Source of the DNA: Tannockella kyphosi
GTDB lineage: Bacteria; Bacillota_I; Bacilli_A; Erysipelotrichales; Coprobacillaceae
Assembly: GCF_021054785.1 (NCBI RefSeq)
Contig: NZ_CP088239.1
Location: 1,500,001 to 1,532,000, forward strand
Length of the DNA: 32,000 nucleotides
Direction of reading: 5' to 3'
Under the pieces are notes generated by a model. That model was given only the letters and a program-made list of their open reading frames with translations. It did not search any database and had not been told where the DNA came from. The position numbers were made by a program, and so were the translations under genes. Numbering within the stretch: the stretch's first letter is position 1; each line of letters begins with the position of its first letter. Of the stretch, positions 1 to 32,000 are shown one piece after another.

Positions 1-241
1 TATAATAAGCTAAAAACAAACAAACACCTGTAATAAAACCTGCAGCCCATTGTTGTTTTGATAGATTACGAACATGCTTGCCAAATATAACAAGCATAAA
101 TAATGTTGCTAATGTAAAACGTACTGCAATTAGTGATGCTGGTGTTAAAAAATCAACCGCATTTTTCATCACTATAAAAGAACTCCCCCATATTAATGCT
201 GCTCCAAATAAAGCGCATTGTCCTAAAAATGAATTTTTCAT
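1..241 (-). CDS. EamA/DMT-family permease, N-terminal part (3' end lies outside the window)
   Basis: Not in the ORF track because it runs off the window. Minus-strand ATG at 241 follows GAGGGAGA. Translation MKNSFLGQCALFGAALIWGSSFIVMKNAVDFLTPASLIAVRFTLATLFMLVIFGKH... is a membrane N-terminus with the WGxxF-type signature common in EamA permeases. Confidence 0.5.
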   Translation of the reverse strand, partial: MKNSFLGQCALFGAALIWGSSFIVMKNAVDFLTPASLIAVRFTLATLFMLVIFGKHVRNLSKQQWAAGFITGVCLFLAYY

Positions 242-279
242 ATCTCCCTCTCTAAAAATAAAGGATACGTACGTATCCT

Positions 280-3021
280 TTATTTTACTACCTCATGGCA
301 ACGATGACATACACCATCTTCCATTTCTTCTGCTTCAAAATAATTCCAACAACGTGGACATTTATGTCCATCCATTTTTTCTACTAAGATATAACTTGTA
401 TCAAATTCTTCTAATGATGTATCTGATACTAATTCTACTTTCGAAACAATGAAATAACGAGCTAAATCTTTTTCTAAAGCACTCATATCTTGGTATTCTT
501 CTTTTAAACAAAGTTTTACTTTTGCTTCTAAAGATGAACCAATTACTTTTTCATTACGTAGTGTTTCAATTGATTTTAAAACATCTTTTCTTAATTCTAA
601 GAAACGATCAAAATATGTTTCAATAGTTTCTTTGTCTTCTACTGTAATACGTGCTGGTAAATCTTCTAAGAAAATAGATTCTTCTTTTTCGTTATCACAA
701 TGGAAATGATCATGTAATTCTTCACTTGTAAATACTAATACTGGTGATAATAATTTCATAAATGCTTTTGCATGATGATATAATACTGTTTGCACTTCTC
801 TTCTTCTAGGAGAATTAGCTGCTTCAATATATAAAATATCTTTTGTAAAGTCCATATAGAATGCACTTAATACATTTGAGAAATAATTAATAATTGTTTG
901 TGTTGATTCAGCAAAATCAAAGTTTTCATAAGCATTATGATAATCTTCAATTACTTTATCTAATTTAATCATCATATATTTATCAACATCACTTAAAGAT
1001 TCTACACTTACTAAATCAGTTTCACTAAAATCATTTAAGTTCCCTAATACAAAACGCATAGTATTACGGATTTTACGATAACTTTCTGCTACTTGTTTCA
1101 TAATATCATCAGAAATACGTACATCTGACTGATAAGCACATGATGTAGCCCATAAACGTACAATATCAGCACCATATTGTTTTACTAGTTTTAAAGGATC
1201 TACTGTATTTCCTAAAGACTTAGACATCTTATTTCCTTTTCCATCTAAGACAAATCCATGAGAAAGAACTGTTTTATATGGTGCAAGTCCATAACAAGCT
1301 ACCCCTATAATTAAAGAAGAGTTGAACCAACCACGATATTGATCACTACCTTCAAAATATAAATCTACTGGATATTCAAACCCTCTTTCTTTCATACATC
1401 CTGTATGACTTGAACCAGAATCAAACCAAACATCCATAATATCTGTTTCTTTTTTATAAATACCATTAGGAGATAATTCATTCGTATAACCTTCTGGTAA
1501 TAAATCTAATACATCTCTTTCAAACCAAACATTTGATCCAAATTCTCTAAATAACTTAGAAATATGATCGAATACTTCTTTTTCAACAATTGGACTTCCA
1601 TCTTCTAAATAAATAATAGGAATTGGAACTCCCCAAGTTCTTTGTCTTGAAATACACCAATCACCACGATCTTTAATCATATTATAAATACGAACATGTC
1701 CCCATTGGTTAACCCATTTTACTTGGTCAATTTGATTTAAGATTTGTTCTCTAATTTTATCTACTGAACAGAACCATTGTGCTGTAGCACGGAAGATAAC
1801 TGGTTTTTTAGTACGCCAATCATGTGGATAACTATGTTTGATCCATTCCATTTTTAATAAAGCACCTAATTCATCTAACGTTACCGCTACTGTTTTATTT
1901 GCAGTATCAACATGTTGACCAGCCAAGAATTCACCAGCTTCAGCCATTAAGTTTCCTTGTTCATCAACAGGACATAGTGGCTCTAAACCATACTTCATCC
2001 CAATATTAAAGTCATCTACCCCATGTCCTGGTGCCGTATGTACACATCCAGTACCAGCTTCATCTGTTACATGGTCACCTAAAATAACTAATGTATCTCT
2101 ATGATAATATTCTCCATAATCAAAGAATGGATGACGACAAGTAATACCTTCTAATTCAGATCCTTTATAACGAGCAATAACTTCACCAGATAATTCGAAT
2201 TTTTCTAATAATTGATCTTTTAGACTTTCTAAGAAAAGTAATTTTCCTTTTTCAGTTTCAACAACACAATATTCATAATTTGCATTTAAACAAATAGCAT
2301 TGTTTGCAGGAATAGTCCAAGGAGTAGTAGTCCAAATAACGAATCTTTCATCCCCATTTAACACACCTTTTGTATCTAATACATCAAAAGCAACAAAGAT
2401 AGTTGGAGACTTTACATCATGATATTCAATTTCTGCTTCAGCTAACGCTGATTCAGAAGAATAAGACCAGTATACAGGTTTTTTCCCTTTATAAATTAAA
2501 CCATCTAATGCCATTTTAGCAAATACATCGATTTGGTTTGCTTCAAATTCAGGTAATAAAGTTAAATAAGGATTATCATAATCACCAAATGTACCCATAC
2601 GAATTAATTGTTCTTTTTGATTTGCTACTTGTTCTAAAGCATATTCATGACATTTTCTACGGAAATCAGCAGTAGATAGTTCTTTTCTATTTACTCCTAA
2701 TTTTTGAATAGCGTTTTCAATAGGTAAACCATGTGTATCCCATCCTGGAATATATGGTACATAATGACCAGTCATTGTTTTATAACGAACAATAACATCT
2801 TTAATTACTTTGTTTAACATATGCCCAATATGCATACTTCCATTGGCATATGGAGGCCCATCATGGAATGTGTAAGCAGGTAAATCTTTGTTTTTTTCTA
2901 ATACTTTGTTGTATAAATCATTTTGATGCCATCTTTCTACATAACCAGGTTCTTTTGTAGGTAACTTCCCTTTCATTTCAAATGCTGTTTTAGGCATTAA
3001 TAACGTGTCTTTGTACTCCAT
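280..3021 (-). CDS. ileS: Isoleucine--tRNA ligase
   Basis: Class I aaRS motifs are present (PPYANGSMHIGH = HIGH, KMSKS) with a C-terminal CPRCW...CHRC zinc knuckle. Start moved to MEYKDTLLMP (ATG 3021), which has a GGAGAAAAAAAG RBS. The 24 upstream codons of the track ORF overlap the T-box terminator. Confidence 0.95.
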   Translation of the reverse strand: MEYKDTLLMPKTAFEMKGKLPTKEPGYVERWHQNDLYNKVLEKNKDLPAYTFHDGPPYANGSMHIGHMLNKVIKDVIVRYKTMTGHYVPYIPGWDTHGLPIENAIQKLGVNRKELSTADFRRKCHEYALEQVANQKEQLIRMGTFGDYDNPYLTLLPEFEANQIDVFAKMALDGLIYKGKKPVYWSYSSESALAEAEIEYHDVKSPTIFVAFDVLDTKGVLNGDERFVIWTTTPWTIPANNAICLNANYEYCVVETEKGKLLFLESLKDQLLEKFELSGEVIARYKGSELEGITCRHPFFDYGEYYHRDTLVILGDHVTDEAGTGCVHTAPGHGVDDFNIGMKYGLEPLCPVDEQGNLMAEAGEFLAGQHVDTANKTVAVTLDELGALLKMEWIKHSYPHDWRTKKPVIFRATAQWFCSVDKIREQILNQIDQVKWVNQWGHVRIYNMIKDRGDWCISRQRTWGVPIPIIYLEDGSPIVEKEVFDHISKLFREFGSNVWFERDVLDLLPEGYTNELSPNGIYKKETDIMDVWFDSGSSHTGCMKERGFEYPVDLYFEGSDQYRGWFNSSLIIGVACYGLAPYKTVLSHGFVLDGKGNKMSKSLGNTVDPLKLVKQYGADIVRLWATSCAYQSDVRISDDIMKQVAESYRKIRNTMRFVLGNLNDFSETDLVSVESLSDVDKYMMIKLDKVIEDYHNAYENFDFAESTQTIINYFSNVLSAFYMDFTKDILYIEAANSPRRREVQTVLYHHAKAFMKLLSPVLVFTSEELHDHFHCDNEKEESIFLEDLPARITVEDKETIETYFDRFLELRKDVLKSIETLRNEKVIGSSLEAKVKLCLKEEYQDMSALEKDLARYFIVSKVELVSDTSLEEFDTSYILVEKMDGHKCPRCWNYFEAEEMEDGVCHRCHEVVK

Positions 3022-3039
3022 CTTTTTTTCTCCTTTTTT

Positions 3040-3232
3040 CCTTAAAATAAAAAACGTCCTTCTAAAAAAAGGACGTAATATACGCGGTACCACCTTTATT
3101 CATGATAAATTCTATCATGCACTTCATTATCTTAACGCGATTAACGGCGGCCTCTACTTTGTTCAAAGCGCTACTCCAGAGTGATTCATTATAAATAACA
3201 TGTTAGTTTCCACCAAACACTAACTCTCTAAA
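3040..3232 (-). promoter_or_regulatory. T-box leader (Ile specifier AUC) with intrinsic terminator
   Basis: Read on the minus strand: an AGAGAG stem I base (~3224-3230), a specifier-loop-like GAAUCAC with AUC at 3183-3185, and an AGUA-type box. The T-box core GGUGGUACCGCG lies at 3083-3094. The terminator ACGUCCUU/AAGGACGU plus U-run lies at 3047-3077, immediately upstream of ileS. Confidence 0.85.
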
Positions 3233-3270
3233 AATGTTCTTTTATAAACAGTCTCTATCGTTGTATTTCT

Positions 3271-3708
3271 TTAATCTTCTTTTTTAGTAGTTTCTTCATT
3301 AATTAAATGAAAAATCTCAGACTCATCAATTGTTTCAATAATATCTTGTGACATTTTTTGAACAGATGCTCGAAACTTAATAGCTTGTCCTTTGAAATCT
3401 TCCATTTCTCCTGATAATGTACGAACATAATCCAAAGATTCTTTTAAAATCATATCTGCATTACGTTTAGCCTTATCAATCAGTTCACTCGCCTCTTTTA
3501 AAGCAAGTCTAGCTATCTCTTCATTCGTCTTTTCATTAATAGTGACACGATGGCTTAACAATGAATTTTGTTGGGTCAAATTATCAACTTCATCTTGTAA
3601 TTTATCAATAATTTCTTGTAGCTCTTTTTCGCGCTTATTTCTTCTTCGCATTTCTAAGTCTACTGATTCACGATCATAACCACCCAATCGCTTTTTAAGC
3701 ATTACCAT
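3271..3708 (-). CDS. divIVA: DivIVA-domain coiled-coil protein
   Basis: Short coiled-coil protein with an N-terminal GYDRESVD motif. It occupies the syntenic position between ylmH and ileS, as in Bacillus. Confidence 0.6.
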   Translation of the reverse strand: MVMLKKRLGGYDRESVDLEMRRRNKREKELQEIIDKLQDEVDNLTQQNSLLSHRVTINEKTNEEIARLALKEASELIDKAKRNADMILKESLDYVRTLSGEMEDFKGQAIKFRASVQKMSQDIIETIDESEIFHLINEETTKKED

Positions 3709-3720
3709 CTTCTCACCTCA

Positions 3721-4479
3721 CTATTTATAAAAATATCCCTCTACCACATAATTATCAGACTTCGTTTTACGTTGTGTATCTTGTAAAACAACACGACCAT
3801 GACGTTTTAGCGATATTATATCCTTATTATTACATAAAAAATTTATTTCTTCAACTTTTTTATGATTAACTTTCACAAAACCAGAACGAATATACTCACT
3901 CGCTTTTGCCCTTGAAATTTTATAAAAACTACTAACCACTTTATCCAATCGCAATGATGATACAATAAAAGTATGAATACTATACTCTTGCACTTTCATT
4001 ACTTCTTTATTCGATAAACGAATCGTTACACTTGCTCTTTTGATTTTTGTTAAAGATGCTTGCAAAAAACTAGACATTCCTTTATTACAAGCAACATAAA
4101 TACAATCATCTTCGATAACAATATCACCAAACATCTCTCGTTTTATACCTAAAGACATAAAAGCTCCTAAAACATCTTTATGACTTAGTGTATCAAACTT
4201 TTGATTATATTTAATTTCTACTAATTCATTTGAAAAATCTTCTTTTTCAATTTCATAATAACTAGGTGCCAATATCACTTTTTGATTTTCAGCATCCTTG
4301 ATTACACCACATTTTACAATTTGAACATCCGGATTATTCCCTATAATGGATGTGATAATAGACTGATGGTACGGATTTAAAAAATCAGTACATATCATAT
4401 TTTGTTTATAAACAACAGAATCTATATATCCCATTATTTTCTTTACAAAAACCTCTTCACCTTTAAAATGTTCGTACAT
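3721..4479 (-). CDS. ylmH: YlmH-family RNA-binding protein (S4 domain)
   Basis: C-terminal S4-like segment RLDKVVSSFYKISRAKASEYIRSGFVKVNHKKV, plus synteny sepF-ylmH-divIVA. Confidence 0.8.
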   Translation of the reverse strand: MYEHFKGEEVFVKKIMGYIDSVVYKQNMICTDFLNPYHQSIITSIIGNNPDVQIVKCGVIKDAENQKVILAPSYYEIEKEDFSNELVEIKYNQKFDTLSHKDVLGAFMSLGIKREMFGDIVIEDDCIYVACNKGMSSFLQASLTKIKRASVTIRLSNKEVMKVQEYSIHTFIVSSLRLDKVVSSFYKISRAKASEYIRSGFVKVNHKKVEEINFLCNNKDIISLKRHGRVVLQDTQRKTKSDNYVVEGYFYK

Positions 4480-4512
4480 ACAATAAGAAAGTATTAGCTT
4501 TCGCTAATACTT

Positions 4513-4938
4513 TTATTCCTCTTCGCCTTCTTCACGTTCTAATTCAATCGATCCTTGAACACGGAAATTCTTAGGTGTACATAAGAATATTTTAGGTCCA
4601 ATAACTTGAATATCTCCATCAATCGCAAAAATAACACCAGTTAAAAAATCTGTAATTCTTTTTGATTGATCTTTTTGTAAACGATGTAAGTTTACAATCG
4701 CTGCATTATTTGTACATAACAGTTCACCTATATCACGTCCATCACTGAAAGAACGTGGCTCGAATAAACTAACGTCACTTATATTACTCGCATCCAATGC
4801 ACGTAAGACATTACTTGCCTTTTCGCTCTTAGGTGTCTCAAACATACTTGTTTTTTGAGTTTCATGTTTTTCAGGTAAAATTCCTTCTTCATCATCTTCA
4901 TACATAAACCATTTTTTTACTTTTTCACCAACACTCAC
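4513..4938 (-). CDS. sepF: Cell division protein SepF
   Basis: Conserved SepF core FEPRSFSDGRDIGELL...AIVNLHRL...RITDFLTG..FAIDGDIQ, plus synteny. Confidence 0.85.
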   Translation of the reverse strand: MSVGEKVKKWFMYEDDEEGILPEKHETQKTSMFETPKSEKASNVLRALDASNISDVSLFEPRSFSDGRDIGELLCTNNAAIVNLHRLQKDQSKRITDFLTGVIFAIDGDIQVIGPKIFLCTPKNFRVQGSIELEREEGEEE

Positions 4939-5011
4939 TTTAGGTTACCCCCTTCAACTTTTTTATCATTATATCATAATTATTGCAAGTTTTAAAGATA
5001 GTTTTCTCGTA

Positions 5012-5251
5012 TTATTCATCGATTTGCACAAGAATAACATCGGAACCAATATTCATAACACAACGCATTGGAATCACCCAAGTTGGAGGCTCTTTAAAAA
5101 AACAAAATATTTTAAATAAAGTATCTTTTTCGACAACTAATGCATCAATTTTATAATTACACAAATCCACTTCTACATCAATAACATAACCTATCTTACG
5201 TCCATTCACTATATTCACAACATCTTTTGACTGCAATGTCACTAGTCTCAT
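5012..5251 (-). CDS. ylmC: YlmC/YmxH-family sporulation protein (PRC-barrel)
   Basis: 79-aa protein with L..KDVVN..NG.KIGYV.D.E.D and a position downstream of sigG. Confidence 0.75.
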   Translation of the reverse strand: MRLVTLQSKDVVNIVNGRKIGYVIDVEVDLCNYKIDALVVEKDTLFKIFCFFKEPPTWVIPMRCVMNIGSDVILVQIDE

Positions 5252-5276
5252 TTTATCACCTAGTATAACTCTATGT

Positions 5277-6050
5277 CTAAGCTAAAAGTTTATGTAAACT
5301 TTTTAATGCTTGTTTTTCGATTCTCGAAACCTGAGCTTGTGATAAAAATAATTCATTCGCTATTTCCATTTGGCTATTACCTTGGAAATACCTTTGTTCA
5401 ATTACAGTCTGTTCTTTTTTTGTCAATGTTTTAATTGCCTGCCATAAATCAATACTCTGCTTCATAATAGCACTATCACTTGCCTTGTTTTCAACCTGAT
5501 CAATTAGAGAAGTTGTCCCATCTTCAAAATTCGTCTCTTCTTGCAAAGATGCAACAACATTGGTAGAAGATAATGCTTCAACAATAATCTTTTCTTTTAA
5601 ATCTAATTTTTTAGCTAACTCACTTACCGTAGCTTCTCTTTGATGGCTTTGTAAAAACTTATCCTTTTCTTGCAATATTAAATAAGCAACATCTTTAATA
5701 GACCTAGCTATTTTTATTTGACTATTGTCACGGATATATCGTTTCATCTCACCAATTATTAACGGTACAGCATACGTCGAAAAACGTAGATTATAAGTCA
5801 AATCAAAATTATCAATTGCTTTCACTAAACCAATCATTCCAACTTGAAATAAATCATCCACATTGTCTACCCTTTGAACAAATCTTTTGGTCATTGATAA
5901 TACCAATCGGGTATTATCAATCACTAATTCTTCTTTTATTTTAGGATCACTTGATTCTTGATACTCTTTAATCAAGGCCATTGTTTCTTGATGTGTTAGT
6001 TTTTTACGATAAATATCTATATTGGAAATAGTTACTTTATAGTTTGCCAT
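5277..6050 (-). CDS. sigG: Sporulation sigma factor SigG (sigma-70 family)
   Basis: Sigma-70 regions 2-4 are present (DLFQVGMIGLVKAIDNFD, RYIRDN, C-terminal HTH). It lies directly after spoIIGA-sigE. Confidence 0.85.
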   Translation of the reverse strand: MANYKVTISNIDIYRKKLTHQETMALIKEYQESSDPKIKEELVIDNTRLVLSMTKRFVQRVDNVDDLFQVGMIGLVKAIDNFDLTYNLRFSTYAVPLIIGEMKRYIRDNSQIKIARSIKDVAYLILQEKDKFLQSHQREATVSELAKKLDLKEKIIVEALSSTNVVASLQEETNFEDGTTSLIDQVENKASDSAIMKQSIDLWQAIKTLTKKEQTVIEQRYFQGNSQMEIANELFLSQAQVSRIEKQALKSLHKLLA

Positions 6051-6101
6051 AATATGCCTTCTTTCAATAAGAGTGTTTGCAATTATGACAAATTTATACA
6101 G

Positions 6102-6791
6102 TTATTGTTGATTTAATGTACTTCTTAATTTTTTAATAATCTTTTTTTCTAATCTAGATATATAAGATTGTGATATACCTAACTTCTTAGCAAGATCTTT
6201 TTGTGTTATTTCTTCATTATTAAATAATCCATATCGTAACATTAATATTTCTTTTTCACGAGTAGAAAGATGTTGCAATGCTTCATAGAATTTTAAACGA
6301 TGATCCTTCTTCTCTATTTCTTGCATTATAATATCATCACTAGTACCAATAATATCCGATAATAACAGTTCATTTCCATCATAATCCACATTTAATGGTT
6401 CATCAAAAGAAACCTCTTGTCTTAGTTTATTATTCTTTCTCAAAAACATTAATATTTCATTTTCAATACATCTCGATGCATATGTTGCGAGTTTAATATT
6501 TTTATCTATTTTAAATGTATTAATAGCTTTCACTAATCCAATAGTTCCAATACTAATCAAATCTTCTAAACCTCCATTTTGTGCCGTATCATATTTTTTA
6601 GCCACATAAACAACCAACCTTAAATTATGTTCAATCAACAAATCTCTTGCTTCATGATCTCCTTGCACTAATAATTCCAATGCTTCCCTTTCTTTTTTAG
6701 CTTTTAAAGGTGCCGGTAAAACATCATGTCTACCAATATAATATAAACTTACTTTGTTATTAAAAAATTGACGTATCTTTTCAAATATCAT
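6102..6791 (-). CDS. sigE: Pro-sigma-E sporulation sigma factor
   Basis: N-terminal pro-sequence with [13 protein letters not shown], followed by sigma-70 region 2 ([17 protein letters not shown]). It overlaps the spoIIGA stop by 4 nt. Confidence 0.9.
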
Positions 6792-7519
6792 AATATTCCT
6801 CCCATTAACTGATGATGCAACAAAACATCATAATCCATTTCATCTACCACACCTACATAAATATTTTTTAATTTTTGTTTGTTCACTACTATTTGTTCTA
6901 TCTTTGTGATATCAATTGTTCTTTGCTGAACCCCCGATGATTCTAGTTGATCCATTTCAAAATACCCTTCAATACAAGAAGAACGAATAATCATTAACGG
7001 AAAACCTTGATAATATAAGTTGTTTCCAGTATCTAAAAAAGCACTACCAATTATCTTTTCCCCTTTCCACCACAGTTCAAAATCATAGTAAAATTGATGA
7101 TTCCTCACTTTTCTTTTGCTATAAAGCAAAAATAACAACTCTAATAATGCCATTACGATAAGAACCATCCCATAATAAAAGATATTACATTGACTATCTA
7201 CCAAAAGAATTCCTTGAAAAAGAAAACTTCCTGTTATCAAAGAATGAAAAAAGAAAACAAGTGATAAATAGATAATTAAAAATATAGGAAAGTAAAGAAA
7301 TATTTGTTTTTGATACCACCATCCAAATAACAAAAACCAATAAAGAAACAATAAATAACAATCAACATATAATCCTAGCATTGCAAAAGACAACAAACCA
7401 CTTCTAAATAAAATCTCTTTTGTCCAAATAACTGTATTTAATAATACGGACATACTTTCTAAACTAATAACACAAGTAATAAATAACAAAAGATAAATCA
7501 TTTCTATATATATTTCCAT
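6788..7519 (-). CDS. spoIIGA: Sigma-E processing peptidase SpoIIGA
   Basis: Polytopic N-terminal membrane domain, C-terminal aspartic protease motif FLDTGN, and a position upstream of sigE. Confidence 0.8.
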
Positions 7520-7582
7520 CTCTCCTCACCCCTTTTTATCATACTTCTTAAAAGATGAAAAATTTGTAAAAAAAAAGTAACC

Positions 7583-8347
7583 TTAGTTACTTGATTTTTC
7601 TACAGCTTGAATAATAGCATTTCTAAACCCATTTTCTTCTAATGCTTTTACCCCTTTAATTGTTATTCCTCCTGGAGAACATACATTATCCTTTAAAACA
7701 CCTGGATGTATTTTTGTTTCTAACTGCATTGTTCCAGCTCCAATCATTGTTTGACTTGCTAATTTATAAGCAATATCTCGAGGAACTCCTTGTAAAACAG
7801 CACCATCTGCCAATGCTTCTATCATCATATAGAAAAATGCTGGACCACAACCACTGATAGCAGTTGCCCCTTTCATTTGATAAGTCGGTAAAATAACTAC
7901 TTCTCCAATGCTTTCAAACAAAGAAACAGCATATTCCATTTGTTGCTCATTGAAAGTATGCATTGCTTCTAATAAAGTCATTCCTTGGCTAACCATTGCT
8001 GGTGTATTTGGCATTACAGTTAAATGTGCACTACCTGGTAAAAAGCTTTCAATTCGTGAACAATCATATCCTGTAACAATAGAAATAATCAATTTATCTT
8101 GCACACTATCCTTTATTTTCTCTAAAACAGATTCCATCACATTTGGTTTAATAGCTAAAATAACAACATCTACTAACTCCACTAATTCTTTTTCACTATT
8201 TGTAGCATGAATAGCATAAGATTCAGCTATCTTATACGTTCCAATATCATATGCATAACAATCTTCCACTTTTAAAAAGTTTGCATCCATACAACCACTA
8301 GCTATCGCACTAGCCATATTACCCATTCCAATAAACCCTACTTTCAT
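7583..8347 (-). CDS. proC: Pyrroline-5-carboxylate reductase
   Basis: N-terminal Rossmann motif GFIGMGNMASAI and the C-terminal P5CR dimerisation signature SPGGITI. Confidence 0.9.
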   Translation of the reverse strand: MKVGFIGMGNMASAIASGCMDANFLKVEDCYAYDIGTYKIAESYAIHATNSEKELVELVDVVILAIKPNVMESVLEKIKDSVQDKLIISIVTGYDCSRIESFLPGSAHLTVMPNTPAMVSQGMTLLEAMHTFNEQQMEYAVSLFESIGEVVILPTYQMKGATAISGCGPAFFYMMIEALADGAVLQGVPRDIAYKLASQTMIGAGTMQLETKIHPGVLKDNVCSPGGITIKGVKALEENGFRNAIIQAVEKSSN

Positions 8348-8418
8348 ATCCCTCTTGTATTAGGAAATAATCTCCTAACTTTTCCTTTCCCTTTATAAAA
8401 AAAGCTAACATAGTTAGC

Positions 8419-9489
8419 TTATATTTTACGATTTCTTAAGAATGATGATGAGAATAAATCATCTTCCGAAGATTCTTCTTCTACTTCTTGAGATGCACTG
8501 CTATAAGTTGGACTTACAGGTACTTTTTCAACTTTCTCTTCTTTATCTTCTTCAAATCCAGTTGCAATGATAGTAACAATAATTTCATCACCTAATTGTT
8601 CATTAATAGCAATACCTAAATTTGTATTAATTTCTTTCCCTACTTCTTGAGTAATCACTTCTAAAGCAATACTAGCATCTAATAAAGATACTTCTGCTCC
8701 ACCTGTTACATTTACAATAGCATCAGATGCACCAGAAATAGAAATTTCTAATAATGGTGAATTAACAGCACGTTTTGCAGCTTCTTTTGCTTTATCTTCT
8801 CCAGACGCCATACCAATACCAATTAATGCATTTCCACGATCTTTCATCACTGAACAAACATCAGCAAAATCTAAGTTAATAAATGCTGGAATAGCAATTA
8901 AATCAGTAATTGTTTGTACTGCTTGACGTAATACATTATCAGCTTCTGTAAAAGCTTCACCCATTGGACGATTTCCAATTAAATGTAATAAACGTTCATT
9001 TGAAACAATAATAATAGAATCTACATTTTCACTTAATTCTTCTAATCCAGCATTCGCTAAATTTCTTTTTCTTCCACCTTCAAAATTAAAAGGTCTCGTA
9101 ATAACAGCAACTGTCAAAGCTCCTAATTCACGAGCAATTCTAGCAATAACAGGTGCCGCACCGGTACCAGTACCTCCACCCATACCAGCAGCAACAAATA
9201 CCATGTCTGCTCCTGATAAAGCTTCACGAATTTCTTCTTCTGATTCTAATGCAGCTTTACGTCCAACATCTGGATTACCACCTGCTCCTAATCCTTTTGT
9301 TAGGTTTTTCCCTAACGTAATACGATGTTCTACTGGAGAACGATGTAGTACTTGTTCATCTGTATTAGCAACGATGAAATCAACGCCTTTCACACCACTT
9401 TCAGTCATACGGTTTACAGCGTTATTTCCACCACCACCAACACCAATTACTTTTATTTTTGCGATTTCTTCATAAATCATTTCATCCAT
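8419..9489 (-). CDS. ftsZ: Cell division GTPase FtsZ
   Basis: Tubulin signature GGGTGTGAAPV, an N-terminal GVGGGGNNAVNRM motif, and an acidic/disordered C-terminal tail. Confidence 0.97.
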   Translation of the reverse strand: MDEMIYEEIAKIKVIGVGGGGNNAVNRMTESGVKGVDFIVANTDEQVLHRSPVEHRITLGKNLTKGLGAGGNPDVGRKAALESEEEIREALSGADMVFVAAGMGGGTGTGAAPVIARIARELGALTVAVITRPFNFEGGRKRNLANAGLEELSENVDSIIIVSNERLLHLIGNRPMGEAFTEADNVLRQAVQTITDLIAIPAFINLDFADVCSVMKDRGNALIGIGMASGEDKAKEAAKRAVNSPLLEISISGASDAIVNVTGGAEVSLLDASIALEVITQEVGKEINTNLGIAINEQLGDEIIVTIIATGFEEDKEEKVEKVPVSPTYSSASQEVEEESSEDDLFSSSFLRNRKI

Positions 9490-9506
9490 TGTTTCTTCCT
9501 CACTCT

Positions 9507-10763
9507 CTAGTCTTCATTAAATAACTGTTCTAGTACTTTCCCAAGTTTGATTGGTCCTGTGTTTTTTGTTTGTGTTTTTGTAAGTCCTTTAAATCGTAAG
9601 GACATTGTAGAGCTAACATCCGGTAATACTAAAGATGGTTTATATTTACCTAGTATCTTTGATCGCTCTACTAAATAATACATCATCCCTAATGCACCTA
9701 CTTGAGCTTGATCCCTTGCTCCAATCGTATCCGGTCGATAAATTCGAACAGGCGCTCTTAATATTTCACTAGCTACATGATCTAACAAAGTTAATTCACT
9801 GCCCCCACCTACTAATACAATTTCTTTATTATGCACTTGTTCAATGATTGCTAACTTCTCATGAATAACAGCCATCACTTCTTTTGCTTCTTCATTTAAG
9901 ATTCTTGTTAAATCTTCTTGTGTATAAACAATATCTTTTCCATCAACTACCGTCGTATGAATAATATCATTTTGACCAACATGTGCTTGCAATGAACCAT
10001 ATTTAATCTTATACGCTTCTGCTTGATTCATTGCTATTTGAAACTCACTAGCAATACGCTTTGTAAAATTATATCCTCCAACATTACATGTTGATAAATA
10101 ACTAATATAACCATCTTGGAAATAAGAGATAGTTGTCATCTTATAACCAAAATCAATTAAGATTGCTCCTTCTTGTAAATAAGCCATATCAAAAGCTTCT
10201 TTTGCACAAGAATAAGCATTTAAACCAATCTCCAACACCTCTACTCCTGCACCTTCTACCGCTTGTAAATAAGGATATAGAACAGACTTTGGTGATGTCA
10301 CAACCAAAGAATCAACAACTAATGATTTTGATTTCTTATTCAAAGGCACTTCATAACTAGATTCTCTATCCGTATGATAACAAACAGGAATAACAGAAAT
10401 AATCTCATCTTTGTTTGATTTACTTATTTTTGAACCTAATTGCAATGCTTTAATAACATTTTCACTTTCAACAATATCTTTTGTTAGTGTAACACTCCCA
10501 CTACCAGTATATAGTTTTGTATGTATACTCGGGACATTCAAAGCCACCGATGTAATTGTTGTATCTAAATCATGTTGAGCTTCTTGTAATAAATTACGAA
10601 TATCTCTACTTACTGCATTCACATCCACTATTTTACCTAACTTAACTCCATGACTAGGAATTTTCTTTGCAAATAAAATATGTATGTTTGATTTTAATGA
10701 TTCACCTACAAGTAGTTTGATTGTTGCACTACCAATATCTAGTACGACATATATATCTTTCAT
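9507..10763 (-). CDS. ftsA: Cell division protein FtsA
   Basis: Actin-like ATPase motifs (LDIGSATIKLLVGE, ILIDFG, LVGGGSEL) and a position immediately upstream of ftsZ. Confidence 0.95.
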   Translation of the reverse strand: MKDIYVVLDIGSATIKLLVGESLKSNIHILFAKKIPSHGVKLGKIVDVNAVSRDIRNLLQEAQHDLDTTITSVALNVPSIHTKLYTGSGSVTLTKDIVESENVIKALQLGSKISKSNKDEIISVIPVCYHTDRESSYEVPLNKKSKSLVVDSLVVTSPKSVLYPYLQAVEGAGVEVLEIGLNAYSCAKEAFDMAYLQEGAILIDFGYKMTTISYFQDGYISYLSTCNVGGYNFTKRIASEFQIAMNQAEAYKIKYGSLQAHVGQNDIIHTTVVDGKDIVYTQEDLTRILNEEAKEVMAVIHEKLAIIEQVHNKEIVLVGGGSELTLLDHVASEILRAPVRIYRPDTIGARDQAQVGALGMMYYLVERSKILGKYKPSLVLPDVSSTMSLRFKGLTKTQTKNTGPIKLGKVLEQLFNED

Positions 10764-10824
10764 TGCGTTCCTCCTATTTTCACTTAATTAAATTATAGCA
10801 TAATTTTTTTTAGATTAAAACACA

Positions 10825-11559
10825 TTAATCATACACATAACTATATTTTCCAACTAAATCATAATACTTATTATCTGGGAATATTTGTAATAATTTAGCA
10901 TAACTATCTCCATCCAATTGTTCGACCATATCTTCAATGCGTACATATAGAACTTTGCCATCATTCATATAAAAAATTACTCTTGATTCATCTCCCTCTA
11001 AAGGGCTATATTCGATATCTGAAATAAGGGAACGAACTTGACTAGGAATTTGATAAAATTCACTAGCAAAGTCTTCTAACGTATCATCATCAAAATTCTT
11101 TAATTGAATTAAAGCACTATAGTCATACATACTTTGACTTACCGTTTGAATACTACCAGACTCACTAAGCAAAGCTACTGTAGAACTAGATTCTTGATAA
11201 GCTATTTTTAATGCTTCACTTACTGTTATTTGTATTGCATTATAACTAACACACTCTATTGTTACTTCTTGTATTTCTGTTAACTCTAATATAGACTCTT
11301 CTACATCCAAAAAATAAGCATAGAAGAAAAATGTCTCACCTACTTGAACACCACAACTATCTAAAATATCATCTGTTTCCACAAAGTAGTTTCCTTCTAC
11401 TTCTATTATCTGTATTTTACTTATATCACTTGCTAGAAAATAAAGGAATCCTCCTAACAAAAGAACAAACAAAAAACGACGCAATCTTTTTTTACGACGC
11501 GCTCTTTTTTTGTCTTTCAAAATTTTATTTACTTGATCATATTCACTATGTCTTGCCAT
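10825..11559 (-). CDS. divIB: Cell division protein DivIB/FtsQ (POTRA domain)
   Basis: Basic N-terminus, a single TM segment, then a POTRA-like IQIIEVEGNYFV. It lies between murB and ftsA. Confidence 0.7.
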   Translation of the reverse strand: MARHSEYDQVNKILKDKKRARRKKRLRRFLFVLLLGGFLYFLASDISKIQIIEVEGNYFVETDDILDSCGVQVGETFFFYAYFLDVEESILELTEIQEVTIECVSYNAIQITVSEALKIAYQESSSTVALLSESGSIQTVSQSMYDYSALIQLKNFDDDTLEDFASEFYQIPSQVRSLISDIEYSPLEGDESRVIFYMNDGKVLYVRIEDMVEQLDGDSYAKLLQIFPDNKYYDLVGKYSYVYD

Positions 11560-11562
11560 TCT

Positions 11563-12477
11563 TTACTCCCAGTTTACAAAACAGACCTCTGTATGTAAAT
11601 CTACATCAAATTTTTCTTTTACCATTCTTTGAACATAACTAATAAGGGCACGAATATCACTTGCAGTCCCTTTTTTATCATTCACTATAAAATTAGAATG
11701 CTTCAACGAAACACTAGCACCACCAATACGATAGCCACGTAATCCACATGCATCTATATAATACCAAGCACCCTTTTCATCCGGGTTACGAAAAATACTT
11801 CCCGCACTTGGTTTATCCCAAGGTTGTGTTTCCATTCTTCGTTTTTTTCTTTTTTCAACAACTTCTTTAATTTCAGTCGCATCTTTTTTTGTTAAATTAA
11901 AACAAACCTCCAAAATAGTCCATTCCGGATGATTTTGGAAAATAGAATGACGATAACTAAAATCTAGCTCTTGATTTTCCTTTTCAACAATATTTCCTTG
12001 TTCATCTAAATAGCTAACTCGTTTTACTACAGATGCCATATCATATTTATAGGCTCCAGCATTCATATAGATTGCTCCACCTACTGTTCCTGGAATACCA
12101 GACATAAACTCAAAACCACTCAACCCTGCATTTTGGGCATGATACGCTAATGGAATTTGTGACATCCCAGCTCCACAAGTAATCGTAGTATCCACTATTT
12201 CATAATAAGAGAAATATCGCTGTAACGATAAAACAACTCCCTCATATAATTTATCACCAAATAATATATTTGATCCTTTACCCACTATAAAATAAGGAAT
12301 ATGATGCATCTTACAATAAGCTAACACATAAGCTAATCCCGCTTTATCTTTTATCTCAATATATAAACTAGCAATTCCACCAGCCTTAAAAGAAGTATGC
12401 TTCCCCATTGATTCATTCACCAACACATCCCCTACTTCTTGTTTATCAAATTCATTTTTAACACTTAAAAAATCCAT
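11563..12477 (-). CDS. murB: UDP-N-acetylenolpyruvoylglucosamine reductase
   Basis: FAD-binding N-terminal domain (FKAGGIA, VGKGSN) and a C-terminal GSIFRNP / IGGA.VS..H.NFIVN motif. Confidence 0.95.
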   Translation of the reverse strand: MDFLSVKNEFDKQEVGDVLVNESMGKHTSFKAGGIASLYIEIKDKAGLAYVLAYCKMHHIPYFIVGKGSNILFGDKLYEGVVLSLQRYFSYYEIVDTTITCGAGMSQIPLAYHAQNAGLSGFEFMSGIPGTVGGAIYMNAGAYKYDMASVVKRVSYLDEQGNIVEKENQELDFSYRHSIFQNHPEWTILEVCFNLTKKDATEIKEVVEKRKKRRMETQPWDKPSAGSIFRNPDEKGAWYYIDACGLRGYRIGGASVSLKHSNFIVNDKKGTASDIRALISYVQRMVKEKFDVDLHTEVCFVNWE

Positions 12478-13562
12478 TACTTATCTCCTATAATTTTCAA
12501 CATAAATTCATACATATCTTTACTTGCATTCGGTTTTCCCAAACTAAGTGCATTTTGTTTTAACATTTCCAAGATACTTTCATCTTGTATTAATTCATCA
12601 ATTTGATTTGCACAATACTCTCCTGTTAAATCAGCTTCTAATATCATTCTAGCAGCATCTCTCTCCACCAAAGCACGAGCATTAAATTCTTGATGATTAT
12701 AAACAACATAAGGGCTAGGAATAATTATTCCTGGTACACCATACGTTGTAATTTCAGCCAAGGTAGAAGCTCCACCACGACATACAATTAAACTAGTTTC
12801 TTTTAAAACATGTAACATATCTTCAATATAAGGTACTAAGCAAATATTATTTGCTAGTACACCTAACTCATTTTGTAATTGTTCATAATAACTTTTACCA
12901 CTAGCATACAAAATAGTATATGGCTTATTTTGTAACTTTGTGAGAACTTCTTTCATAACCTTATTAACAGAAGCAGATCCTAATGATCCCATTACAATAA
13001 GAACAATTTTCTTATTTCGATCTATTTGATATTTTTCATAAATATCAATTGGTTCTAAATCAATATAACCAGCTCTAGGATTACCATATAAATATGTTTT
13101 TTCTTTTGGTAAAAGATCATATGTTTTTTGATAACAACATACAATTCCATCCACTTTATTAATCAATATTTTATTTGTTAACCCAATCAAAGAATTCTGT
13201 TCATGAATTAACGTTTTTATTTTCATTTGGCTTGCCGCTAAAACAATACTAGCACTCGGATATCCACCAAACCCAACAACAATATCAGGTTTAAATTTCT
13301 TAATTACTTTTTTAGCCTCTACAACAGACTTCACAAAAATCATCCCATTTTTAATTTTTTGAACAGGATTTCCTACAAAACCTTTTACATATAAACCATG
13401 ATACGCATATCCCATTTCAGGTACTACACTTGCTTCTAAACGATCTGTTGTTCCTACAAATAAAAACTCCACATCTGTTCTTTGTTTTTCTATATATTGC
13501 ACAAATGCTAGGGCAGGATATAAATGTCCACCTGTACCACCAGCACTAATTATTATTTTCAT
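12477..13562 (-). CDS. murG: Lipid II-forming UDP-GlcNAc transferase MurG
   Basis: GGTGGHLYPALA G-loop and a GT28 C-terminal domain. Start moved to MKIIISAGG (ATG 13562) because AGGAG (13570-13574) precedes it. The track start at 13583 lies inside a TATAAT box. Confidence 0.95.
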   Translation of the reverse strand: MKIIISAGGTGGHLYPALAFVQYIEKQRTDVEFLFVGTTDRLEASVVPEMGYAYHGLYVKGFVGNPVQKIKNGMIFVKSVVEAKKVIKKFKPDIVVGFGGYPSASIVLAASQMKIKTLIHEQNSLIGLTNKILINKVDGIVCCYQKTYDLLPKEKTYLYGNPRAGYIDLEPIDIYEKYQIDRNKKIVLIVMGSLGSASVNKVMKEVLTKLQNKPYTILYASGKSYYEQLQNELGVLANNICLVPYIEDMLHVLKETSLIVCRGGASTLAEITTYGVPGIIIPSPYVVYNHQEFNARALVERDAARMILEADLTGEYCANQIDELIQDESILEMLKQNALSLGKPNASKDMYEFMLKIIGDK

Positions 13563-13583
13563 AAAATCACTCCTATCCGCCAT

Positions 13584-13592
13584 ATTATAGCA
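13584..13592 (-). promoter_or_regulatory. Candidate extended -10 (TGCTATAAT) for murG
   Basis: The minus-strand TGCTATAAT lies 21 nt upstream of the murG ATG. The -35 is weak and the leader would be only ~15 nt. Confidence 0.3.
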
Positions 13593-13673
13593 TATTCACA
13601 TTTAATTTAATATAGAATAATAATATTCATTTTTTTGCTTATATTCGAAGTTATTTCGTAAATTGTTAGACAT

Positions 13674-13705
13674 TATTTTGTTTTTCATCCCATTTATGCT
13701 ATAAT
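13674..13705 (+). promoter_or_regulatory. Candidate sigma-A promoter of the preQ1-regulated operon
   Basis: TTGTTT, then a ~16-nt spacer, then an extended -10 TGCTATAAT (13697-13705). It ends 15 nt before the riboswitch stem. Confidence 0.5.
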
Positions 13706-13720
13706 CGTCAAGTATTAAAA

Positions 13721-13760
13721 AGACAGTTCGTAACCATCCTGTCTATAAATAAAACTAGGA
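13721..13760 (+). promoter_or_regulatory. preQ1-I riboswitch aptamer
   Basis: AGACAGUUCGUAACCAUCCUGUCUAUAAAUAAAACUAGGA aligns with the B. subtilis queC aptamer AGAGGUUCUAGCUACACCCUCUAUAAAAAACUAAGG. It has a 5-bp P1 (GACAG/CUGUC), a 12-nt loop starting UUC, and an A-rich tail ending CUAGG. Downstream, CUCC(UUUU)AGGAGG could occlude the SD. Confidence 0.8.
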
Positions 13761-13789
13761 CTACTTAGTAGCTCCTTTTAGGAGGAAAA

Positions 13790-14533
13790 ATGAAGAAAGA
13801 ATTAGAAATTGAGATAATGGAAAGATATTCCATTATTAACGAAAAGAACAAAAGAGAAATCGTTCTTTTAAGAGGCCAAGGATGTTCTTGGCGTCGTTGT
13901 CGTTTTTGTGATTATCATTTAGATTTTTCTAGAGATAAAGAAGAAAATATTACTTTAAATCAAAAAGAGTTATCTAAAATAACAGGTATTCATCAAAAAC
14001 TAGAAGTTATTAATTCTGGAAGTTTTACAGAACTACCAGAAGAAACAATGGATCTTATTGAAACAATATGTATTGAAAAAAAGATCAAAGAAGTACATTT
14101 TGAAGCACACTATAACCAAAGAAAATTTATTCCTGCATTACGCCAACGATTTTCTAAAAACAACATTTCCGTTATTATTAAAATAGGAGTTGAAACATTT
14201 GACTACTTATTTAGAGAATCTTATTTAGTAAAAGGTATTCAAACAGATAATCCTAGTGAAATTGCAACTTATTTTGATGAATGTTGTTTATTACAAGGAA
14301 TACCTGGACAAACAAAAGATTCAATGATTCAAGATATTGAAATAGGTTTAACTTATTTTAATCGTGTTTGTATCAATATTATGCAAGAAAATGGAATGGC
14401 TATCAAACCAGATCCAAGCGTTATTGAACTTTTTGTAAAAGAAATATACCCATTATATAAAGAAAATCAAAGAGTGGATATTTTATTAGAAAATACTGCT
14501 TTTGGTGTTGGAGGAGTAACAACAAATGTCTAA
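13790..14533 (+). CDS. Small radical-SAM-type protein (possible queuine-lyase-like salvage enzyme)
   Basis: Cysteine cluster GCSWRRCRFCDY near the N-terminus, read as Cx4Cx2C rather than the canonical Cx3Cx2C. It is the first gene behind a preQ1 riboswitch and overlaps the following transporter gene by 8 nt. Confidence 0.65.
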   Translation: MKKELEIEIMERYSIINEKNKREIVLLRGQGCSWRRCRFCDYHLDFSRDKEENITLNQKELSKITGIHQKLEVINSGSFTELPEETMDLIETICIEKKIKEVHFEAHYNQRKFIPALRQRFSKNNISVIIKIGVETFDYLFRESYLVKGIQTDNPSEIATYFDECCLLQGIPGQTKDSMIQDIEIGLTYFNRVCINIMQENGMAIKPDPSVIELFVKEIYPLYKENQRVDILLENTAFGVGGVTTNV

Positions 14534-15218
14534 TGAATTATTATTAATACTATGTTTAGTATGTACTTATATGAGTGTTTTATTATTTTATCGTTTTTTT
14601 GGAAAAACAGGTTTATATGTTTGGACTGCAATTGTTACCATTAGTGCAAATATCGAAGTATTAATGTTAATCGATGCTTTTGGTGTTGAACAAACATTAG
14701 GAAATATTTTGTTTGCATCTAGTTTTTTAGTAACTGATATTTTATCGGAAAATGAGGATAAAGAGAGTGCAAATCTAGCTGTTAAGATTGGTATTATGTC
14801 GAATATTACTTTTGTGCTTATTTCACAATCATGGTTATTATTCACACCAAACGCAAATGATTGGGTGAGTCCTGCTGTTCATACTATTTTTTCAAATACA
14901 CCTAGATTAATGATTGTTGGGGTTCTTGTTTATGCACTTGCTCAATGGTTTGATGTTTGGGCATATCACCTTATTTGGGAAAAGACAAAAGCAAAGTTTG
15001 GAGATAGTAAAAGAGGTTTATGGCTTAGAAATAATGGTTCTACCTTAGTTTCACAGTTATTAAATACTGTTTTATTTACTTTTGGAGCATTTATTGGTAT
15101 GTATGATATTCCTACTTTAATTAATATTACTATTGCATCTTATGTTATTTATGTTATTACAAGTTTATGTGATACACCTGTAGTTTATTTATCAAGAAAA
15201 ATTAAACCTAAAAACTAA
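14526..15218 (+). CDS. yhhQ: YhhQ/VUT-family queuosine-precursor transporter
   Basis: Six-TM protein with family-typical segments F..SFLVTDILSE...A, LWLRNNGSTLVSQLLNTVLF and a C-terminal DTP..YL. It is under preQ1 riboswitch control. Confidence 0.8.
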   Translation: MSNELLLILCLVCTYMSVLLFYRFFGKTGLYVWTAIVTISANIEVLMLIDAFGVEQTLGNILFASSFLVTDILSENEDKESANLAVKIGIMSNITFVLISQSWLLFTPNANDWVSPAVHTIFSNTPRLMIVGVLVYALAQWFDVWAYHLIWEKTKAKFGDSKRGLWLRNNGSTLVSQLLNTVLFTFGAFIGMYDIPTLINITIASYVIYVITSLCDTPVVYLSRKIKPKN

Positions 15219-15240
15219 AGGGAATATCCCTTTTTTTATT
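15217..15240 (+). terminator. Intrinsic terminator after yhhQ
   Basis: AAAGGGA-ATA-TCCCTTT followed by a T-run, starting at the stop codon. Confidence 0.65.
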
Positions 15241-15304
15241 TACCATTTTAGTTGCAAAACAAGAATAATCTATGTACAATACTTAAAAAGAAAAGGAGTA
15301 TTCT

Positions 15305-15850
15305 ATGATTGATGAAATTATTTTATTTAATGAAAATTTTGTAAAGAACGAAAAATATAAAGACTTTATTACCAATAAATATCCTAATAAGAAATTAGCG
15401 ATTCTCTCATGCATGGATACCCGTTTAACTAAATTACTTCCTGCTGCTTTAGGTTTAGAAAATGGCGATGCTAAAATCATTAAGAATGCGGGTGGTGTTA
15501 TTTCACATCCCTATGGTAGTGCTGTTAGAAGCATACTAATTGCAATCTATCAACTAGGCGTGACTGAAATTATGGTAATTGGTCATAGTGATTGTGGTGT
15601 TCAACATCTAGATAGTCAAAAACTAATTGATTCGATGATAAAACATGGGATTGAAAGCAGTGTTATTGAAAATGTGAAAGCTAGTGGGATTGATTTAGAA
15701 GGTTGGCTGGGAGGCTTCTCTAATGGGGATGCGGCAATTACAAATACTGTCCAATGTTTACAGTCACATCCATTAGTTCCAAAAGATATCCTTATTAAAG
15801 GCTTTATCATGGATTCATTAACAGGATTGCTTCAAGAAGTAAACAAATAG
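15305..15850 (+). CDS. Beta-class carbonic anhydrase
   Basis: Zinc ligand motifs CMDTRL and GHSDCG in a ~180-aa protein. Confidence 0.85.
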   Translation: MIDEIILFNENFVKNEKYKDFITNKYPNKKLAILSCMDTRLTKLLPAALGLENGDAKIIKNAGGVISHPYGSAVRSILIAIYQLGVTEIMVIGHSDCGVQHLDSQKLIDSMIKHGIESSVIENVKASGIDLEGWLGGFSNGDAAITNTVQCLQSHPLVPKDILIKGFIMDSLTGLLQEVNK

Positions 15851-15888
15851 GATTCTTTTATGATGCAATTAAAACATTCCTTTTCATT

Positions 15889-15979
15889 TTATTTCATAAC
15901 ATTTAACATACTACCTACAACAACAAGTGTAATTATGAAAGAGGATCTCCTATAACTAAATAGCGGGTGCAATGGTAGC
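15889..15979 (-). pseudogene. Diverged orphan copy of the ftsW 3' end (old att-site remnant)
   Basis: About 80% identical by eye to 23159-23254. The minus strand reads LPLHPLFSYRRSSFIITLVVVGSMLNVMK*, compared with [28 protein letters not shown] for the real FtsW. No upstream ORF is present. Confidence 0.6.
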
Positions 15980-16032
15980 TTAGGTCTCTTTTTTAGCTTC
16001 TTTATAAAATATCATTTTCATTTATTTCAGTT

Positions 16033-16307
16033 ACCAAGAATACAGAACAGCTTCATAAGATAGTGTTGATTGTTTTTTAGTAAATGGGTATACTATTGGT
16101 GAGGTTAAGTGGATTAACTTAAAAAAAGAGTTCTTGCTGGATCTCTTTTTTCGTTCTTTCGAACTAATCGTTAGAAGCAAGACGAATCAAGAACCAGTAA
16201 TCTTTTATGATAACTATAATCAAGACTCCTAGTCCAAACTTGACATCCAACATATATGTTTTAGTTATAATATTACTCTTCATTCTAACTAGAATTATTT
16301 AACCTAC
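16033..16307. repeat. Degenerate type I TA-like unit, copy 1
   Basis: Plus-strand TTGATT-17-TATACT (16066-16094) and an imperfect terminator (~16125-16151). On the minus strand the peptide ORF is reduced to a stub after SD-CTTGATT and the TGGTATAAT toxin promoter is absent. Confidence 0.55.
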
Positions 16308-16590
16308 AAAAAATTCAGAACAGCTTCACAAGATAGCGTTGACTGTTTTTTAGTAAATGGGTATACTATTAATGAGGTAAGGCGAATTACCAATAAAAAA
16401 GAGATCGGGCAGATCTCTTTTTTCGTTCTTTCGAACTAATCGTTGGAAGCAAGGCGAATCAAGAACTAGTTATCTTTTTAGAATAATTGCAATCAATACT
16501 CCTAATTCAAACTTGACCTCCAACATAACATGTTTTTAGTCATAATATTGCCCTCCATCGACTGTCAATATTATACCATATTTGATTGAT
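16308..16590. repeat. Type I TA-like unit, copy 2 (sRNA side intact, peptide ORF deleted)
   Basis: TTGACT-17-TATACT (16339-16367) and terminator AGAGATC-GGGCA-GATCTCT (16394-16424). The minus-strand TGGTATAAT (16570-16578) and AGGAG are retained, but ATGGAACTACTTATTGTGGTTCTTGT is missing between the two ATTGATT repeats. Confidence 0.6.
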
Positions 16591-16631
16591 CGAATGTTTA
16601 ATTTCAAGCCTAATTCTACAACTATTATTAC

Positions 16632-16880
16632 CTAAAAACAGTTCCCTTGATATTGGTCTAGTAGTAGTACTAGGCCTCTTTTCTTTAGTCTATCGTTCGT
16701 TACAGTATTACACATGATATATGCCATGGCAACTCGTGCGTATGCTTTTCTACTATTTGCCCATTCCCATGCTTTATATTTGTTTGCTCCTAGTTTTATT
16801 AGTGCTCTATATTTTGTACCTATTCTTTTCCATTGTTTCCATATGCACATCCTAAGTCTAAACCGTGTACGTGTGGCCGC
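16632..16880 (-). pseudogene. Group II intron reverse transcriptase/maturase, C-terminal fragment only
   Basis: RLRMCIWKQWKRIGTKYRALIKLGANKYKAWEWANSRKAYARVA...NDRLKKRGLV matches the conserved C-terminal (X/maturase-distal) region of bacterial intron-encoded proteins. No RT domain lies upstream and no domain V/VI RNA lies downstream. Confidence 0.65.
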
Positions 16881-17188
16881 AATAAACTGGACAGTTATTA
16901 TAAATTAATAATAACTGAAAAGGAGGCTCTAGAAGCAGACGAGAAAGACATATTTTTACAACTGCATTTAAAAAGCAAATGGTTGATTTGCATCACGGTG
17001 GTAAACACACTCGGGCTGTCGTTATAGGAGAGTATCATTATTTGATTATATTTAGATGATCGTACTTGAAACATTTATACACTTTTCAATAATCTCTGGA
17101 GACTTAAAACATCCCCTCATATATATACCTACAAAAGGTGAGCAAGTTGACCGAATTATTTTTAACTTTAGTAGCATAATTGAAATAT

Positions 17189-17204
17189 TATCATAATTAT
17201 GATA
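17189..17204. promoter_or_regulatory. 16-bp perfect palindrome overlapping the phd promoter (candidate operator)
   Basis: TATCATAATTATGATA lies between TTGAAA and the -10-like TAATAA, 22 nt upstream of the antitoxin ATG. Confidence 0.45.
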
Positions 17205-17226
17205 ATAACAAAAGGAGATGATAGCT

Positions 17227-17514
17227 ATGCCAAAGATTAGACCGGTTTCAGATTTAAGAAACAATTTTACTGATATTTCAAGAATTATTCATGAGGAATC
17301 AGAGCCTATCTTTTTAACTAAAAATGGTTATGGTGATATGGTTGTAATGAGCATTGAAGCTTACGAAAAACTCCAATTTGAAAATGAAATTTATTTCAAA
17401 TTGAAAGAAGCAAAATTACAAGCAAAGAGTACTGATATAAGATATTCTCATGAAGAAGTTTTCGGAGATTTAAGAAAAAAACTCCAAGATAAGGTAGACA
17501 TAGATGACATATAA
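17227..17514 (+). CDS. Phd/YefM-family type II antitoxin (copy A)
   Basis: MPKIRPVSDLRNNFTDISRIIHEESEPIFLTKNGYGDMVVMSIEAYEKL is the Phd/YefM fold signature. Start set at MPKIRP to match copy B. It differs from copy B at only two residues. Confidence 0.8.
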   Translation: MPKIRPVSDLRNNFTDISRIIHEESEPIFLTKNGYGDMVVMSIEAYEKLQFENEIYFKLKEAKLQAKSTDIRYSHEEVFGDLRKKLQDKVDIDDI

Positions 17515-17672
17515 AATACAATATCTACCAATTGCAAGAGAAGATATTGAACAGTCAGTGATTGTTTGTATGCACCTAAAGCAGCATTAGATTTACTTGA
17601 CAACATAGATAAAACTATAGACAACTTAAAAACCTTTCCAATTGCATATCCAGTCAATGAAACCTCTTGATA
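17504..17672 (+). pseudogene. ParE/RelE-family toxin remnant (frameshifted and 3'-truncated)
   Basis: The ATG overlaps the antitoxin stop. It starts MTYKIQYLPIAREDIEQ and shares the frameshift seen in copy B. Relative to copy B, the segment from TTTGAATATCG through CAAATACTCCAA (C-terminal two thirds) is deleted. Confidence 0.65.
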
Positions 17673-17805
17673 AGGCATTGATAAATTGAATAAAGTTACT
17701 TTACAAGCAAATATTTTCATTCTACACCAAAACTTATGGGCAATTTAAAATTCTGAAACTATAGATGAATCAAGCTCTTTGAAGAACTAAATAAGCAGAC
17801 CTAAG

Positions 17806-17840
17806 AAACACCGTAAATTCCAAGTTTACGGTGTTTTATT
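17806..17840 (+). terminator. Hairpin/terminator at the end of the Phd/ParE block
   Basis: AACACCGTAAA-TTCCAAG-TTTACGGTGTT followed by TTATT. In the cargo-less copy (22621-22643) only the 5' arm, the loop and TTTAC survive. Confidence 0.5.
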
Positions 17841-17952
17841 AGGCACTATAAATTAATTTTTTAAACCCCACTTACGTTTAAAGCACTAATGTCCTATTAA
17901 CTTTACGACAATTAGTGCTTTATTATTTTATGATTACTATTATACTTATCTT

Positions 17953-19107
17953 TTAAAATTTATCCCAAATCAAATACAACGCTAATAATGGCCCATTTTC
18001 ATATCCTTGTTCTGGATACTCTTTTTGCAGTTTGTAAAATTGCTTCAATAACAACTCCGAAAACTGCACTTCCCTCTTAATTCCTAATACTAGACAAACC
18101 ATAGATCGTGCTATTGGATATTTGATTTCCTCTATATTTTTTGTTAAATCCTCCACATATTTAGCATCTGAAATAGCTAATGCTAATGTGGCTATTTCAA
18201 CAAATTCATCTTGTCTATTATTTTTAATTTGCTTTAAAACAAGAGGTATAATTTGTTCTTCCATGGATGAAACTTTCTCTAATATATTTTCTCTATTTAT
18301 TACTATTGTAGATTTACGCATACATCTAATCAATTCTTTGGGGCAAGTAATCTGCATAATCGATGCTTTATCTTTCTCAATTTCCAATATTCTTTCTTCA
18401 TCTAAGAAGGGGAAGGTCGCTTCGTCAAGAAGATGCTTAAATTCATGGCTTCTCATCATAATTAAATTCAAATATAGGATCATAGCTGATGAGCTTTCTT
18501 CCAATTTATTTTGTTCAAAGAACTTTGCTGGTATACAAACCTTTTCGTAACTTTTCTTTTCAGCGAAAATCTTTTCCTGAAATCTATGAATAATATCTTC
18601 TGCAACTTCTCCTGGCAATCTTCCGTTTATGTTTATCTTATTTCTGATATTTTTAAATGCTGGTTTGTAATAATTAATATCTTCTTGAATGTCTTGCAAA
18701 TAATGCTCCTTGTGCTTATTTTTATAATCATCATCAATATAGCAATGATCATTTTCATCTGAAAATACTAATCTATCAAATATATTTGTTACACTATCTT
18801 GTAATTCTATTGCTATAGTATTAGCCCATAATAGATATCTATCAAATACACTCGCATACACAATAGGGCTAATTGCAATTACTTTATTCTGTTCTTTTGA
18901 TTTCATTAATAAATCTAAAACAACACCCTTTTTCTGATCACGTTCTAATTTATCTGGAATATTATTTACAAATTCTTCCAACGTTGTTCCATAATAAACT
19001 GTTGTTTCGTAATCCAAATCATAAAATTTATATCCTATTTTTTCAGCTAGTACTTCACCCGTTGTTGTCTTTCCTACATTTGTAATGCCAAGCAGTAAAA
19101 TTATCAT
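17953..19107 (-). CDS. P-loop protein: N-terminal shikimate/adenylate-kinase-like module plus ~200-aa helical C-terminal domain, function unknown
   Basis: Walker A LLLGITNVGKTTTGEVLAEKIGYKFYDLD at residues 4-32 in a compact kinase-like ~180-aa module. The C-terminal half looks helical-repeat-like. A GAGGTG RBS lies 6 nt upstream, and the start is 36 nt after the SEC-C gene. Confidence 0.6.
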   Translation of the reverse strand: MIILLLGITNVGKTTTGEVLAEKIGYKFYDLDYETTVYYGTTLEEFVNNIPDKLERDQKKGVVLDLLMKSKEQNKVIAISPIVYASVFDRYLLWANTIAIELQDSVTNIFDRLVFSDENDHCYIDDDYKNKHKEHYLQDIQEDINYYKPAFKNIRNKININGRLPGEVAEDIIHRFQEKIFAEKKSYEKVCIPAKFFEQNKLEESSSAMILYLNLIMMRSHEFKHLLDEATFPFLDEERILEIEKDKASIMQITCPKELIRCMRKSTIVINRENILEKVSSMEEQIIPLVLKQIKNNRQDEFVEIATLALAISDAKYVEDLTKNIEEIKYPIARSMVCLVLGIKREVQFSELLLKQFYKLQKEYPEQGYENGPLLALYLIWDKF

Positions 19108-19143
19108 ACATTCACCTCAGTCTACGATAAGGTAAACCTTATC

Positions 19144-20550
19144 TTATTTTTTACAACACTTTTTATACTTTTTTCCACTCCCACATGGACAAGGTTCATT
19201 AGGAGATATTTTTGTTACTTTTCTTTCAACTCCCTTGTTTGTCCCAGTAGAATACGACATCATAGGAATAATACTTTCAGACCTTTCTGAATCAATATTC
19301 TTCTTTAACATTTCAGTCGGTGTGTGTCCGCAATTACGCCATATTCTAGTCGAATTCATTATCTCTATTATATAACTCACGACCTCATTTGCTTGATTTA
19401 TATCTTTCATTAGTATGTCAAATTTTTCCAATTGTGCAAAAACATACTGAATACATCCCTCGGAACTACCACCATATTCCATTAATTCAGCATCAAAAAT
19501 GAACTCATGAATTCCATCTAGGATGTAATCTATATAATCTATGGCTTGCATTTCTCCTTGGTTCGCCGCTTTCTTAAAGTTCTTCATATATTTGCGCTCT
19601 AAATACCTCACAAATCTTTTTTCTGCAATGTTTATTTCTCTATAACTTGCATCAGCATACCTTAAAAATTCTATTCTAGACGGGATATATCGCTCATTCT
19701 CTGCCGATTCCCAATACAATTCACGGAAATACGAAGTTGCTCTTTTATAAAAGAATTCGTCTAAATGTTCTTCTGTAATCTCTGTATTTTTGTTACGAAG
19801 GAACCTAGCCATTTTTTCTATTTCCTTTTCAAGTTGCTCTCTAAAGCATTCATGTAGAATCAGTCCATCCATAGTCATACACACCCCTGGTATCATATTT
19901 CCAATTATGTTACTAAGGACTGCTGTGCACATATGCTTTGGGTTAAATACGATTGAATGAGCGTATTTCCCACCCAAACGTATATATCCATCTTCTTCCC
20001 ATATTTTCTTTTCATATTGCCTTATCAACGACTCTAATTCTTTAACATGAATTACACCATATAAATGAACAGCTGCCAATGCATATTGTCGAATCATATC
20101 TACGTATGCTTTACGTTTCATATATACCTTATCAATCGCTAAGATATCATAATCTTCTTGACATCTGTAAGATTCTAATAATCGCCTTATTTCATCATCA
20201 TCGAAACCTATAGTTATACAAAAACATTCAAAAATAGCATCCTCGCCTAACGCCTCTGCAATTAAGTTTATTTTTTCCTGTTTTTTTAATTTGTATGGAT
20301 TGTCGGCCATTTCACAAATTCTTCTACAGATTTCTAAAGCTGCTTCATCTAAAAAATCATATTGAGACTCAACAAACATCATAGATGTTTGTTCCGCTAC
20401 TATCTCTAGAAATTCATTTTTAGTCCCTTGTACCAATTCTCTAATATCACAATTCTTCTCAATAACCTGTACTACAATAGTCAGTAACTTATCAATATCT
20501 TTTGCATAATATTTCATTAAGCAATTCTGTATTTTATCTTTTCTACTCAT
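19144..20550 (-). CDS. SEC-C-motif (SecA-type zinc finger) protein, function unknown
   Basis: 468-aa protein whose composition looks predominantly helical, ending EPCPCGSGKKYKKCCKK. I recognise no catalytic motif. Confidence 0.65.
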   Translation of the reverse strand: MSRKDKIQNCLMKYYAKDIDKLLTIVVQVIEKNCDIRELVQGTKNEFLEIVAEQTSMMFVESQYDFLDEAALEICRRICEMADNPYKLKKQEKINLIAEALGEDAIFECFCITIGFDDDEIRRLLESYRCQEDYDILAIDKVYMKRKAYVDMIRQYALAAVHLYGVIHVKELESLIRQYEKKIWEEDGYIRLGGKYAHSIVFNPKHMCTAVLSNIIGNMIPGVCMTMDGLILHECFREQLEKEIEKMARFLRNKNTEITEEHLDEFFYKRATSYFRELYWESAENERYIPSRIEFLRYADASYREINIAEKRFVRYLERKYMKNFKKAANQGEMQAIDYIDYILDGIHEFIFDAELMEYGGSSEGCIQYVFAQLEKFDILMKDINQANEVVSYIIEIMNSTRIWRNCGHTPTEMLKKNIDSERSESIIPMMSYSTGTNKGVERKVTKISPNEPCPCGSGKKYKKCCKK

Positions 20551-20829
20551 TTTTTACACCTATTCTTTCTTTTTATTTACGCATCACCCCTTGGTGATAA
20601 ATTCATATTCGTTGTGAATATGTGCTTCCTTTTTCATATCTTCATACTAACAAAAACATCAATTTAACAAATCAGCTAACACGCTAGCTTTTAAAACTTC
20701 TACCTTCCCAAAATACGAGAATGATATTACATATTCTACTTTATCAAAGCTATTCTCATTAATCAAGTATATAAGATCACTTCACCAAATCGTATTGACT
20801 ATTTATTAATAAATGGATATACTATTGGT

Positions 20830-20879
20830 GAGGTTAAGTAGATTAACTTAAAAAAAAGAGATCGGCCGATCTCTTTTTT
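20830..20879 (+). ncRNA. Candidate type I antitoxin sRNA (copy 3)
   Basis: Promoter TTGACT-17 nt-TATACT (20795-20823). The 20-nt perfect palindrome AAGAGATCGGCCGATCTCTT (20856-20875) plus a T-run ends the transcript after ~50 nt. Nt 20830-20845 can pair with the toxin mRNA at 20902-20917, including two G-U pairs. Confidence 0.5.
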
Positions 20880-20921
20880 CGTTCTTACGAACTAATCGTT
20901 GGAGGCTAAGTAGATCAAGAG

Positions 20922-20978
20922 CTAGTTATCTTTTATAATAACTATAATCAATACAAGAACCACAATAAGTAGTTCCAT
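20922..20978 (-). CDS. Candidate type I toxin, 18-aa hydrophobic peptide MELLIVVLVLIIVIIKDN (copy 3)
   Basis: Extended -10 TGGTATAAT (21058-21066) and AGGAG (20987-20991) 8 nt before the ATG. It converges on the sRNA terminator. The identical peptide is encoded at 22885-22941. It is below the ORF-track size cutoff. Confidence 0.5.
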   Translation of the reverse strand: MELLIVVLVLIIVIIKDN

Positions 20979-21195
20979 AATCAATACTCCTAATTCAAAC
21001 TTGACCTCCAACATAACATGTTTTTAGTCATAATATTGCCCTCCACCGACTGTCAATATTATACCATATTCGTACGATGAAAAGAGTCTTTTCAATGATA
21101 ATTCGTTCACTATTTTTTATAAATTTATCAACTAAAAATAGTTTCCTTTATATCTAAGAAATCTTATTGATTTCTTCTTTTTTTATACAAAAATA

Positions 21196-21291
21196 TTAAT
21201 TTTGTTTCATAACATTTAACATAATACCTACTGCAATAAGTGTAATCGTTAAAGAAGATCCACCATAACTAAAAAATGGTAAAGTGACGCC
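21196..21291 (-). pseudogene. Exact orphan duplicate of the last 96 nt of ftsW
   Basis: Identical by eye to 23159-23254 (codons for [31 protein letters not shown]). Identity stops abruptly after GTGACGCC at 21291 and 23254. Confidence 0.85.
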
Positions 21292-21300
21292 TGTAACGTG

Positions 21301-21330
21301 TAGTTCACGCTCCCTTTAGAACGTGAACTA
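21301..21330. repeat. 9-bp inverted repeat next to the ftsW' junction
   Basis: TAGTTCACG-12 nt-CGTGAACTA, beginning 10 nt from the homology breakpoint. Confidence 0.6.
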
Positions 21331-21585
21331 GCTATCACACTTAAATCCACATTAAAGAATACTTCTATGTTTCTTTCTTCATCTATTTCTACCTTTGAAT
21401 TAAATCCAATATTAGTTTACGATTAACCTCTTTTAAACTCACAAACTGTTCAATCGTTCTTTTCACTTCATCACAGCTAACAATATTTTTTTGTCATCTT
21501 TTAGTATTTCTAATCTTGTGTTTAGTTTGTTTACTTTGGGGGTGCGGACGTTTTCGTTGATATTTATATCTTGGATAGGCTACAA
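21330..21585 (-). pseudogene. C-terminal remnant of a large serine recombinase (DUF4368-like tail), frameshifted
   Basis: Minus-strand frames read ...NTRLEILKDDKKILL..., then KRTIEQFVSLKEVNRKLILDLIQR, then VEIDEERNIEVFFNV. This resembles the coiled-coil and terminal domain of Firmicute large serine recombinases. It is interrupted by stops or frame changes, and the N-terminal ~400 aa are absent. Confidence 0.4.
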
Positions 21586-21816
21586 AAAACTGGACAGTTA
21601 TTATAAGAGCGACTATTGTTAATGATAACTAAAAAGGAGGCTATAGAAATAGAAGAGAAAGATGTATTTTTACAACTGCATTTAAAAAGCAGCTTGAAAC
21701 ATCTATTCACTTTTCAATAATCTCTGGAGACTTAAAAACTCCCCCTCATATATATATCTGCAAAAGGTGAGCAAGTTGACCGAATTATTTTTAACTTTAG
21801 TAGCATAATTGAAATA

Positions 21817-21834
21817 ATATCATAATTATGATAT
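21817..21834. promoter_or_regulatory. 18-bp perfect palindrome overlapping the phd promoter (candidate operator)
   Basis: ATATCATAATTATGATAT lies between TTGAAA and TATAAT, upstream of the antitoxin at 21867. Confidence 0.45.
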
Positions 21835-21866
21835 TATAATGATAATAACGGAAGGAGCTGATAGCT

Positions 21867-22154
21867 ATGCCAAAGATTAGACCGGTTTCGGATTTAAGAA
21901 ACAACTTTACTGATATTTCAAGAATTATTCATGAGGAATCAGAGCCTATCTTTTTAACTAAAAATGGTTATGGGGATATGGTTGTAATGAGCATTGAGGC
22001 TTACGAAAAACTCCAATTTGAGAATGAAGTCTATTTCAAATTGAAAGAAGCAGAATTACAAGCAAAGAGTACTGATATAAGATATTCTCATGAAGAAGTT
22101 TTTGGAGATTTAAGAAAAAAACTCCAAGATAAGGTAGACATAGATGACATATAA
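21867..22154 (+). CDS. Phd/YefM-family type II antitoxin (copy B)
   Basis: Same signature as copy A, with a GGAAGGAG RBS. Confidence 0.85.
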   Translation: MPKIRPVSDLRNNFTDISRIIHEESEPIFLTKNGYGDMVVMSIEAYEKLQFENEVYFKLKEAELQAKSTDIRYSHEEVFGDLRKKLQDKVDIDDI

Positions 22155-22439
22155 AATACAATATCTACCAATTGCAAGAGAAGATATTGAACAGTCAGTG
22201 ATTGTTTGTATGCACCTAAAGCAGCATTAGATTTACTTGACAACATAGATAAAACTATAGACAACTTAAAAACCTTTCCACTTGCATATCCAGTCAATGA
22301 AACAACAAAACCTCTTGATTTTGAATATCGAATGATACCTGTTAAAAACTATTTAATTTTCTATGTAGTTACAGGAGATATTGTTGAAATTCATAGAGTG
22401 GTATACTCGAAAATGGATTTAACAAGACTACTAAAATAA
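22144..22439 (+). pseudogene. ParE/RelE-family toxin with an N-terminal frameshift
   Basis: ATG 22144 overlaps the antitoxin stop and gives MTYKIQYLPIAREDIEQSV, then stops at 22228-22230. The rest (YAPKAALDLLDNIDKTIDNLKTFPLAYP...YRMIPVKNYLIFYVVTGDIVEIHRVVYSKMD) is in another frame, open from 22191. The C-terminal part is a typical ParE/RelE fold signature. Confidence 0.65.
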
Positions 22440-22788
22440 CCAAATACTCCAAAGGCATTGATAAATTGAACAAAGTTACTTTACAAGCAATTCAAGATGT
22501 TTAAAACGATATTGGTACAAGCAAAGATTTTCATTCTACACCAGAACTTATGGGTAATTTAAAATTTTGAAACTGTAGATAAATCAAACTCTATGAAGAA
22601 CTAAATAAGCAGACCCAAGAAACACCGTAAATTCCAAATTTACTCAACTAACACGCTAGCTTTTGGAACTTCTATGAGAATGATATTACATGTTCACCTT
22701 TACCAAAGATTTTCTCATTAATCAAGTATATAGGATTACTTCACCAGATTGTATTGACTGTTTTTTAGTAAATGGGTATACTATTGGT

Positions 22789-22841
22789 GAGGTAAGATGG
22801 AATTACCAATAAAAAAAGAGATCCTGCTAGATCTCTTTTTT
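22789..22841 (+). ncRNA. Candidate type I antitoxin sRNA (copy 4)
   Basis: TTGACT-17-TATACT (22754-22782) and terminator AGAGATC-CTGCTA-GATCTCT plus T-run (22813-22841). Nt 22791-22805 match the target at 22866-22880 at 13 of 15 positions, and both differences give G-U pairs. Confidence 0.5.
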
Positions 22842-22884
22842 CGTTCTTACGAACTAGTCGTTGAAGGCAAGATGGAATCAAGAG

Positions 22885-22941
22885 CTAGTTATCTTTTATA
22901 ATAACTATAATCAATACAAGAACCACAATAAGTAGTTCCAT
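22885..22941 (-). CDS. Candidate type I toxin, 18-aa peptide MELLIVVLVLIIVIIKDN (copy 4)
   Basis: TGGTATAAT (23021-23029) and an AGGAGG RBS 7 nt before the ATG. The ORF nucleotide sequence is identical to copy 3. Confidence 0.5.
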   Translation of the reverse strand: MELLIVVLVLIIVIIKDN

Positions 22942-23118
22942 GATCGATCCTCCTAATTCAAACTTGACCTCCAACATAACATGTTTTTAGTCATAATATT
23001 GCCCTCCACCGACTGTCAATATTATACCATATTCGTACGATGAAAAGAGTCTTTTCAATGATAATTCGTTCACTATTTTTTATAAATTTATCAACTAAAA
23101 ATAGTTTCCTTTATATAC

Positions 23119-23147
23119 GAGAAATCTTATTGATTTCTTCTTTTTTT
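23119..23147 (+). terminator. Plus-strand intrinsic terminator between the toxin promoter region and the ftsW stop
   Basis: AGAAATC-TTATT-GATTTCT followed by CTTTTTTT. The same element occurs at ~21157-21186. The T-run is on the plus strand only. Confidence 0.5.
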
Positions 23148-23158
23148 ATACAAAAATA

Positions 23159-24232
23159 TTAATTTTGTTTCATAACATTTAACATAATACCTACTGCAAT
23201 AAGTGTAATCGTTAAAGAAGATCCACCATAACTAAAAAATGGTAAAGTGACGCCAGTTATCGGAAAAATTCCAACAACCACACCCAAGTTAATCAATGCT
23301 TGTATTGACAATAATGAACCAATCCCAACTAACAAAAAACATCCAAATAAATCATGACATTCCTTGGCACTAGAAATAATAAGATAAATTAAAAAAACAT
23401 ATAATCCAATTAAAAAAATAGCTCCTATCAAACCAAATTCTTCGCAATAAATAGCAAATATAAAATCAGTTTGAGGCTCTGGTAAATAAAAGTGTTTTTG
23501 AATACTATTATTATAACCAACCCCCACTATTCCTCCAGGTCCAATCGCATACAAAGATTGTATCATTTGAAATCCACTTCCCAAAGGATCGCCAAAAGGA
23601 TCTAAATAAGCAGTTATTCTTTCCAAACGATAAGGAGCCGCTACTATCATCCCAACTAACCCAGCAACACCCCCTAAACCAAGAAAAACAAAATAACGAA
23701 AAGGTAATGGTGTAACTAACAACATAACAACTATACTACTAGCCATCACGATAGCACTACCAAAATCAGGTTGCAACATAATCAAACCAAACCCTATCAA
23801 TATCACAACAAATAAAGCAATTGCATTGCTTATTTTTTTTAATTCCAAATAATACAAATGAATATAACGAGCACTATAAATAATAATACCAACTTTAAAT
23901 AATTCACTAGGTTGAAAAGAAACAATACCAAAATCAAACCAACTTTGTGATCCTCCTCTTGCACTACCAACTCCCGGAATAATTACTAAAATTAATAATA
24001 TAAATGTCACCAACAATAATTTTCTACTATGTACTAAATAAAAATGATAATCTATCTTAGAAACTATAAACATACATACAATCCCAATAAACGCAAAAAA
24101 TAATTGCCTCTTTATATAATAAAAAGAATCTCCAAACTTATAAAAAGCCCATACATTACTAGCGCTATAAACCATACACAAACCAATAAACACAATCACT
24201 AACACTACTCCAATGACTAATCTATATCGCAT
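23159..24232 (-). CDS. ftsW: SEDS-family peptidoglycan glycosyltransferase FtsW (SpoVE position in sporeformer dcw clusters)
   Basis: Ten-TM FtsW/RodA/SpoVE signature ([27 protein letters not shown]) and a position between murD and murG. Confidence 0.9.
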   Translation of the reverse strand: MRYRLVIGVVLVIVFIGLCMVYSASNVWAFYKFGDSFYYIKRQLFFAFIGIVCMFIVSKIDYHFYLVHSRKLLLVTFILLILVIIPGVGSARGGSQSWFDFGIVSFQPSELFKVGIIIYSARYIHLYYLELKKISNAIALFVVILIGFGLIMLQPDFGSAIVMASSIVVMLLVTPLPFRYFVFLGLGGVAGLVGMIVAAPYRLERITAYLDPFGDPLGSGFQMIQSLYAIGPGGIVGVGYNNSIQKHFYLPEPQTDFIFAIYCEEFGLIGAIFLIGLYVFLIYLIISSAKECHDLFGCFLLVGIGSLLSIQALINLGVVVGIFPITGVTLPFFSYGGSSLTITLIAVGIMLNVMKQN

Positions 24233-24271
24233 ATAAATCCCCCCACTTATTTATACGCAAAAAAAAGAGAG

Positions 24272-25609
24272 TTATAACTCTCTTATATACTGTTTAAACA
24301 TTTTTCCTCTTTGATCATAACCACTAAACTCATCAAAAGAACTTGTTGAAGGTGATAATAAAATAATATCTTCTTCTTTAGAAACCTCTAATGCTTTTTT
24401 AGTAGCTTCTAATAAATTTTCACAAAGATAACTTTTCTCTATACCCATTTCTTCATAAAATCTTTGTCCTGCAGCTCCAAATGCAATAAAAGTATCTACT
24501 TTATCACGATAAGATTTTAACTCCGTTAAATCTAATCCTTTATCAAAACCACCCATCAATAAAACAACCGGTTTATCAAAAGCCTTTAATGCAATAATAG
24601 TTGCATCACAATTAGTTGCCTTAGAATCATTATAAATCTCTTTACCATCTTTATTCATAACATACTCAATGCGATGTTCTACTCCATGAAACGAAGCAAT
24701 TGCATTTGCAATAACATGATTATCATAACCTAATTGCTTAGCAACACAAGTGGCTATCATACAATTTTGAACATTATGTTTACCAACTACTCTAATATCT
24801 TTTAGATCAATAATCTTTGTTCCCTGATAATAAATAGAATTATCTTTTAAGCAACAATCAGCATCTTGTTCTAAAGAAAAAGTAATCGTAGAACAAGGAA
24901 TAGGATATTGTTTTATATATTCTAAAACCACTAAATCATCGATATTTAACAAAAAAGTTCCTGTTGTTTGATGCTTATAAATATTTGTTTTCGAAGCATA
25001 ATATTCTTCTAAAGAAAGCATATAATCTAAATGATCAGGTGTTAAATTAATAATACTAGAAACATTTGGTGCAAATGTTTCTATATCTAATAATTGAAAA
25101 TTACTCATTTCTAATATAATGGTATGTCCTTCAACTTGTAATAAGTTATGTTCCATAATAATATCACAAAAAGGATAACCAACATTCCCTGCTAAGTGGA
25201 CCTTATCATTGGTAGATTTTAAAATTTCTTCAATTAAATGAACAGTTGTTGTCTTCCCATTTGTACCCGTAATAGCAACATAATTTTGTTCCTTAGCACA
25301 CTGAAAACCCAATTCTATCTCTGTATACACCGGAATATTTCTTTCCTTTAAACGTAAAATAAAAGGCTTTTGATAATTAATTCCCGGGTTTTTTACTACA
25401 AAATCAAAATCTCTTTCAAATAACTCCTCTGGATGTCCTCCAGTAATCATCTCAATTCCTTGATTAACATAATCATCATACTCTTCAATAGATTCTTTTT
25501 TATCAAAAACATTAACTGTAATCGTAGCATTTGTTGCTTGTAATAAGCCAATAGCAGCTCTCCCACTTTTTGCCAGCCCTAATACTAACACTTTTTTCCC
25601 TGTTAACAT
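24272..25609 (-). CDS. murD: UDP-N-acetylmuramoylalanine--D-glutamate ligase
   Basis: N-terminal GLAKSG Rossmann motif, the Mur ligase P-loop GTNGKTTT, and synteny with mraY. Confidence 0.95.
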   Translation of the reverse strand: MLTGKKVLVLGLAKSGRAAIGLLQATNATITVNVFDKKESIEEYDDYVNQGIEMITGGHPEELFERDFDFVVKNPGINYQKPFILRLKERNIPVYTEIELGFQCAKEQNYVAITGTNGKTTTVHLIEEILKSTNDKVHLAGNVGYPFCDIIMEHNLLQVEGHTIILEMSNFQLLDIETFAPNVSSIINLTPDHLDYMLSLEEYYASKTNIYKHQTTGTFLLNIDDLVVLEYIKQYPIPCSTITFSLEQDADCCLKDNSIYYQGTKIIDLKDIRVVGKHNVQNCMIATCVAKQLGYDNHVIANAIASFHGVEHRIEYVMNKDGKEIYNDSKATNCDATIIALKAFDKPVVLLMGGFDKGLDLTELKSYRDKVDTFIAFGAAGQRFYEEMGIEKSYLCENLLEATKKALEVSKEEDIILLSPSTSSFDEFSGYDQRGKMFKQYIREL

Positions 25610-25610
25610 C

Positions 25611-26588
25611 TTATAATACTCCTAAAACCATTCCTATTAATGCACATATAAATCCCATAAACCAAAAAGAGATAACAACTTGTGGTTCATTCCATCCTAA
25701 CATCTCAAAATGATGATGAATTGGAGCCATTTTAAAAACTCTTTTTCCTCTTGTTTTAAAAGAAACAACTTGAATAATAACTGATAATGTTTCCATTACA
25801 AAAACCCCACCAATTAAAACAAGTAAAATTTCTTGATTCGTAAGAATAGCTAAAGCACTTAATAATCCACCTAAACTAAGAGACCCTACATCTCCCATAA
25901 ATATTTTAGCAGGATTATAATTAAACATCATAAATCCAAGCAATGATCCAACCATACACATTGCAAAACTAGCAACCGTAAATTCTTTCATCATAATCGC
26001 AAAGATAATAAATGGTGAAATAGCCATCATACATAACCCTGTAGCTAAACCATCTAATCCATCCGATAAATTCACTCCATTACTTGTTGCAGTAAACATA
26101 AAATAAACTAAGACCGGATAAGCATATCCTAAATCTACATTAATATGGAAAAATGGAATCGAAATAATAGTATCAAATCCTGGTACATATTCTTTTGCTA
26201 GAAAATAAAAAGCAATAGCAATAAGTGATTGTAAAGCATATTTCATTTTAGCTGACAATCCATCATTTTTCTTTTTAACTACAATTAAAGCATCATCTAA
26301 TAAACCAATTAAACCAAATCCTAATGTAACAAAACATAATAATAAAAGAATAGGATTCGTAATATCTTTATAATTTAAAATACATGCTACTAATAAAGTA
26401 CTCAAAATAAATACACTACCACCCATTGTTGGTGTTCCGCCTTTTGCTTTATGAGACTCCATTCCTTCTTCTCTTTGTACTTGTCCAAATTTCATTTTAT
26501 GTAGAAAAGGTATTACCTTTGGCATTGCTACTAAAACAACTAAGAAACTAATAATAAAAGAAGCTAATAAATTTATAAAATATTCCAT
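25611..26588 (-). CDS. mraY: Phospho-N-acetylmuramoyl-pentapeptide transferase
   Basis: Motifs K.GTPTMGG, NLSDGLDGLA, GD.GS...G and APIHHHFE. Confidence 0.95.
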   Translation of the reverse strand: MEYFINLLASFIISFLVVLVAMPKVIPFLHKMKFGQVQREEGMESHKAKGGTPTMGGSVFILSTLLVACILNYKDITNPILLLLCFVTLGFGLIGLLDDALIVVKKKNDGLSAKMKYALQSLIAIAFYFLAKEYVPGFDTIISIPFFHINVDLGYAYPVLVYFMFTATSNGVNLSDGLDGLATGLCMMAISPFIIFAIMMKEFTVASFAMCMVGSLLGFMMFNYNPAKIFMGDVGSLSLGGLLSALAILTNQEILLVLIGGVFVMETLSVIIQVVSFKTRGKRVFKMAPIHHHFEMLGWNEPQVVISFWFMGFICALIGMVLGVL

Positions 26589-26715
26589 CTTAATACTCCT
26601 TTGAGATATATTTTTAACATTAATATATTACCATTAACCACCTTTTTATGCAAAACAAAAATTTCTTCTCTTTTCCTACAAATTGATGTATTGTTAAAGT
26701 AAGAGAGGTACTAAA

Positions 26716-28191
26716 ATGGAAAAGTATATCATGTCTATTGATCAAGGTACGACTAGTAGTAGAGCTATTTTATTTGATAAAAAAGGAAATGTCTTTGGAC
26801 TGGCACAAAAACCAATTCAAAACTTGTATCCTCATCCTGGTTGGGTAGAACAGGATGCCAATGAAATATGGGCAAGTGTGGTAGGAGTAATCTTCGAAGT
26901 ACTTGCTAAAACAGGAGTAACAGCAAATCAAATAGCAGCTATTGGAATTACAAATCAAAGAGAAACAACGGTTTGTTTTAATAAAAAAACAGGCCAACCT
27001 ATTTATAATGCTATTGTATGGCAATCACGTCAAACCGTTGATTTATGTCAAGAAAGAATGCATTTAGAACAAAAGATAAAAGCAAAAACAGGTTTATTAT
27101 TAGATCCTTACTTTAGTGCTAGTAAGATCCGTTTTATTTTAGATAAAACAAAGATGCAAGAACAAGCAAATCAAGGAGATATTTTATTTGGGACAATTGA
27201 TAGTTGGTTAGTTTATAAATTAACGGAAGGTAAAAAACATATTACAGATGTATCAAACGCTTCTAGAACTTTATTAATGAATTTAGAAACATTAGATTAT
27301 GATGAAGAATTATTATCTTATTGGGATATTCCTAGATGTATGCTTCCAGATATCAAAGATACGAGTGGAGTTTTAGGTTATTGCAATGAAATATTTCAAA
27401 CAGAAATTCCTATTTGTAGTATGGTTGGAGATCAACAAGCAGCATTATTTGGACAAACATGTTTTGAAGCAGGGGAAATGAAGAACACGTATGGTACTGG
27501 TTGCTTTTTACTAATGAACACAAAAGAAAAACTAATATTATCTAAAAATGGACTAGTTACTTGTGTTGGTTGGCGTATTGGCAAGGAAGTATCTTATGTT
27601 CTAGAAGGAAGTGTTTTTGTAGCTGGTGCAGCCATTCAATGGCTTCGTGATGGTTTGAAAATCATCCATGATTCTCCTGAAAGTGAAACAATTGCTAGAA
27701 ACTGTAATAATGATCAAGATATTTATGTTGTTCCTGCCTTTACAGGTTTAGGAGCACCTTATTGGAAACCTAATGTAAAAGGAGCTATTTTTGGATTAAC
27801 TCGTAATACTACCAAAGAACATATTATCAAAGCTACTTTAGAATCACTAGCCTATCAAACTGGTGATGTAATTGAAGCAATGGCTCAGGATGCTAAATTA
27901 GAGTTAAAAGGATTACAAGTAGATGGAGGAGCATCAAAGAATAAATATCTTTTACAATTCCAAAGTGATATTTTAAATATTCCTGTTCATTCTAGAGATC
28001 TGCCAGAAGCAACTGCACTAGGTGCTGCTTATTTAGCAGGATTAGCGATTGGTTTTTGGCATGATAAAGAAGAATTATTGACTTTAAGTAATAAAATAAC
28101 TACTTTCTATCCATCAATGGAAAGTGATGTTCGTCAATACAAATTAAAAAAATGGAAAACTGCTATTAATGCTACTATTGTTTTCCAATAA
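26716..28191 (+). CDS. glpK: Glycerol kinase
   Basis: FGGY kinase with IDQGTTSSRAILFD, GITNQRETT..W and GGASKN motifs. Confidence 0.95.
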   Translation: MEKYIMSIDQGTTSSRAILFDKKGNVFGLAQKPIQNLYPHPGWVEQDANEIWASVVGVIFEVLAKTGVTANQIAAIGITNQRETTVCFNKKTGQPIYNAIVWQSRQTVDLCQERMHLEQKIKAKTGLLLDPYFSASKIRFILDKTKMQEQANQGDILFGTIDSWLVYKLTEGKKHITDVSNASRTLLMNLETLDYDEELLSYWDIPRCMLPDIKDTSGVLGYCNEIFQTEIPICSMVGDQQAALFGQTCFEAGEMKNTYGTGCFLLMNTKEKLILSKNGLVTCVGWRIGKEVSYVLEGSVFVAGAAIQWLRDGLKIIHDSPESETIARNCNNDQDIYVVPAFTGLGAPYWKPNVKGAIFGLTRNTTKEHIIKATLESLAYQTGDVIEAMAQDAKLELKGLQVDGGASKNKYLLQFQSDILNIPVHSRDLPEATALGAAYLAGLAIGFWHDKEELLTLSNKITTFYPSMESDVRQYKLKKWKTAINATIVFQ

Positions 28192-28212
28192 AAAAGAAGC
28201 TAACGCTTCTTT

Positions 28213-28965
28213 TTAGTTTATATAATAATGTTGATAATATTGTATTCTAAGAACATCAAAGAAATTCATTAAATGATAATTAAACTCTACCCCATCATAT
28301 CTTCCTGAGACACATATGGTATGGGTTGTATTTTTAAATTCTTCTAACATATACATTTTATTTTGAGTAACTAAAATAGATGTTATTTGTTTTAAAGATA
28401 CTTCATTTTGAGCTTTTAAACATTCTGCCATGGAACGTCCAGTTGCGGATACAAAAATAACAACATCATCTTTATGTAAAACCATATCAGGATCATAATC
28501 ATTATAATTTAATACAATTTTACCACAAGTAATTAAATCAGTTTGTAATTCAACACCAATACTCATTGGATACATTGCTCCAATTAAGATAATTCTTTTA
28601 GAATGATAAATAGCAGTATATATTTGTTCTAATTCCTCTTCTAGATTTTCATTTTGACAATTTTGTACTAATCGTTCTACCATGATTGGACAACGCATAT
28701 CAAACAAACGAGTACGAATTTGATTCACACGCAATAAATAACTATCAATTAGTTCTTTTTGAAAACCAGAAAAATTATCTACTCCCAGTAACTTACAAAA
28801 TTGATCAATACTTTCTTCTTTGATACCACTATCTATCATATTTTGTTTTGTTATATCTTCGCACATTGGAAAATGATAAACAATATAAATACAAAAACGA
28901 TAATAATCATCATAAATTAGTGTCCCATTTAAATAAGCTAAAATTCTACTAATAAGCAAATTCAT
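28213..28965 (-). CDS. MurR/RpiR-family regulator-like protein (HTH + SIS)
   Basis: The N-terminal segment ...IDQFCKLLGVDNFSGFQKEL resembles the RpiR HTH_6 motif. The C-terminal half has SIS-like RIILIGA...DVVIFVSATGRS. Confidence 0.55.
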   Translation of the reverse strand: MNLLISRILAYLNGTLIYDDYYRFCIYIVYHFPMCEDITKQNMIDSGIKEESIDQFCKLLGVDNFSGFQKELIDSYLLRVNQIRTRLFDMRCPIMVERLVQNCQNENLEEELEQIYTAIYHSKRIILIGAMYPMSIGVELQTDLITCGKIVLNYNDYDPDMVLHKDDVVIFVSATGRSMAECLKAQNEVSLKQITSILVTQNKMYMLEEFKNTTHTICVSGRYDGVEFNYHLMNFFDVLRIQYYQHYYIN

Positions 28966-29716
28966 TATCCTCTTCCTCCTGATCTGGTGCTTCTTGTTTT
29001 GTTACCACAAAAACTTCCATCGTATTTAAACACAAACAATTTAACTGTCCTTCATTCAAATTACCTAAACCACCATCAATACCAATCTTGTCATGAAAAA
29101 CAGGATCATACCAAATATCATTTCTCTTTTCATGATATAAATAATGTGTTGGAGTATGTCCAAAAATAATAGTTTTCCCTTCAATCCCCTTTGATAAGAA
29201 AAACCATTCCCTAATCCATGCACACTCATCTTCTTCTTGATCATATAGACTCTTTTCAGGATTAATACCTGCATGAATTAAAACAAAGTCTCTACCATTA
29301 ACAGACACTTCCACATAATTAGGACAACTATCCACAAACTTAATCATCATTGCATAAAATGCAGCTCGTAGTACTTTATAATTATATTCATCAAAAGCAT
29401 TTTTATGTAAATAACGATGATAACTACGATATGTTTTTAATCCCCCATTTTGGGCCCATAAACGACTAATACTAGCATGAACATCCTCTGCTTTAAATGT
29501 ATCTCTCATCATTATTTCATGATTCCCTTTAATTAAAATAATATTAGAATGTTGTTGTATGTAAAAATAGATTTCTAAACTTTTCGGTCCTCGATCACAA
29601 CAATCTCCTAAAATATAAAGTGTATCACTTGAACTAAATTCTATTTTTTTCAACATTTCCTTTAATATTTGAAAGCTCCCATGAAGATCAGACAATACAT
29701 ATATTTGATTTGCCAT
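28949..29716 (-). CDS. Metallophosphoesterase (PPP-type Ser/Thr phosphatase / ApaH-like)
   Basis: Motifs DLHG, GDCCDRG and GNHE in the canonical order. Confidence 0.8.
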   Translation of the reverse strand: MANQIYVLSDLHGSFQILKEMLKKIEFSSSDTLYILGDCCDRGPKSLEIYFYIQQHSNIILIKGNHEIMMRDTFKAEDVHASISRLWAQNGGLKTYRSYHRYLHKNAFDEYNYKVLRAAFYAMMIKFVDSCPNYVEVSVNGRDFVLIHAGINPEKSLYDQEEDECAWIREWFFLSKGIEGKTIIFGHTPTHYLYHEKRNDIWYDPVFHDKIGIDGGLGNLNEGQLNCLCLNTMEVFVVTKQEAPDQEEEDNEFAY

Positions 29717-29762
29717 AATATCACCTTCCTTACTCCATTATACACCAAAACTAAAAAAGACA

Positions 29763-30479
29763 CTACTCGTGTCTTAATTTTAATGCTATATCAGGGTAAT
29801 TTGTGAAAATTCCATCAACCCCTAATTCCATCATTTGTTTCATCATCATTTTTTCATTGACTGTCCATACATTTACTTTTAAATGATGATAATGACAATC
29901 CGTTACATAGTTATCAATTTGTAAATTACAAAATTGAGGATGAATTGCATATGTTGGATAAGAACTTACATAACGATAAGCTTCATGTAAAATACCATCA
30001 TATAAGAAAGCTATTTTATTATTAGAATCAATTTCTTTCATTTTCATCATTGAATAATGATTAAATGATGAATAATATACTTGCTTTTCTAATTGATATT
30101 CTTTTATTAAATCATATACTATTTGTTCAATCCCAGGATAAAAGATATGATCTGTTTTGATTTCTAATTGCAATTCAAGATTAGTTCCTTGTATCAATTG
30201 TAATAATTGTTCTAACGTTGGAATTCTAGCTTCAAATCCATCCATCTTATTATTTGCATAAAAAGAACATAACTCATGATATGTATAATCTTTAATAAAT
30301 CCTTTTCCATTACAAGTACGATCAATTGTTTCATCATGTATTAATACAGCAATATTATCTTTTGTAAGATGAACATCTGTTTCTATCCCATCTACTTGCA
30401 TTTCAATAGCTAGTTTAAAAGCATCTAGCGTATTTTCAGGAGCATAGCCACTAGCTCCTCTATGAGCATATACTAACAT
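29763..30479 (-). CDS. Glycerophosphodiester phosphodiesterase
   Basis: HRGASGYAPENTL..F..A......IETDV.LTKD signature of the GDPD family. Confidence 0.9.
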   Translation of the reverse strand: MLVYAHRGASGYAPENTLDAFKLAIEMQVDGIETDVHLTKDNIAVLIHDETIDRTCNGKGFIKDYTYHELCSFYANNKMDGFEARIPTLEQLLQLIQGTNLELQLEIKTDHIFYPGIEQIVYDLIKEYQLEKQVYYSSFNHYSMMKMKEIDSNNKIAFLYDGILHEAYRYVSSYPTYAIHPQFCNLQIDNYVTDCHYHHLKVNVWTVNEKMMMKQMMELGVDGIFTNYPDIALKLRHE

Positions 30480-30480
30480 A

Positions 30481-31302
30481 TTACAAGAAGAAATATCCTA
30501 AAACCATAAGTCCTAATACAATACGATACCACCCAAAAACAGTAAAATCATTCTTCTTAATATATTGCATTAAAAACTTAATTGCTACAATCGAAACAAC
30601 AAAAGCTACAACCATCCCTAATACTAAAGTCATGATTTCTGCACTTGTAAATACGAACCCAAACTTTAACATCTTTAATAAGCTAGCTCCAAACATAACG
30701 GGTATTGCTAGAAAGAAAGTGAACTCTGCTGCAACTGTTCTACTCATTCCTATTAAGATCCCACCTAATATCGTAGCTCCAGATCTAGAAGTACCTGGAA
30801 TTAACGCTAATAATTGGAATATTCCAATAAAGAAAGCTAATTTATAAGTAACATCTTTTAATTCTGTTACTTGTGGTTGTTTGTTTTTATTTCTTTTTTC
30901 AACAATAATAAATAAAATACCATAAATAATTAATGTACAAGCAACTGTAAATGGATTATAAAACATAGCATCAATAATATCATCAAATAAAATACCTATA
31001 ATAGCAGCAGGAACACAAGCTACTATAATCTTAAACCATAATGACATTGTGTCATAATCTATTAATATCTTTCCATGATTTTTCTTTAAAGGTAATAATT
31101 TCCAAAAGTATATTACTACAACAGCCATAATAGCTCCTAATTGAATCACTACTAAAAAGAACTCCATAAATGCATCACTAACATTTAATTTAATAAACTC
31201 ATCTACTAAAATCATATGTCCTGTACTACTAATTGGTAACCATTCACTAATACCTTCTACAACACCTAAAAAGATTACTTTTAATATCTCTATCATTTCC
31301 AT
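30481..31302 (-). CDS. uppP: Undecaprenyl-diphosphate phosphatase
   Basis: BacA motifs [14 protein letters not shown] and [10 protein letters not shown] in an eight-TM protein. Confidence 0.95.
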
Positions 31303-31390
31303 TATGATGTCCTCACTTTCACTTTTTCTAGTATATCATAGTCCTTTCAAAAAAAGAACTTTAATATCCATATTTAAAATACTCCTTCCA

Positions 31391-31789
31391 TTATTTTTTC
31401 TTTTCAGGTTTTGACTTAAACTTTTCATGATTCATATACTTGTCATATTCTACGCACAAAGTAGAAGAATGATTCCCTTGATTAACAATGCAACCAAATC
31501 GCATATGACCTACATAACCAAGATAACCTATTTTATAATCTCTATATAAAGACATAATATCATCTGGTCGCCTATCACTTGCAAGTACACCATCTCCATA
31601 GCTAAAACTCTCTTTATCTAATTGCTTAATAAAATGCTCCTTTGTTTCTTTATCCTTCACATGAATATATACACTTCCATATACATCCACCAAGTTTTTA
31701 AGCGTCCTTACTTTAAGTCTTTCCTTTCTTTGTCTTTTTTGATTCTTTTCAAACTCCTTTTTCACTACCTTTTTAATTTCTTTTTTCAT
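31391..31789 (-). CDS. Hypothetical 132-aa protein with lysine-rich termini
   Basis: The ORF is intact and lies directly downstream of the SAM-riboswitch-like leader. I recognise no domain. The best-placed ATG after AGGAGG (8 nt) opens only a 6-codon frame, and the long ORF starts 4 nt later. Confidence 0.5.
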   Translation of the reverse strand: MKKEIKKVVKKEFEKNQKRQRKERLKVRTLKNLVDVYGSVYIHVKDKETKEHFIKQLDKESFSYGDGVLASDRRPDDIMSLYRDYKIGYLGYVGHMRFGCIVNQGNHSSTLCVEYDKYMNHEKFKSKPEKKK

Positions 31790-31820
31790 TCATCTTTTCT
31801 TCCTCCTTCTTGATTAGAGT

Positions 31821-31940
31821 AGAAAAAGAAAATCCCATCGTTACCGACAGGATTATACGTTCATTCATTCCTTAGCACCTTATTAAAAGCAGGTTGCTGT
31901 ACGATCAATGGTCTTGTCCCTCACGTACTCTAGATAGTTT
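31821..31940 (-). promoter_or_regulatory. SAM-I (S-box) riboswitch-like leader with terminator
   Basis: The minus strand reads CUAUCUAGAG-UACGU-GAGGGA-CAAGACC-AUUGA-UCGUACA-GCAACC-U..-AGGUGCUAAGG. This carries the ordered S-box core motifs AGAG, GAGGGA, GA, GCAACC and GGUGCUAA, with P2 (UACG/CGUA) and P3 (ACCU/AGGU) pairing. It is followed by the hairpin AAUCCUGUCG-GUAA-CGAUGGGAUU plus a U-run (31821-31854). I could not draw P1 or P4 cleanly. Confidence 0.5.
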
Positions 31941-32000
31941 ATATTTTAAATTATCATAAAACAGGTTACCCTTCAACATTATTGTTGCATTCATAGAAAT

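Follow-up and report, generated by a model that had tools for sequence, protein, structure and literature searches.

The 32,000-nucleotide stretch of Tannockella kyphosi DNA that we analysed (the window) carries an intact gene of the SEDS family, spoVE, between murD and murG. The spoVE stop codon (23159) is separated from the listed murG open reading frame (start 13583) by 9,575 bp, in line with the roughly 9.6 kb given in a first-pass annotation; in relatives, the spoVE terminus is followed directly by murG. Within this interval we found two further copies of the end of spoVE, predicted toxin-antitoxin (TA) modules, the remnant of a large serine recombinase (LSR) gene and an insertion next to murG (Table 1).

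Table 1. Features of the spoVE-murG interval, from spoVE towards murG
Position	Strand	Feature	Basis
23159-24232	-	Intact spoVE, SEDS gene between murD and murG, 357 aa	Pfam FTSW_RODA_SPOVE, E 6.6e-106
23159-23254	-	T1, live terminus, starting at crossover GG (23254-23253) within attB-like ATAACT-GG-CGTCAC	Sequence, alignment
22644-23158	-	A1, type I TA-like module (predicted)	Sequence, promoter/terminator scan
21692-22643	+	B1: Phd/YefM antitoxin (21867-22154) and ParE-like toxin fragment (22206-22439)	Pfam
21572-21691	+	IS3-family element, left-end fragment	blastn
21327-21466	-	LSR remnant, last ~47 codons, one frameshift	tblastn against G002 LSR
21290-21316	-	attR: P arm GAGCGTGAACTACACGTTACA joined to crossover GG (21291-21290)	Aligns with P arms of intact elements
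21196-21291	-	T2, first orphan terminus, 100% identical to T1	Repeat search, alignment
20672-21195	-	A2, second type I TA-like module	Repeat search, sequence, alignment
17953-20550	-	Older element's cargo: SEC-C-motif protein (468 aa) and P-loop kinase-fold protein (384 aa)	Pfam
16905-17829	+	B2: longer IS3 left-end fragment (16905 to ~17064), intact Phd (17218-17514), decayed ParE region	
16648-16873	-	Group II intron reverse transcriptase/maturase fragment, C-terminal part only	Four other genomic copies, 93-94% identical
15985-16629	-	A3/A3', tandem pair of decayed type I TA-like units, toxin ORF lost	Repeat search, sequence
15883-15979	-	T3, oldest orphan terminus, decayed; core and P arm deleted	Repeat search, sequence
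13584-15882	+	Insertion separate from the array, between T3 and the murG promoter	Pfam, Rfam
12477-13592	-	murG with promoter TGCTATAAT (13584-13592, minus strand); likely start ATG at 13562, AGGAG ahead	

The target gene

The top NCBIfam match of the SEDS gene was TIGR02615 (spoVE) at 398.9 bits, which does not reach that model's cut-off of 448.8, and the ftsW model scored 374.1 bits. The gene aligned over its full length with orthologues from genomes in which the site is empty. Sporulating relatives have three SEDS genes and G001, a member of the same genus, has two; G001 has no spo0A, spoIVA or spoVE, and its murD is followed directly by murG. By these sequence comparisons, the gene is most probably the sporulation paralogue spoVE and not an essential ftsW. 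The first-pass view of an essential SEDS gene as the integration target is not supported, because the best model is spoVE and the gene was lost in G001 alongside spo0A and spoIVA; by the same two observations, the gene is a typical target for sporulation-gene intervening elements. By analogy with Bacillus subtilis, spoVE would be expressed in the mother cell. A search of assembled contigs for the exact spoVE protein of the window found no other assembly.

Repeated gene ends and their surroundings

The last 96 nt of spoVE (T1) recur exactly in T2 and in decayed form in T3, as the first-pass annotation had recognized. Read from 23254 to 22877 and from 21291 to 20914, the two near-identical copies match at 372 of 378 positions (about 370 bp at ~98% had been estimated by eye), with the first 96 nt, the gene terminus itself, identical; beyond the 378-nt match, identity drops to ~80-85% over ~230 nt more. 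Both exact copies begin at the same base, a G (23254 and 21291) that precedes GCGTCAC in each, which confirms the common break point noted earlier. T3 is 83% identical to the terminus over 78 nt (15883-15960), close to the ~80% first estimated. Its translation ends in LPLHPLFSYRRSSFIITLVVVGSMLNVMK followed by a stop, with the conserved GG now RR, and it is a decayed terminus. T3 and T1 share the ending MLNVMK, where the relatives examined have ILNISK or VLNISK, and these lineage-specific residues argue that the termini were copied within this lineage.

Divergence between the repeated units forms a mosaic, in which the terminus and the proximal part of A are 98-100% identical, the distal part of A about 80% and B 92-95%. 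This pattern points to a recombination joint inside the A module. A1 is predicted to contain an extended -10 promoter, an 18-codon hydrophobic ORF (MELLIVVLVLIIVIIKDN), a bidirectional terminator and a convergent promoter, and related copies lie at genome positions 1684-1691 kb. Pfam matched B1 to PF02604 (1.1e-11) and PF05016 (2e-8), and the IS3 fragment meets the Phd region at an identical point in B1 and B2. The fragment at 21572-21691 is 87-92% identical to the ends of IS3-family copies at 983 kb (full) and 1810 kb (orfB interrupted). The reverse-transcriptase reading of 16648-16873 comes from inspection of a 72-residue frame, to which Pfam assigned no family. This fragment suggested that the repeated downstream module might be an intron 3' end, a candidate that we rejected because an Rfam search over 12-25 kb returned no group II intron RNA, and no other structured RNA, at E<=1.

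The insertion between T3 and murG encodes a 247-aa protein without a family match, a Vut_1/YhhQ transporter and a beta-carbonic anhydrase, and contains a weak preQ1-like aptamer. The first-pass annotation had called a riboswitch here; a PreQ1-like Rfam match is indeed present at 13718-13764 (E 0.045 in a 261-nt search), but it remains a weak candidate at 20.5 bits, below the gathering score of 39, and a 13-kb Rfam search gave no preQ1 match at E<=1. The promoter box that the same annotation assigned to murG is also present. It was not created by the insertion, since each of the four relatives examined (G001, G002, G005 and G041) has a TGnTATAAT box (TGATATACT in G005) immediately ahead of murG, and one of them, G001, has no insertion.

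The att site and its recombinase

The att site is a palindrome, GTTACA-GG-TGTAAC, with GG as the crossover dinucleotide, at codons ~326-330 (V-T-G-V-T) of spoVE. In the window, the LSR remnant lies immediately ahead of the P arm-GG junction at T2, the middle orphan terminus, and aligns with residues 481-527 of the 530-residue LSR of G002 (52-54% identity, E 4e-8). The P arms of intact elements carry a ATCGTAAT-type motif 12-19 nt from the GG. The GG core, the P arm and the C-terminal LSR remnant abutting T2 bear out the earlier suggestion that a serine recombinase acted at this att site, and the position of the remnant next to the middle orphan terminus agrees with the idea that at least two related elements stacked here and then decayed. 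When the window was searched for the mirror-image P' arm of the attP of element E1, only the P arm itself matched, and tblastn found no second LSR remnant near T3 or elsewhere in the window. Other LSR genes of this genome, at 531-532 kb and 688-765 kb, were considered as recombinases acting here in trans and rejected, being only 22-35% identical to the spoVE-targeting family and located elsewhere.

Intact elements and parallel duplications in other genomes

The first-pass annotation proposed that relatives might show an empty site or intact elements with a full recombinase, and both exist. In G012, G008 and G004, murD, spoVE and murG are contiguous, with murG within 100 bp of spoVE. An intact LSR gene (orthologues were taken at >=49% identity) adjoins a spoVE fragment at exactly the GTTACA-GG-TGTAAC site in 8 of 81 family genomes, as well as in additional Erysipelotrichales MAGs, those named being Massilimicrobiota, Longicatena and Thomasclavelia. 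This adjacency holds for all eight family genomes and for every MAG whose locus reaches past the gene; one short MAG contig ended ahead of the LSR-spoVE junction. The relatives' LSR proteins have all three of the Resolvase, Recombinase and Zn_ribbon_recom domains; the window retains only the last ~47 codons of such a gene. The elements carry non-phage cargo (a GGDEF protein, TA and Abi modules). Some members of the spoVE-targeting family are only about 3 kb long, with one or two genes besides the recombinase; an element of 3.6 kb, for example, is present in the Erysipelatoclostridium sp. AM42-17 record.

Each of the eight family genomes has a spoVE that breaks off near residue 330, with the two halves of the gene in frame across the GG, so that at the sequence level joining at the core restores the reading frame. 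The attB site is palindromic around GG, and in the reconstructed attP of G002, G005, G034, G088 and G091 the P arm is the mirror image of the P' arm. In two relatives the sites are inverted, and inversion, not excision, would be needed. No intact element carries a replacement terminus. The first-pass premise that such elements bring one with them is thus not supported, as the intact elements truncate spoVE, have mirror-image attP arms and encode no terminus; the live terminus T1 therefore most likely arose in place and was not element-borne. This gene-splitting arrangement is absent from the window, where spoVE is intact and the element has neither attL nor a recombinase.

Two genomes from two other genera, G075 and G041, each have an intact spoVE together with an orphan terminus. 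Their duplications begin exactly at the core, extending over 195 bp at 96% identity in G075 and 130 bp at 80% in G041, and the orphan terminus of G041 has a P-arm junction. No intact LSR was found in either assembly.

Proposed history of the array

The att site, attR junction and LSR remnant are shown by the sequence, as are the intact elements of relatives and the two parallel duplications, and from these we consider it probable that the locus holds the decayed remains of two or more non-phage integrative elements, inserted serially by an LSR at one att site in spoVE, and that a terminus-duplicating cycle ran twice. We infer the following order of events and mode of duplication. Insertion at the GG would first have split spoVE. 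One non-site-specific joint, together with an excision-type join (B-GG-T), would then have yielded an intact spoVE with a duplicated terminus, a 'locked' partial element without attL and an orphan attR-terminus. The non-site-specific joint would be an unequal exchange or a tandem duplication, and the repeated type I TA-like modules are its probable location here. The regenerated attB could be hit again, the recombinase, now useless, would decay, and in this genome the cycle would have been completed twice.

The non-site-specific step has left a single visible trace, the partly homologous joint within the A module, and the intermediate state, with attL and two attR copies, was seen in none of the genomes examined. 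For the older element, which has lost its recombinase, P arm and core, an LSR origin is suggested by analogy. The identical truncated IS3 junction in B1 and B2 means that part of the array could have come from intragenomic duplication instead of two separate arrivals.

An alternative that we regard as unlikely is that each element carried a spoVE end and a type I TA module beside its attachment site, so that integration left the gene intact, and that later gene conversion equalized T1 and T2. Nested orphan termini, with the oldest farthest from the gene, fit such a history, and a conversion tract whose left bound is the end of homology at the core could account for the abrupt change from 98-100% to ~80% identity. 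However, a truncated spoVE accompanies every intact element of this LSR family, and the P' arms of these elements mirror the P arm and encode no terminus. Moreover, a P arm joined to a B' arm makes an attR, and large serine integrases are not known to integrate at attR sites. The residues common to T3 and T1 are lineage-specific, and duplicated termini were found only where the LSR is a remnant or where no intact LSR was found.

It is considerably less probable that the spoVE end and TA modules were multiplied by plain segmental tandem duplication through unequal crossing-over, with the recombinase remnant incidental. Dispersed repeats that could mediate such exchange abound here (A modules, B modules and IS3 fragments), and B1 and B2 share their truncated IS junction, but the boundary of the repeats is the same dinucleotide that the LSR uses in at least 11 other genomes. 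It is preceded by a P arm and a recombinase 3' end, an attR junction that contradicts this reading, and the units differ in content and show three levels of divergence. That the 378-bp near-identical copies are one mis-assembled locus is highly improbable, given that nothing supports it directly, that six clustered differences and unique flanks distinguish the copies, that the genome is a single closed 2.26-Mb contig, and that two other assemblies contain equivalent structures.

Comparison with known systems

Elements that intervene in sporulation genes include skin in sigK, SPbeta in spsM, vfbin in spoVFB, gin in gerE and yin in yabG (PMC5595907, PMC4191935, PMC10747680, PMC5025042). The spoVE elements resemble them in their precise insertion inside a sporulation gene, for which mother-cell expression is taken from B. 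subtilis. As with skin in sigK, the live elements of relatives split the gene into halves that restore the frame when joined at the core, and as in gin, the cargo is non-phage. They differ in that the window copy, with no recombinase or attL, cannot excise and the gene is intact through a duplicated terminus, and in that sporulation-linked excision is a prediction for the spoVE family, whose sites are inverted in two relatives. In the searchable literature, which leaves most subscription journals outside its coverage, we found no report of spoVE as a target of an integrase or intervening element.

Staphylococci carry SCC and SCCmec composite islands at the 3' end of rlmH (orfX). There, too, a single site close to the 3' end of a conserved gene collects tandem serine-recombinase elements, with repeated copies of the site left behind and many members reduced to recombinase-less remnants. 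The SCC repeat, however, is an integration sequence of ~15-18 nt and the gene is never split, whereas the spoVE repeats span 96 to ~600 nt, from the core past the stop codon, and the live relatives do split the gene. The best named NCBIfam match of the relatives' LSR is CcrB; at 122.7 bits against a cut-off of 900, we rejected it as a Ccr orthologue. The second-best, XisF, scored 86.3 bits against a cut-off of 375, and orthology was rejected likewise. The fdxN element of cyanobacterial heterocysts, which XisF serves, is similar in that a serine-recombinase element disrupts a gene that only a terminally differentiated cell requires, although the phylum, target gene and developmental programme are different.

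From sequence comparisons, we tentatively propose that developmentally rearranged Erysipelotrichales elements of 3 to ~35 kb target spoVE, a gene not reported in this role before. The elements may be excised in the mother cell, and hosts may repeatedly escape the dependence on such rearrangement by locking the element in. On the same tentative reading, two Thomasclavelia-like genomes would invert a 29-48-kb segment that holds at least murD and the 5' part of spoVE. The locus corrects the view that an essential division gene was the target and that murG owes its promoter to the insertion. It would extend the short list of recombinase-interrupted sporulation genes by a new target, spoVE, which serves spore cortex synthesis, and by a new bacterial order, and the members of about 3 kb would suit as simple experimental models. 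The window and the two independent parallels suggest a route by which a split host gene could become whole without losing the element, and this lock-in would account both for the nesting of orphan termini and for the accumulation of toxin-antitoxin cargo at a single site. If this is true, repeated lock-in would duplicate the gene end, regenerate attB and invite the next insertion, a ratchet that would build small defence and TA islands inside the dcw cell-division cluster.

Repeated ends of a SEDS gene upstream of murG

The SEDS gene of the window lies 9.6 kb from murG. A repeat search of the window found an exact second copy of its final 96 nt and a third copy at 83% identity; we call these copies of the 3′ end T1 (live), T2 (first orphan) and T3 (oldest, decayed orphan). 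Aligned onward from G 23254 and G 21291, the two young copies were identical at 372 of 378 positions, beyond which identity dropped to about 80–85% over ~230 nt more. T3 reads LPLHPLFSYRRSSFIITLVVVGSMLNVMK followed by a stop, and the conserved GG is gone from this terminus. Repeat search and alignment recovered all the sequence observations of the first-pass annotation where it had placed them, in the array as it stands in the genome assembly.

Features from murD to murG, in minus-strand order (window coordinates)
Feature	Position	Description
murD	24272-25609	neighbour of the SEDS gene
SEDS gene (spoVE), ending in T1	23159-24232	minus strand; between murD and murG
A1		extended -10 promoter, 18-codon hydrophobic ORF, bidirectional terminator, convergent promoter
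B1		Phd and ParE fragment (Pfam)
IS3-family element	21572-21691	left-end fragment, 120 nt
Recombinase remnant	21466-21327	followed by T2
T2	21196-21291	exact copy of spoVE end
A2		second A module
Two cargo genes		SEC-C-motif protein and P-loop kinase-fold protein (Pfam)
B2		92–95% identical to B1
Group II intron maturase fragment		226 nt; four fuller copies elsewhere in genome
Two decayed A units		followed by T3
T3	15883-15960	decayed copy of spoVE end
Carbonic anhydrase block		carbonic anhydrase, Vut_1/YhhQ transporter, 247-aa protein behind weak preQ1-like aptamer; opposite strand
murG		with TGCTATAAT

By its sequence, the layout of A1 is type I toxin–antitoxin-like. Three more copies of this module type (72–80% identity) occur within 7 kb at genome positions 1684487-1691190, with no recombinase match adjoining. 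B2 has a longer stretch of the same IS3 end as B1 (16905-17064), and the junction with the Phd region falls at the same point in both. A full copy of the IS3-family element is found near genome 983 kb (982990-984171) and a copy with interrupted orfB near 1810 kb (1810692-1811853). The former adjoins an open frame that by eye has the motif of a group II intron reverse transcriptase, which suggests that insertions of these two kinds of element are nested there.

The SEDS gene is best assigned to spoVE

The first-pass annotation had named the gene ftsW/spoVE and treated it as an essential SEDS gene. Its top NCBIfam score was to the spoVE model (398.9 bits, under the strict cut-off of 448.8), with 374.1 bits for the ftsW model; the other two SEDS proteins of the genome scored just 142–168 bits on the spoVE model. 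Three SEDS genes were present in each sporulating genome searched. The same-genus relative G001, in which we found neither spo0A nor spoIVA, has two, and 110 bp containing a terminator and a promoter separate its murD from murG. Because G001 is without spo0A, spoIVA and the third SEDS gene, the dcw-cluster SEDS gene was lost there together with sporulation. In Bacillus subtilis, spoVE holds exactly this position in the dcw cluster, and loss alongside sporulation is the behaviour that knowledge of that species leads one to expect of spoVE. On the basis of the top model score, the SEDS gene counts and the loss in G001, we reassigned the gene to spoVE.

Intact elements at an att site in spoVE

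In G002 (same genus), spoVE ends in PVTG followed by DTYSS and a stop; in another relative, G005, PVTGVTL is followed by YLRNNFI and a stop. In both, the missing terminus (residues 325–355) was located elsewhere, immediately before murG, adjoined by a 530–546-residue protein with Resolvase, Recombinase and Zn_ribbon_recom domains, a large serine recombinase (LSR). Of the 81 family genomes, eight carry an orthologue (at least 49% identity). In every one of these, an orphan spoVE terminus adjoins the LSR and the 5′ spoVE fragment stops at about residue 330; in seven, murG comes directly after the orphan terminus. Named records place the LSR family in Erysipelotrichales (Massilimicrobiota, Longicatena, Thomasclavelia/Erysipelatoclostridium), and none of the next-best homologues (at most 39% identity) adjoins spoVE. 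The aligned junctions gave an attB of GTTACA-GG-TGTAAC, a palindrome about the non-palindromic crossover dinucleotide GG, and element-side arms that are mirror images, with a ATCGTAAT-type left arm and a AATTACGA-type right arm. Joining the spoVE halves at GG restored the reading frame in sequence. The serine-recombinase att site proposed in the first pass is therefore one that related intact elements use. We found no report of spoVE as a target in the literature searched, which leaves out most subscription journals.

Elements with both ends on one contig and in direct orientation spanned from about 3.1–3.6 kb (the recombinase and one or two further genes) up to about 35 kb. Among the cargo of the elements that we examined are a GGDEF-type protein, AbiE and Fic. 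G002 (L039, G002:C40, 287-6222; L043, 3398-3481) has two full LSR-family recombinases 4.3 kb apart with a third, C-terminal remnant between them and AbiEii/AbiEi-like genes farther out; it is a live instance of stacking at one site. In G005 (C1:861856-910033) and a further relative, G092 (C114:8086-36923), the spoVE 5′ part is inverted relative to the recombinase–terminus–murG block, 48 kb and 29 kb away, respectively, and the segment between contains murD and spoVE-5′; repair of spoVE would therefore need recombinase-mediated inversion, not excision. In an element of about 3.1 kb (L072, Erysipelotrichales MAG RGIG6468, 1377-5540; L067), the recombinase lies at attL and points towards the 5′ fragment of spoVE, opposite in orientation to the other members, as expected for a palindromic attB with orientation set by the central dinucleotide alone.

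Elsewhere in the window's own genome (G000:C1), spoIVA is split into 673438-673737 and 765074-765493 (profile positions 1–99 and 97–236), on the same strand and 91 kb apart. Three tandem LSR genes (760111-764966) directly precede the 3′ part, further LSR genes lie at 688–721 kb, and a third spoIVA stump, interrupted by stop codons, is found at 150725-151087.

The murG side of the interval

The first-pass annotation had attributed murG's own promoter to the insertion, a reading that fails because a TGnTATAAT-like box also stands immediately before murG in G001, G002, G005 and another relative, G041. Between T3 and this promoter lie 2.3 kb with the carbonic anhydrase and transporter genes. Because this block was absent at this position in the relatives examined, we regard it as a separate insertion, which may be older or younger than the elements. 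The preQ1 aptamer match before the 247-aa protein (no Pfam family) and the transporter is weak (13718-13764, plus strand; 20.5 bits versus a gathering score of 39). In G060 (L049/L069, G060:C23), the 1.4 kb next to the orphan terminus contain no murG, and in G075 (L142, G075:C42) 1.1 kb with a convergent gene separates the two; extra DNA has therefore entered between terminus and murG on more than one occasion, as with the carbonic anhydrase block.

A proposed route of terminus duplication

Residues 481–527 of the G002 recombinase matched the remnant before T2 (tblastn, 52–54% identity, one frameshift, E 4e-8), immediately upstream of GAGCGTGAACTACACGTTACA-GG-CGTCAC. This stretch can be aligned to the P arms of live elements and stops at the same GG, which makes T2 a true attR. 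At the live gene, the junction ATAACT-GG-CGTCAC is attB, not attL, and no mirror-image P′ arm was found in the whole window. T3 has lost both core and P arm, and by analogy we infer a recombinase origin for the older element.

The first-pass annotation had explained the array by elements that carry a replacement terminus. Every element with an intact recombinase splits spoVE, and none has a terminus copy; moreover, an attR such as P-GG-T is not known to integrate in large serine integrase systems. T3 and T1 both end in the lineage-specific MLNVMK, where the relatives examined have ILNISK or VLNISK, which argues that the termini were copied within this lineage.

Similar duplications occur in G075, where a whole spoVE is followed by 195 bp that match an orphan terminus of a different contig at 96% identity, the shared stretch beginning at the core and adjoined by an LSR C-terminal remnant, and in G041, where a whole spoVE accompanies a decayed orphan terminus that follows a perfect P arm (AAGTATCGTAATTGAATTGTTACAGG) and immediately precedes murG (130 bp, 80% identity). 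An ortholog search found no intact recombinase in either assembly. Duplicated termini thus co-occur with the lack of an intact orthologous recombinase: the window's own genome and G075 keep remnants only, and not even a remnant was found in G041. Split spoVE co-occurs with live recombinases. Related genomes are non-independent samples, and the three duplicated-terminus cases come from three different genera.

At its left edge, each copy has a junction that the recombinase normally makes, attB at the live gene and attR at the orphan; the one irregular joint is where the duplicated stretch ends on the right. The simplest path would pair two events: an unequal exchange or tandem duplication that connects sequence downstream of the terminus with the interior of the element, and an attL × attR join of the excision type. 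Together they would yield a whole spoVE, an orphan attR-terminus and a partial element unable to excise. The irregular joint of the window is probably inside the A module, where identity falls from 98–100% to about 80%. Because B1 and B2 have the truncated IS junction in common, part of the array may come from internal duplication rather than two arrivals. The regenerated attB would be open to another insertion, and its repeated targeting would explain the serial order, in which the oldest orphan is the one closest to murG.

Follow-up and report, generated by a model that had tools for sequence, protein, structure and literature searches.

A candidate family of type I toxin-antitoxin-like modules in Tannockella kyphosi, with predicted copy-specific pairing between candidate small RNAs and toxin 3'UTRs

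In Tannockella kyphosi, a Firmicute of the Coprobacillaceae, a small toxin-like gene is repeated four times, each repeat being opposed by a convergent small RNA (sRNA) gene of about 50 nt on the plus strand, and the question raised by this locus is whether, and how, each sRNA could recognise the RNA of its own copy. The window is the whole stretch of DNA that was analysed, 32,000 nucleotides in length; within it the four modules occupy an insertion between ftsW and murG. It is considered rather probable that these paralogous modules form an undescribed type I toxin-antitoxin-like family with par-like geometry, a target in the toxin 3'UTR and mRNA decay as the outcome. Judged from sequence, the sRNA would be the antitoxin and the peptide the toxin; we infer that the two RNAs are transcribed, that the peptide is toxic, in which direction regulation acts and that an RNase is involved.

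All four copies retain an sRNA promoter and a terminator. The promoter is near-consensus in every module, with TTGATT in place of TTGACT in copy 1, and the segment matching the target starts 7 nt downstream of it, at the predicted 5' end of the sRNA. In each module the predicted sRNA consists of a 5' hairpin followed by a bidirectional terminator.

16066-16094, plus strand, copy 1 sRNA promoter, TTGATT-17-TATACT
16101-16151, plus strand, copy 1 predicted sRNA, 51 nt
16339-16367, plus strand, copy 2 sRNA promoter, TTGACT-17-TATACT
16374-16423, plus strand, copy 2 predicted sRNA, 50 nt
20795-20823, plus strand, copy 3 sRNA promoter, TTGACT-17-TATACT
20830-20879, plus strand, copy 3 predicted sRNA, 50 nt
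22754-22782, plus strand, copy 4 sRNA promoter, TTGACT-17-TATACT
22789-22841, plus strand, copy 4 predicted sRNA, 53 nt

The 5' hairpin is predicted in all four sRNAs (-4.1 to -5.0 kcal/mol) and the variable core forms its loop: GUGGA in copy 1 (stem AGGUUAA/UUAACUU), GGCGAA in copy 2 (stem GGUAA/UUACC), GUAGA in copy 3 and GAUGGAA in copy 4. Terminator loops likewise vary from copy to copy (GGGCA in copy 2, GGCC in copy 3, CUGCUA in copy 4), and the terminator hairpin of copy 1 is weakened. The A-run, hairpin and T-run of the terminator can be read on both strands, and this shared element of about 30 nt is the only true overlap of sRNA and toxin RNA; a long perfect 3' antisense overlap is absent from these modules. 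In par, too, the promoters converge on one intrinsic terminator that serves both directions. Rfam covariance models run on the region gave no match at the gathering score, Intron_gpI and the Fst antitoxin RNA being absent, and at E <= 10 the best match had E = 0.64 (GibS, 29 bits against a 115-bit cut-off).

On the minus strand a toxin-like RNA of about 200 nt is predicted, encoding a very hydrophobic peptide of 18 or 30 aa, and an extended -10 element is present on this strand in copies 2-4.

20848-21051, minus strand, copy 3 predicted toxin RNA, about 204 nt, MFE -65.6 kcal/mol, z -6.9
20922-21014, minus strand, copy 3 toxin ORF, 30-aa reading MLEVKFELGVLIMELLIVVLVLIIVIIKDN
20922-20978, minus strand, copy 3 toxin ORF, 18-aa reading MELLIV..., ATG with an AGGAG Shine-Dalgarno (SD) 8 nt upstream
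20990-21031, minus strand, copy 3 13-codon uORF MTKNMLCWRSSLN, GGAGGG 7 nt upstream
21058-21066, minus strand, copy 3 extended -10 TGgTATAAT, upstream of the toxin RNA start
20881-20892, minus strand, copy 3 GTTC-GNRA-GAAC hairpin in the toxin 3'UTR, between target and terminator
22809-23014, minus strand, copy 4 predicted toxin RNA, about 206 nt, MFE -74.3 kcal/mol, z -7.7
22885-22977, minus strand, copy 4 toxin ORF, 30 aa; its 18-aa reading is 22885-22941
22953-22994, copy 4 counterpart of the 13-codon uORF
16466-16578, minus strand, copy 2 toxin-side RNA; extended -10 at 16570-16578, uORF SD/ATG at 16541-16556
16164-16253, minus strand, copy 1 decayed toxin ORF MLDVKFGLGVLIIVIIKDYWFLIRLASND
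16153-16164, 16425-16436 and 22843-22854, GTTC-GNRA-GAAC hairpins of the other copies

Two start codons are conceivable for the peptide, giving the 18-aa or the 30-aa reading. The preliminary description held that copies 3 and 4 encode identical peptides; this is correct for the 18-aa readings, but 2 residues distinguish the 30-aa ORFs. From their sequences copies 3 and 4 look intact, and copies 1 and 2 have truncated toxins beside retained sRNAs. Copy 2 has a short ORF, MLEVKFELGVLIAIILKR, without a 33-nt block; in copy 1 the same block is deleted, the toxin -10 and the uORF SD/ATG are missing, and the stop codon is lost, the ORF reading through the target segment. Neither MELLIVVLVLIIVIIKDN nor the 30-aa form contains a proline or a PXXXG motif. 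None of the searches made brought up a homologue, either of the peptide or of the whole module: comparison of the peptide with Pfam gave nothing significant (one match, E-value 0.75, lay far under the cut-off) and 1.84 billion representatives gave 0 matches. A hydrophobic ORF of 18 or 30 aa with an SD and a complementary sRNA gene are both present at the locus.

The complementarity lies in one direct repeat of 16-17 nt per copy, which is transcribed in opposite directions and, as in par, creates a second region of complementarity. Its target half begins 4 nt beyond the stop codon of the minus-strand ORF in copies 3 and 4, and the 5' end of the sRNA can form 16-17 contiguous base pairs with it at about -24 kcal/mol.

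20902-20918, minus strand, copy 3 target, 17 bp, 2 G-U; core segments sRNA GAGGTTAAGTAGATTA at 20830-20845 versus target GAGGCTAAGTAGATCA at 20902-20917
22864-22880, minus strand, copy 4 target, 17 bp, 3 G-U; core segments sRNA 22791-22805 versus target 22866-22880
16446-16461, minus strand, copy 2 target in the toxin 3'UTR, 16 bp, 3 G-U; core segments sRNA 16376-16389 versus target 16448-16461
16174-16190, minus strand, copy 1 target-like segment of class B (see below) inside the read-through ORF; core segments sRNA TTAAGTGGATTA versus target GCAAGACGAATCA

All segments quoted in the preliminary description lie where it placed them, and its claim of copy-matched sRNA complementarity in the toxin 3'UTR is borne out: among 2000 seed shuffles per copy none reached the observed energy (z -5.5 to -6.9). 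When both strands of the window were scanned, the named targets were the best sites, the sRNA genes' own antisense strands aside, with background duplexes at -15.5 to -19.8 kcal/mol. A matrix of cognate and non-cognate pairs, which had been proposed as a check, separates copies 2, 3 and 4 (-24.3, -24.4 and -24.5 kcal/mol with their own targets) from most non-cognate pairs (-7.7 to -14.1; -19.8, at a shifted site, for the copy 4 sRNA on copy 1), but two cross pairs are as strong as cognate ones: the copy 1 sRNA on the copy 3 target (-24.1) and the copy 2 sRNA on the copy 1 target (-24.4). Full-length cofolding likewise sets the two kinds of pair apart, with -19 to -25 for cognate ones and -2 to -14.5 for all others. 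Copy 1 is thus not cognate in cis, as had been noticed before, and the suggestion that the paralogues are insulated from one another agrees with these predicted energies for copies 2, 3 and 4 and fails for the two pairs that involve copy 1.

The four copies make up only three specificity classes: class A comprises copy 3 and the copy 1 sRNA, class B copy 2 and the copy 1 remnant, and class C copy 4. By sequence, copy 1 is a chimera of a copy-3-like sRNA hairpin (24 of 25 positions identical) and a decayed toxin side that fits the copy 2 sRNA. A decayed toxin beside an intact sRNA fitting copy 3 is how an orphan antitoxin would be expected to look.

The differing cores of copies 3 and 4, pointed out previously, are real, since their toxin parts are identical at 141 of 144 positions (98-100%) and their targets at only 9 of 16; the sRNA hairpins agree at 18 of 28, which puts the recognition islands at about 55-65%. 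Because near-identical toxin parts accompany such divergent islands, the exchange of short segments by recombination appears at least as likely as compensatory mutation in place. The matching changes, presented earlier as compensatory evidence of an RNA-RNA interaction, go far beyond chance as complementarity, but they do not single out compensatory mutation. A covariation test, also proposed beforehand, gave a weak result, 2 columns with two-sided changes when only substitutions in the four sequences were counted, and 19-22 of 500 shuffles equalled that; the remaining signal is 3 mirrored indels. The whole base for covariation is small, three classes and about 7 mirrored changes, as no relatives were retrieved from other genomes. 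The recognition islands thus seem to have diversified, or to have been exchanged, into three classes.

Such a pattern could also have a DNA-level origin with no RNA-RNA function, namely block inheritance, gene conversion between the two repeats, target-site duplication or a pair of protein-binding sites. With only about 72 nt between them, the islands would be carried along together by any recombination event; past recombination is evident from the mosaic pattern, and there are just three classes. This origin is nevertheless very improbable. Every copy carries two fixed T/C differences in its 17-nt tract, so the repeats were not homogenised. All 6 of the 6 independent differences within the duplexes are T in the sRNA with C in the target, or G in the sRNA with A in the target, and therefore yield G-U pairs only when a plus-strand sRNA meets a minus-strand mRNA; G-U compatibility in this single polarity upholds and extends the earlier remark on T-versus-C differences. 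Furthermore, invariant sequence separates the islands, homology of the flanks across all copies excludes independent insertions, and one repeat lies exactly at the predicted 5' end of a transcript, in a hairpin loop.

The favoured reading, a type I-like system that ends in mRNA decay, can be put as follows. Each module would give two RNAs, a minus-strand mRNA of about 200 nt and a convergent plus-strand sRNA of about 50 nt, which would make two contacts, through complementary, copy-specific terminator loops encoded by the same DNA and through the 16-17 bp seed between the sRNA 5' hairpin and the direct-repeat copy in the toxin 3'UTR. The duplex at the 3' end would most likely expose the mRNA to an RNase specific for double strands, which would strip off the 3' hairpins; the mRNA would then decay, much as happens in Bacillus and Staphylococcus with antitoxin RNAs that bind 3' ends. 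For RNase III a duplex of 17 bp is short, which counts against decay.

The shared terminator gives the second and stronger copy-specific complementarity; at -19 to -20 kcal/mol its predicted duplex is thermodynamically the best. This optimum would suit a stable complex of the par type, in which the terminator loops kiss before the seed pairs and a pool of untranslated mRNA is freed when the sRNA decays; the geometry too is that of par, where the promoters converge, one terminator serves both directions and a direct repeat is present (PMC7472228). Such a complex is an unlikely account. The repeat lies outside the translation initiation region (TIR) and does not cover the SD or start codon as in par, so a direct ribosome block by pairing is impossible; the sRNA reads in the sense of the TIR and is not complementary to it. 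The peptide also has neither the PXXXG motif of Fst nor a Pfam match.

In the decay reading the toxin mRNA would, moreover, silence itself, the 3'UTR element pairing with its own SD regions. The toxin RNAs of copies 3 and 4 are predicted to be unusually structured, with SD and target paired together: in copy 3 the partner of the target is the SD region of the toxin itself, and in copy 4 the core CAUC is unpaired while its flanks pair with the SD regions. The predicted helices that would hide the SD and the extreme 5' end use the 3'UTR as partner, and since the 5' regions are nearly identical between copies, these helices offer no covariation. As the target would already be paired with the ribosome-binding region, which the sRNA seed mimics, the seed gains only 0 to -7 kcal/mol (-7.0, -1.6 and 0.0) against the folded full-length mRNA. 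With the element occupied by the SD, mRNAs with an open clamp would be the main ones within reach of the sRNA.

An sRNA that mimics the ribosome-binding site (RBS) on the anti-SD strand has the geometry of an activator, not of a repressor, which also counts against decay. The 3'UTR might accordingly act as a cis anti-SD clamp that the sRNA opens by competition, being a copy-specific activator, or a gate coupling opening to destruction, and not a simple repressor. The target pairs with AUUAGGAG (the toxin SD) and with GUUGGAGGU or GAGGGCAA in both MFE and ensemble, the predicted seed-bound complex leaves the toxin SD unpaired, and the sRNA 5' domain GAGGU-AAG..GAAUUA aligns with the TIR GGAGGUCAAGUUUGAAUUA. 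Such a switch, which depends on a predicted fold, is unlikely: a constitutive near-consensus promoter for the activator of a peptide toxic to membranes would defeat its own end, copy 1 retains an orphan sRNA matching the copy 3 toxin, and all characterised 3'-end-binding RNAs of Firmicute type I systems are antitoxins. There is little probability that the 3'UTR element is contested by two rivals, its own RBS in cis and a copy-specific mimic sRNA in trans. If it were, the sRNA would be the key to the clamp and no antisense repressor of the classical sort, its binding to the locking strand would set whether the mRNA opens, with destruction or translation as the consequence of opening, and the hypervariable loop would let each clamp respond to its own key only.

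Copy-specific recognition is an established principle of multi-copy type I systems, and the covariation is for that reason confirmatory and not surprising; here it would extend to an undescribed family. If the type I reading is true, the locus is a compact natural case of paralogous RNA regulators kept orthogonal by a few loop nucleotides, an sRNA of about 50 nt with a variable loop of 5-7 nt being the unit of orthogonality. Because its recognition site would lie on the anti-SD strand of such a clamp, the coupling of antisense binding, mRNA refolding and decay in bacteria lacking RNase E would become open to direct test.

The nearest known arrangement is that of Firmicute par-like loci and of par of pAD1, in which RNA I encodes the Fst toxin, RNA II is the antitoxin and there are two direct repeats, DRa and DRb (PMC7472228). 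Shared with par are the convergent promoters, the bidirectional terminator with complementary stem-loops, the oppositely read direct repeat that gives a second, non-overlapping complementarity, and a toxin RNA of about 200 nt beside an antitoxin RNA of about 40-50 nt (PMC7472228); helices within the toxin RNA of par hide the SD and the 5' end (PMC7472228), and helices of this kind are predicted here. Unlike par, there is one repeat instead of two, it lies in the 3'UTR and not over the SD and start codon, it is predicted to double as the partner of the SD, and the peptide has no PXXXG, Fst-type charged tail or Pfam match. In bsrG/SR4, txpA/RatA and yonT/SR6 of B. subtilis and SprG/SprF of S. 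aureus the antitoxin RNA also contacts the 3' end of a toxin mRNA whose SD is partly sequestered beforehand, and the outcome is mRNA decay (PMC3834814, PMC3531473, PMC6393307); SR4 additionally brings about a change at the SD (PMC3834814), txpA and yonT are silenced by RNase III (PMC3531473), and each SprF paralogue neutralises its cognate SprG and no other (PMC6393307). Those systems have tens to more than 100 nt of perfect antisense, which makes specificity automatic, whereas the present overlap is a terminator of about 30 nt, the rest of the pairing is a trans-type 17-nt seed, and the toxins are not homologous. The multi-copy Ibs/Sib and Zor/Orz of E. coli resemble the present modules in their hydrophobic peptides of 18-19 aa and short recognition domains, TRD1 and TRD2 deciding the match of sRNA and mRNA in Ibs/Sib (PMC4147584). 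Unlike here, Sib is fully antisense to ibs, blocks the RBS and acts in a Gram-negative host, and a shared terminator and a 3'UTR target are absent there. In hok/sok the fbi element locks hok mRNA by pairing its 3' end with the 5' translation region. The full-length toxin mRNA of aapA1/IsoA1 in H. pylori is also locked by 3'-5' pairing (PMC5416894). The fold predicted for the present toxin mRNAs would be of this untranslatable kind, with the 3' end paired to the 5' translation region; however, the antisense RNAs of both those systems bind the 5' region of a processed, opened mRNA, whereas here the 3' locking strand itself would be bound.

Four homologous modules, each about 270-310 nt long (alignment A1), are present in the window, and an nhmmer search of the window returned exactly 4 module matches and none besides. 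They are probably paralogous type I toxin-antitoxin-like units, with a predicted small RNA (sRNA) on the + strand and a predicted toxin-like RNA on the - strand:

16040-16300, both strands, copy 1 (c1)
16313-16580, both strands, copy 2 (c2)
20769-21075, both strands, copy 3 (c3)
22728-23040, both strands, copy 4 (c4)

On the + strand, every module carries a sigma-70 promoter close to consensus, TTGACT-17-TATACT (with TTGATT in copy 1). The next ~50 nt end in an A-run, GC hairpin and T-run, which can be read as an intrinsic terminator from either strand. The sRNAs, of ~50 nt, would start at G16101, G16374, G20830 and G22789, and toxin-side RNAs of ~200 nt would be expected from copies 3 and 4. 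In copies 2-4 the - strand carries an extended -10 (TGgTATAAT), then GGAGGG, 7 nt and the ATG of a 13-codon upstream ORF (uORF), a second GGAGG, and AGGAG, 8 nt and an ATG. The product of the toxin-like ORF is MLEVKFELGVLIMELLIVVLVLIIVIIKDN (30 aa) or, from an internal ATG, MELLIVVLVLIIVIIKDN (18 aa); the better Shine-Dalgarno sequence (SD) stands at the internal ATG, i.e. with the 18-aa reading. The uORF, MTKNMLCWRSSLN, lies at 20990-21031 and 22953-22994 (-), is present in copy 2 too and is missing from copy 1. Its SD (GGAGGG, 7-nt spacing) is the strongest of the locus and its stop codon overlaps the AGGAG SD of the 18-aa ORF, an arrangement resembling mok/hok with its translational coupling. 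A 33-nt in-frame block (20946-20978 and 22909-22941), whose 11 codons include the internal ATG and the larger part of the hydrophobic helix, is missing from copies 1 and 2. Because the block is bounded by an 11-nt direct repeat, GTATTGATTAT, its deletion in these two copies is suggested, and they look like deletion derivatives with truncated peptides in which the sRNA genes were kept. Copy 1 additionally lacks the toxin -10, the SD and ATG of the uORF, and the stop codon.

It had been claimed in the preliminary description that a segment near the sRNA 5' end (the seed) matches, copy by copy except in copy 1, a stretch of the toxin-side 3'UTR (the target), and that both vary together in a central core. 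All the strings quoted there were recovered at their coordinates. The sRNA-side segment starts 7 nt past the -10, at the predicted sRNA 5' end, and the target-side segment starts 4 nt beyond the stop codon in copies 3 and 4. Every seed was run against every toxin RNA with RNAduplex.

Table. RNAduplex energies of sRNA seeds with toxin-side targets
c2 sRNA with c2 target: -24.3 kcal/mol, 16-17 contiguous bp
c3 sRNA with c3 target: -24.4 kcal/mol, 16-17 contiguous bp
c4 sRNA with c4 target: -24.5 kcal/mol, 16-17 contiguous bp
c1 sRNA with c1 target: -12.3 kcal/mol, not cognate
c1 sRNA with c3 target: -24.1 kcal/mol
c2 sRNA with c1 target remnant: -24.4 kcal/mol
c4 sRNA with c1 target: -19.8 kcal/mol, shifted site
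remaining non-matching pairs: -7.7 to -14.1 kcal/mol

The cis pairs of c2, c3 and c4 (-24.3 to -24.5 kcal/mol) stand apart from most non-cognate duplexes, and copy 1 is indeed not cognate in cis (-12.3 kcal/mol). With 2000 seed shuffles per copy, no shuffle came as low in energy as the real seed (z -5.5 to -6.9). When both strands of the 32 kb were scanned, the named targets were the best sites, the sRNA genes' own antisense strands excepted, over a background of -15.5 to -19.8. The sRNA-target complementarity is real and beyond chance.

Copy-specific complementarity holds in the sense that c2, c3 and c4 match in cis, but the four copies fall into three classes with predicted cross-pairing (c1 to c3, c2 to c1): copy 3 with the copy 1 sRNA, copy 2 with the copy 1 target remnant, and copy 4. 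The cross-pairing of copy 1 elements arises because its identities are mixed from segment to segment, the promoter (53/57) and target (14/15) being copy-2-like and the sRNA hairpin copy-3-like (24/25 identical to copy 3, just 15/25 to copy 2). Between copies 3 and 4, the stretch that begins immediately beyond the target and takes in the ORF and the 5' region is 141/144 identical, as against only 9/16 for the target and 18/28 for the sRNA hairpin. The stem of the terminator is conserved; identity over the T-run and the flanked GNRA hairpin is 19-21/22. The divergence is thus concentrated in two short islands and the terminator loop, with invariant sequence between them. Such a pattern would require either strong diversifying selection or short-segment exchange, and under selection or exchange alike the two islands have stayed matched. 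Of the compensatory change proposed earlier, the copy-by-copy match of the islands stands, but its origin is at least partly segment exchange. Gene conversion between the repeats as the sole cause was rejected on account of the fixed T/C differences inside the tract, and target-site duplication was rejected since the flanks are homologous in every copy.

MAFFT/RNAalifold applied to the four sRNAs misplaced the hairpin indels, and a manual alignment (A3) was used instead. In it the classes differ at 5 columns (2 substitution columns with three states each and 3 indel columns), and each state at these columns has its counterpart in the partner, for a total of about 7 two-sided changes; pair counting with the indel columns excluded gives 2 pairs with two-sided changes. 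Paired cells amount to 94% overall as against 19-57% after sliding the partner strand by 1-3 columns. With just four sequences, 19-22 of 500 shuffles equal this pair count, so the formal test is underpowered. The direction of the differences gives independent support. At six separate sRNA/target differences inside the duplex (shared T/C differences at two positions, and G/A differences in the c1/c2 targets, in the c4 target, in the c1 sRNA versus c3 and in the c1 target versus the c2 sRNA) the sRNA has T or G and the target C or A, 6/6. Only with the sRNA-side segment read from the + strand and the target-side segment transcribed from the - strand would all six become U-G or G-U pairs, so that the reading of the T-versus-C differences as G-U pairs agrees with every in-duplex difference in the proposed polarity. 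The chance of 6/6 is (1/6)^6 over all substitution types and (1/2)^6 if transitions only are counted, with the caveat that the duplex ends are set by where complementarity stops, copies 2 and 4 ending at a C/A mismatch. At the level of sequence, the complementarity is copy-specific and consistent with RNA polarity.

The first ~20 nt of the sRNA are predicted to fold as a hairpin in 4/4 copies (-4.1 to -5.0 kcal/mol); copies 1 and 3 share the stem AGGUUAA/UUAACUU, copies 2 and 4 the stem GGUAA/UUACC. The hairpin loop makes up the variable core, GUGGA (c1), GUAGA (c3), GGCGAA (c2) and GAUGGAA (c4), and the two fixed sRNA T's opposed by C in the target are stem positions. The terminator loops also vary by copy (UUGCUG, GGGCA, GGCC, CUGCUA); as one stretch of DNA encodes the loop of both RNAs, sRNA and mRNA are bound to be complementary there. 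In full-length cofolding, cis pairs reach -19 to -25 kcal/mol via a terminator-terminator duplex, others -2 to -14.5. The toxin RNAs themselves fold at -65.6 kcal/mol (copy 3, z -6.9) and -74.3 (copy 4, z -7.7), no shuffle being equally stable. In the predicted folds the 3'UTR target is not free, CUCUUGAU being paired to the toxin SD, AUUAGGAG; the partner of GCCUCCAAC in copy 3 is GUUGGAGGU, and that of UUGCCUUC in copy 4 is GAGGGCAA, the uORF SD. The unpaired probability of the target flanks is near 0, and the copy 4 core CAUC is open (0.67-0.97). The target is accordingly predicted to be masked in the folded mRNA. Given the target-SD pairing, in sequence the sRNA 5' domain mimics the toxin translation initiation region, and consequently the seed duplex gains little against folded full-length mRNAs (-7.0, -1.6 and 0.0 kcal/mol) as compared with the 3' part alone (-16 to -19.5).

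Two signs of regulation can be considered. The sRNA might act in an anti-antisense manner, opening the mRNA by taking the anti-SD strand, as a copy-specific activator or gate; an sRNA bound to the anti-SD strand has activator geometry, and the toxin SD is unpaired in the predicted seed-bound complex. This is rather improbable. Copy 1, decayed in other respects, has kept its sRNA gene intact, which fits an antitoxin role, and the c1 sRNA hairpin fits the c3 target through one extra G-U pair. Decay, which is favoured on the strength of 3'-end-binding antitoxin precedents of Firmicutes, is the probable outcome: recognition would take place via loop contacts (terminator loop and seed loop), a duplex on the 3'UTR would follow, the protective 3' hairpins would be lost and the mRNA degraded. 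An intramolecular clamp between the 3'UTR and the SD would keep the full-length mRNA silent. Full-length hok mRNA is likewise kept silent and can be likened to the proposed clamp. The same can be said of the silent full-length mRNA of aapA1 (PMC5416894).

FtsW homologues from Thomasclavelia, Coprobacillus, Longibaculum and Faecalibacillus (~60-70% identity), together with a nearer one at 78%, place the host, by sequence identity, among Coprobacillaceae-like Erysipelotrichales. In more distant relatives murG lies directly 3' of ftsW, so that 13584-23158 (~9.6 kb), which holds the modules, is an insertion into the cell-division cluster; repeated events at the 3' end of ftsW apparently gave rise to it. 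Other features of the region and the window are as follows:

15883-15960, 21196-21273 and 23159-23236, the 78-nt 3' end of ftsW/spoVE, present 3x at 83% identity
17218-17720 and 21867-22439, duplicated Phd/YefM-ParE type II pair, 92-95% identity, ParE frameshifted or truncated in both copies
17953-19107 and 19144-20550, - strand, gene pair between the module pairs, for a P-loop/shikimate-kinase-like protein of 384 aa and a protein of 468 aa that has a SEC-C motif in its C-terminal part
3066-3270, - strand, T-box leader upstream of a 937-aa ORF
31832-31940, - strand, SAM riboswitch at the far window end

The last two are ordinary in a low-GC Firmicute. PADLOC matches of the gene pair at 17953-20550 are only weak, and it could be uncharacterised island cargo or a defence pair. 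A 72-aa ORF (16632-16850) considered as a group II intron maturase remnant had no Pfam support. In a strain variant from a public assembly (L003), ParE is deleted and a copy-4-like sRNA promoter follows 249 nt after phd. The contigs of the closest relative (L014-L016) all end 74 nt past ftsW, and these last 74 nt have their homologue in the window, in the flank that precedes the toxin promoter; since they break there, it is suggested that the closest relative carries repeated modules as well. Exact look-ups of neighbouring window proteins found only L003 and one further public sequence (L001), both stopping at the sRNA start. Together this suggests that the modules are multi-copy in public short-read assemblies of the host and its closest relative, all breaking at module edges.

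A 3'UTR hairpin, GUUC-GNRA-GAAC, is conserved with its flank in the 4 copies (AACGAYUAGUUCGNAAGAACG):

16153-16175, copy 1
16425-16447, copy 2
20881-20903, copy 3
22843-22865, copy 4

The motif also turns up in viral contigs (L005, L007, L009), in the P7 region of group I introns. A group I intron origin was rejected, because the resemblance spans no more than ~22 nt and the window gives no match to the Rfam intron model, and it is taken as a chance short match. Rfam scans, at gathering thresholds and at E<=10, gave no match to the modules; Pfam gave a single match to the peptide, far under the cut-off. No homologue was found for a 508-aa concatenate of module ORFs in all frames, nor for the peptide in a HMMER scan of 1.84 billion representatives, and plasmid and phage BLAST returned no related DNA. 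A GTDB pattern scan gave 1 chance match, metagenome scans 0 and 2 chance matches, and viral scans just chance or intron matches.

A literature search retrieved no type I system described for Erysipelotrichales, and the family, together with its par-like architecture with a 3'UTR repeat, appears to be undescribed. In geometry the modules follow the par locus of pAD1, whose promoters converge on one bidirectional terminator used by both transcripts and whose direct repeat is read once in each sense (PMC7472228). They depart from it in two defining features: their repeat does not cover the SD and the start codon, and their peptide is not of the Fst type. The nearest functional precedents are 3'-end-binding antitoxins of Firmicutes: SR4/bsrG, where decay is promoted and the SD helix is also remodelled (PMC3834814), RatA/txpA and SR6/yonT, which depend on RNase III (PMC3531473), and SprF/SprG, which pair at their 3' ends and where only cognate partners are neutralised (PMC6393307). 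Orthogonal recognition in paralogous type I modules is already known, from Sib/Ibs (PMC4147584) as well as from SprG/SprF.

Follow-up and report, generated by a model that had tools for sequence, protein, structure and literature searches.

SecA-type metal-binding domains (MBDs) are carried by YecA/AscA and YchJ, and knuckles of this type bind SecB and ribosomes in E. coli (bioRxiv 10.1101/2020.07.21.215244). Rugutis (pUCCL633_059), an experimentally validated antiphage gene of lactococci, encodes a protein of 359 aa with a novel fold and an SEC-C motif, reported to lie at the N-terminus; it is a single, plasmid-borne gene, and homologues were reported in Clostridiales and Bacillales (PMC11381338). 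Genes resembling pRiA4_ORF3 are reported passengers of Mutator-like/ISAzba1-group transposons (PMC3942029).

Here we describe a block of two genes, A and B, in a window of 32,000 nucleotides from the chromosome of Tannockella kyphosi (NZ_CP088239.1:1500001-1532000). Gene A carries the CxCxSGxKxKxCC knuckle of the SecA MBD carriers in identical form at its extreme C-terminus, while its remaining 440 residues contain neither the UPF0149 domain of YecA nor the NTF2-like domain of YchJ. To our knowledge, Bacillota have no SecB, and the partner of the gene A knuckle must therefore differ. Judged by description only, Rugutis is like gene A as a Bacillota SEC-C protein with a confident AlphaFold model and no PDB match, and unlike it in length (359 aa), N-terminal motif, single-gene action and plasmid location; tblastn with intermediate sequences gave no match on a Lactococcus plasmid. 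Residues 1-180 of gene B have the P-loop alpha/beta fold, Walker A, DxD and R58-equivalent in common with the shikimate kinases AroK/AroL (PF01202), but gene B differs from these in being fused to a 200-aa helical domain, mobile, and outside an aro context. In zeta/PezT, AvrRxo1 and HipA-type effectors, as possibly in our two-gene mobile module, the kinase is the effector; unlike the zeta and HipA kinases, gene B is matched by neither the Zeta_toxin nor the HipA profile, it has no small cognate antitoxin, and its N-terminal family, named SKL here, mostly stands alone. The SKL family also supplies the passenger ORF of IS1634-family elements, whereas the A+B block differs from insertion sequences and transposons with passenger ORFs in having neither transposase nor terminal repeats.

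The block and its repeat copies

The block (17830..20671; 2,842 bp) lies in copy 1 of a repeat and is exactly missing from copy 2, where 22643 and 22644 are adjacent. On the left side of the indel, 17702-17829 matched 22516-22643 at 92%, and on the right side 20672-20702 matched 22644-22674 at 90%; as both segments align to contiguous copy 2, 17830-20671 has no counterpart there. Further repeat families paired 16875-17829 with 21578-22643 and 20672-21213 with 22644-23176, and over these stretches, reaching on the right to 21213/23176 of the 21291/23254 given in the earlier note, the two-copy colinearity described there held. The two genes, their 36-nt spacer, the exact indel of 2,842 bp and the cut hairpin were all found as described. 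This hairpin, of the terminator type and belonging to the upstream Phd/ParE operon (17800..17843, plus strand), runs across the block's left boundary, and in copy 2 only part of it remains. The segment 17795-17850 folded at -22.2 kcal/mol (z = -7.2; none of 200 shuffles folded as well) with pairing over 17800-17843, and the copy-2 equivalent, which ends after TTTAC, at -2.8 kcal/mol (z = -0.6). The pattern of indel and hairpin is no chance pattern.

No terminal inverted or direct repeats were found flanking 17830-20671. Taken with the half-hairpin left in copy 2, this speaks for a loss from copy 2 rather than an insertion into copy 1, which is the view of the earlier note, and insertion of the block by transposition was rejected on the same observations. 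Exact absence from the duplicated copy indicates that the block is dispensable, in agreement with its earlier description as an accessory operon without assigned function. We conclude that 17830-20671 holds, in the chromosome of a gut member of the Bacillota, a dispensable accessory operon of two genes that is horizontally mobile.

The surroundings proved less intact than had been supposed. The copy-1 flank (17218..17670, plus strand) holds a Phd/YefM antitoxin (17218-17514) and the remnant of a ParE-type toxin with a frameshift and a deletion of ~140 nt, and the copy-2 flank (21867..22439, plus strand) a Phd/YefM antitoxin (21867-22154) and a frameshifted ParE-type toxin (22206-22439). Both antitoxins are intact (PF02604, E 1e-11); since both copies of ParE carry a frameshift, and that of copy 1 an internal deletion as well, the addiction modules said to bracket the block are decayed, and the type II modules among them lack an intact toxin. 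The region contains no integrase, so that its designation as a decayed integrative element was not borne out. An Rfam search over 15800-23300 (E<=0.1) found neither type I antitoxin RNA nor group II intron RNA.

Within the block, the leader of gene A (20551..20671, minus strand), read directly from the sequence, contains an AGGTG RBS, the palindromes CATATTC..GAATATG and TCACC..GGTGA, and -35/-10-like hexamers forming a putative promoter; a promoter scan of the block gave no signal above shuffle expectation. The A-B spacer (19108..19143, minus strand; 36 nt) contains the 18-nt palindrome GATAAGGTTTACCTTATC and the gene B RBS GAGGTG, located 6 nt upstream of the ATG and paired in the predicted RNA fold (dG -10.5, z -2.7). 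A strong hairpin follows the gene B stop (17880..17921, minus strand; stem AAAGCACTAAT / ATTAGTGCTTT; dG -19.3, z -4.1), with no U-run on the coding strand.

Gene A

Gene A (19144..20550, minus strand) encodes an all-alpha protein of 468 aa with a C-terminal SecA-type zinc knuckle, ending ...CPCGSGKKYKKCCKK, and is 100% identical to a 'YecA family protein' of Tannockella kyphosi. Its SEC-C or SecA metal-binding-domain motif (19153..19200, minus strand; residues 451-466, CPCGSGKKYKKCC) matched Pfam SEC-C (PF02810) with E 1.2e-7 and 31.9 bits against a cut-off of 20.4, thus belonging to SEC-C, and profile matches were obtained to SecA and YchJ MBD peptides in the PDB. As YecA/AscA, only residues 441-468 matched, at 37.1 bits against 140 (NF004088) and 22.7 against 149 (NF007704); no UPF0149 domain was found in gene A, placing it outside YecA/AscA, and the name 'YecA family' in the databases is thus drawn from the knuckle alone. 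Three motifs mark the gene A family: AAVxLYGVIH (159-168), RYIPSxxEFLRYAD (287-299) and NxTRxWxNxGHTPxE (399-413). The fold gave no structural match in the PDB or in the viral structure library BFVD. A profile scan of genome contigs with the gene A alignment caught the SEC-C knuckle and returned mostly SecA and unrelated tail proteins, missing the source locus, and yielded nine distant gene A relatives; matches in viral contigs were likewise mostly to the knuckle. The gene A family is a Bacillota-wide family of alpha-helical proteins with a SecA-type zinc knuckle as ending.

Gene B and its two domains

Gene B (17953..19107, minus strand) encodes a protein of 384 aa, starting MIILLLGITNVGKTTTG, in which a shikimate-kinase-fold P-loop module is followed by a helical domain, 'BC'. 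In the AlphaFold model, residues 1-180 form an alpha/beta P-loop module, and a helical repeat occupies about 200-384. The SKL module (18568..19107, minus strand; residues 1-180) retains the Walker A GxxNxGKT (19066-19089), DxD and R56, and the BC domain (17956..18552, minus strand; residues 186-384), a helical repeat, has a free-standing family of ~200 aa without a Pfam model. Gene B is thus a fusion of two proteins, SKL and BC, that are usually found separately. The C-terminal domain was rejected as DUF1186-like or gene A-related by hhalign with shallow and deep profiles, and no SEC-C or SKL neighbour was found beside the one standalone BC gene inspected.

At the level of fold, the kinship of SKL with shikimate kinases is clear. 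The top 50 fold matches of gene B were shikimate, adenylate and Fap7-type kinases, and against the shikimate kinases 2pt5, 1zyu and 2iyu the TM score was 0.77-0.81 at 15-22% identity. Residues 11-149 matched Pfam SKI (E 2.1e-9, 38.1 bits against 22.1), while NCBIfam scores reached 16-32 bits against cut-offs of 142-217, the best for a shikimate kinase being 28.9 against 186; gene B therefore belongs at fold level only. Standalone SKL relatives scored 20-36 bits with NCBIfam shikimate kinase, and the best NCBIfam match of gene B, below cut-off, was a non-canonical homoserine kinase. G7/G12/K13/T14, D30/D32 and R56 align with AroK G11/G16/K17, D34/D36 and R60 (precursor numbering), so that Walker A, DxD and the first arginine (R58) are present, and G7, N10, G12, K13, D30, D32 and R56 are invariant among SKL family members (n=30). 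In contrast, the shikimate-binding ATGGG loop is replaced by AISPI or AVTPxSY in the gene B family, the position of the second arginine (Mtb R136/E. coli R140) is Arg in no family member, and the LID is replaced by the invariant acidic motif FDRLVFSDENDxxYxDDDYK. The possibility raised earlier, that gene B would turn out to be a member of a housekeeping family, thus found no hold, as the GGG loop and the second arginine are missing and the scores stay far below the cut-offs. Judged from these residues, gene B is evidently no genuine shikimate kinase despite its fold, and SKL looks like an active P-loop kinase with a differing, strongly acidic substrate/LID region.

The NCBI names, 'YecA family protein' for gene A and 'shikimate kinase' for relatives of gene B, would make the pair ordinary housekeeping genes, A a YecA/AscA-like secretion chaperone and B the shikimate kinase of the cell, and neither the SEC-C knuckle nor the SK fold is in doubt. 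However, the first name comes from the knuckle and the second from the first ~75 residues only, gene A lacks UPF0149 and reaches 37 of the 140 bits required, gene B lacks the residues that bind shikimate, and the block is missing from the sister repeat and moves among unrelated contexts. This explanation is effectively refuted; A+B is neither a metabolic nor a secretion gene pair.

Comparison with PADLOC-DB v2 gave no system-level and no full-length component match for either protein. Gene A matched PDC-S12, E1-E2 and E2 over residues 425-468 only, that is, the SEC-C knuckle of ~25 residues, and gene B gave one marginal P-loop match, to IetA (E 0.006). With the gene A matches confined to the knuckle, the earlier view that the pair corresponds to no described defence family is supported.

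Linkage of the two genes

The window sequence shared 84-85% nucleotide identity with two other loci (L002/L003) solely over 17953-20566, with unrelated flanks; as the identity is restricted to both genes, A+B is mobile as a unit. Full-length A+B adjacency was seen solely in these closest relatives (70%/83% identity) and was missing in L013, L014, L018, L019, L180, L181 and L001. A gene B homologue at 58% identity had no gene A upstream, about 70 of 80 SKL loci were without a gene A partner and about 76 of 80 without the adjacency, and six contexts of more distant gene A relatives had no kinase-like neighbour. In the contig scan, where matches were mostly knuckle-driven, 160 SEC-C-tail loci had no kinase-like gene within 10 kb. 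For the pair as such, homologues of the two genes are thus largely unlinked, which the earlier note had named among the grounds that would count against its reading. The adjacency across divergent homologues that obligate partners would show is absent, a lack partly offset by domain fusions and by a second, independent adjacency, in which a 246-aa 'mini-A' (three A motifs plus SEC-C tail) is convergent to a standalone SKL gene (L193). The A-B pairing is therefore shallow, and the link between the gene types comes instead from the fusions and this one further adjacency. Unannotated neighbours of gene A homologues were ruled out, on testing, as hidden SKL or BC proteins.

These data bear on the idea that A+B is a toxin-antitoxin or addiction pair, in which B would be a kinase toxin comparable to zeta/PezT or AvrRxo1, neutralised by A. 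P-loop kinase toxins such as these exist, the pair is bracketed by decayed Phd/ParE and small hydrophobic-peptide modules, and a Zeta_toxin-like P-loop gene adjoins standalone SKL at two loci (L011/L012). We nevertheless hold this idea to be very unlikely: with about 70 of 80 SKL loci stand-alone and without conserved partner, a free toxin would not be tolerated, the family of the putative antitoxin A is mostly without any kinase, and both proteins are far above the typical size of type II components. Gene B gave no match to Zeta_toxin (PF06414; Pfam, E<=1) and has no small upstream antitoxin gene. The kinship to zeta toxins suggested earlier was accordingly abandoned, as SKL mostly stands alone and its nearest folds are shikimate kinases.

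Genomic neighbourhoods of relatives

An IS1634-family element carried SKL as its passenger ORF in 15 of 53 lineages; in the other 38 no transposase was adjacent. Gut metagenomes of humans and animals contain this element in abundance. Its first ORF, inside the inverted repeats, is SKL, which has the same orientation as the transposase and lies 3-10 nt upstream of it. One lineage carries SKL within a phase-variable type I restriction locus, Fic-HsdM-HsdS-SKL-recombinase-RhuM-HsdS'-HsdR. Gene A relatives often adjoin Eco57I R-M with GmrSD and HEPN, NERD, Fic, Macro, ImmA/IrrE with UmuC-like, integrase and Schlafen ATPase genes; downstream of one homologue a HipA-like PDC-M03A kinase takes the place of SKL, and mini-A homologues occur in integrative-element cargo arrays behind ImmA/IrrE-XRE-recombinase modules and in viral contigs. 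In the contexts listed, relatives of each gene thus recur in mobile-element or conflict neighbourhoods, in agreement with the earlier reading. Several gene A relatives lie among housekeeping genes (transaldolase/MatE, sigma factor, SpoIIID, Lgt/YjeF). SKL was not found in viral contigs in an IMG/VR scan, and tblastn of A, B and BC against plasmid and phage collections gave no match.

The position as IS1634-family passenger in 15 of 53 lineages is also the classic situation of a resistance gene. SKL may phosphorylate and inactivate a cationic antibiotic or xenobiotic, with gene A and BC as regulator, chaperone or localiser, much as chloramphenicol phosphotransferase, of a related P-loop fold, acts by phosphorylation. 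The compact small-molecule-kinase fold with intact catalytic residues agrees with such a cassette, a basic ligand would fit the invariant acidic patch SDENDxxYxDDDYK, most SKL genes stand alone as expected for an enzyme working without partner, and SK-fold enzymes are known to have taken on other substrates, as the homoserine kinase match recalls. It would leave unexplained, however, the repeated fusions of SKL to SEC-C, DUF1186, PRiA4_ORF3 and BC and its presence within a type I R-M shufflon, and no similarity to known resistance kinases was seen, the top 50 folds being those named above. We regard a resistance cassette as possible but rather unlikely.

The close coupling of SKL to the transposase within the inverted repeats could instead mean that an SKL-type NTPase with SEC-C, BC and PRiA4_ORF3 partners serves the element and not the host, in transposition regulation, target choice or anti-host-defence, A+B being a stranded derivative. 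The reported transposon passengers of the PRiA4_ORF3 type (PMC3942029) and the mini-A homologues of recombinase cargo arrays and viral contigs point the same way, but A+B has no transposase or recombinase beside it in the window or in L002/L003, and the majority of SKL lineages (38 of 53) have no adjacent transposase. We know of no P-loop kinase of this fold that acts as a transposition factor, which was also counted against service to the element, and we consider it unlikely.

Domain fusions and proposed role

Sequence comparison unites SKL, BC, DUF1186, PRiA4_ORF3, the gene A core and the SEC-C knuckle in one network of repeated fusions. SKL+DUF1186+SEC-C is represented by P0131/P0132 (a cluster of 481 members), SKL+PRiA4_ORF3 by P0125 and P0139, X-SEC-C-BC by P0311 and P0390, and PRiA4_ORF3-BC by P0315; at L014, a PRiA4_ORF3...SEC-C protein adjoins a gene A homologue. 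Literature searches on DUF1186, UPF0158, MM3350 and on polymorphic-toxin immunity involving SEC-C yielded next to nothing.

From the mobile and conflict contexts, by guilt by association and not by demonstration, we tentatively take a role in conflict between host, mobile element and phage, of a defence or abortive-infection-like kind, as the single most likely function of A+B, a mobile sensor/adaptor-kinase accessory module. The operon is a reasonable, unproven candidate for a conflict or defence module, for which the SecB- and ribosome-binding knuckles and the antiphage gene Rugutis serve as precedents. Gene A may be the sensor or adaptor, its zinc knuckle docking on the BC domain of gene B or on a partner common to both, for example the ribosome; such docking would let the SKL kinase reach and phosphorylate a target with positive charge, either a small molecule or a macromolecule. 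Counted on the other side were the restricted adjacency, the housekeeping neighbours of some gene A relatives and the lack of a PADLOC system match, as well as the results for IMG/VR, the plasmid and phage collections and the BC gene neighbours; a kinase as IS passenger is equally typical of resistance genes.

A wider and doubtful extension of the conflict role is that A+B and its relatives form an undescribed modular class of mobile-element-borne conflict systems of Bacillota, with Rugutis as a member. The zinc knuckle might serve throughout as the tether, either to ribosomes or to adaptors of the BC/DUF1186 type, linking variable sensors (gene A core, PRiA4_ORF3) to an SK-fold effector kinase, and phosphorylation of a cationic cellular or phage target would stop infection or prevent loss of the element.

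Should a conflict function hold for the pair or for the wider SKL/BC/SEC-C/PRiA4_ORF3 network, a class of SK-fold kinase effectors would be added to the defence repertoire of gut Bacillota, the many orphan Firmicutes proteins named 'SEC-C domain' or 'YecA family', among them Rugutis, which is validated but still unexplained, would gain a first functional handle, and the travel on IS1634-type elements and within restriction shufflons would be explained. Even in the case of resistance or help to a transposon, the IS1634-family element deserves to be characterised for the conserved kinase passenger that it carries in many gut lineages. A minor observation concerns the databases, in which the SKL kinase is misnamed shikimate kinase from its first ~75 residues alone, a name that can corrupt metabolic reconstructions of aromatic amino-acid synthesis.

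A dispensable operon in one of two repeat copies

The window lies in the chromosome of a low-GC Bacillota host. By repeat analysis and pairwise alignment, 16875-17829 plus 20672-21213 was found to be colinear with 21578-22643 plus 22644-23176, and the 2,842-bp block 17830-20671 had no counterpart in copy 2, in agreement with the exact indel described in the earlier note. The two ORFs claimed there, gene A (19144..20550, 468 aa) and gene B (17953..19107, 384 aa), were both identified on the minus strand, separated by the expected 36-nt gap containing GAGGTG. The hairpin at 17800-17843, said to be complete in copy 1 and cut in copy 2, folds at -22.2 kcal/mol (z = -7.2) in the former and ends after TTTAC in the latter (-2.8 kcal/mol, z = -0.6). 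Since the copy-2 hairpin is cut and neither terminal inverted nor direct repeats were detected at either end of the block, its loss from copy 2 by deletion, as proposed before, is more likely than its insertion into copy 1.

Within the A-B spacer (19105-19150, minus strand), the ribosome-binding site of gene B (GAGGUGAAU) is paired, in the predicted RNA fold, to the 3' half of a palindrome located after the gene A stop codon (dG -10.5, z -2.7), so that gene B may be translationally coupled or attenuated.

A and B recur in identical order on two Logan contigs, L002 and L003, at 70% and 83% protein identity. On the DNA level, similarity (84-85%) to the window was observed only over 17953-20566 and the flanks were unrelated, indicating that A+B travels as a unit. 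The operon is mobile and dispensable. Upstream of the pair in L002 (2-298), a 98-aa protein showed weak, sub-threshold similarity to Toprim/OLD-like proteins (E 1e-3), a hint of a possible defence-type neighbour.

The pairing of A and B is evolutionarily shallow. At the loci examined, gene A homologues of 30-50% identity lacked a neighbouring gene for a shikimate-kinase-like (SKL) module, the N-terminal part of gene B. Their neighbours were RecQ (two loci), a Schlafen/HATPase_c_4 protein with a 775-aa PRiA4_ORF3...SEC-C protein, a HipA-like PDC-M03A kinase, and YjeF/LOG/Lgt, SpoIIID and Smr. No SKL gene was found within 10 kb at 160 SEC-C-tail loci, and about 70 of 80 metagenome SKL loci hold a stand-alone SKL. 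A gene B homologue of 58% identity is preceded, instead of by gene A, by an Rpn-like fragment and a DinJ-like start. Because of this shallow pairing, the finding is weaker than the 'two-gene defence system' proposed earlier. That A+B itself forms a toxin-antitoxin system is improbable.

The RecQ helicase gene was located directly upstream of the gene A homologue in L013 (8001-11279) and one gene away in the unrelated contig L014 (1372-6943). The co-location may be fortuitous, or it may mark a second recurring association.

Gene A encodes a helical protein with a SecA-type zinc knuckle

The product of gene A shares 100% identity with a Tannockella kyphosi protein named 'YecA family protein'. 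Curated matches were confined to its last ~20 residues, where the SEC-C motif passes the Pfam threshold; the NCBIfam 'YecA-like' models cover only residues 441-468 and score far under their cut-offs. The knuckle is a true SecA-type knuckle. The confident AlphaFold model (pLDDT 83.7, pTM 0.77) is nearly all helical, with two beta-hairpins just before the knuckle, and no Foldseek match was obtained in PDB (best E 1.3) or among viral predicted structures (best E 0.24). Full-length relatives form about 17 clusters at 28-70% identity. A far larger set of Bacillota SEC-C proteins (330-460 aa), some with N-terminal Rho_N or PRiA4_ORF3, aligns over 40-75% of gene A. The core is defined by three motifs, AAVxLYGVIH, RYIPSxxEFLRYAD and NxTRxWxNxGHTPxE.

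In E. coli, YecA/AscA binds SecB and ribosomes through its SecA-type knuckle (bioRxiv 10.1101/2020.07.21.215244). Rugutis, a 359-aa lactococcal plasmid protein with a SEC-C motif, listed as pUCCL633_059 under BioProject PRJNA1086404, has been validated by experiment as an antiphage system of a single gene; it has homologues among Clostridiales and Bacillales, and its confident model is without PDB likeness (PMC11381338). Gene A resembles Rugutis by description alone, in that both carry SEC-C and give confident models unlike PDB structures.

Gene B joins a kinase-like module to an unassigned helical domain

Pfam detected SKI (E 2e-9) and AAA_18 on gene B residues 1-150. The AlphaFold model (pLDDT 74.6; >85 across most of the N-terminal module) superposed on shikimate kinases at TM 0.77-0.81 with just 15-22% identity, and the profile match to PDB was limited to the first ~75 residues. 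In alignment with E. coli AroK, the SKL family retains the first arginine along with Walker A and the DxD motif; the GGG shikimate loop is replaced by TPxSY/SPI, the second carboxylate-binding arginine is missing, and the LID position is taken by an invariant acidic motif, FDRLVFSDENDxxYxDDDYK. On the NCBIfam shikimate-kinase equivalogs gene B scored 16-29 bits against cut-offs of 142-217. The module thus has the shikimate kinase fold and intact catalytic residues, yet is not a shikimate kinase. A housekeeping role for A+B is scarcely credible; small-molecule resistance, as another reading of the operon, is a minor possibility. Profile search retrieved 467 SKL relatives, nearly all of them stand-alone ~180-aa proteins of gut Clostridia, with 45-55% identity to the gene B N-terminus.

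For the C-terminal 199 residues of gene B (BC; 17956-18552, minus strand), exhaustive search matched 258 cluster representatives (114 at E<=1e-10), which mostly stand alone at a length of ~200 aa. The SKL-BC fusion was found in only three clusters. The family (P0242-P0390) is without a Pfam or NCBIfam model, and no Pfam domain covered the BC region in 45 members scanned. Its conserved motifs include LP..FF..NP, close to the N-terminus, and a C-terminal YP.E.Y.QGPLLAL. An XRE regulator, a Uma2 nuclease and two Zn-ribbon mini-proteins share a small islet with one BC member (L263-L268).

The modules form one fusion network

SKL is fused to DUF1186 and SEC-C in a 481-member cluster (P0131/P0132) and in L225 and L240, to DUF1186 in P0127, and to PRiA4_ORF3 in P0125 and P0139. 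BC follows an N-terminal domain plus SEC-C in P0311 and P0390, and PRiA4_ORF3 plus TPR in P0315 (PRiA4_ORF3 E 3e-61). In L193, a 246-aa short homologue of gene A (mini-A; gene A HMM E 6e-26), which retains the knuckle along with all three motifs, lies 83 nt from a convergent stand-alone SKL gene. SKL, BC, DUF1186, PRiA4_ORF3, SEC-C and gene A modules therefore belong to one network, made of distinct domains since no homology was detectable among BC, DUF1186 and the gene A core. No literature on DUF1186 was found. Mainly because SEC-C is fused directly to BC, the knuckle may touch BC or DUF1186 domains physically.

SKL and gene A relatives on mobile DNA

The commonest SKL neighbour is an IS1634-family transposase (NF033559, 343 bits against a cut-off of 100) that begins 3-10 nt past SKL. 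Diverged copies (67-74% nt identity) stop at identical coordinates, and the block conserved between them (L203, 7854-10471) has inverted repeats at its ends, indicating a ~2.6-kb IS with SKL as its first ORF. In L203 a 181-aa SKL, a 4-nt gap and a 603-aa transposase are bounded by imperfect repeats (7840-7869/10453-10482); the element was also found in L197, L215, L220, L237, L238, L239 and L241. SKL occupies this position at 20 of 80 loci, or 15 of 53 lineages grouped at 90% identity. No report of an IS1634-family passenger kinase or shikimate-kinase-like IS passenger was found in the literature; Mutator-like transposons carry pRiA4_ORF3-like ORFs as passengers (PMC3942029). That A+B serves as a mobile-element helper is unlikely.

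One SKL lineage (9 loci) resides inside a phase-variable type I restriction-modification locus, in the order Fic-HsdM-HsdS-SKL-recombinase-RhuM-HsdS'-HsdR (L233:4159-15149 and L231:3194-14184). RhuM is on opposite sides in the two, as expected of shufflon inversion. Elsewhere SKL genes are surrounded by AAA-ATPase_like/PDDEXK_9 paralogues, or adjoin a Zeta_toxin-like P-loop gene, a NERD-helicase or a SWIM protein.

Distant gene A relatives were accompanied by Eco57I-type restriction-modification, GmrSD_N and RiboL-PSP HEPN (L022), NERD (L023), HTH and Fic (L024), a tyrosine integrase (L020), and, on viral contigs, Macro (L100) or ImmA/IrrE with a Y-family polymerase (L102); in Vescimonas fastidiosa the relative belongs to a cargo array behind serine recombinase and ImmA/IrrE-XRE genes. 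L021 and L032 have housekeeping neighbours. Mobile-element or conflict genes were present in about 11 of 19 gene A contexts, a raw count without background rate. No SKL was found in IMG/VR, and neither gene A nor gene B in plasmid or phage collections. The components of A+B are strongly associated with mobile elements. The finding is real, and broader than the earlier note saw because its parts come from an uncharacterised network of domains that recurs on mobile DNA.

We tentatively favour a conflict or defence-type role for A+B. Gene A may be a sensor or adaptor whose knuckle would contact BC or the ribosome, and the gene B kinase might act on a basic target, with the operon taking part in conflict among host, mobile elements and phages.

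A ~330-aa mini-A, preceded by an overlapping ~102-aa ORF annotated 'carboxylate--amine ligase', was observed in L262 (6600-8316; Vescimonas fastidiosa pMM35_01) and L100 (9366-11707; IMG/VR contig), within a run of small cargo genes located downstream of ImmA/IrrE-XRE and serine recombinase; among the proteins they encode are UPF0158, NTF2-like, SRPBCC and Macro-domain members.

Other features of the window

The variable region 15850-23159, consisting of toxin-antitoxin remnants, an intron remnant and the A+B block, is an accessory islet within an otherwise core neighbourhood, bordered by a beta-carbonic anhydrase gene (15305-15850) and by ORFs at 23159-26588 interpreted as the ftsW-murD-mraY part of the cell-division (dcw) cluster. 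A 72-aa ORF (16632-16850, minus strand) is a truncated intron remnant: it matches 7uim_D, a group II intron reverse transcriptase/maturase of 427 aa, over residues 354-424 (E 2.4e-6). Rfam detected no intron RNA domain nearby.

The ParE-type toxin genes (17501-17670 and 22141-22439, plus strand) share a frameshift after ...EDIEQSV, implying that the toxin was inactive before duplication. The copy-1 gene has an additional ~140-nt internal deletion, and the Phd antitoxin genes are intact in both copies. Four copies of a ~270-nt module (16022-16629, 20751-21117, 22710-23080), without an Rfam family even at E<=0.1, each encode a ~30-aa very hydrophobic peptide (for instance MLEVKFELGVLIMELLIVVLVLIIVIIKDN, 20922-21014 and 22885-22977, minus strand) beside a GC-rich palindrome (AAAAAAGAGATC..GATCTCTTTTTT), and look type I toxin-like.

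A T-box leader (3066-3270, minus strand, 132 bits) upstream of a 937-aa ORF (280-3093) and a SAM riboswitch (31832-31940, minus strand, 46.8 bits) upstream of ORF 31391-31789 are ordinary cis-regulators with no relation to A+B.

Follow-up and report, generated by a model that had tools for sequence, protein, structure and literature searches.

The question raised by this locus is whether an 18-codon hydrophobic open reading frame (ORF), together with a small RNA (sRNA) gene converging on it, makes up a toxin-antitoxin (TA) pair of type I in Tannockella kyphosi (Erysipelotrichales), a bacterium from the gut of a seaweed-eating fish. The window, by which we mean the whole 32-kb stretch of DNA that was analysed, was found to hold four copies of this module and not the two counted in an earlier sequence-only reading; modules 1 and 2 are complete, and two extra, decayed copies (modules 3 and 4) lie at ~16.0-16.6 kb. 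Sequence and folding together suggest that the module is probably a chromosomal, multi-copy type I TA-like family which has so far gone undescribed. That it comprises an antisense RNA/mRNA pair is well supported, whereas the coding capacity and toxicity of the 18-aa ORF are what we infer, since its two intact copies (modules 1 and 2) are nucleotide-identical and a homologue was absent from every collection searched. Three features by which the type I class is recognised were found here: a small ORF that encodes a hydrophobic peptide and has translation signals of its own, a neighbouring antisense RNA gene whose predicted transcript is complementary over an extended length to the predicted toxin mRNA and, as judged by folding prediction, a masked Shine-Dalgarno (SD) sequence and a 5'-3' closing helix in the full-length mRNAs.

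Every element described in the sequence-only reading was recovered where it had been placed (Table 1), apart from the length of the terminator palindrome: this is indeed bidirectional, perfect and flanked by an A-run and a T-run, but spans 28 nt and not 20 nt. Thus the extended -10 TGGTATAAT, the AGGAG 8 nt ahead of the ATG and the 18-codon ORF are all present on the minus strand, as is the second module with its identical ORF, for which 0 matches are expected by chance, and the TTGACT-17-TATACT promoter of the plus strand is repeated in module 2. The peptide, MELLIVVLVLIIVIIKDN, is without P, G or C and its polar tail has only 3 residues; the hydrophobic stretch amounts to 13 residues, which is short for a membrane span and counts against the reading favoured here. 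A 13-codon upstream ORF (uORF) is intact in modules 1, 2 and 4, and its TAG stop overlaps the SD of the 18-aa ORF. There is also an in-frame ATG 12 codons upstream of the 18-aa ORF, which would give a 30-aa ORF, but this extension was rejected as a real ORF as it has no SD and two of the three inter-copy differences within it are non-synonymous.

Table 1. Coordinates of the four modules within the window, with their predicted features
Feature	Position	Strand	Remarks
Module 1 extended -10 TGGTATAAT of peptide mRNA	21058-21066	-	Same sequence in modules 2 and 4
Module 1 predicted ~200-nt peptide mRNA	20851-21051	-	Putative start ~7 nt past the -10; 3' end is the U-run
Module 1 13-codon uORF MTKNMLCWRSSLN	20990-21031	-	GGAGGG-7 nt-ATG
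Module 1 leader box GUUGGAGGUCAAG, 5' arm of long-range 5'-3' helix	21000-21012	-	Fold pairs 40-48:146-154, 50-53:141-144
Module 1 SD AGGAG of 18-aa ORF	20987-20991	-	ATG 8 nt downstream
Module 1 18-codon ORF MELLIVVLVLIIVIIKDN plus stop, candidate toxin	20922-20978	-	GRAVY 2.33
Module 1 anti-SD GCUCUUGA	20915-20922	-	Begins inside stop codon; pairs with UUAGGAGU; fold pairs 59-66:130-137
Module 1 mRNA arm of direct repeat UUGAUCUACUUAGCCUC	20902-20918	-	17-nt repeat; 17 bp with sRNA, -24.4 kcal/mol
Module 1 small hairpin GUUC-GUAA-GAAC (GNRA loop)	20881-20892	-	Between repeat arm and terminator; conserved
Module 1 bidirectional intrinsic terminator	20852-20879	both	28-nt perfect palindrome; A-run and T-run flanks
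Module 1 predicted ~50-nt antisense sRNA	20830-20881	+	5' hairpin (loop GUAGA) plus terminator; repeat arm 20830-20846; fold z = -3.5
Module 1 sRNA promoter TTGACT-17-TATACT	20795-20823	+	Hexamers conserved, spacer variable
Segmental repeat unit: module 1 plus relic of last ~100 nt of ftsW (about 21194-21290)	20672-21294		Partner 22644-23257
Module 2, complete	22754-23029	both	mRNA fold z = -8.3; cognate duplex -24.5 kcal/mol
Module 2 sRNA promoter TTGACT-17-TATACT	22754-22782	+	
Module 2 sRNA	22789-22843	+	
Module 2 terminator	22812-22841		
Module 2 mRNA repeat arm	22864-22880	-	
Module 2 18-codon ORF	22885-22941	-	Identical to module 1
Module 2 uORF	22953-22994	-	
Module 2 extended -10	23021-23029	-	
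Module 3, most decayed	16066-16282	both	mRNA promoter lost; stop TAG to TGG
Module 3 sRNA	16101-16154	+	Promoter TTGATT-17-TATACT
Module 4, peptide-dead	16339-16578	both	Cognate duplex -24.3 kcal/mol
Module 4 sRNA -35	16339-16344	+	
Module 4 sRNA	16374-16427	+	
Module 4 GNRA hairpin	16425-16436		
Module 4 retained uORF	16502-16543	-	
Module 4 retained -10	16570-16578	-	

Promoter-like hexamers alone are not enriched in the window (12 found against 17.6 expected from shuffles). Strong SD+ATG sites, on the other hand, number only 26 in the whole 32 kb; six of these head ORFs of 10-40 aa and five of the six lie inside modules. Between copies, the sRNA -10 is identical at 6/6 positions in every comparison and the -35 likewise, except against module 3 (5/6), whilst the 17-nt spacer is identical at 13/17 positions between modules 1 and 2 and the repeat cores at only 8-12 of 14-18. 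The invariant hexamers with their variable spacer, the clustering of SD+ATG sites in the modules and mRNA folds far beyond those of shuffles thus place these elements beyond chance. A terminator scan did not pick up the shared hairpin, probably because its A/U-extended stem uses up the T-run.

A 17-nt DNA direct repeat, overlooked in the sequence-only reading, brackets the shared terminator, as a consequence of which the ~50-nt sRNA can pair through its 5' hairpin with the mRNA segment that directly follows the stop codon. Complementarity between the two RNAs falls into two blocks, the ~30-nt terminator overlap and the 17-nt repeat arm, and the best sRNA site on the mRNA is at nt 133-150, immediately 3' of the stop codon and not at the ribosome binding site (RBS). 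The cognate 17-bp duplexes of modules 1, 2 and 4 lie between -24.3 and -24.5 kcal/mol (Table 1), energies reached by 0/2000 arm shuffles, compared with -8 to -14 kcal/mol for non-cognate duplexes. When modules 1 and 2 are compared in the ungapped duplex register, 6 pairs are changed on both sides, 2 changes are one-sided with pairing kept and 0 pairs are broken. Two G.U wobble positions persist in all cognate pairs, and simple homogenisation of the arms is therefore disfavoured; gene conversion as the source of the match was rejected on these conserved wobble differences. Each of the four sRNAs is predicted to fold into a 5' hairpin, the loop of which varies, followed by the terminator; the variable core of the arm sits in this loop (GUAGA in the sRNA of module 1, GAUGGAA in that of module 2). 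As both arms change together, the copies present three specificities, and the matching arms would so make each sRNA specific for its own mRNA. The orphan sRNA of module 3 pairs with the mRNA of module 1 (-24.1 kcal/mol) and not with its own (-12.3 kcal/mol). The locus can be regarded as a compact natural experiment, since a single stretch combines sRNA/mRNA pairs of three orthogonal specificities with an orphan candidate antitoxin and two copies in which the candidate toxin is dead; this permits the direct study of how antisense specificity diversifies and how modules decay.

The mRNA of module 1 folds at -65.3 kcal/mol (z = -6.4 against shuffles; z = -8.3 for module 2), and in the full-length mRNAs of both modules the SD is predicted to be wholly paired (P(unpaired) = 0.00) with the anti-SD beginning in the stop codon, a contact that had also been overlooked; in the nascent RNA the SD is predicted to be accessible (P(unpaired) 0.8-0.99 over the two modules and 0.8-0.98 in module 1). 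The whole coding hairpin is predicted to be closed by a long-range helix in which the GGAGG box of the leader pairs with a CCUCC/CCUUC box of the 3'-UTR, the repeat arm of module 1 being both the target of the sRNA 5' hairpin and the 3' arm of this 5'-3' helix. For modules 2 and 4, folding predicts a helix at the 5' end, AGUCG:CGAYU, which is possible in module 1 as well and depends on the putative transcription start site. The architecture originally claimed, in which convergent mRNA and short RNA have a common bidirectional terminator, is strengthened by the covarying repeat, the conserved sRNA design, this sequestration of the SD and the two copies that have lost the ORF and kept the sRNA.

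In the mechanism that we propose, the extended -10 promoter on the minus strand would give rise to a ~200-nt mRNA carrying the 18-codon ORF behind its strong SD, and the convergent sigma-70-type promoter to a ~50-nt RNA made up of the 5' hairpin and the shared terminator. The 18-aa peptide would insert into the membrane and be harmful once made, and the sRNA would neutralise it by pairing over an extended length with the 3' end of the mRNA. Once in this duplex, the mRNA would be open to RNase III-type cleavage and to 3' decay, like that of txpA/RatA and bsrG/SR4 in Bacillus subtilis, where type I repression is mainly by duplex-dependent RNase III cleavage and decay (PMC3531473, PMC5848175) and toxin mRNAs with overlapping 3' ends are silenced by RNase III (PMC3531473). 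Masking of the RBS as in par is not the proposed mode. A bound sRNA arm would cover the final 4 nt of the anti-SD helix as well as all of the 3' arm of the closing helix, and constrained folding with the 17-nt target and terminator occupied lifted P(unpaired) of the SD, which is 0.00 without this constraint, to 0.57-0.70 for module 1 and 0.38-0.85 for module 2. Full pairing of the sRNA arm is thus predicted to loosen rather than tighten the SD lock, and for this reason any repression is likelier to act through duplex-triggered decay than through a translational block of the par type.

The same overlap and the same rise in SD accessibility are what would be expected if the sRNA were instead an activator, the 5' arm of which mimics the leader box (GAGGUYAAG), competes for the 3'-UTR site and unlocks the SD, with a role for the peptide that need not be toxic. 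We consider this unlikely. The long duplex made by ~30 nt of perfect terminator complementarity and 17 bp is typically an RNase III substrate in Firmicutes (PMC3531473), the thermodynamic prediction leaves out kinetics, ribosomes and nucleases, and the loss of the ORF where the sRNA is kept, together with an orphan sRNA that matches an intact mRNA, fits a protective RNA better. It is similarly doubtful that the sRNA is a key which, on pairing with the 3'-UTR, breaks both anti-SD contacts and so turns on the translation of the uORF and of an 18-aa membrane peptide; were this true, the hypervariable hairpin loops would constitute three orthogonal key-lock pairs in one locus, and the locus would be an antisense-activated small-protein switch on type I TA architecture, not a toxin-antitoxin pair. 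The coincidence of the predicted 3'-UTR target with the RBS-locking sequence therefore poses a mechanistic question, that of decay versus unlocking.

An SD/anti-SD lock formed by a 5'-3' interaction, combined with an antisense RNA on the 3' side, is a recognised determinant of Gram-positive type I systems (PMC8594479, PMC7472228). Like the module, par (the Fst/RNA I-RNA II system of Enterococcus faecalis pAD1, with chromosomal relatives in the Fst/Ldr superfamily) has convergent promoters with a shared bidirectional terminator whose stem-loops are complementary, additional complementarity from oppositely transcribed DNA direct repeats, intramolecular SD masking, possibly a helix that shuts away the extreme 5' end, and a hydrophobic peptide of small size whose C-terminus is charged (PMC7472228). 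However, par has two repeats, DRa and DRb, over the translation initiation region whereas the module has a single repeat 3' of the stop, in the anti-SD/closing-helix region; the par SD is masked by a 5' stem-loop and not by a 3' anti-SD, and the par toxin is of ~33 aa with a PXXXG(C) motif (PMC7472228), which is absent from the 18-aa peptide of the module. The module also matches none of the Fst/Ldr models or Rfam families above noise; it is par-like in layout yet outside Fst/Ldr, and the original attribution to a type I TA family holds for the architecture and the short hydrophobic peptide, and its likeness to par/Fst for layout only.

The txpA/RatA, bsrG/SR4, bsrE/SR5 and yonT/SR6 systems of B. 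subtilis are Gram-positive type I systems whose antisense RNA lies, as in the module, to the 3' side of the toxin mRNA, and in free bsrG mRNA the SD is pre-sequestered. Their antisense RNAs, however, are of 100-220 nt and overlap the ORF 3' end contiguously, whereas the overlap in the module is the terminator only and specificity lies in a separate repeat arm; their toxins (38-59 aa) are unrelated to the module peptide. In SprA1/SprA1AS of Staphylococcus aureus, functional pairing is by a non-overlapping 5' domain of the antisense RNA. As in the module, this antisense RNA overlaps the mRNA 3' end only (organisation: PMC8594479), but SprA1AS targets the RBS and start codon and PepA1 is a 30-aa peptide of the Fst family, both unlike the module. 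In length the module peptide (18 aa) agrees with the Ibs toxins of Escherichia coli, which are 18-19 aa and almost purely hydrophobic, and Ibs/Sib is likewise a multi-copy family in which only the cognate mRNA is recognised, by means of short recognition domains (PMC2943612). Sib RNAs, though, are ~140 nt long and antisense across the whole ibs ORF whereas the module sRNA stops 40 nt short of the ORF, and Ibs/Sib is Gram-negative and without sequence similarity to the module. The full-length mRNAs of hok/mok/sok and aapA1/IsoA1 are likewise inert through a 5'-3' long-distance interaction, and the mok reading frame, which overlaps the toxin initiation region and couples translation, has a possible counterpart in the uORF that stops in the SD of the candidate toxin. 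The hok and aapA1 antisense RNAs bind the 5' region of the 3'-processed active mRNA, whereas the sRNA target in the module is at the 3' end and would be removable by 3' processing.

Homology searches gave no relative of the module. Rfam, at gathering thresholds and at E <= 10, returned nothing at the modules beyond unrelated sRNAs (best E = 0.2-9), Pfam and NCBIfam held no relevant family for the 22-aa and 30-aa ORF versions at E <= 10, and comparison with the Fst/Ldr family models produced no match. No match was obtained by blastn of the module against plasmids and phages, by phmmer of the 30-aa ORF against 1.84 billion protein representatives (0 matches), or by exact look-up, which covered about 15 billion predicted proteins, of the extended 30-aa ORF in either of its versions; nor were eight spurious ORFs that overlap the modules on record in an exact look-up. 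Degenerate SD+peptide patterns, which required 13 consecutive NTN codons and D/E/N/K as second residue, gave 2 matches in IMG/VR, both out of frame, 7 in the GTDB representative genomes, 0 of them homologous (the T. kyphosi source genome not being included), and 48 in JGI metagenomes, where the 12 most plausible short-ORF matches, viewed in context, had neither leader nor terminator nor convergent promoter of the module and the remainder were judged from peptide, ORF length and G+C only. Two conserved nucleotide blocks had 0 matches in IMG/VR. These patterns are narrow, so diverged relatives would escape such scans. On balance we favour a new type I family, a possibility already raised in the sequence-only reading. 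If confirmed, this would add a type I TA family in Erysipelotrichales, with a candidate toxin among the shortest known; in the literature searched, no type I TA system was named together with Erysipelotrichaceae. Genes of this kind are concealed by ORF-length cut-offs.

Modules 3 and 4 share a 33-nt deletion in the ORF which removes the ATG and 10 codons, whilst all four sRNA genes, including theirs, keep their promoters. A TA pair would be expected to decay in this way, the toxin being lost and the antitoxin kept; however, two ORF-less copies out of four would also be expected were the ORF irrelevant. The 18-aa ORF could then be an incidental part of an RNA element under antisense regulation, and selection would act on the leader (perhaps with the uORF), the 3'-UTR structures and the sRNA, whether these serve as a regulatory or sponge pair made of RNA only or in cis for the surrounding island. 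This would account for module 4, where the deletion has left promoter, leader and uORF in place and where the GNRA hairpin, the sRNA and a matched repeat arm also persist, all at high identity, and for the lack of a coding-selection signal in the 18-aa ORF, and the uORF does have a strong SD of its own. We nevertheless regard it as improbable, as the canonical SD at 8 nt, the ATG and the SD-masking fold with its anti-SD in the stop codon imply that translation of the ORF matters, and type I toxins are typically built in this manner, from a core of extreme hydrophobicity and a charged tail. Moreover, the leader of module 4 may simply be young or kept alike by gene conversion. The leaders of modules 1 and 2 are nucleotide-identical, as their ORFs are, and that the leader halves are nearly identical across modules 1, 2 and 4 could stem from a recent duplication or from gene conversion instead of selection, which counts against the favoured reading too. 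Homology of module 4 to modules 1 and 2 starts just upstream of the extended -10, and the GNRA hairpin loop is GUAA in modules 1 and 2 and GAAA in modules 3 and 4.

The modules lie in a 9.5-kb island where the ftsW 3' end occurs three times and the Phd/ParE cassettes are duplicated, and the partner of the segmental repeat is contiguous with the real ftsW. That the repeats are instead recombination or integration scars (att-like sites, or target-site duplications on either side of a palindromic insert) at a hotspot formed by the ftsW 3' end, with no RNA function and with promoters and ORF as chance features of AT-rich DNA, would suit this setting and the lack of hexamer enrichment, but is highly improbable: the flanks on either side of the repeat are homologous in all copies, so that differing target-site duplications cannot yield three matched cores and such an origin of the repeat was rejected, the two conserved wobble differences oppose homogenisation of the arms, the hexamers are kept where spacers vary, the structures of sRNA and mRNA are shared by the copies and far exceed shuffles in stability, and no integrase or transposase was found among the island ORFs scanned (7 with Pfam, two with NCBIfam). 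The modules may help to stabilise the island, which would have grown by repeated insertion at the ftsW 3' end. Homologues of Phd at 91-93% protein identity have the Phd/ParE cassette in other contexts, without the module, and in FtsW relatives at ~70% identity murG directly follows ftsW with no module. In the closest FtsW relative (78%), the contigs end 74 nt past ftsW, within a 30-nt block identical to the window.

The basic layout of module 1, one copy of the convergent sRNA/peptide mRNA pair, is confirmed at the coordinates given by the sequence-only reading: the extended -10 element is present on the minus strand, the leader of the peptide mRNA (~73 nt, where ~70 nt had been proposed) carries AGGAG 8 nt before the ATG, and the plus-strand TTGACT-17-TATACT promoter of the sRNA recurs in module 2. 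The palindrome, set between an A-run and a T-run, also stands, but it extends over 28 nt and not 20 nt. Promoter-like hexamers are not enriched per se (12 in the window vs 17.6 in shuffles) and the shared hairpin was not picked up by a consensus terminator scan, probably because a greedy A/U-extended stem consumes the T-run; the significance of the arrangement must therefore rest on other evidence. The sRNA -10 hexamer is identical in all four copies of the module, the -35 is TTGACT in three (TTGATT in module 3), and modules 1 and 2 show 4 differences in the 17-nt spacer.

The 18-codon hydrophobic ORF was found in module 1 and, as claimed, in identical form in module 2, with these two matches in the window and none in 100 shuffles. 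It encodes ME, then 13 aliphatic residues, then KDN (GRAVY 2.33), a composition typical of small toxins. Strong initiation sites (AGGAG/GGAGG, 4-9 nt, ATG) number only 26 in 32 kb on both strands and only six of these precede an ORF of 10-40 aa, all but one of the six falling in modules, at the two 18-aa ORFs and at three copies of a 13-codon upstream ORF (uORF) in the mRNA leader. As the two intact ORFs are nucleotide-identical, no substitution pattern can be read for the peptide; the anti-SD built onto the stop codon of the ORF was counted in favour of it being real.

Coordinates and sequences of the principal features of the modules and their surroundings
Feature	Module or location	Strand	Position	Sequence or remark
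Extended -10, peptide mRNA	1	minus	21058-21066	TGGTATAAT
sRNA promoter	1; 2	plus	20795-20823; 22754-22782	TTGACT-17-TATACT
18-codon ORF	1; 2 (identical)	minus	20978-20922; 22941-22885	MELLIVVLVLIIVIIKDN
13-codon uORF	mRNA leader	minus	20990-21031; 22953-22994; 16502-16543	MTKNMLCWRSSLN; GGAGGG-7 nt-ATG
Shared terminator	1	both	20852-20879	28-nt perfect inverted repeat, A-run and T-run flanks
17-nt direct repeat around terminator	1		20830-20846; 20902-20918	GAGGTTAAGTAGATTAA; GAGGCTAAGTAGATCAA
sRNA arm	1			GAGGUUAAGUAGAUUAA
sRNA arm	2			GAGGUAAGAUGGAAUUA
sRNA arm	4			GAGGUAAGGCGAAUUA
12-nt 3' UTR hairpin	repeat arm-terminator interval	minus	20881-20892; 22843-22854; 16425-16436; 16153-16164	GUUC-GNRA-GAAC
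11-nt direct repeat	1	minus	20977-20987 (across SD-ATG spacer); 20944-20954 (inside ORF)	GTATTGATTAT
11-nt repeat, exact copy	2	minus	22907-22917	GTATTGATTAT
11-nt repeat, SD-side copy	2	minus		GGATCGATCAT, 3 differences
FtsW/SpoVE-family protein	island edge	minus	23159-24232
30-nt non-coding block	downstream of ftsW		23086-23115; 21123-21152	TATAAAGGAAACTATTTTTAGTTGATAAAT

A feature absent from the earlier note is the 17-nt DNA direct repeat around the terminator, the two sides of which are transcribed convergently, so that the sRNA is complementary, over its initial 17 nt, to the mRNA directly 3' of the stop codon. In module 1 this arm duplex has 17 contiguous pairs including two G.U; terminator overlap and repeat arm together give ~47 bp of complementarity. 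The repeat core varies among modules 1, 2 and 4, with the mRNA arm altered in parallel in each; in the interaction matrix the cognate duplexes reach -24.4, -24.5 and -24.3 kcal/mol, respectively, against -8.0 to -14.1 kcal/mol for the non-cognate combinations, and the observed energy was reached by 0/2000 shuffles of each arm. Between modules 1 and 2, in ungapped register, six pairs are double-changed, two are single-changed with pairing kept and none is broken. At two positions all cognate pairs have U in the sRNA opposite G in the mRNA, and the arms are therefore not simply being homogenised; here each RNA retains the base required by its own fold, be it the sRNA hairpin stem or the mRNA-leader helices. 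Module 3 is chimeric, its sRNA being one base off sRNA1 and pairing with mRNA1 (-24.1 kcal/mol) and not with its own remnant (-12.3), which sRNA4 also fits (-22.0 kcal/mol). This covariation between paralogues gives good support to the putative antisense RNA pair.

All four predicted sRNAs are 52-55 nt long and share a common design of 5' hairpin, A-rich linker and terminator hairpin. The 5' stem is GGUUAA/UUAACU or GGUAA/UUACC, and the variable core is carried in a loop of 5-7 nt (GUAGA, GAUGGAA, GGCGAA or GUGGA); antisense RNAs classically present their recognition loop in this way, variable in sequence and atop a conserved stem. Fold z-scores lie between -3.5 and -5.3 for three of the four, that of sRNA3 being -2.6 (4/200 shuffles at least as stable).

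The peptide mRNAs are themselves predicted to be strongly folded, at -65.3 kcal/mol (z = -6.4) in module 1 (~200 nt, inferred start near 21051) and -71.6 kcal/mol (z = -8.3) in module 2. In both, the SD-bearing UUAGGAG(U) pairs with GCUCUUGA, which starts at the last base of the stop codon, giving an SD P(unpaired) of 0.00, and codons 2-8 form an 8-bp hairpin abutting the start codon. A predicted long-range helix closes the entire coding region; this is GUUGGAGGU with GCCUCCAAC in module 1 and the first leader box GAGGGCAA with UUGCCUUC (or equivalent) in modules 2 and 4, which add a helix of AGUCG, at the extreme 5' end, with CGAYU. For nascent RNA, truncated at its 3' end, folding predicts an open SD (P(unpaired) 0.8-0.99), and therefore this lock would form only after the post-stop sequence has been made, ~55 nt past the ATG. 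The uORF adds a possible further layer: it ends in a TAG that lies over the SD (UUAGGAG) of the 18-aa ORF, 10 nt before the ATG of the latter, and its translation would melt the SD/anti-SD helix in a manner resembling mok/hok coupling; its own SD is predicted to pair with a 3' UTR box in modules 2 and 4. The 12-nt 3' UTR hairpin is nearly invariant in the four copies, the sole change (GUAA to GAAA) retaining the GNRA tetraloop, and may serve as a junction element in the sRNA/mRNA complex or as a site for a protein.

Sequence and folding together show two convergent genes, two complementarity blocks and cognate specificity, with a predicted translational lock. SD/anti-SD pairing, a 5'-3' interaction and, in Gram-positives, a 3'-side antisense RNA are the determinants of type I toxin mRNAs described in T1TAdb (PMC8594479), and the modules are predicted to display them. 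A toxin-antitoxin pair explains the locus best, and in this reading we place fair confidence, toxicity and the mode of repression being argued by analogy: the peptide would be membrane-toxic and the sRNA would prevent its synthesis. Constrained folding with the 17-nt target and terminator occupied raises SD accessibility, to 0.4-0.85, and the sRNA arm covers the entire 3' arm of the closing helix as well as one end of the anti-SD helix. These predictions could be taken for the opposite, namely that the sRNA unlocks translation, which we consider improbable. Within the toxin-antitoxin reading, it is this exposure of the SD, and the overlap with both helices, that lead us to favour an sRNA/mRNA duplex which would trigger cleavage and 3' decay, a mode established for the 3'-overlapping systems of B. 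subtilis, in which RNase III is essential precisely for silencing txpA and yonT (PMC3531473).

The decay of the family bears on the same question. A second complete module had been recognised correctly, but the window holds four copies and not two, as blastn of 20640-23300 against it returned two more on the minus strand, module 4 (~16339-16578) and module 3 (~16066-16282). Modules 1 and 2 lie within a ~620-bp segmental repeat (20672-21294 and 22644-23257), in which identity is 98-100% over the mRNA promoter, leader and ORF but only ~83% on the sRNA side. Modules 3 and 4 share one 33-nt deletion, which takes the ATG and ten codons and falls exactly between the two copies of GTATTGATTAT; this repeat pair appears to give a built-in route to inactivation of the peptide gene. 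Module 3 is also without an mRNA promoter. Conservation of the ORF, on which the sequence-only reading had partly staked its proposal, does not extend to modules 3 and 4, whereas all four sRNA genes retain their promoters and the orphan sRNA of module 3 still matches an intact mRNA. Toxin-antitoxin pairs usually decay in this way, losing the peptide gene and retaining the antisense RNA, and in this context the pattern points toward, not against, the toxin-antitoxin reading, although toxicity is not thereby proved.

With regard to known systems, the convergent genes, shared terminator and antisense complementarity of the proposed type I architecture hold, but membership of par/Fst fails on the features tested. 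In layout par/Fst is the closest, with convergent promoters, a bidirectional terminator and direct-repeat complementarity (PMC7472228); however, the module has one repeat after the stop codon where par has two over the initiation region, its 18-aa peptide is without the PXXXG motif, and the mode of repression probably differs. Searches of Pfam, NCBIfam and Rfam gave no match for module or peptide, which also counts against par/Fst membership. The module resembles SprA1/SprA1AS in using a non-overlapping 5' domain of the antisense RNA, Ibs/Sib in its very small peptide (Ibs toxin size), cognate-only discrimination and multi-copy family (PMC2943612), and hok and aapA1 in the 5'-3' lock and possibly in uORF coupling. 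Its best placement is inside the known type I class, as a new family. To the specialist, its interest lies in three orthogonal specificities and an orphan antitoxin within one small locus, in the unusual 3'-UTR target on an SD lock, and in the failure of every search to detect a homologue.

No match to the module was found by blastn in plasmid and phage collections, no homologue in three scans of IMG/VR or a pattern scan of GTDB representatives, and no relative was recognised in JGI metagenomes, where 12 short-ORF matches were viewed in context and the others by peptide alone. Exact protein look-ups (a 30-aa extended ORF and overlapping spurious ORFs) found none on record, and phmmer with the 30-aa ORF gave 0 matches among 1.84 billion representatives. 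As the DNA patterns were strict, this failure is weak evidence. A degenerate pattern scan brought up four copies of a 28-aa ORF, MDLLMLFV(L/F)L(I/M)(V/L)LLIRKRRTKLKIEIDL, in the Acidobacteriia MAG CAIQWJ01 (contigs 036, 072 and 011; loci L006, L009, L011 and L012), with GGAGG, a conserved G+C-rich hairpin upstream and another downstream; this looks like an unrelated multi-copy locus for a small hydrophobic peptide and is a possible type I toxin family in Acidobacteria.

Tannockella kyphosi, of the Erysipelotrichales, is a hindgut bacterium of the fish Kyphosus sydneyanus (PMC11333855); the window has a G+C content of 30%. All four modules sit in a ~9.5-kb island separating murG from ftsW, with mraY, murD and ftsW on one side and murG, murB, ftsQ, ftsA and ftsZ on the other. 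Since murG directly follows ftsW in relatives with ~70% FtsW identity (L064, L065), the island (13600-23260) is taken to be an insertion in the cell-wall/division cluster. The ftsW 3' end is present in three copies, the real gene and relics of its last ~80-100 nt at ~21194-21290 and 15883-15960, and by blastn a second Phd/ParE cassette (17065-17829) is ~95% identical to 21693-22643. Three ftsW 3' ends, four modules and two cassettes suggest repeated insertion or recombination at this site; the island ORFs scanned yielded neither an integrase nor a transposase. The duplicated type II cassette (21867-22439 and 17218-17663) has a frameshifted ParE gene (22143-22439) in one copy and a truncated ParE in the other, and ParE is deleted in a metagenome contig ~97% identical to the window (L003). 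Cassettes with an intact 102-aa ParE occur elsewhere (L067-L069) at 86-87% nucleotide identity and without the type I module, adjoining transposases or a phage replication gene.

Downstream of ftsW, the 30-nt non-coding block belongs to a 9-bp inverted repeat, ACTATTTTT...AAAAATAGT, and is 100% identical in a co-occurring species (FtsW 78% identity), 40-74 nt downstream of its ftsW, which has different upstream neighbours. The three contigs of that species (L061 3810-3839, L062, L063) all end at this block, and a homologous region therefore probably continues further; this is the one sign of a relative that emerged. Two regulatory leaders ordinary in Firmicutes were also found on the minus strand of the window, a T-box upstream of ileS (3066-3270, 132 bits) and a SAM riboswitch (31832-31940; 46.8 bits, just above threshold) upstream of a 132-aa ORF (31391-31789).
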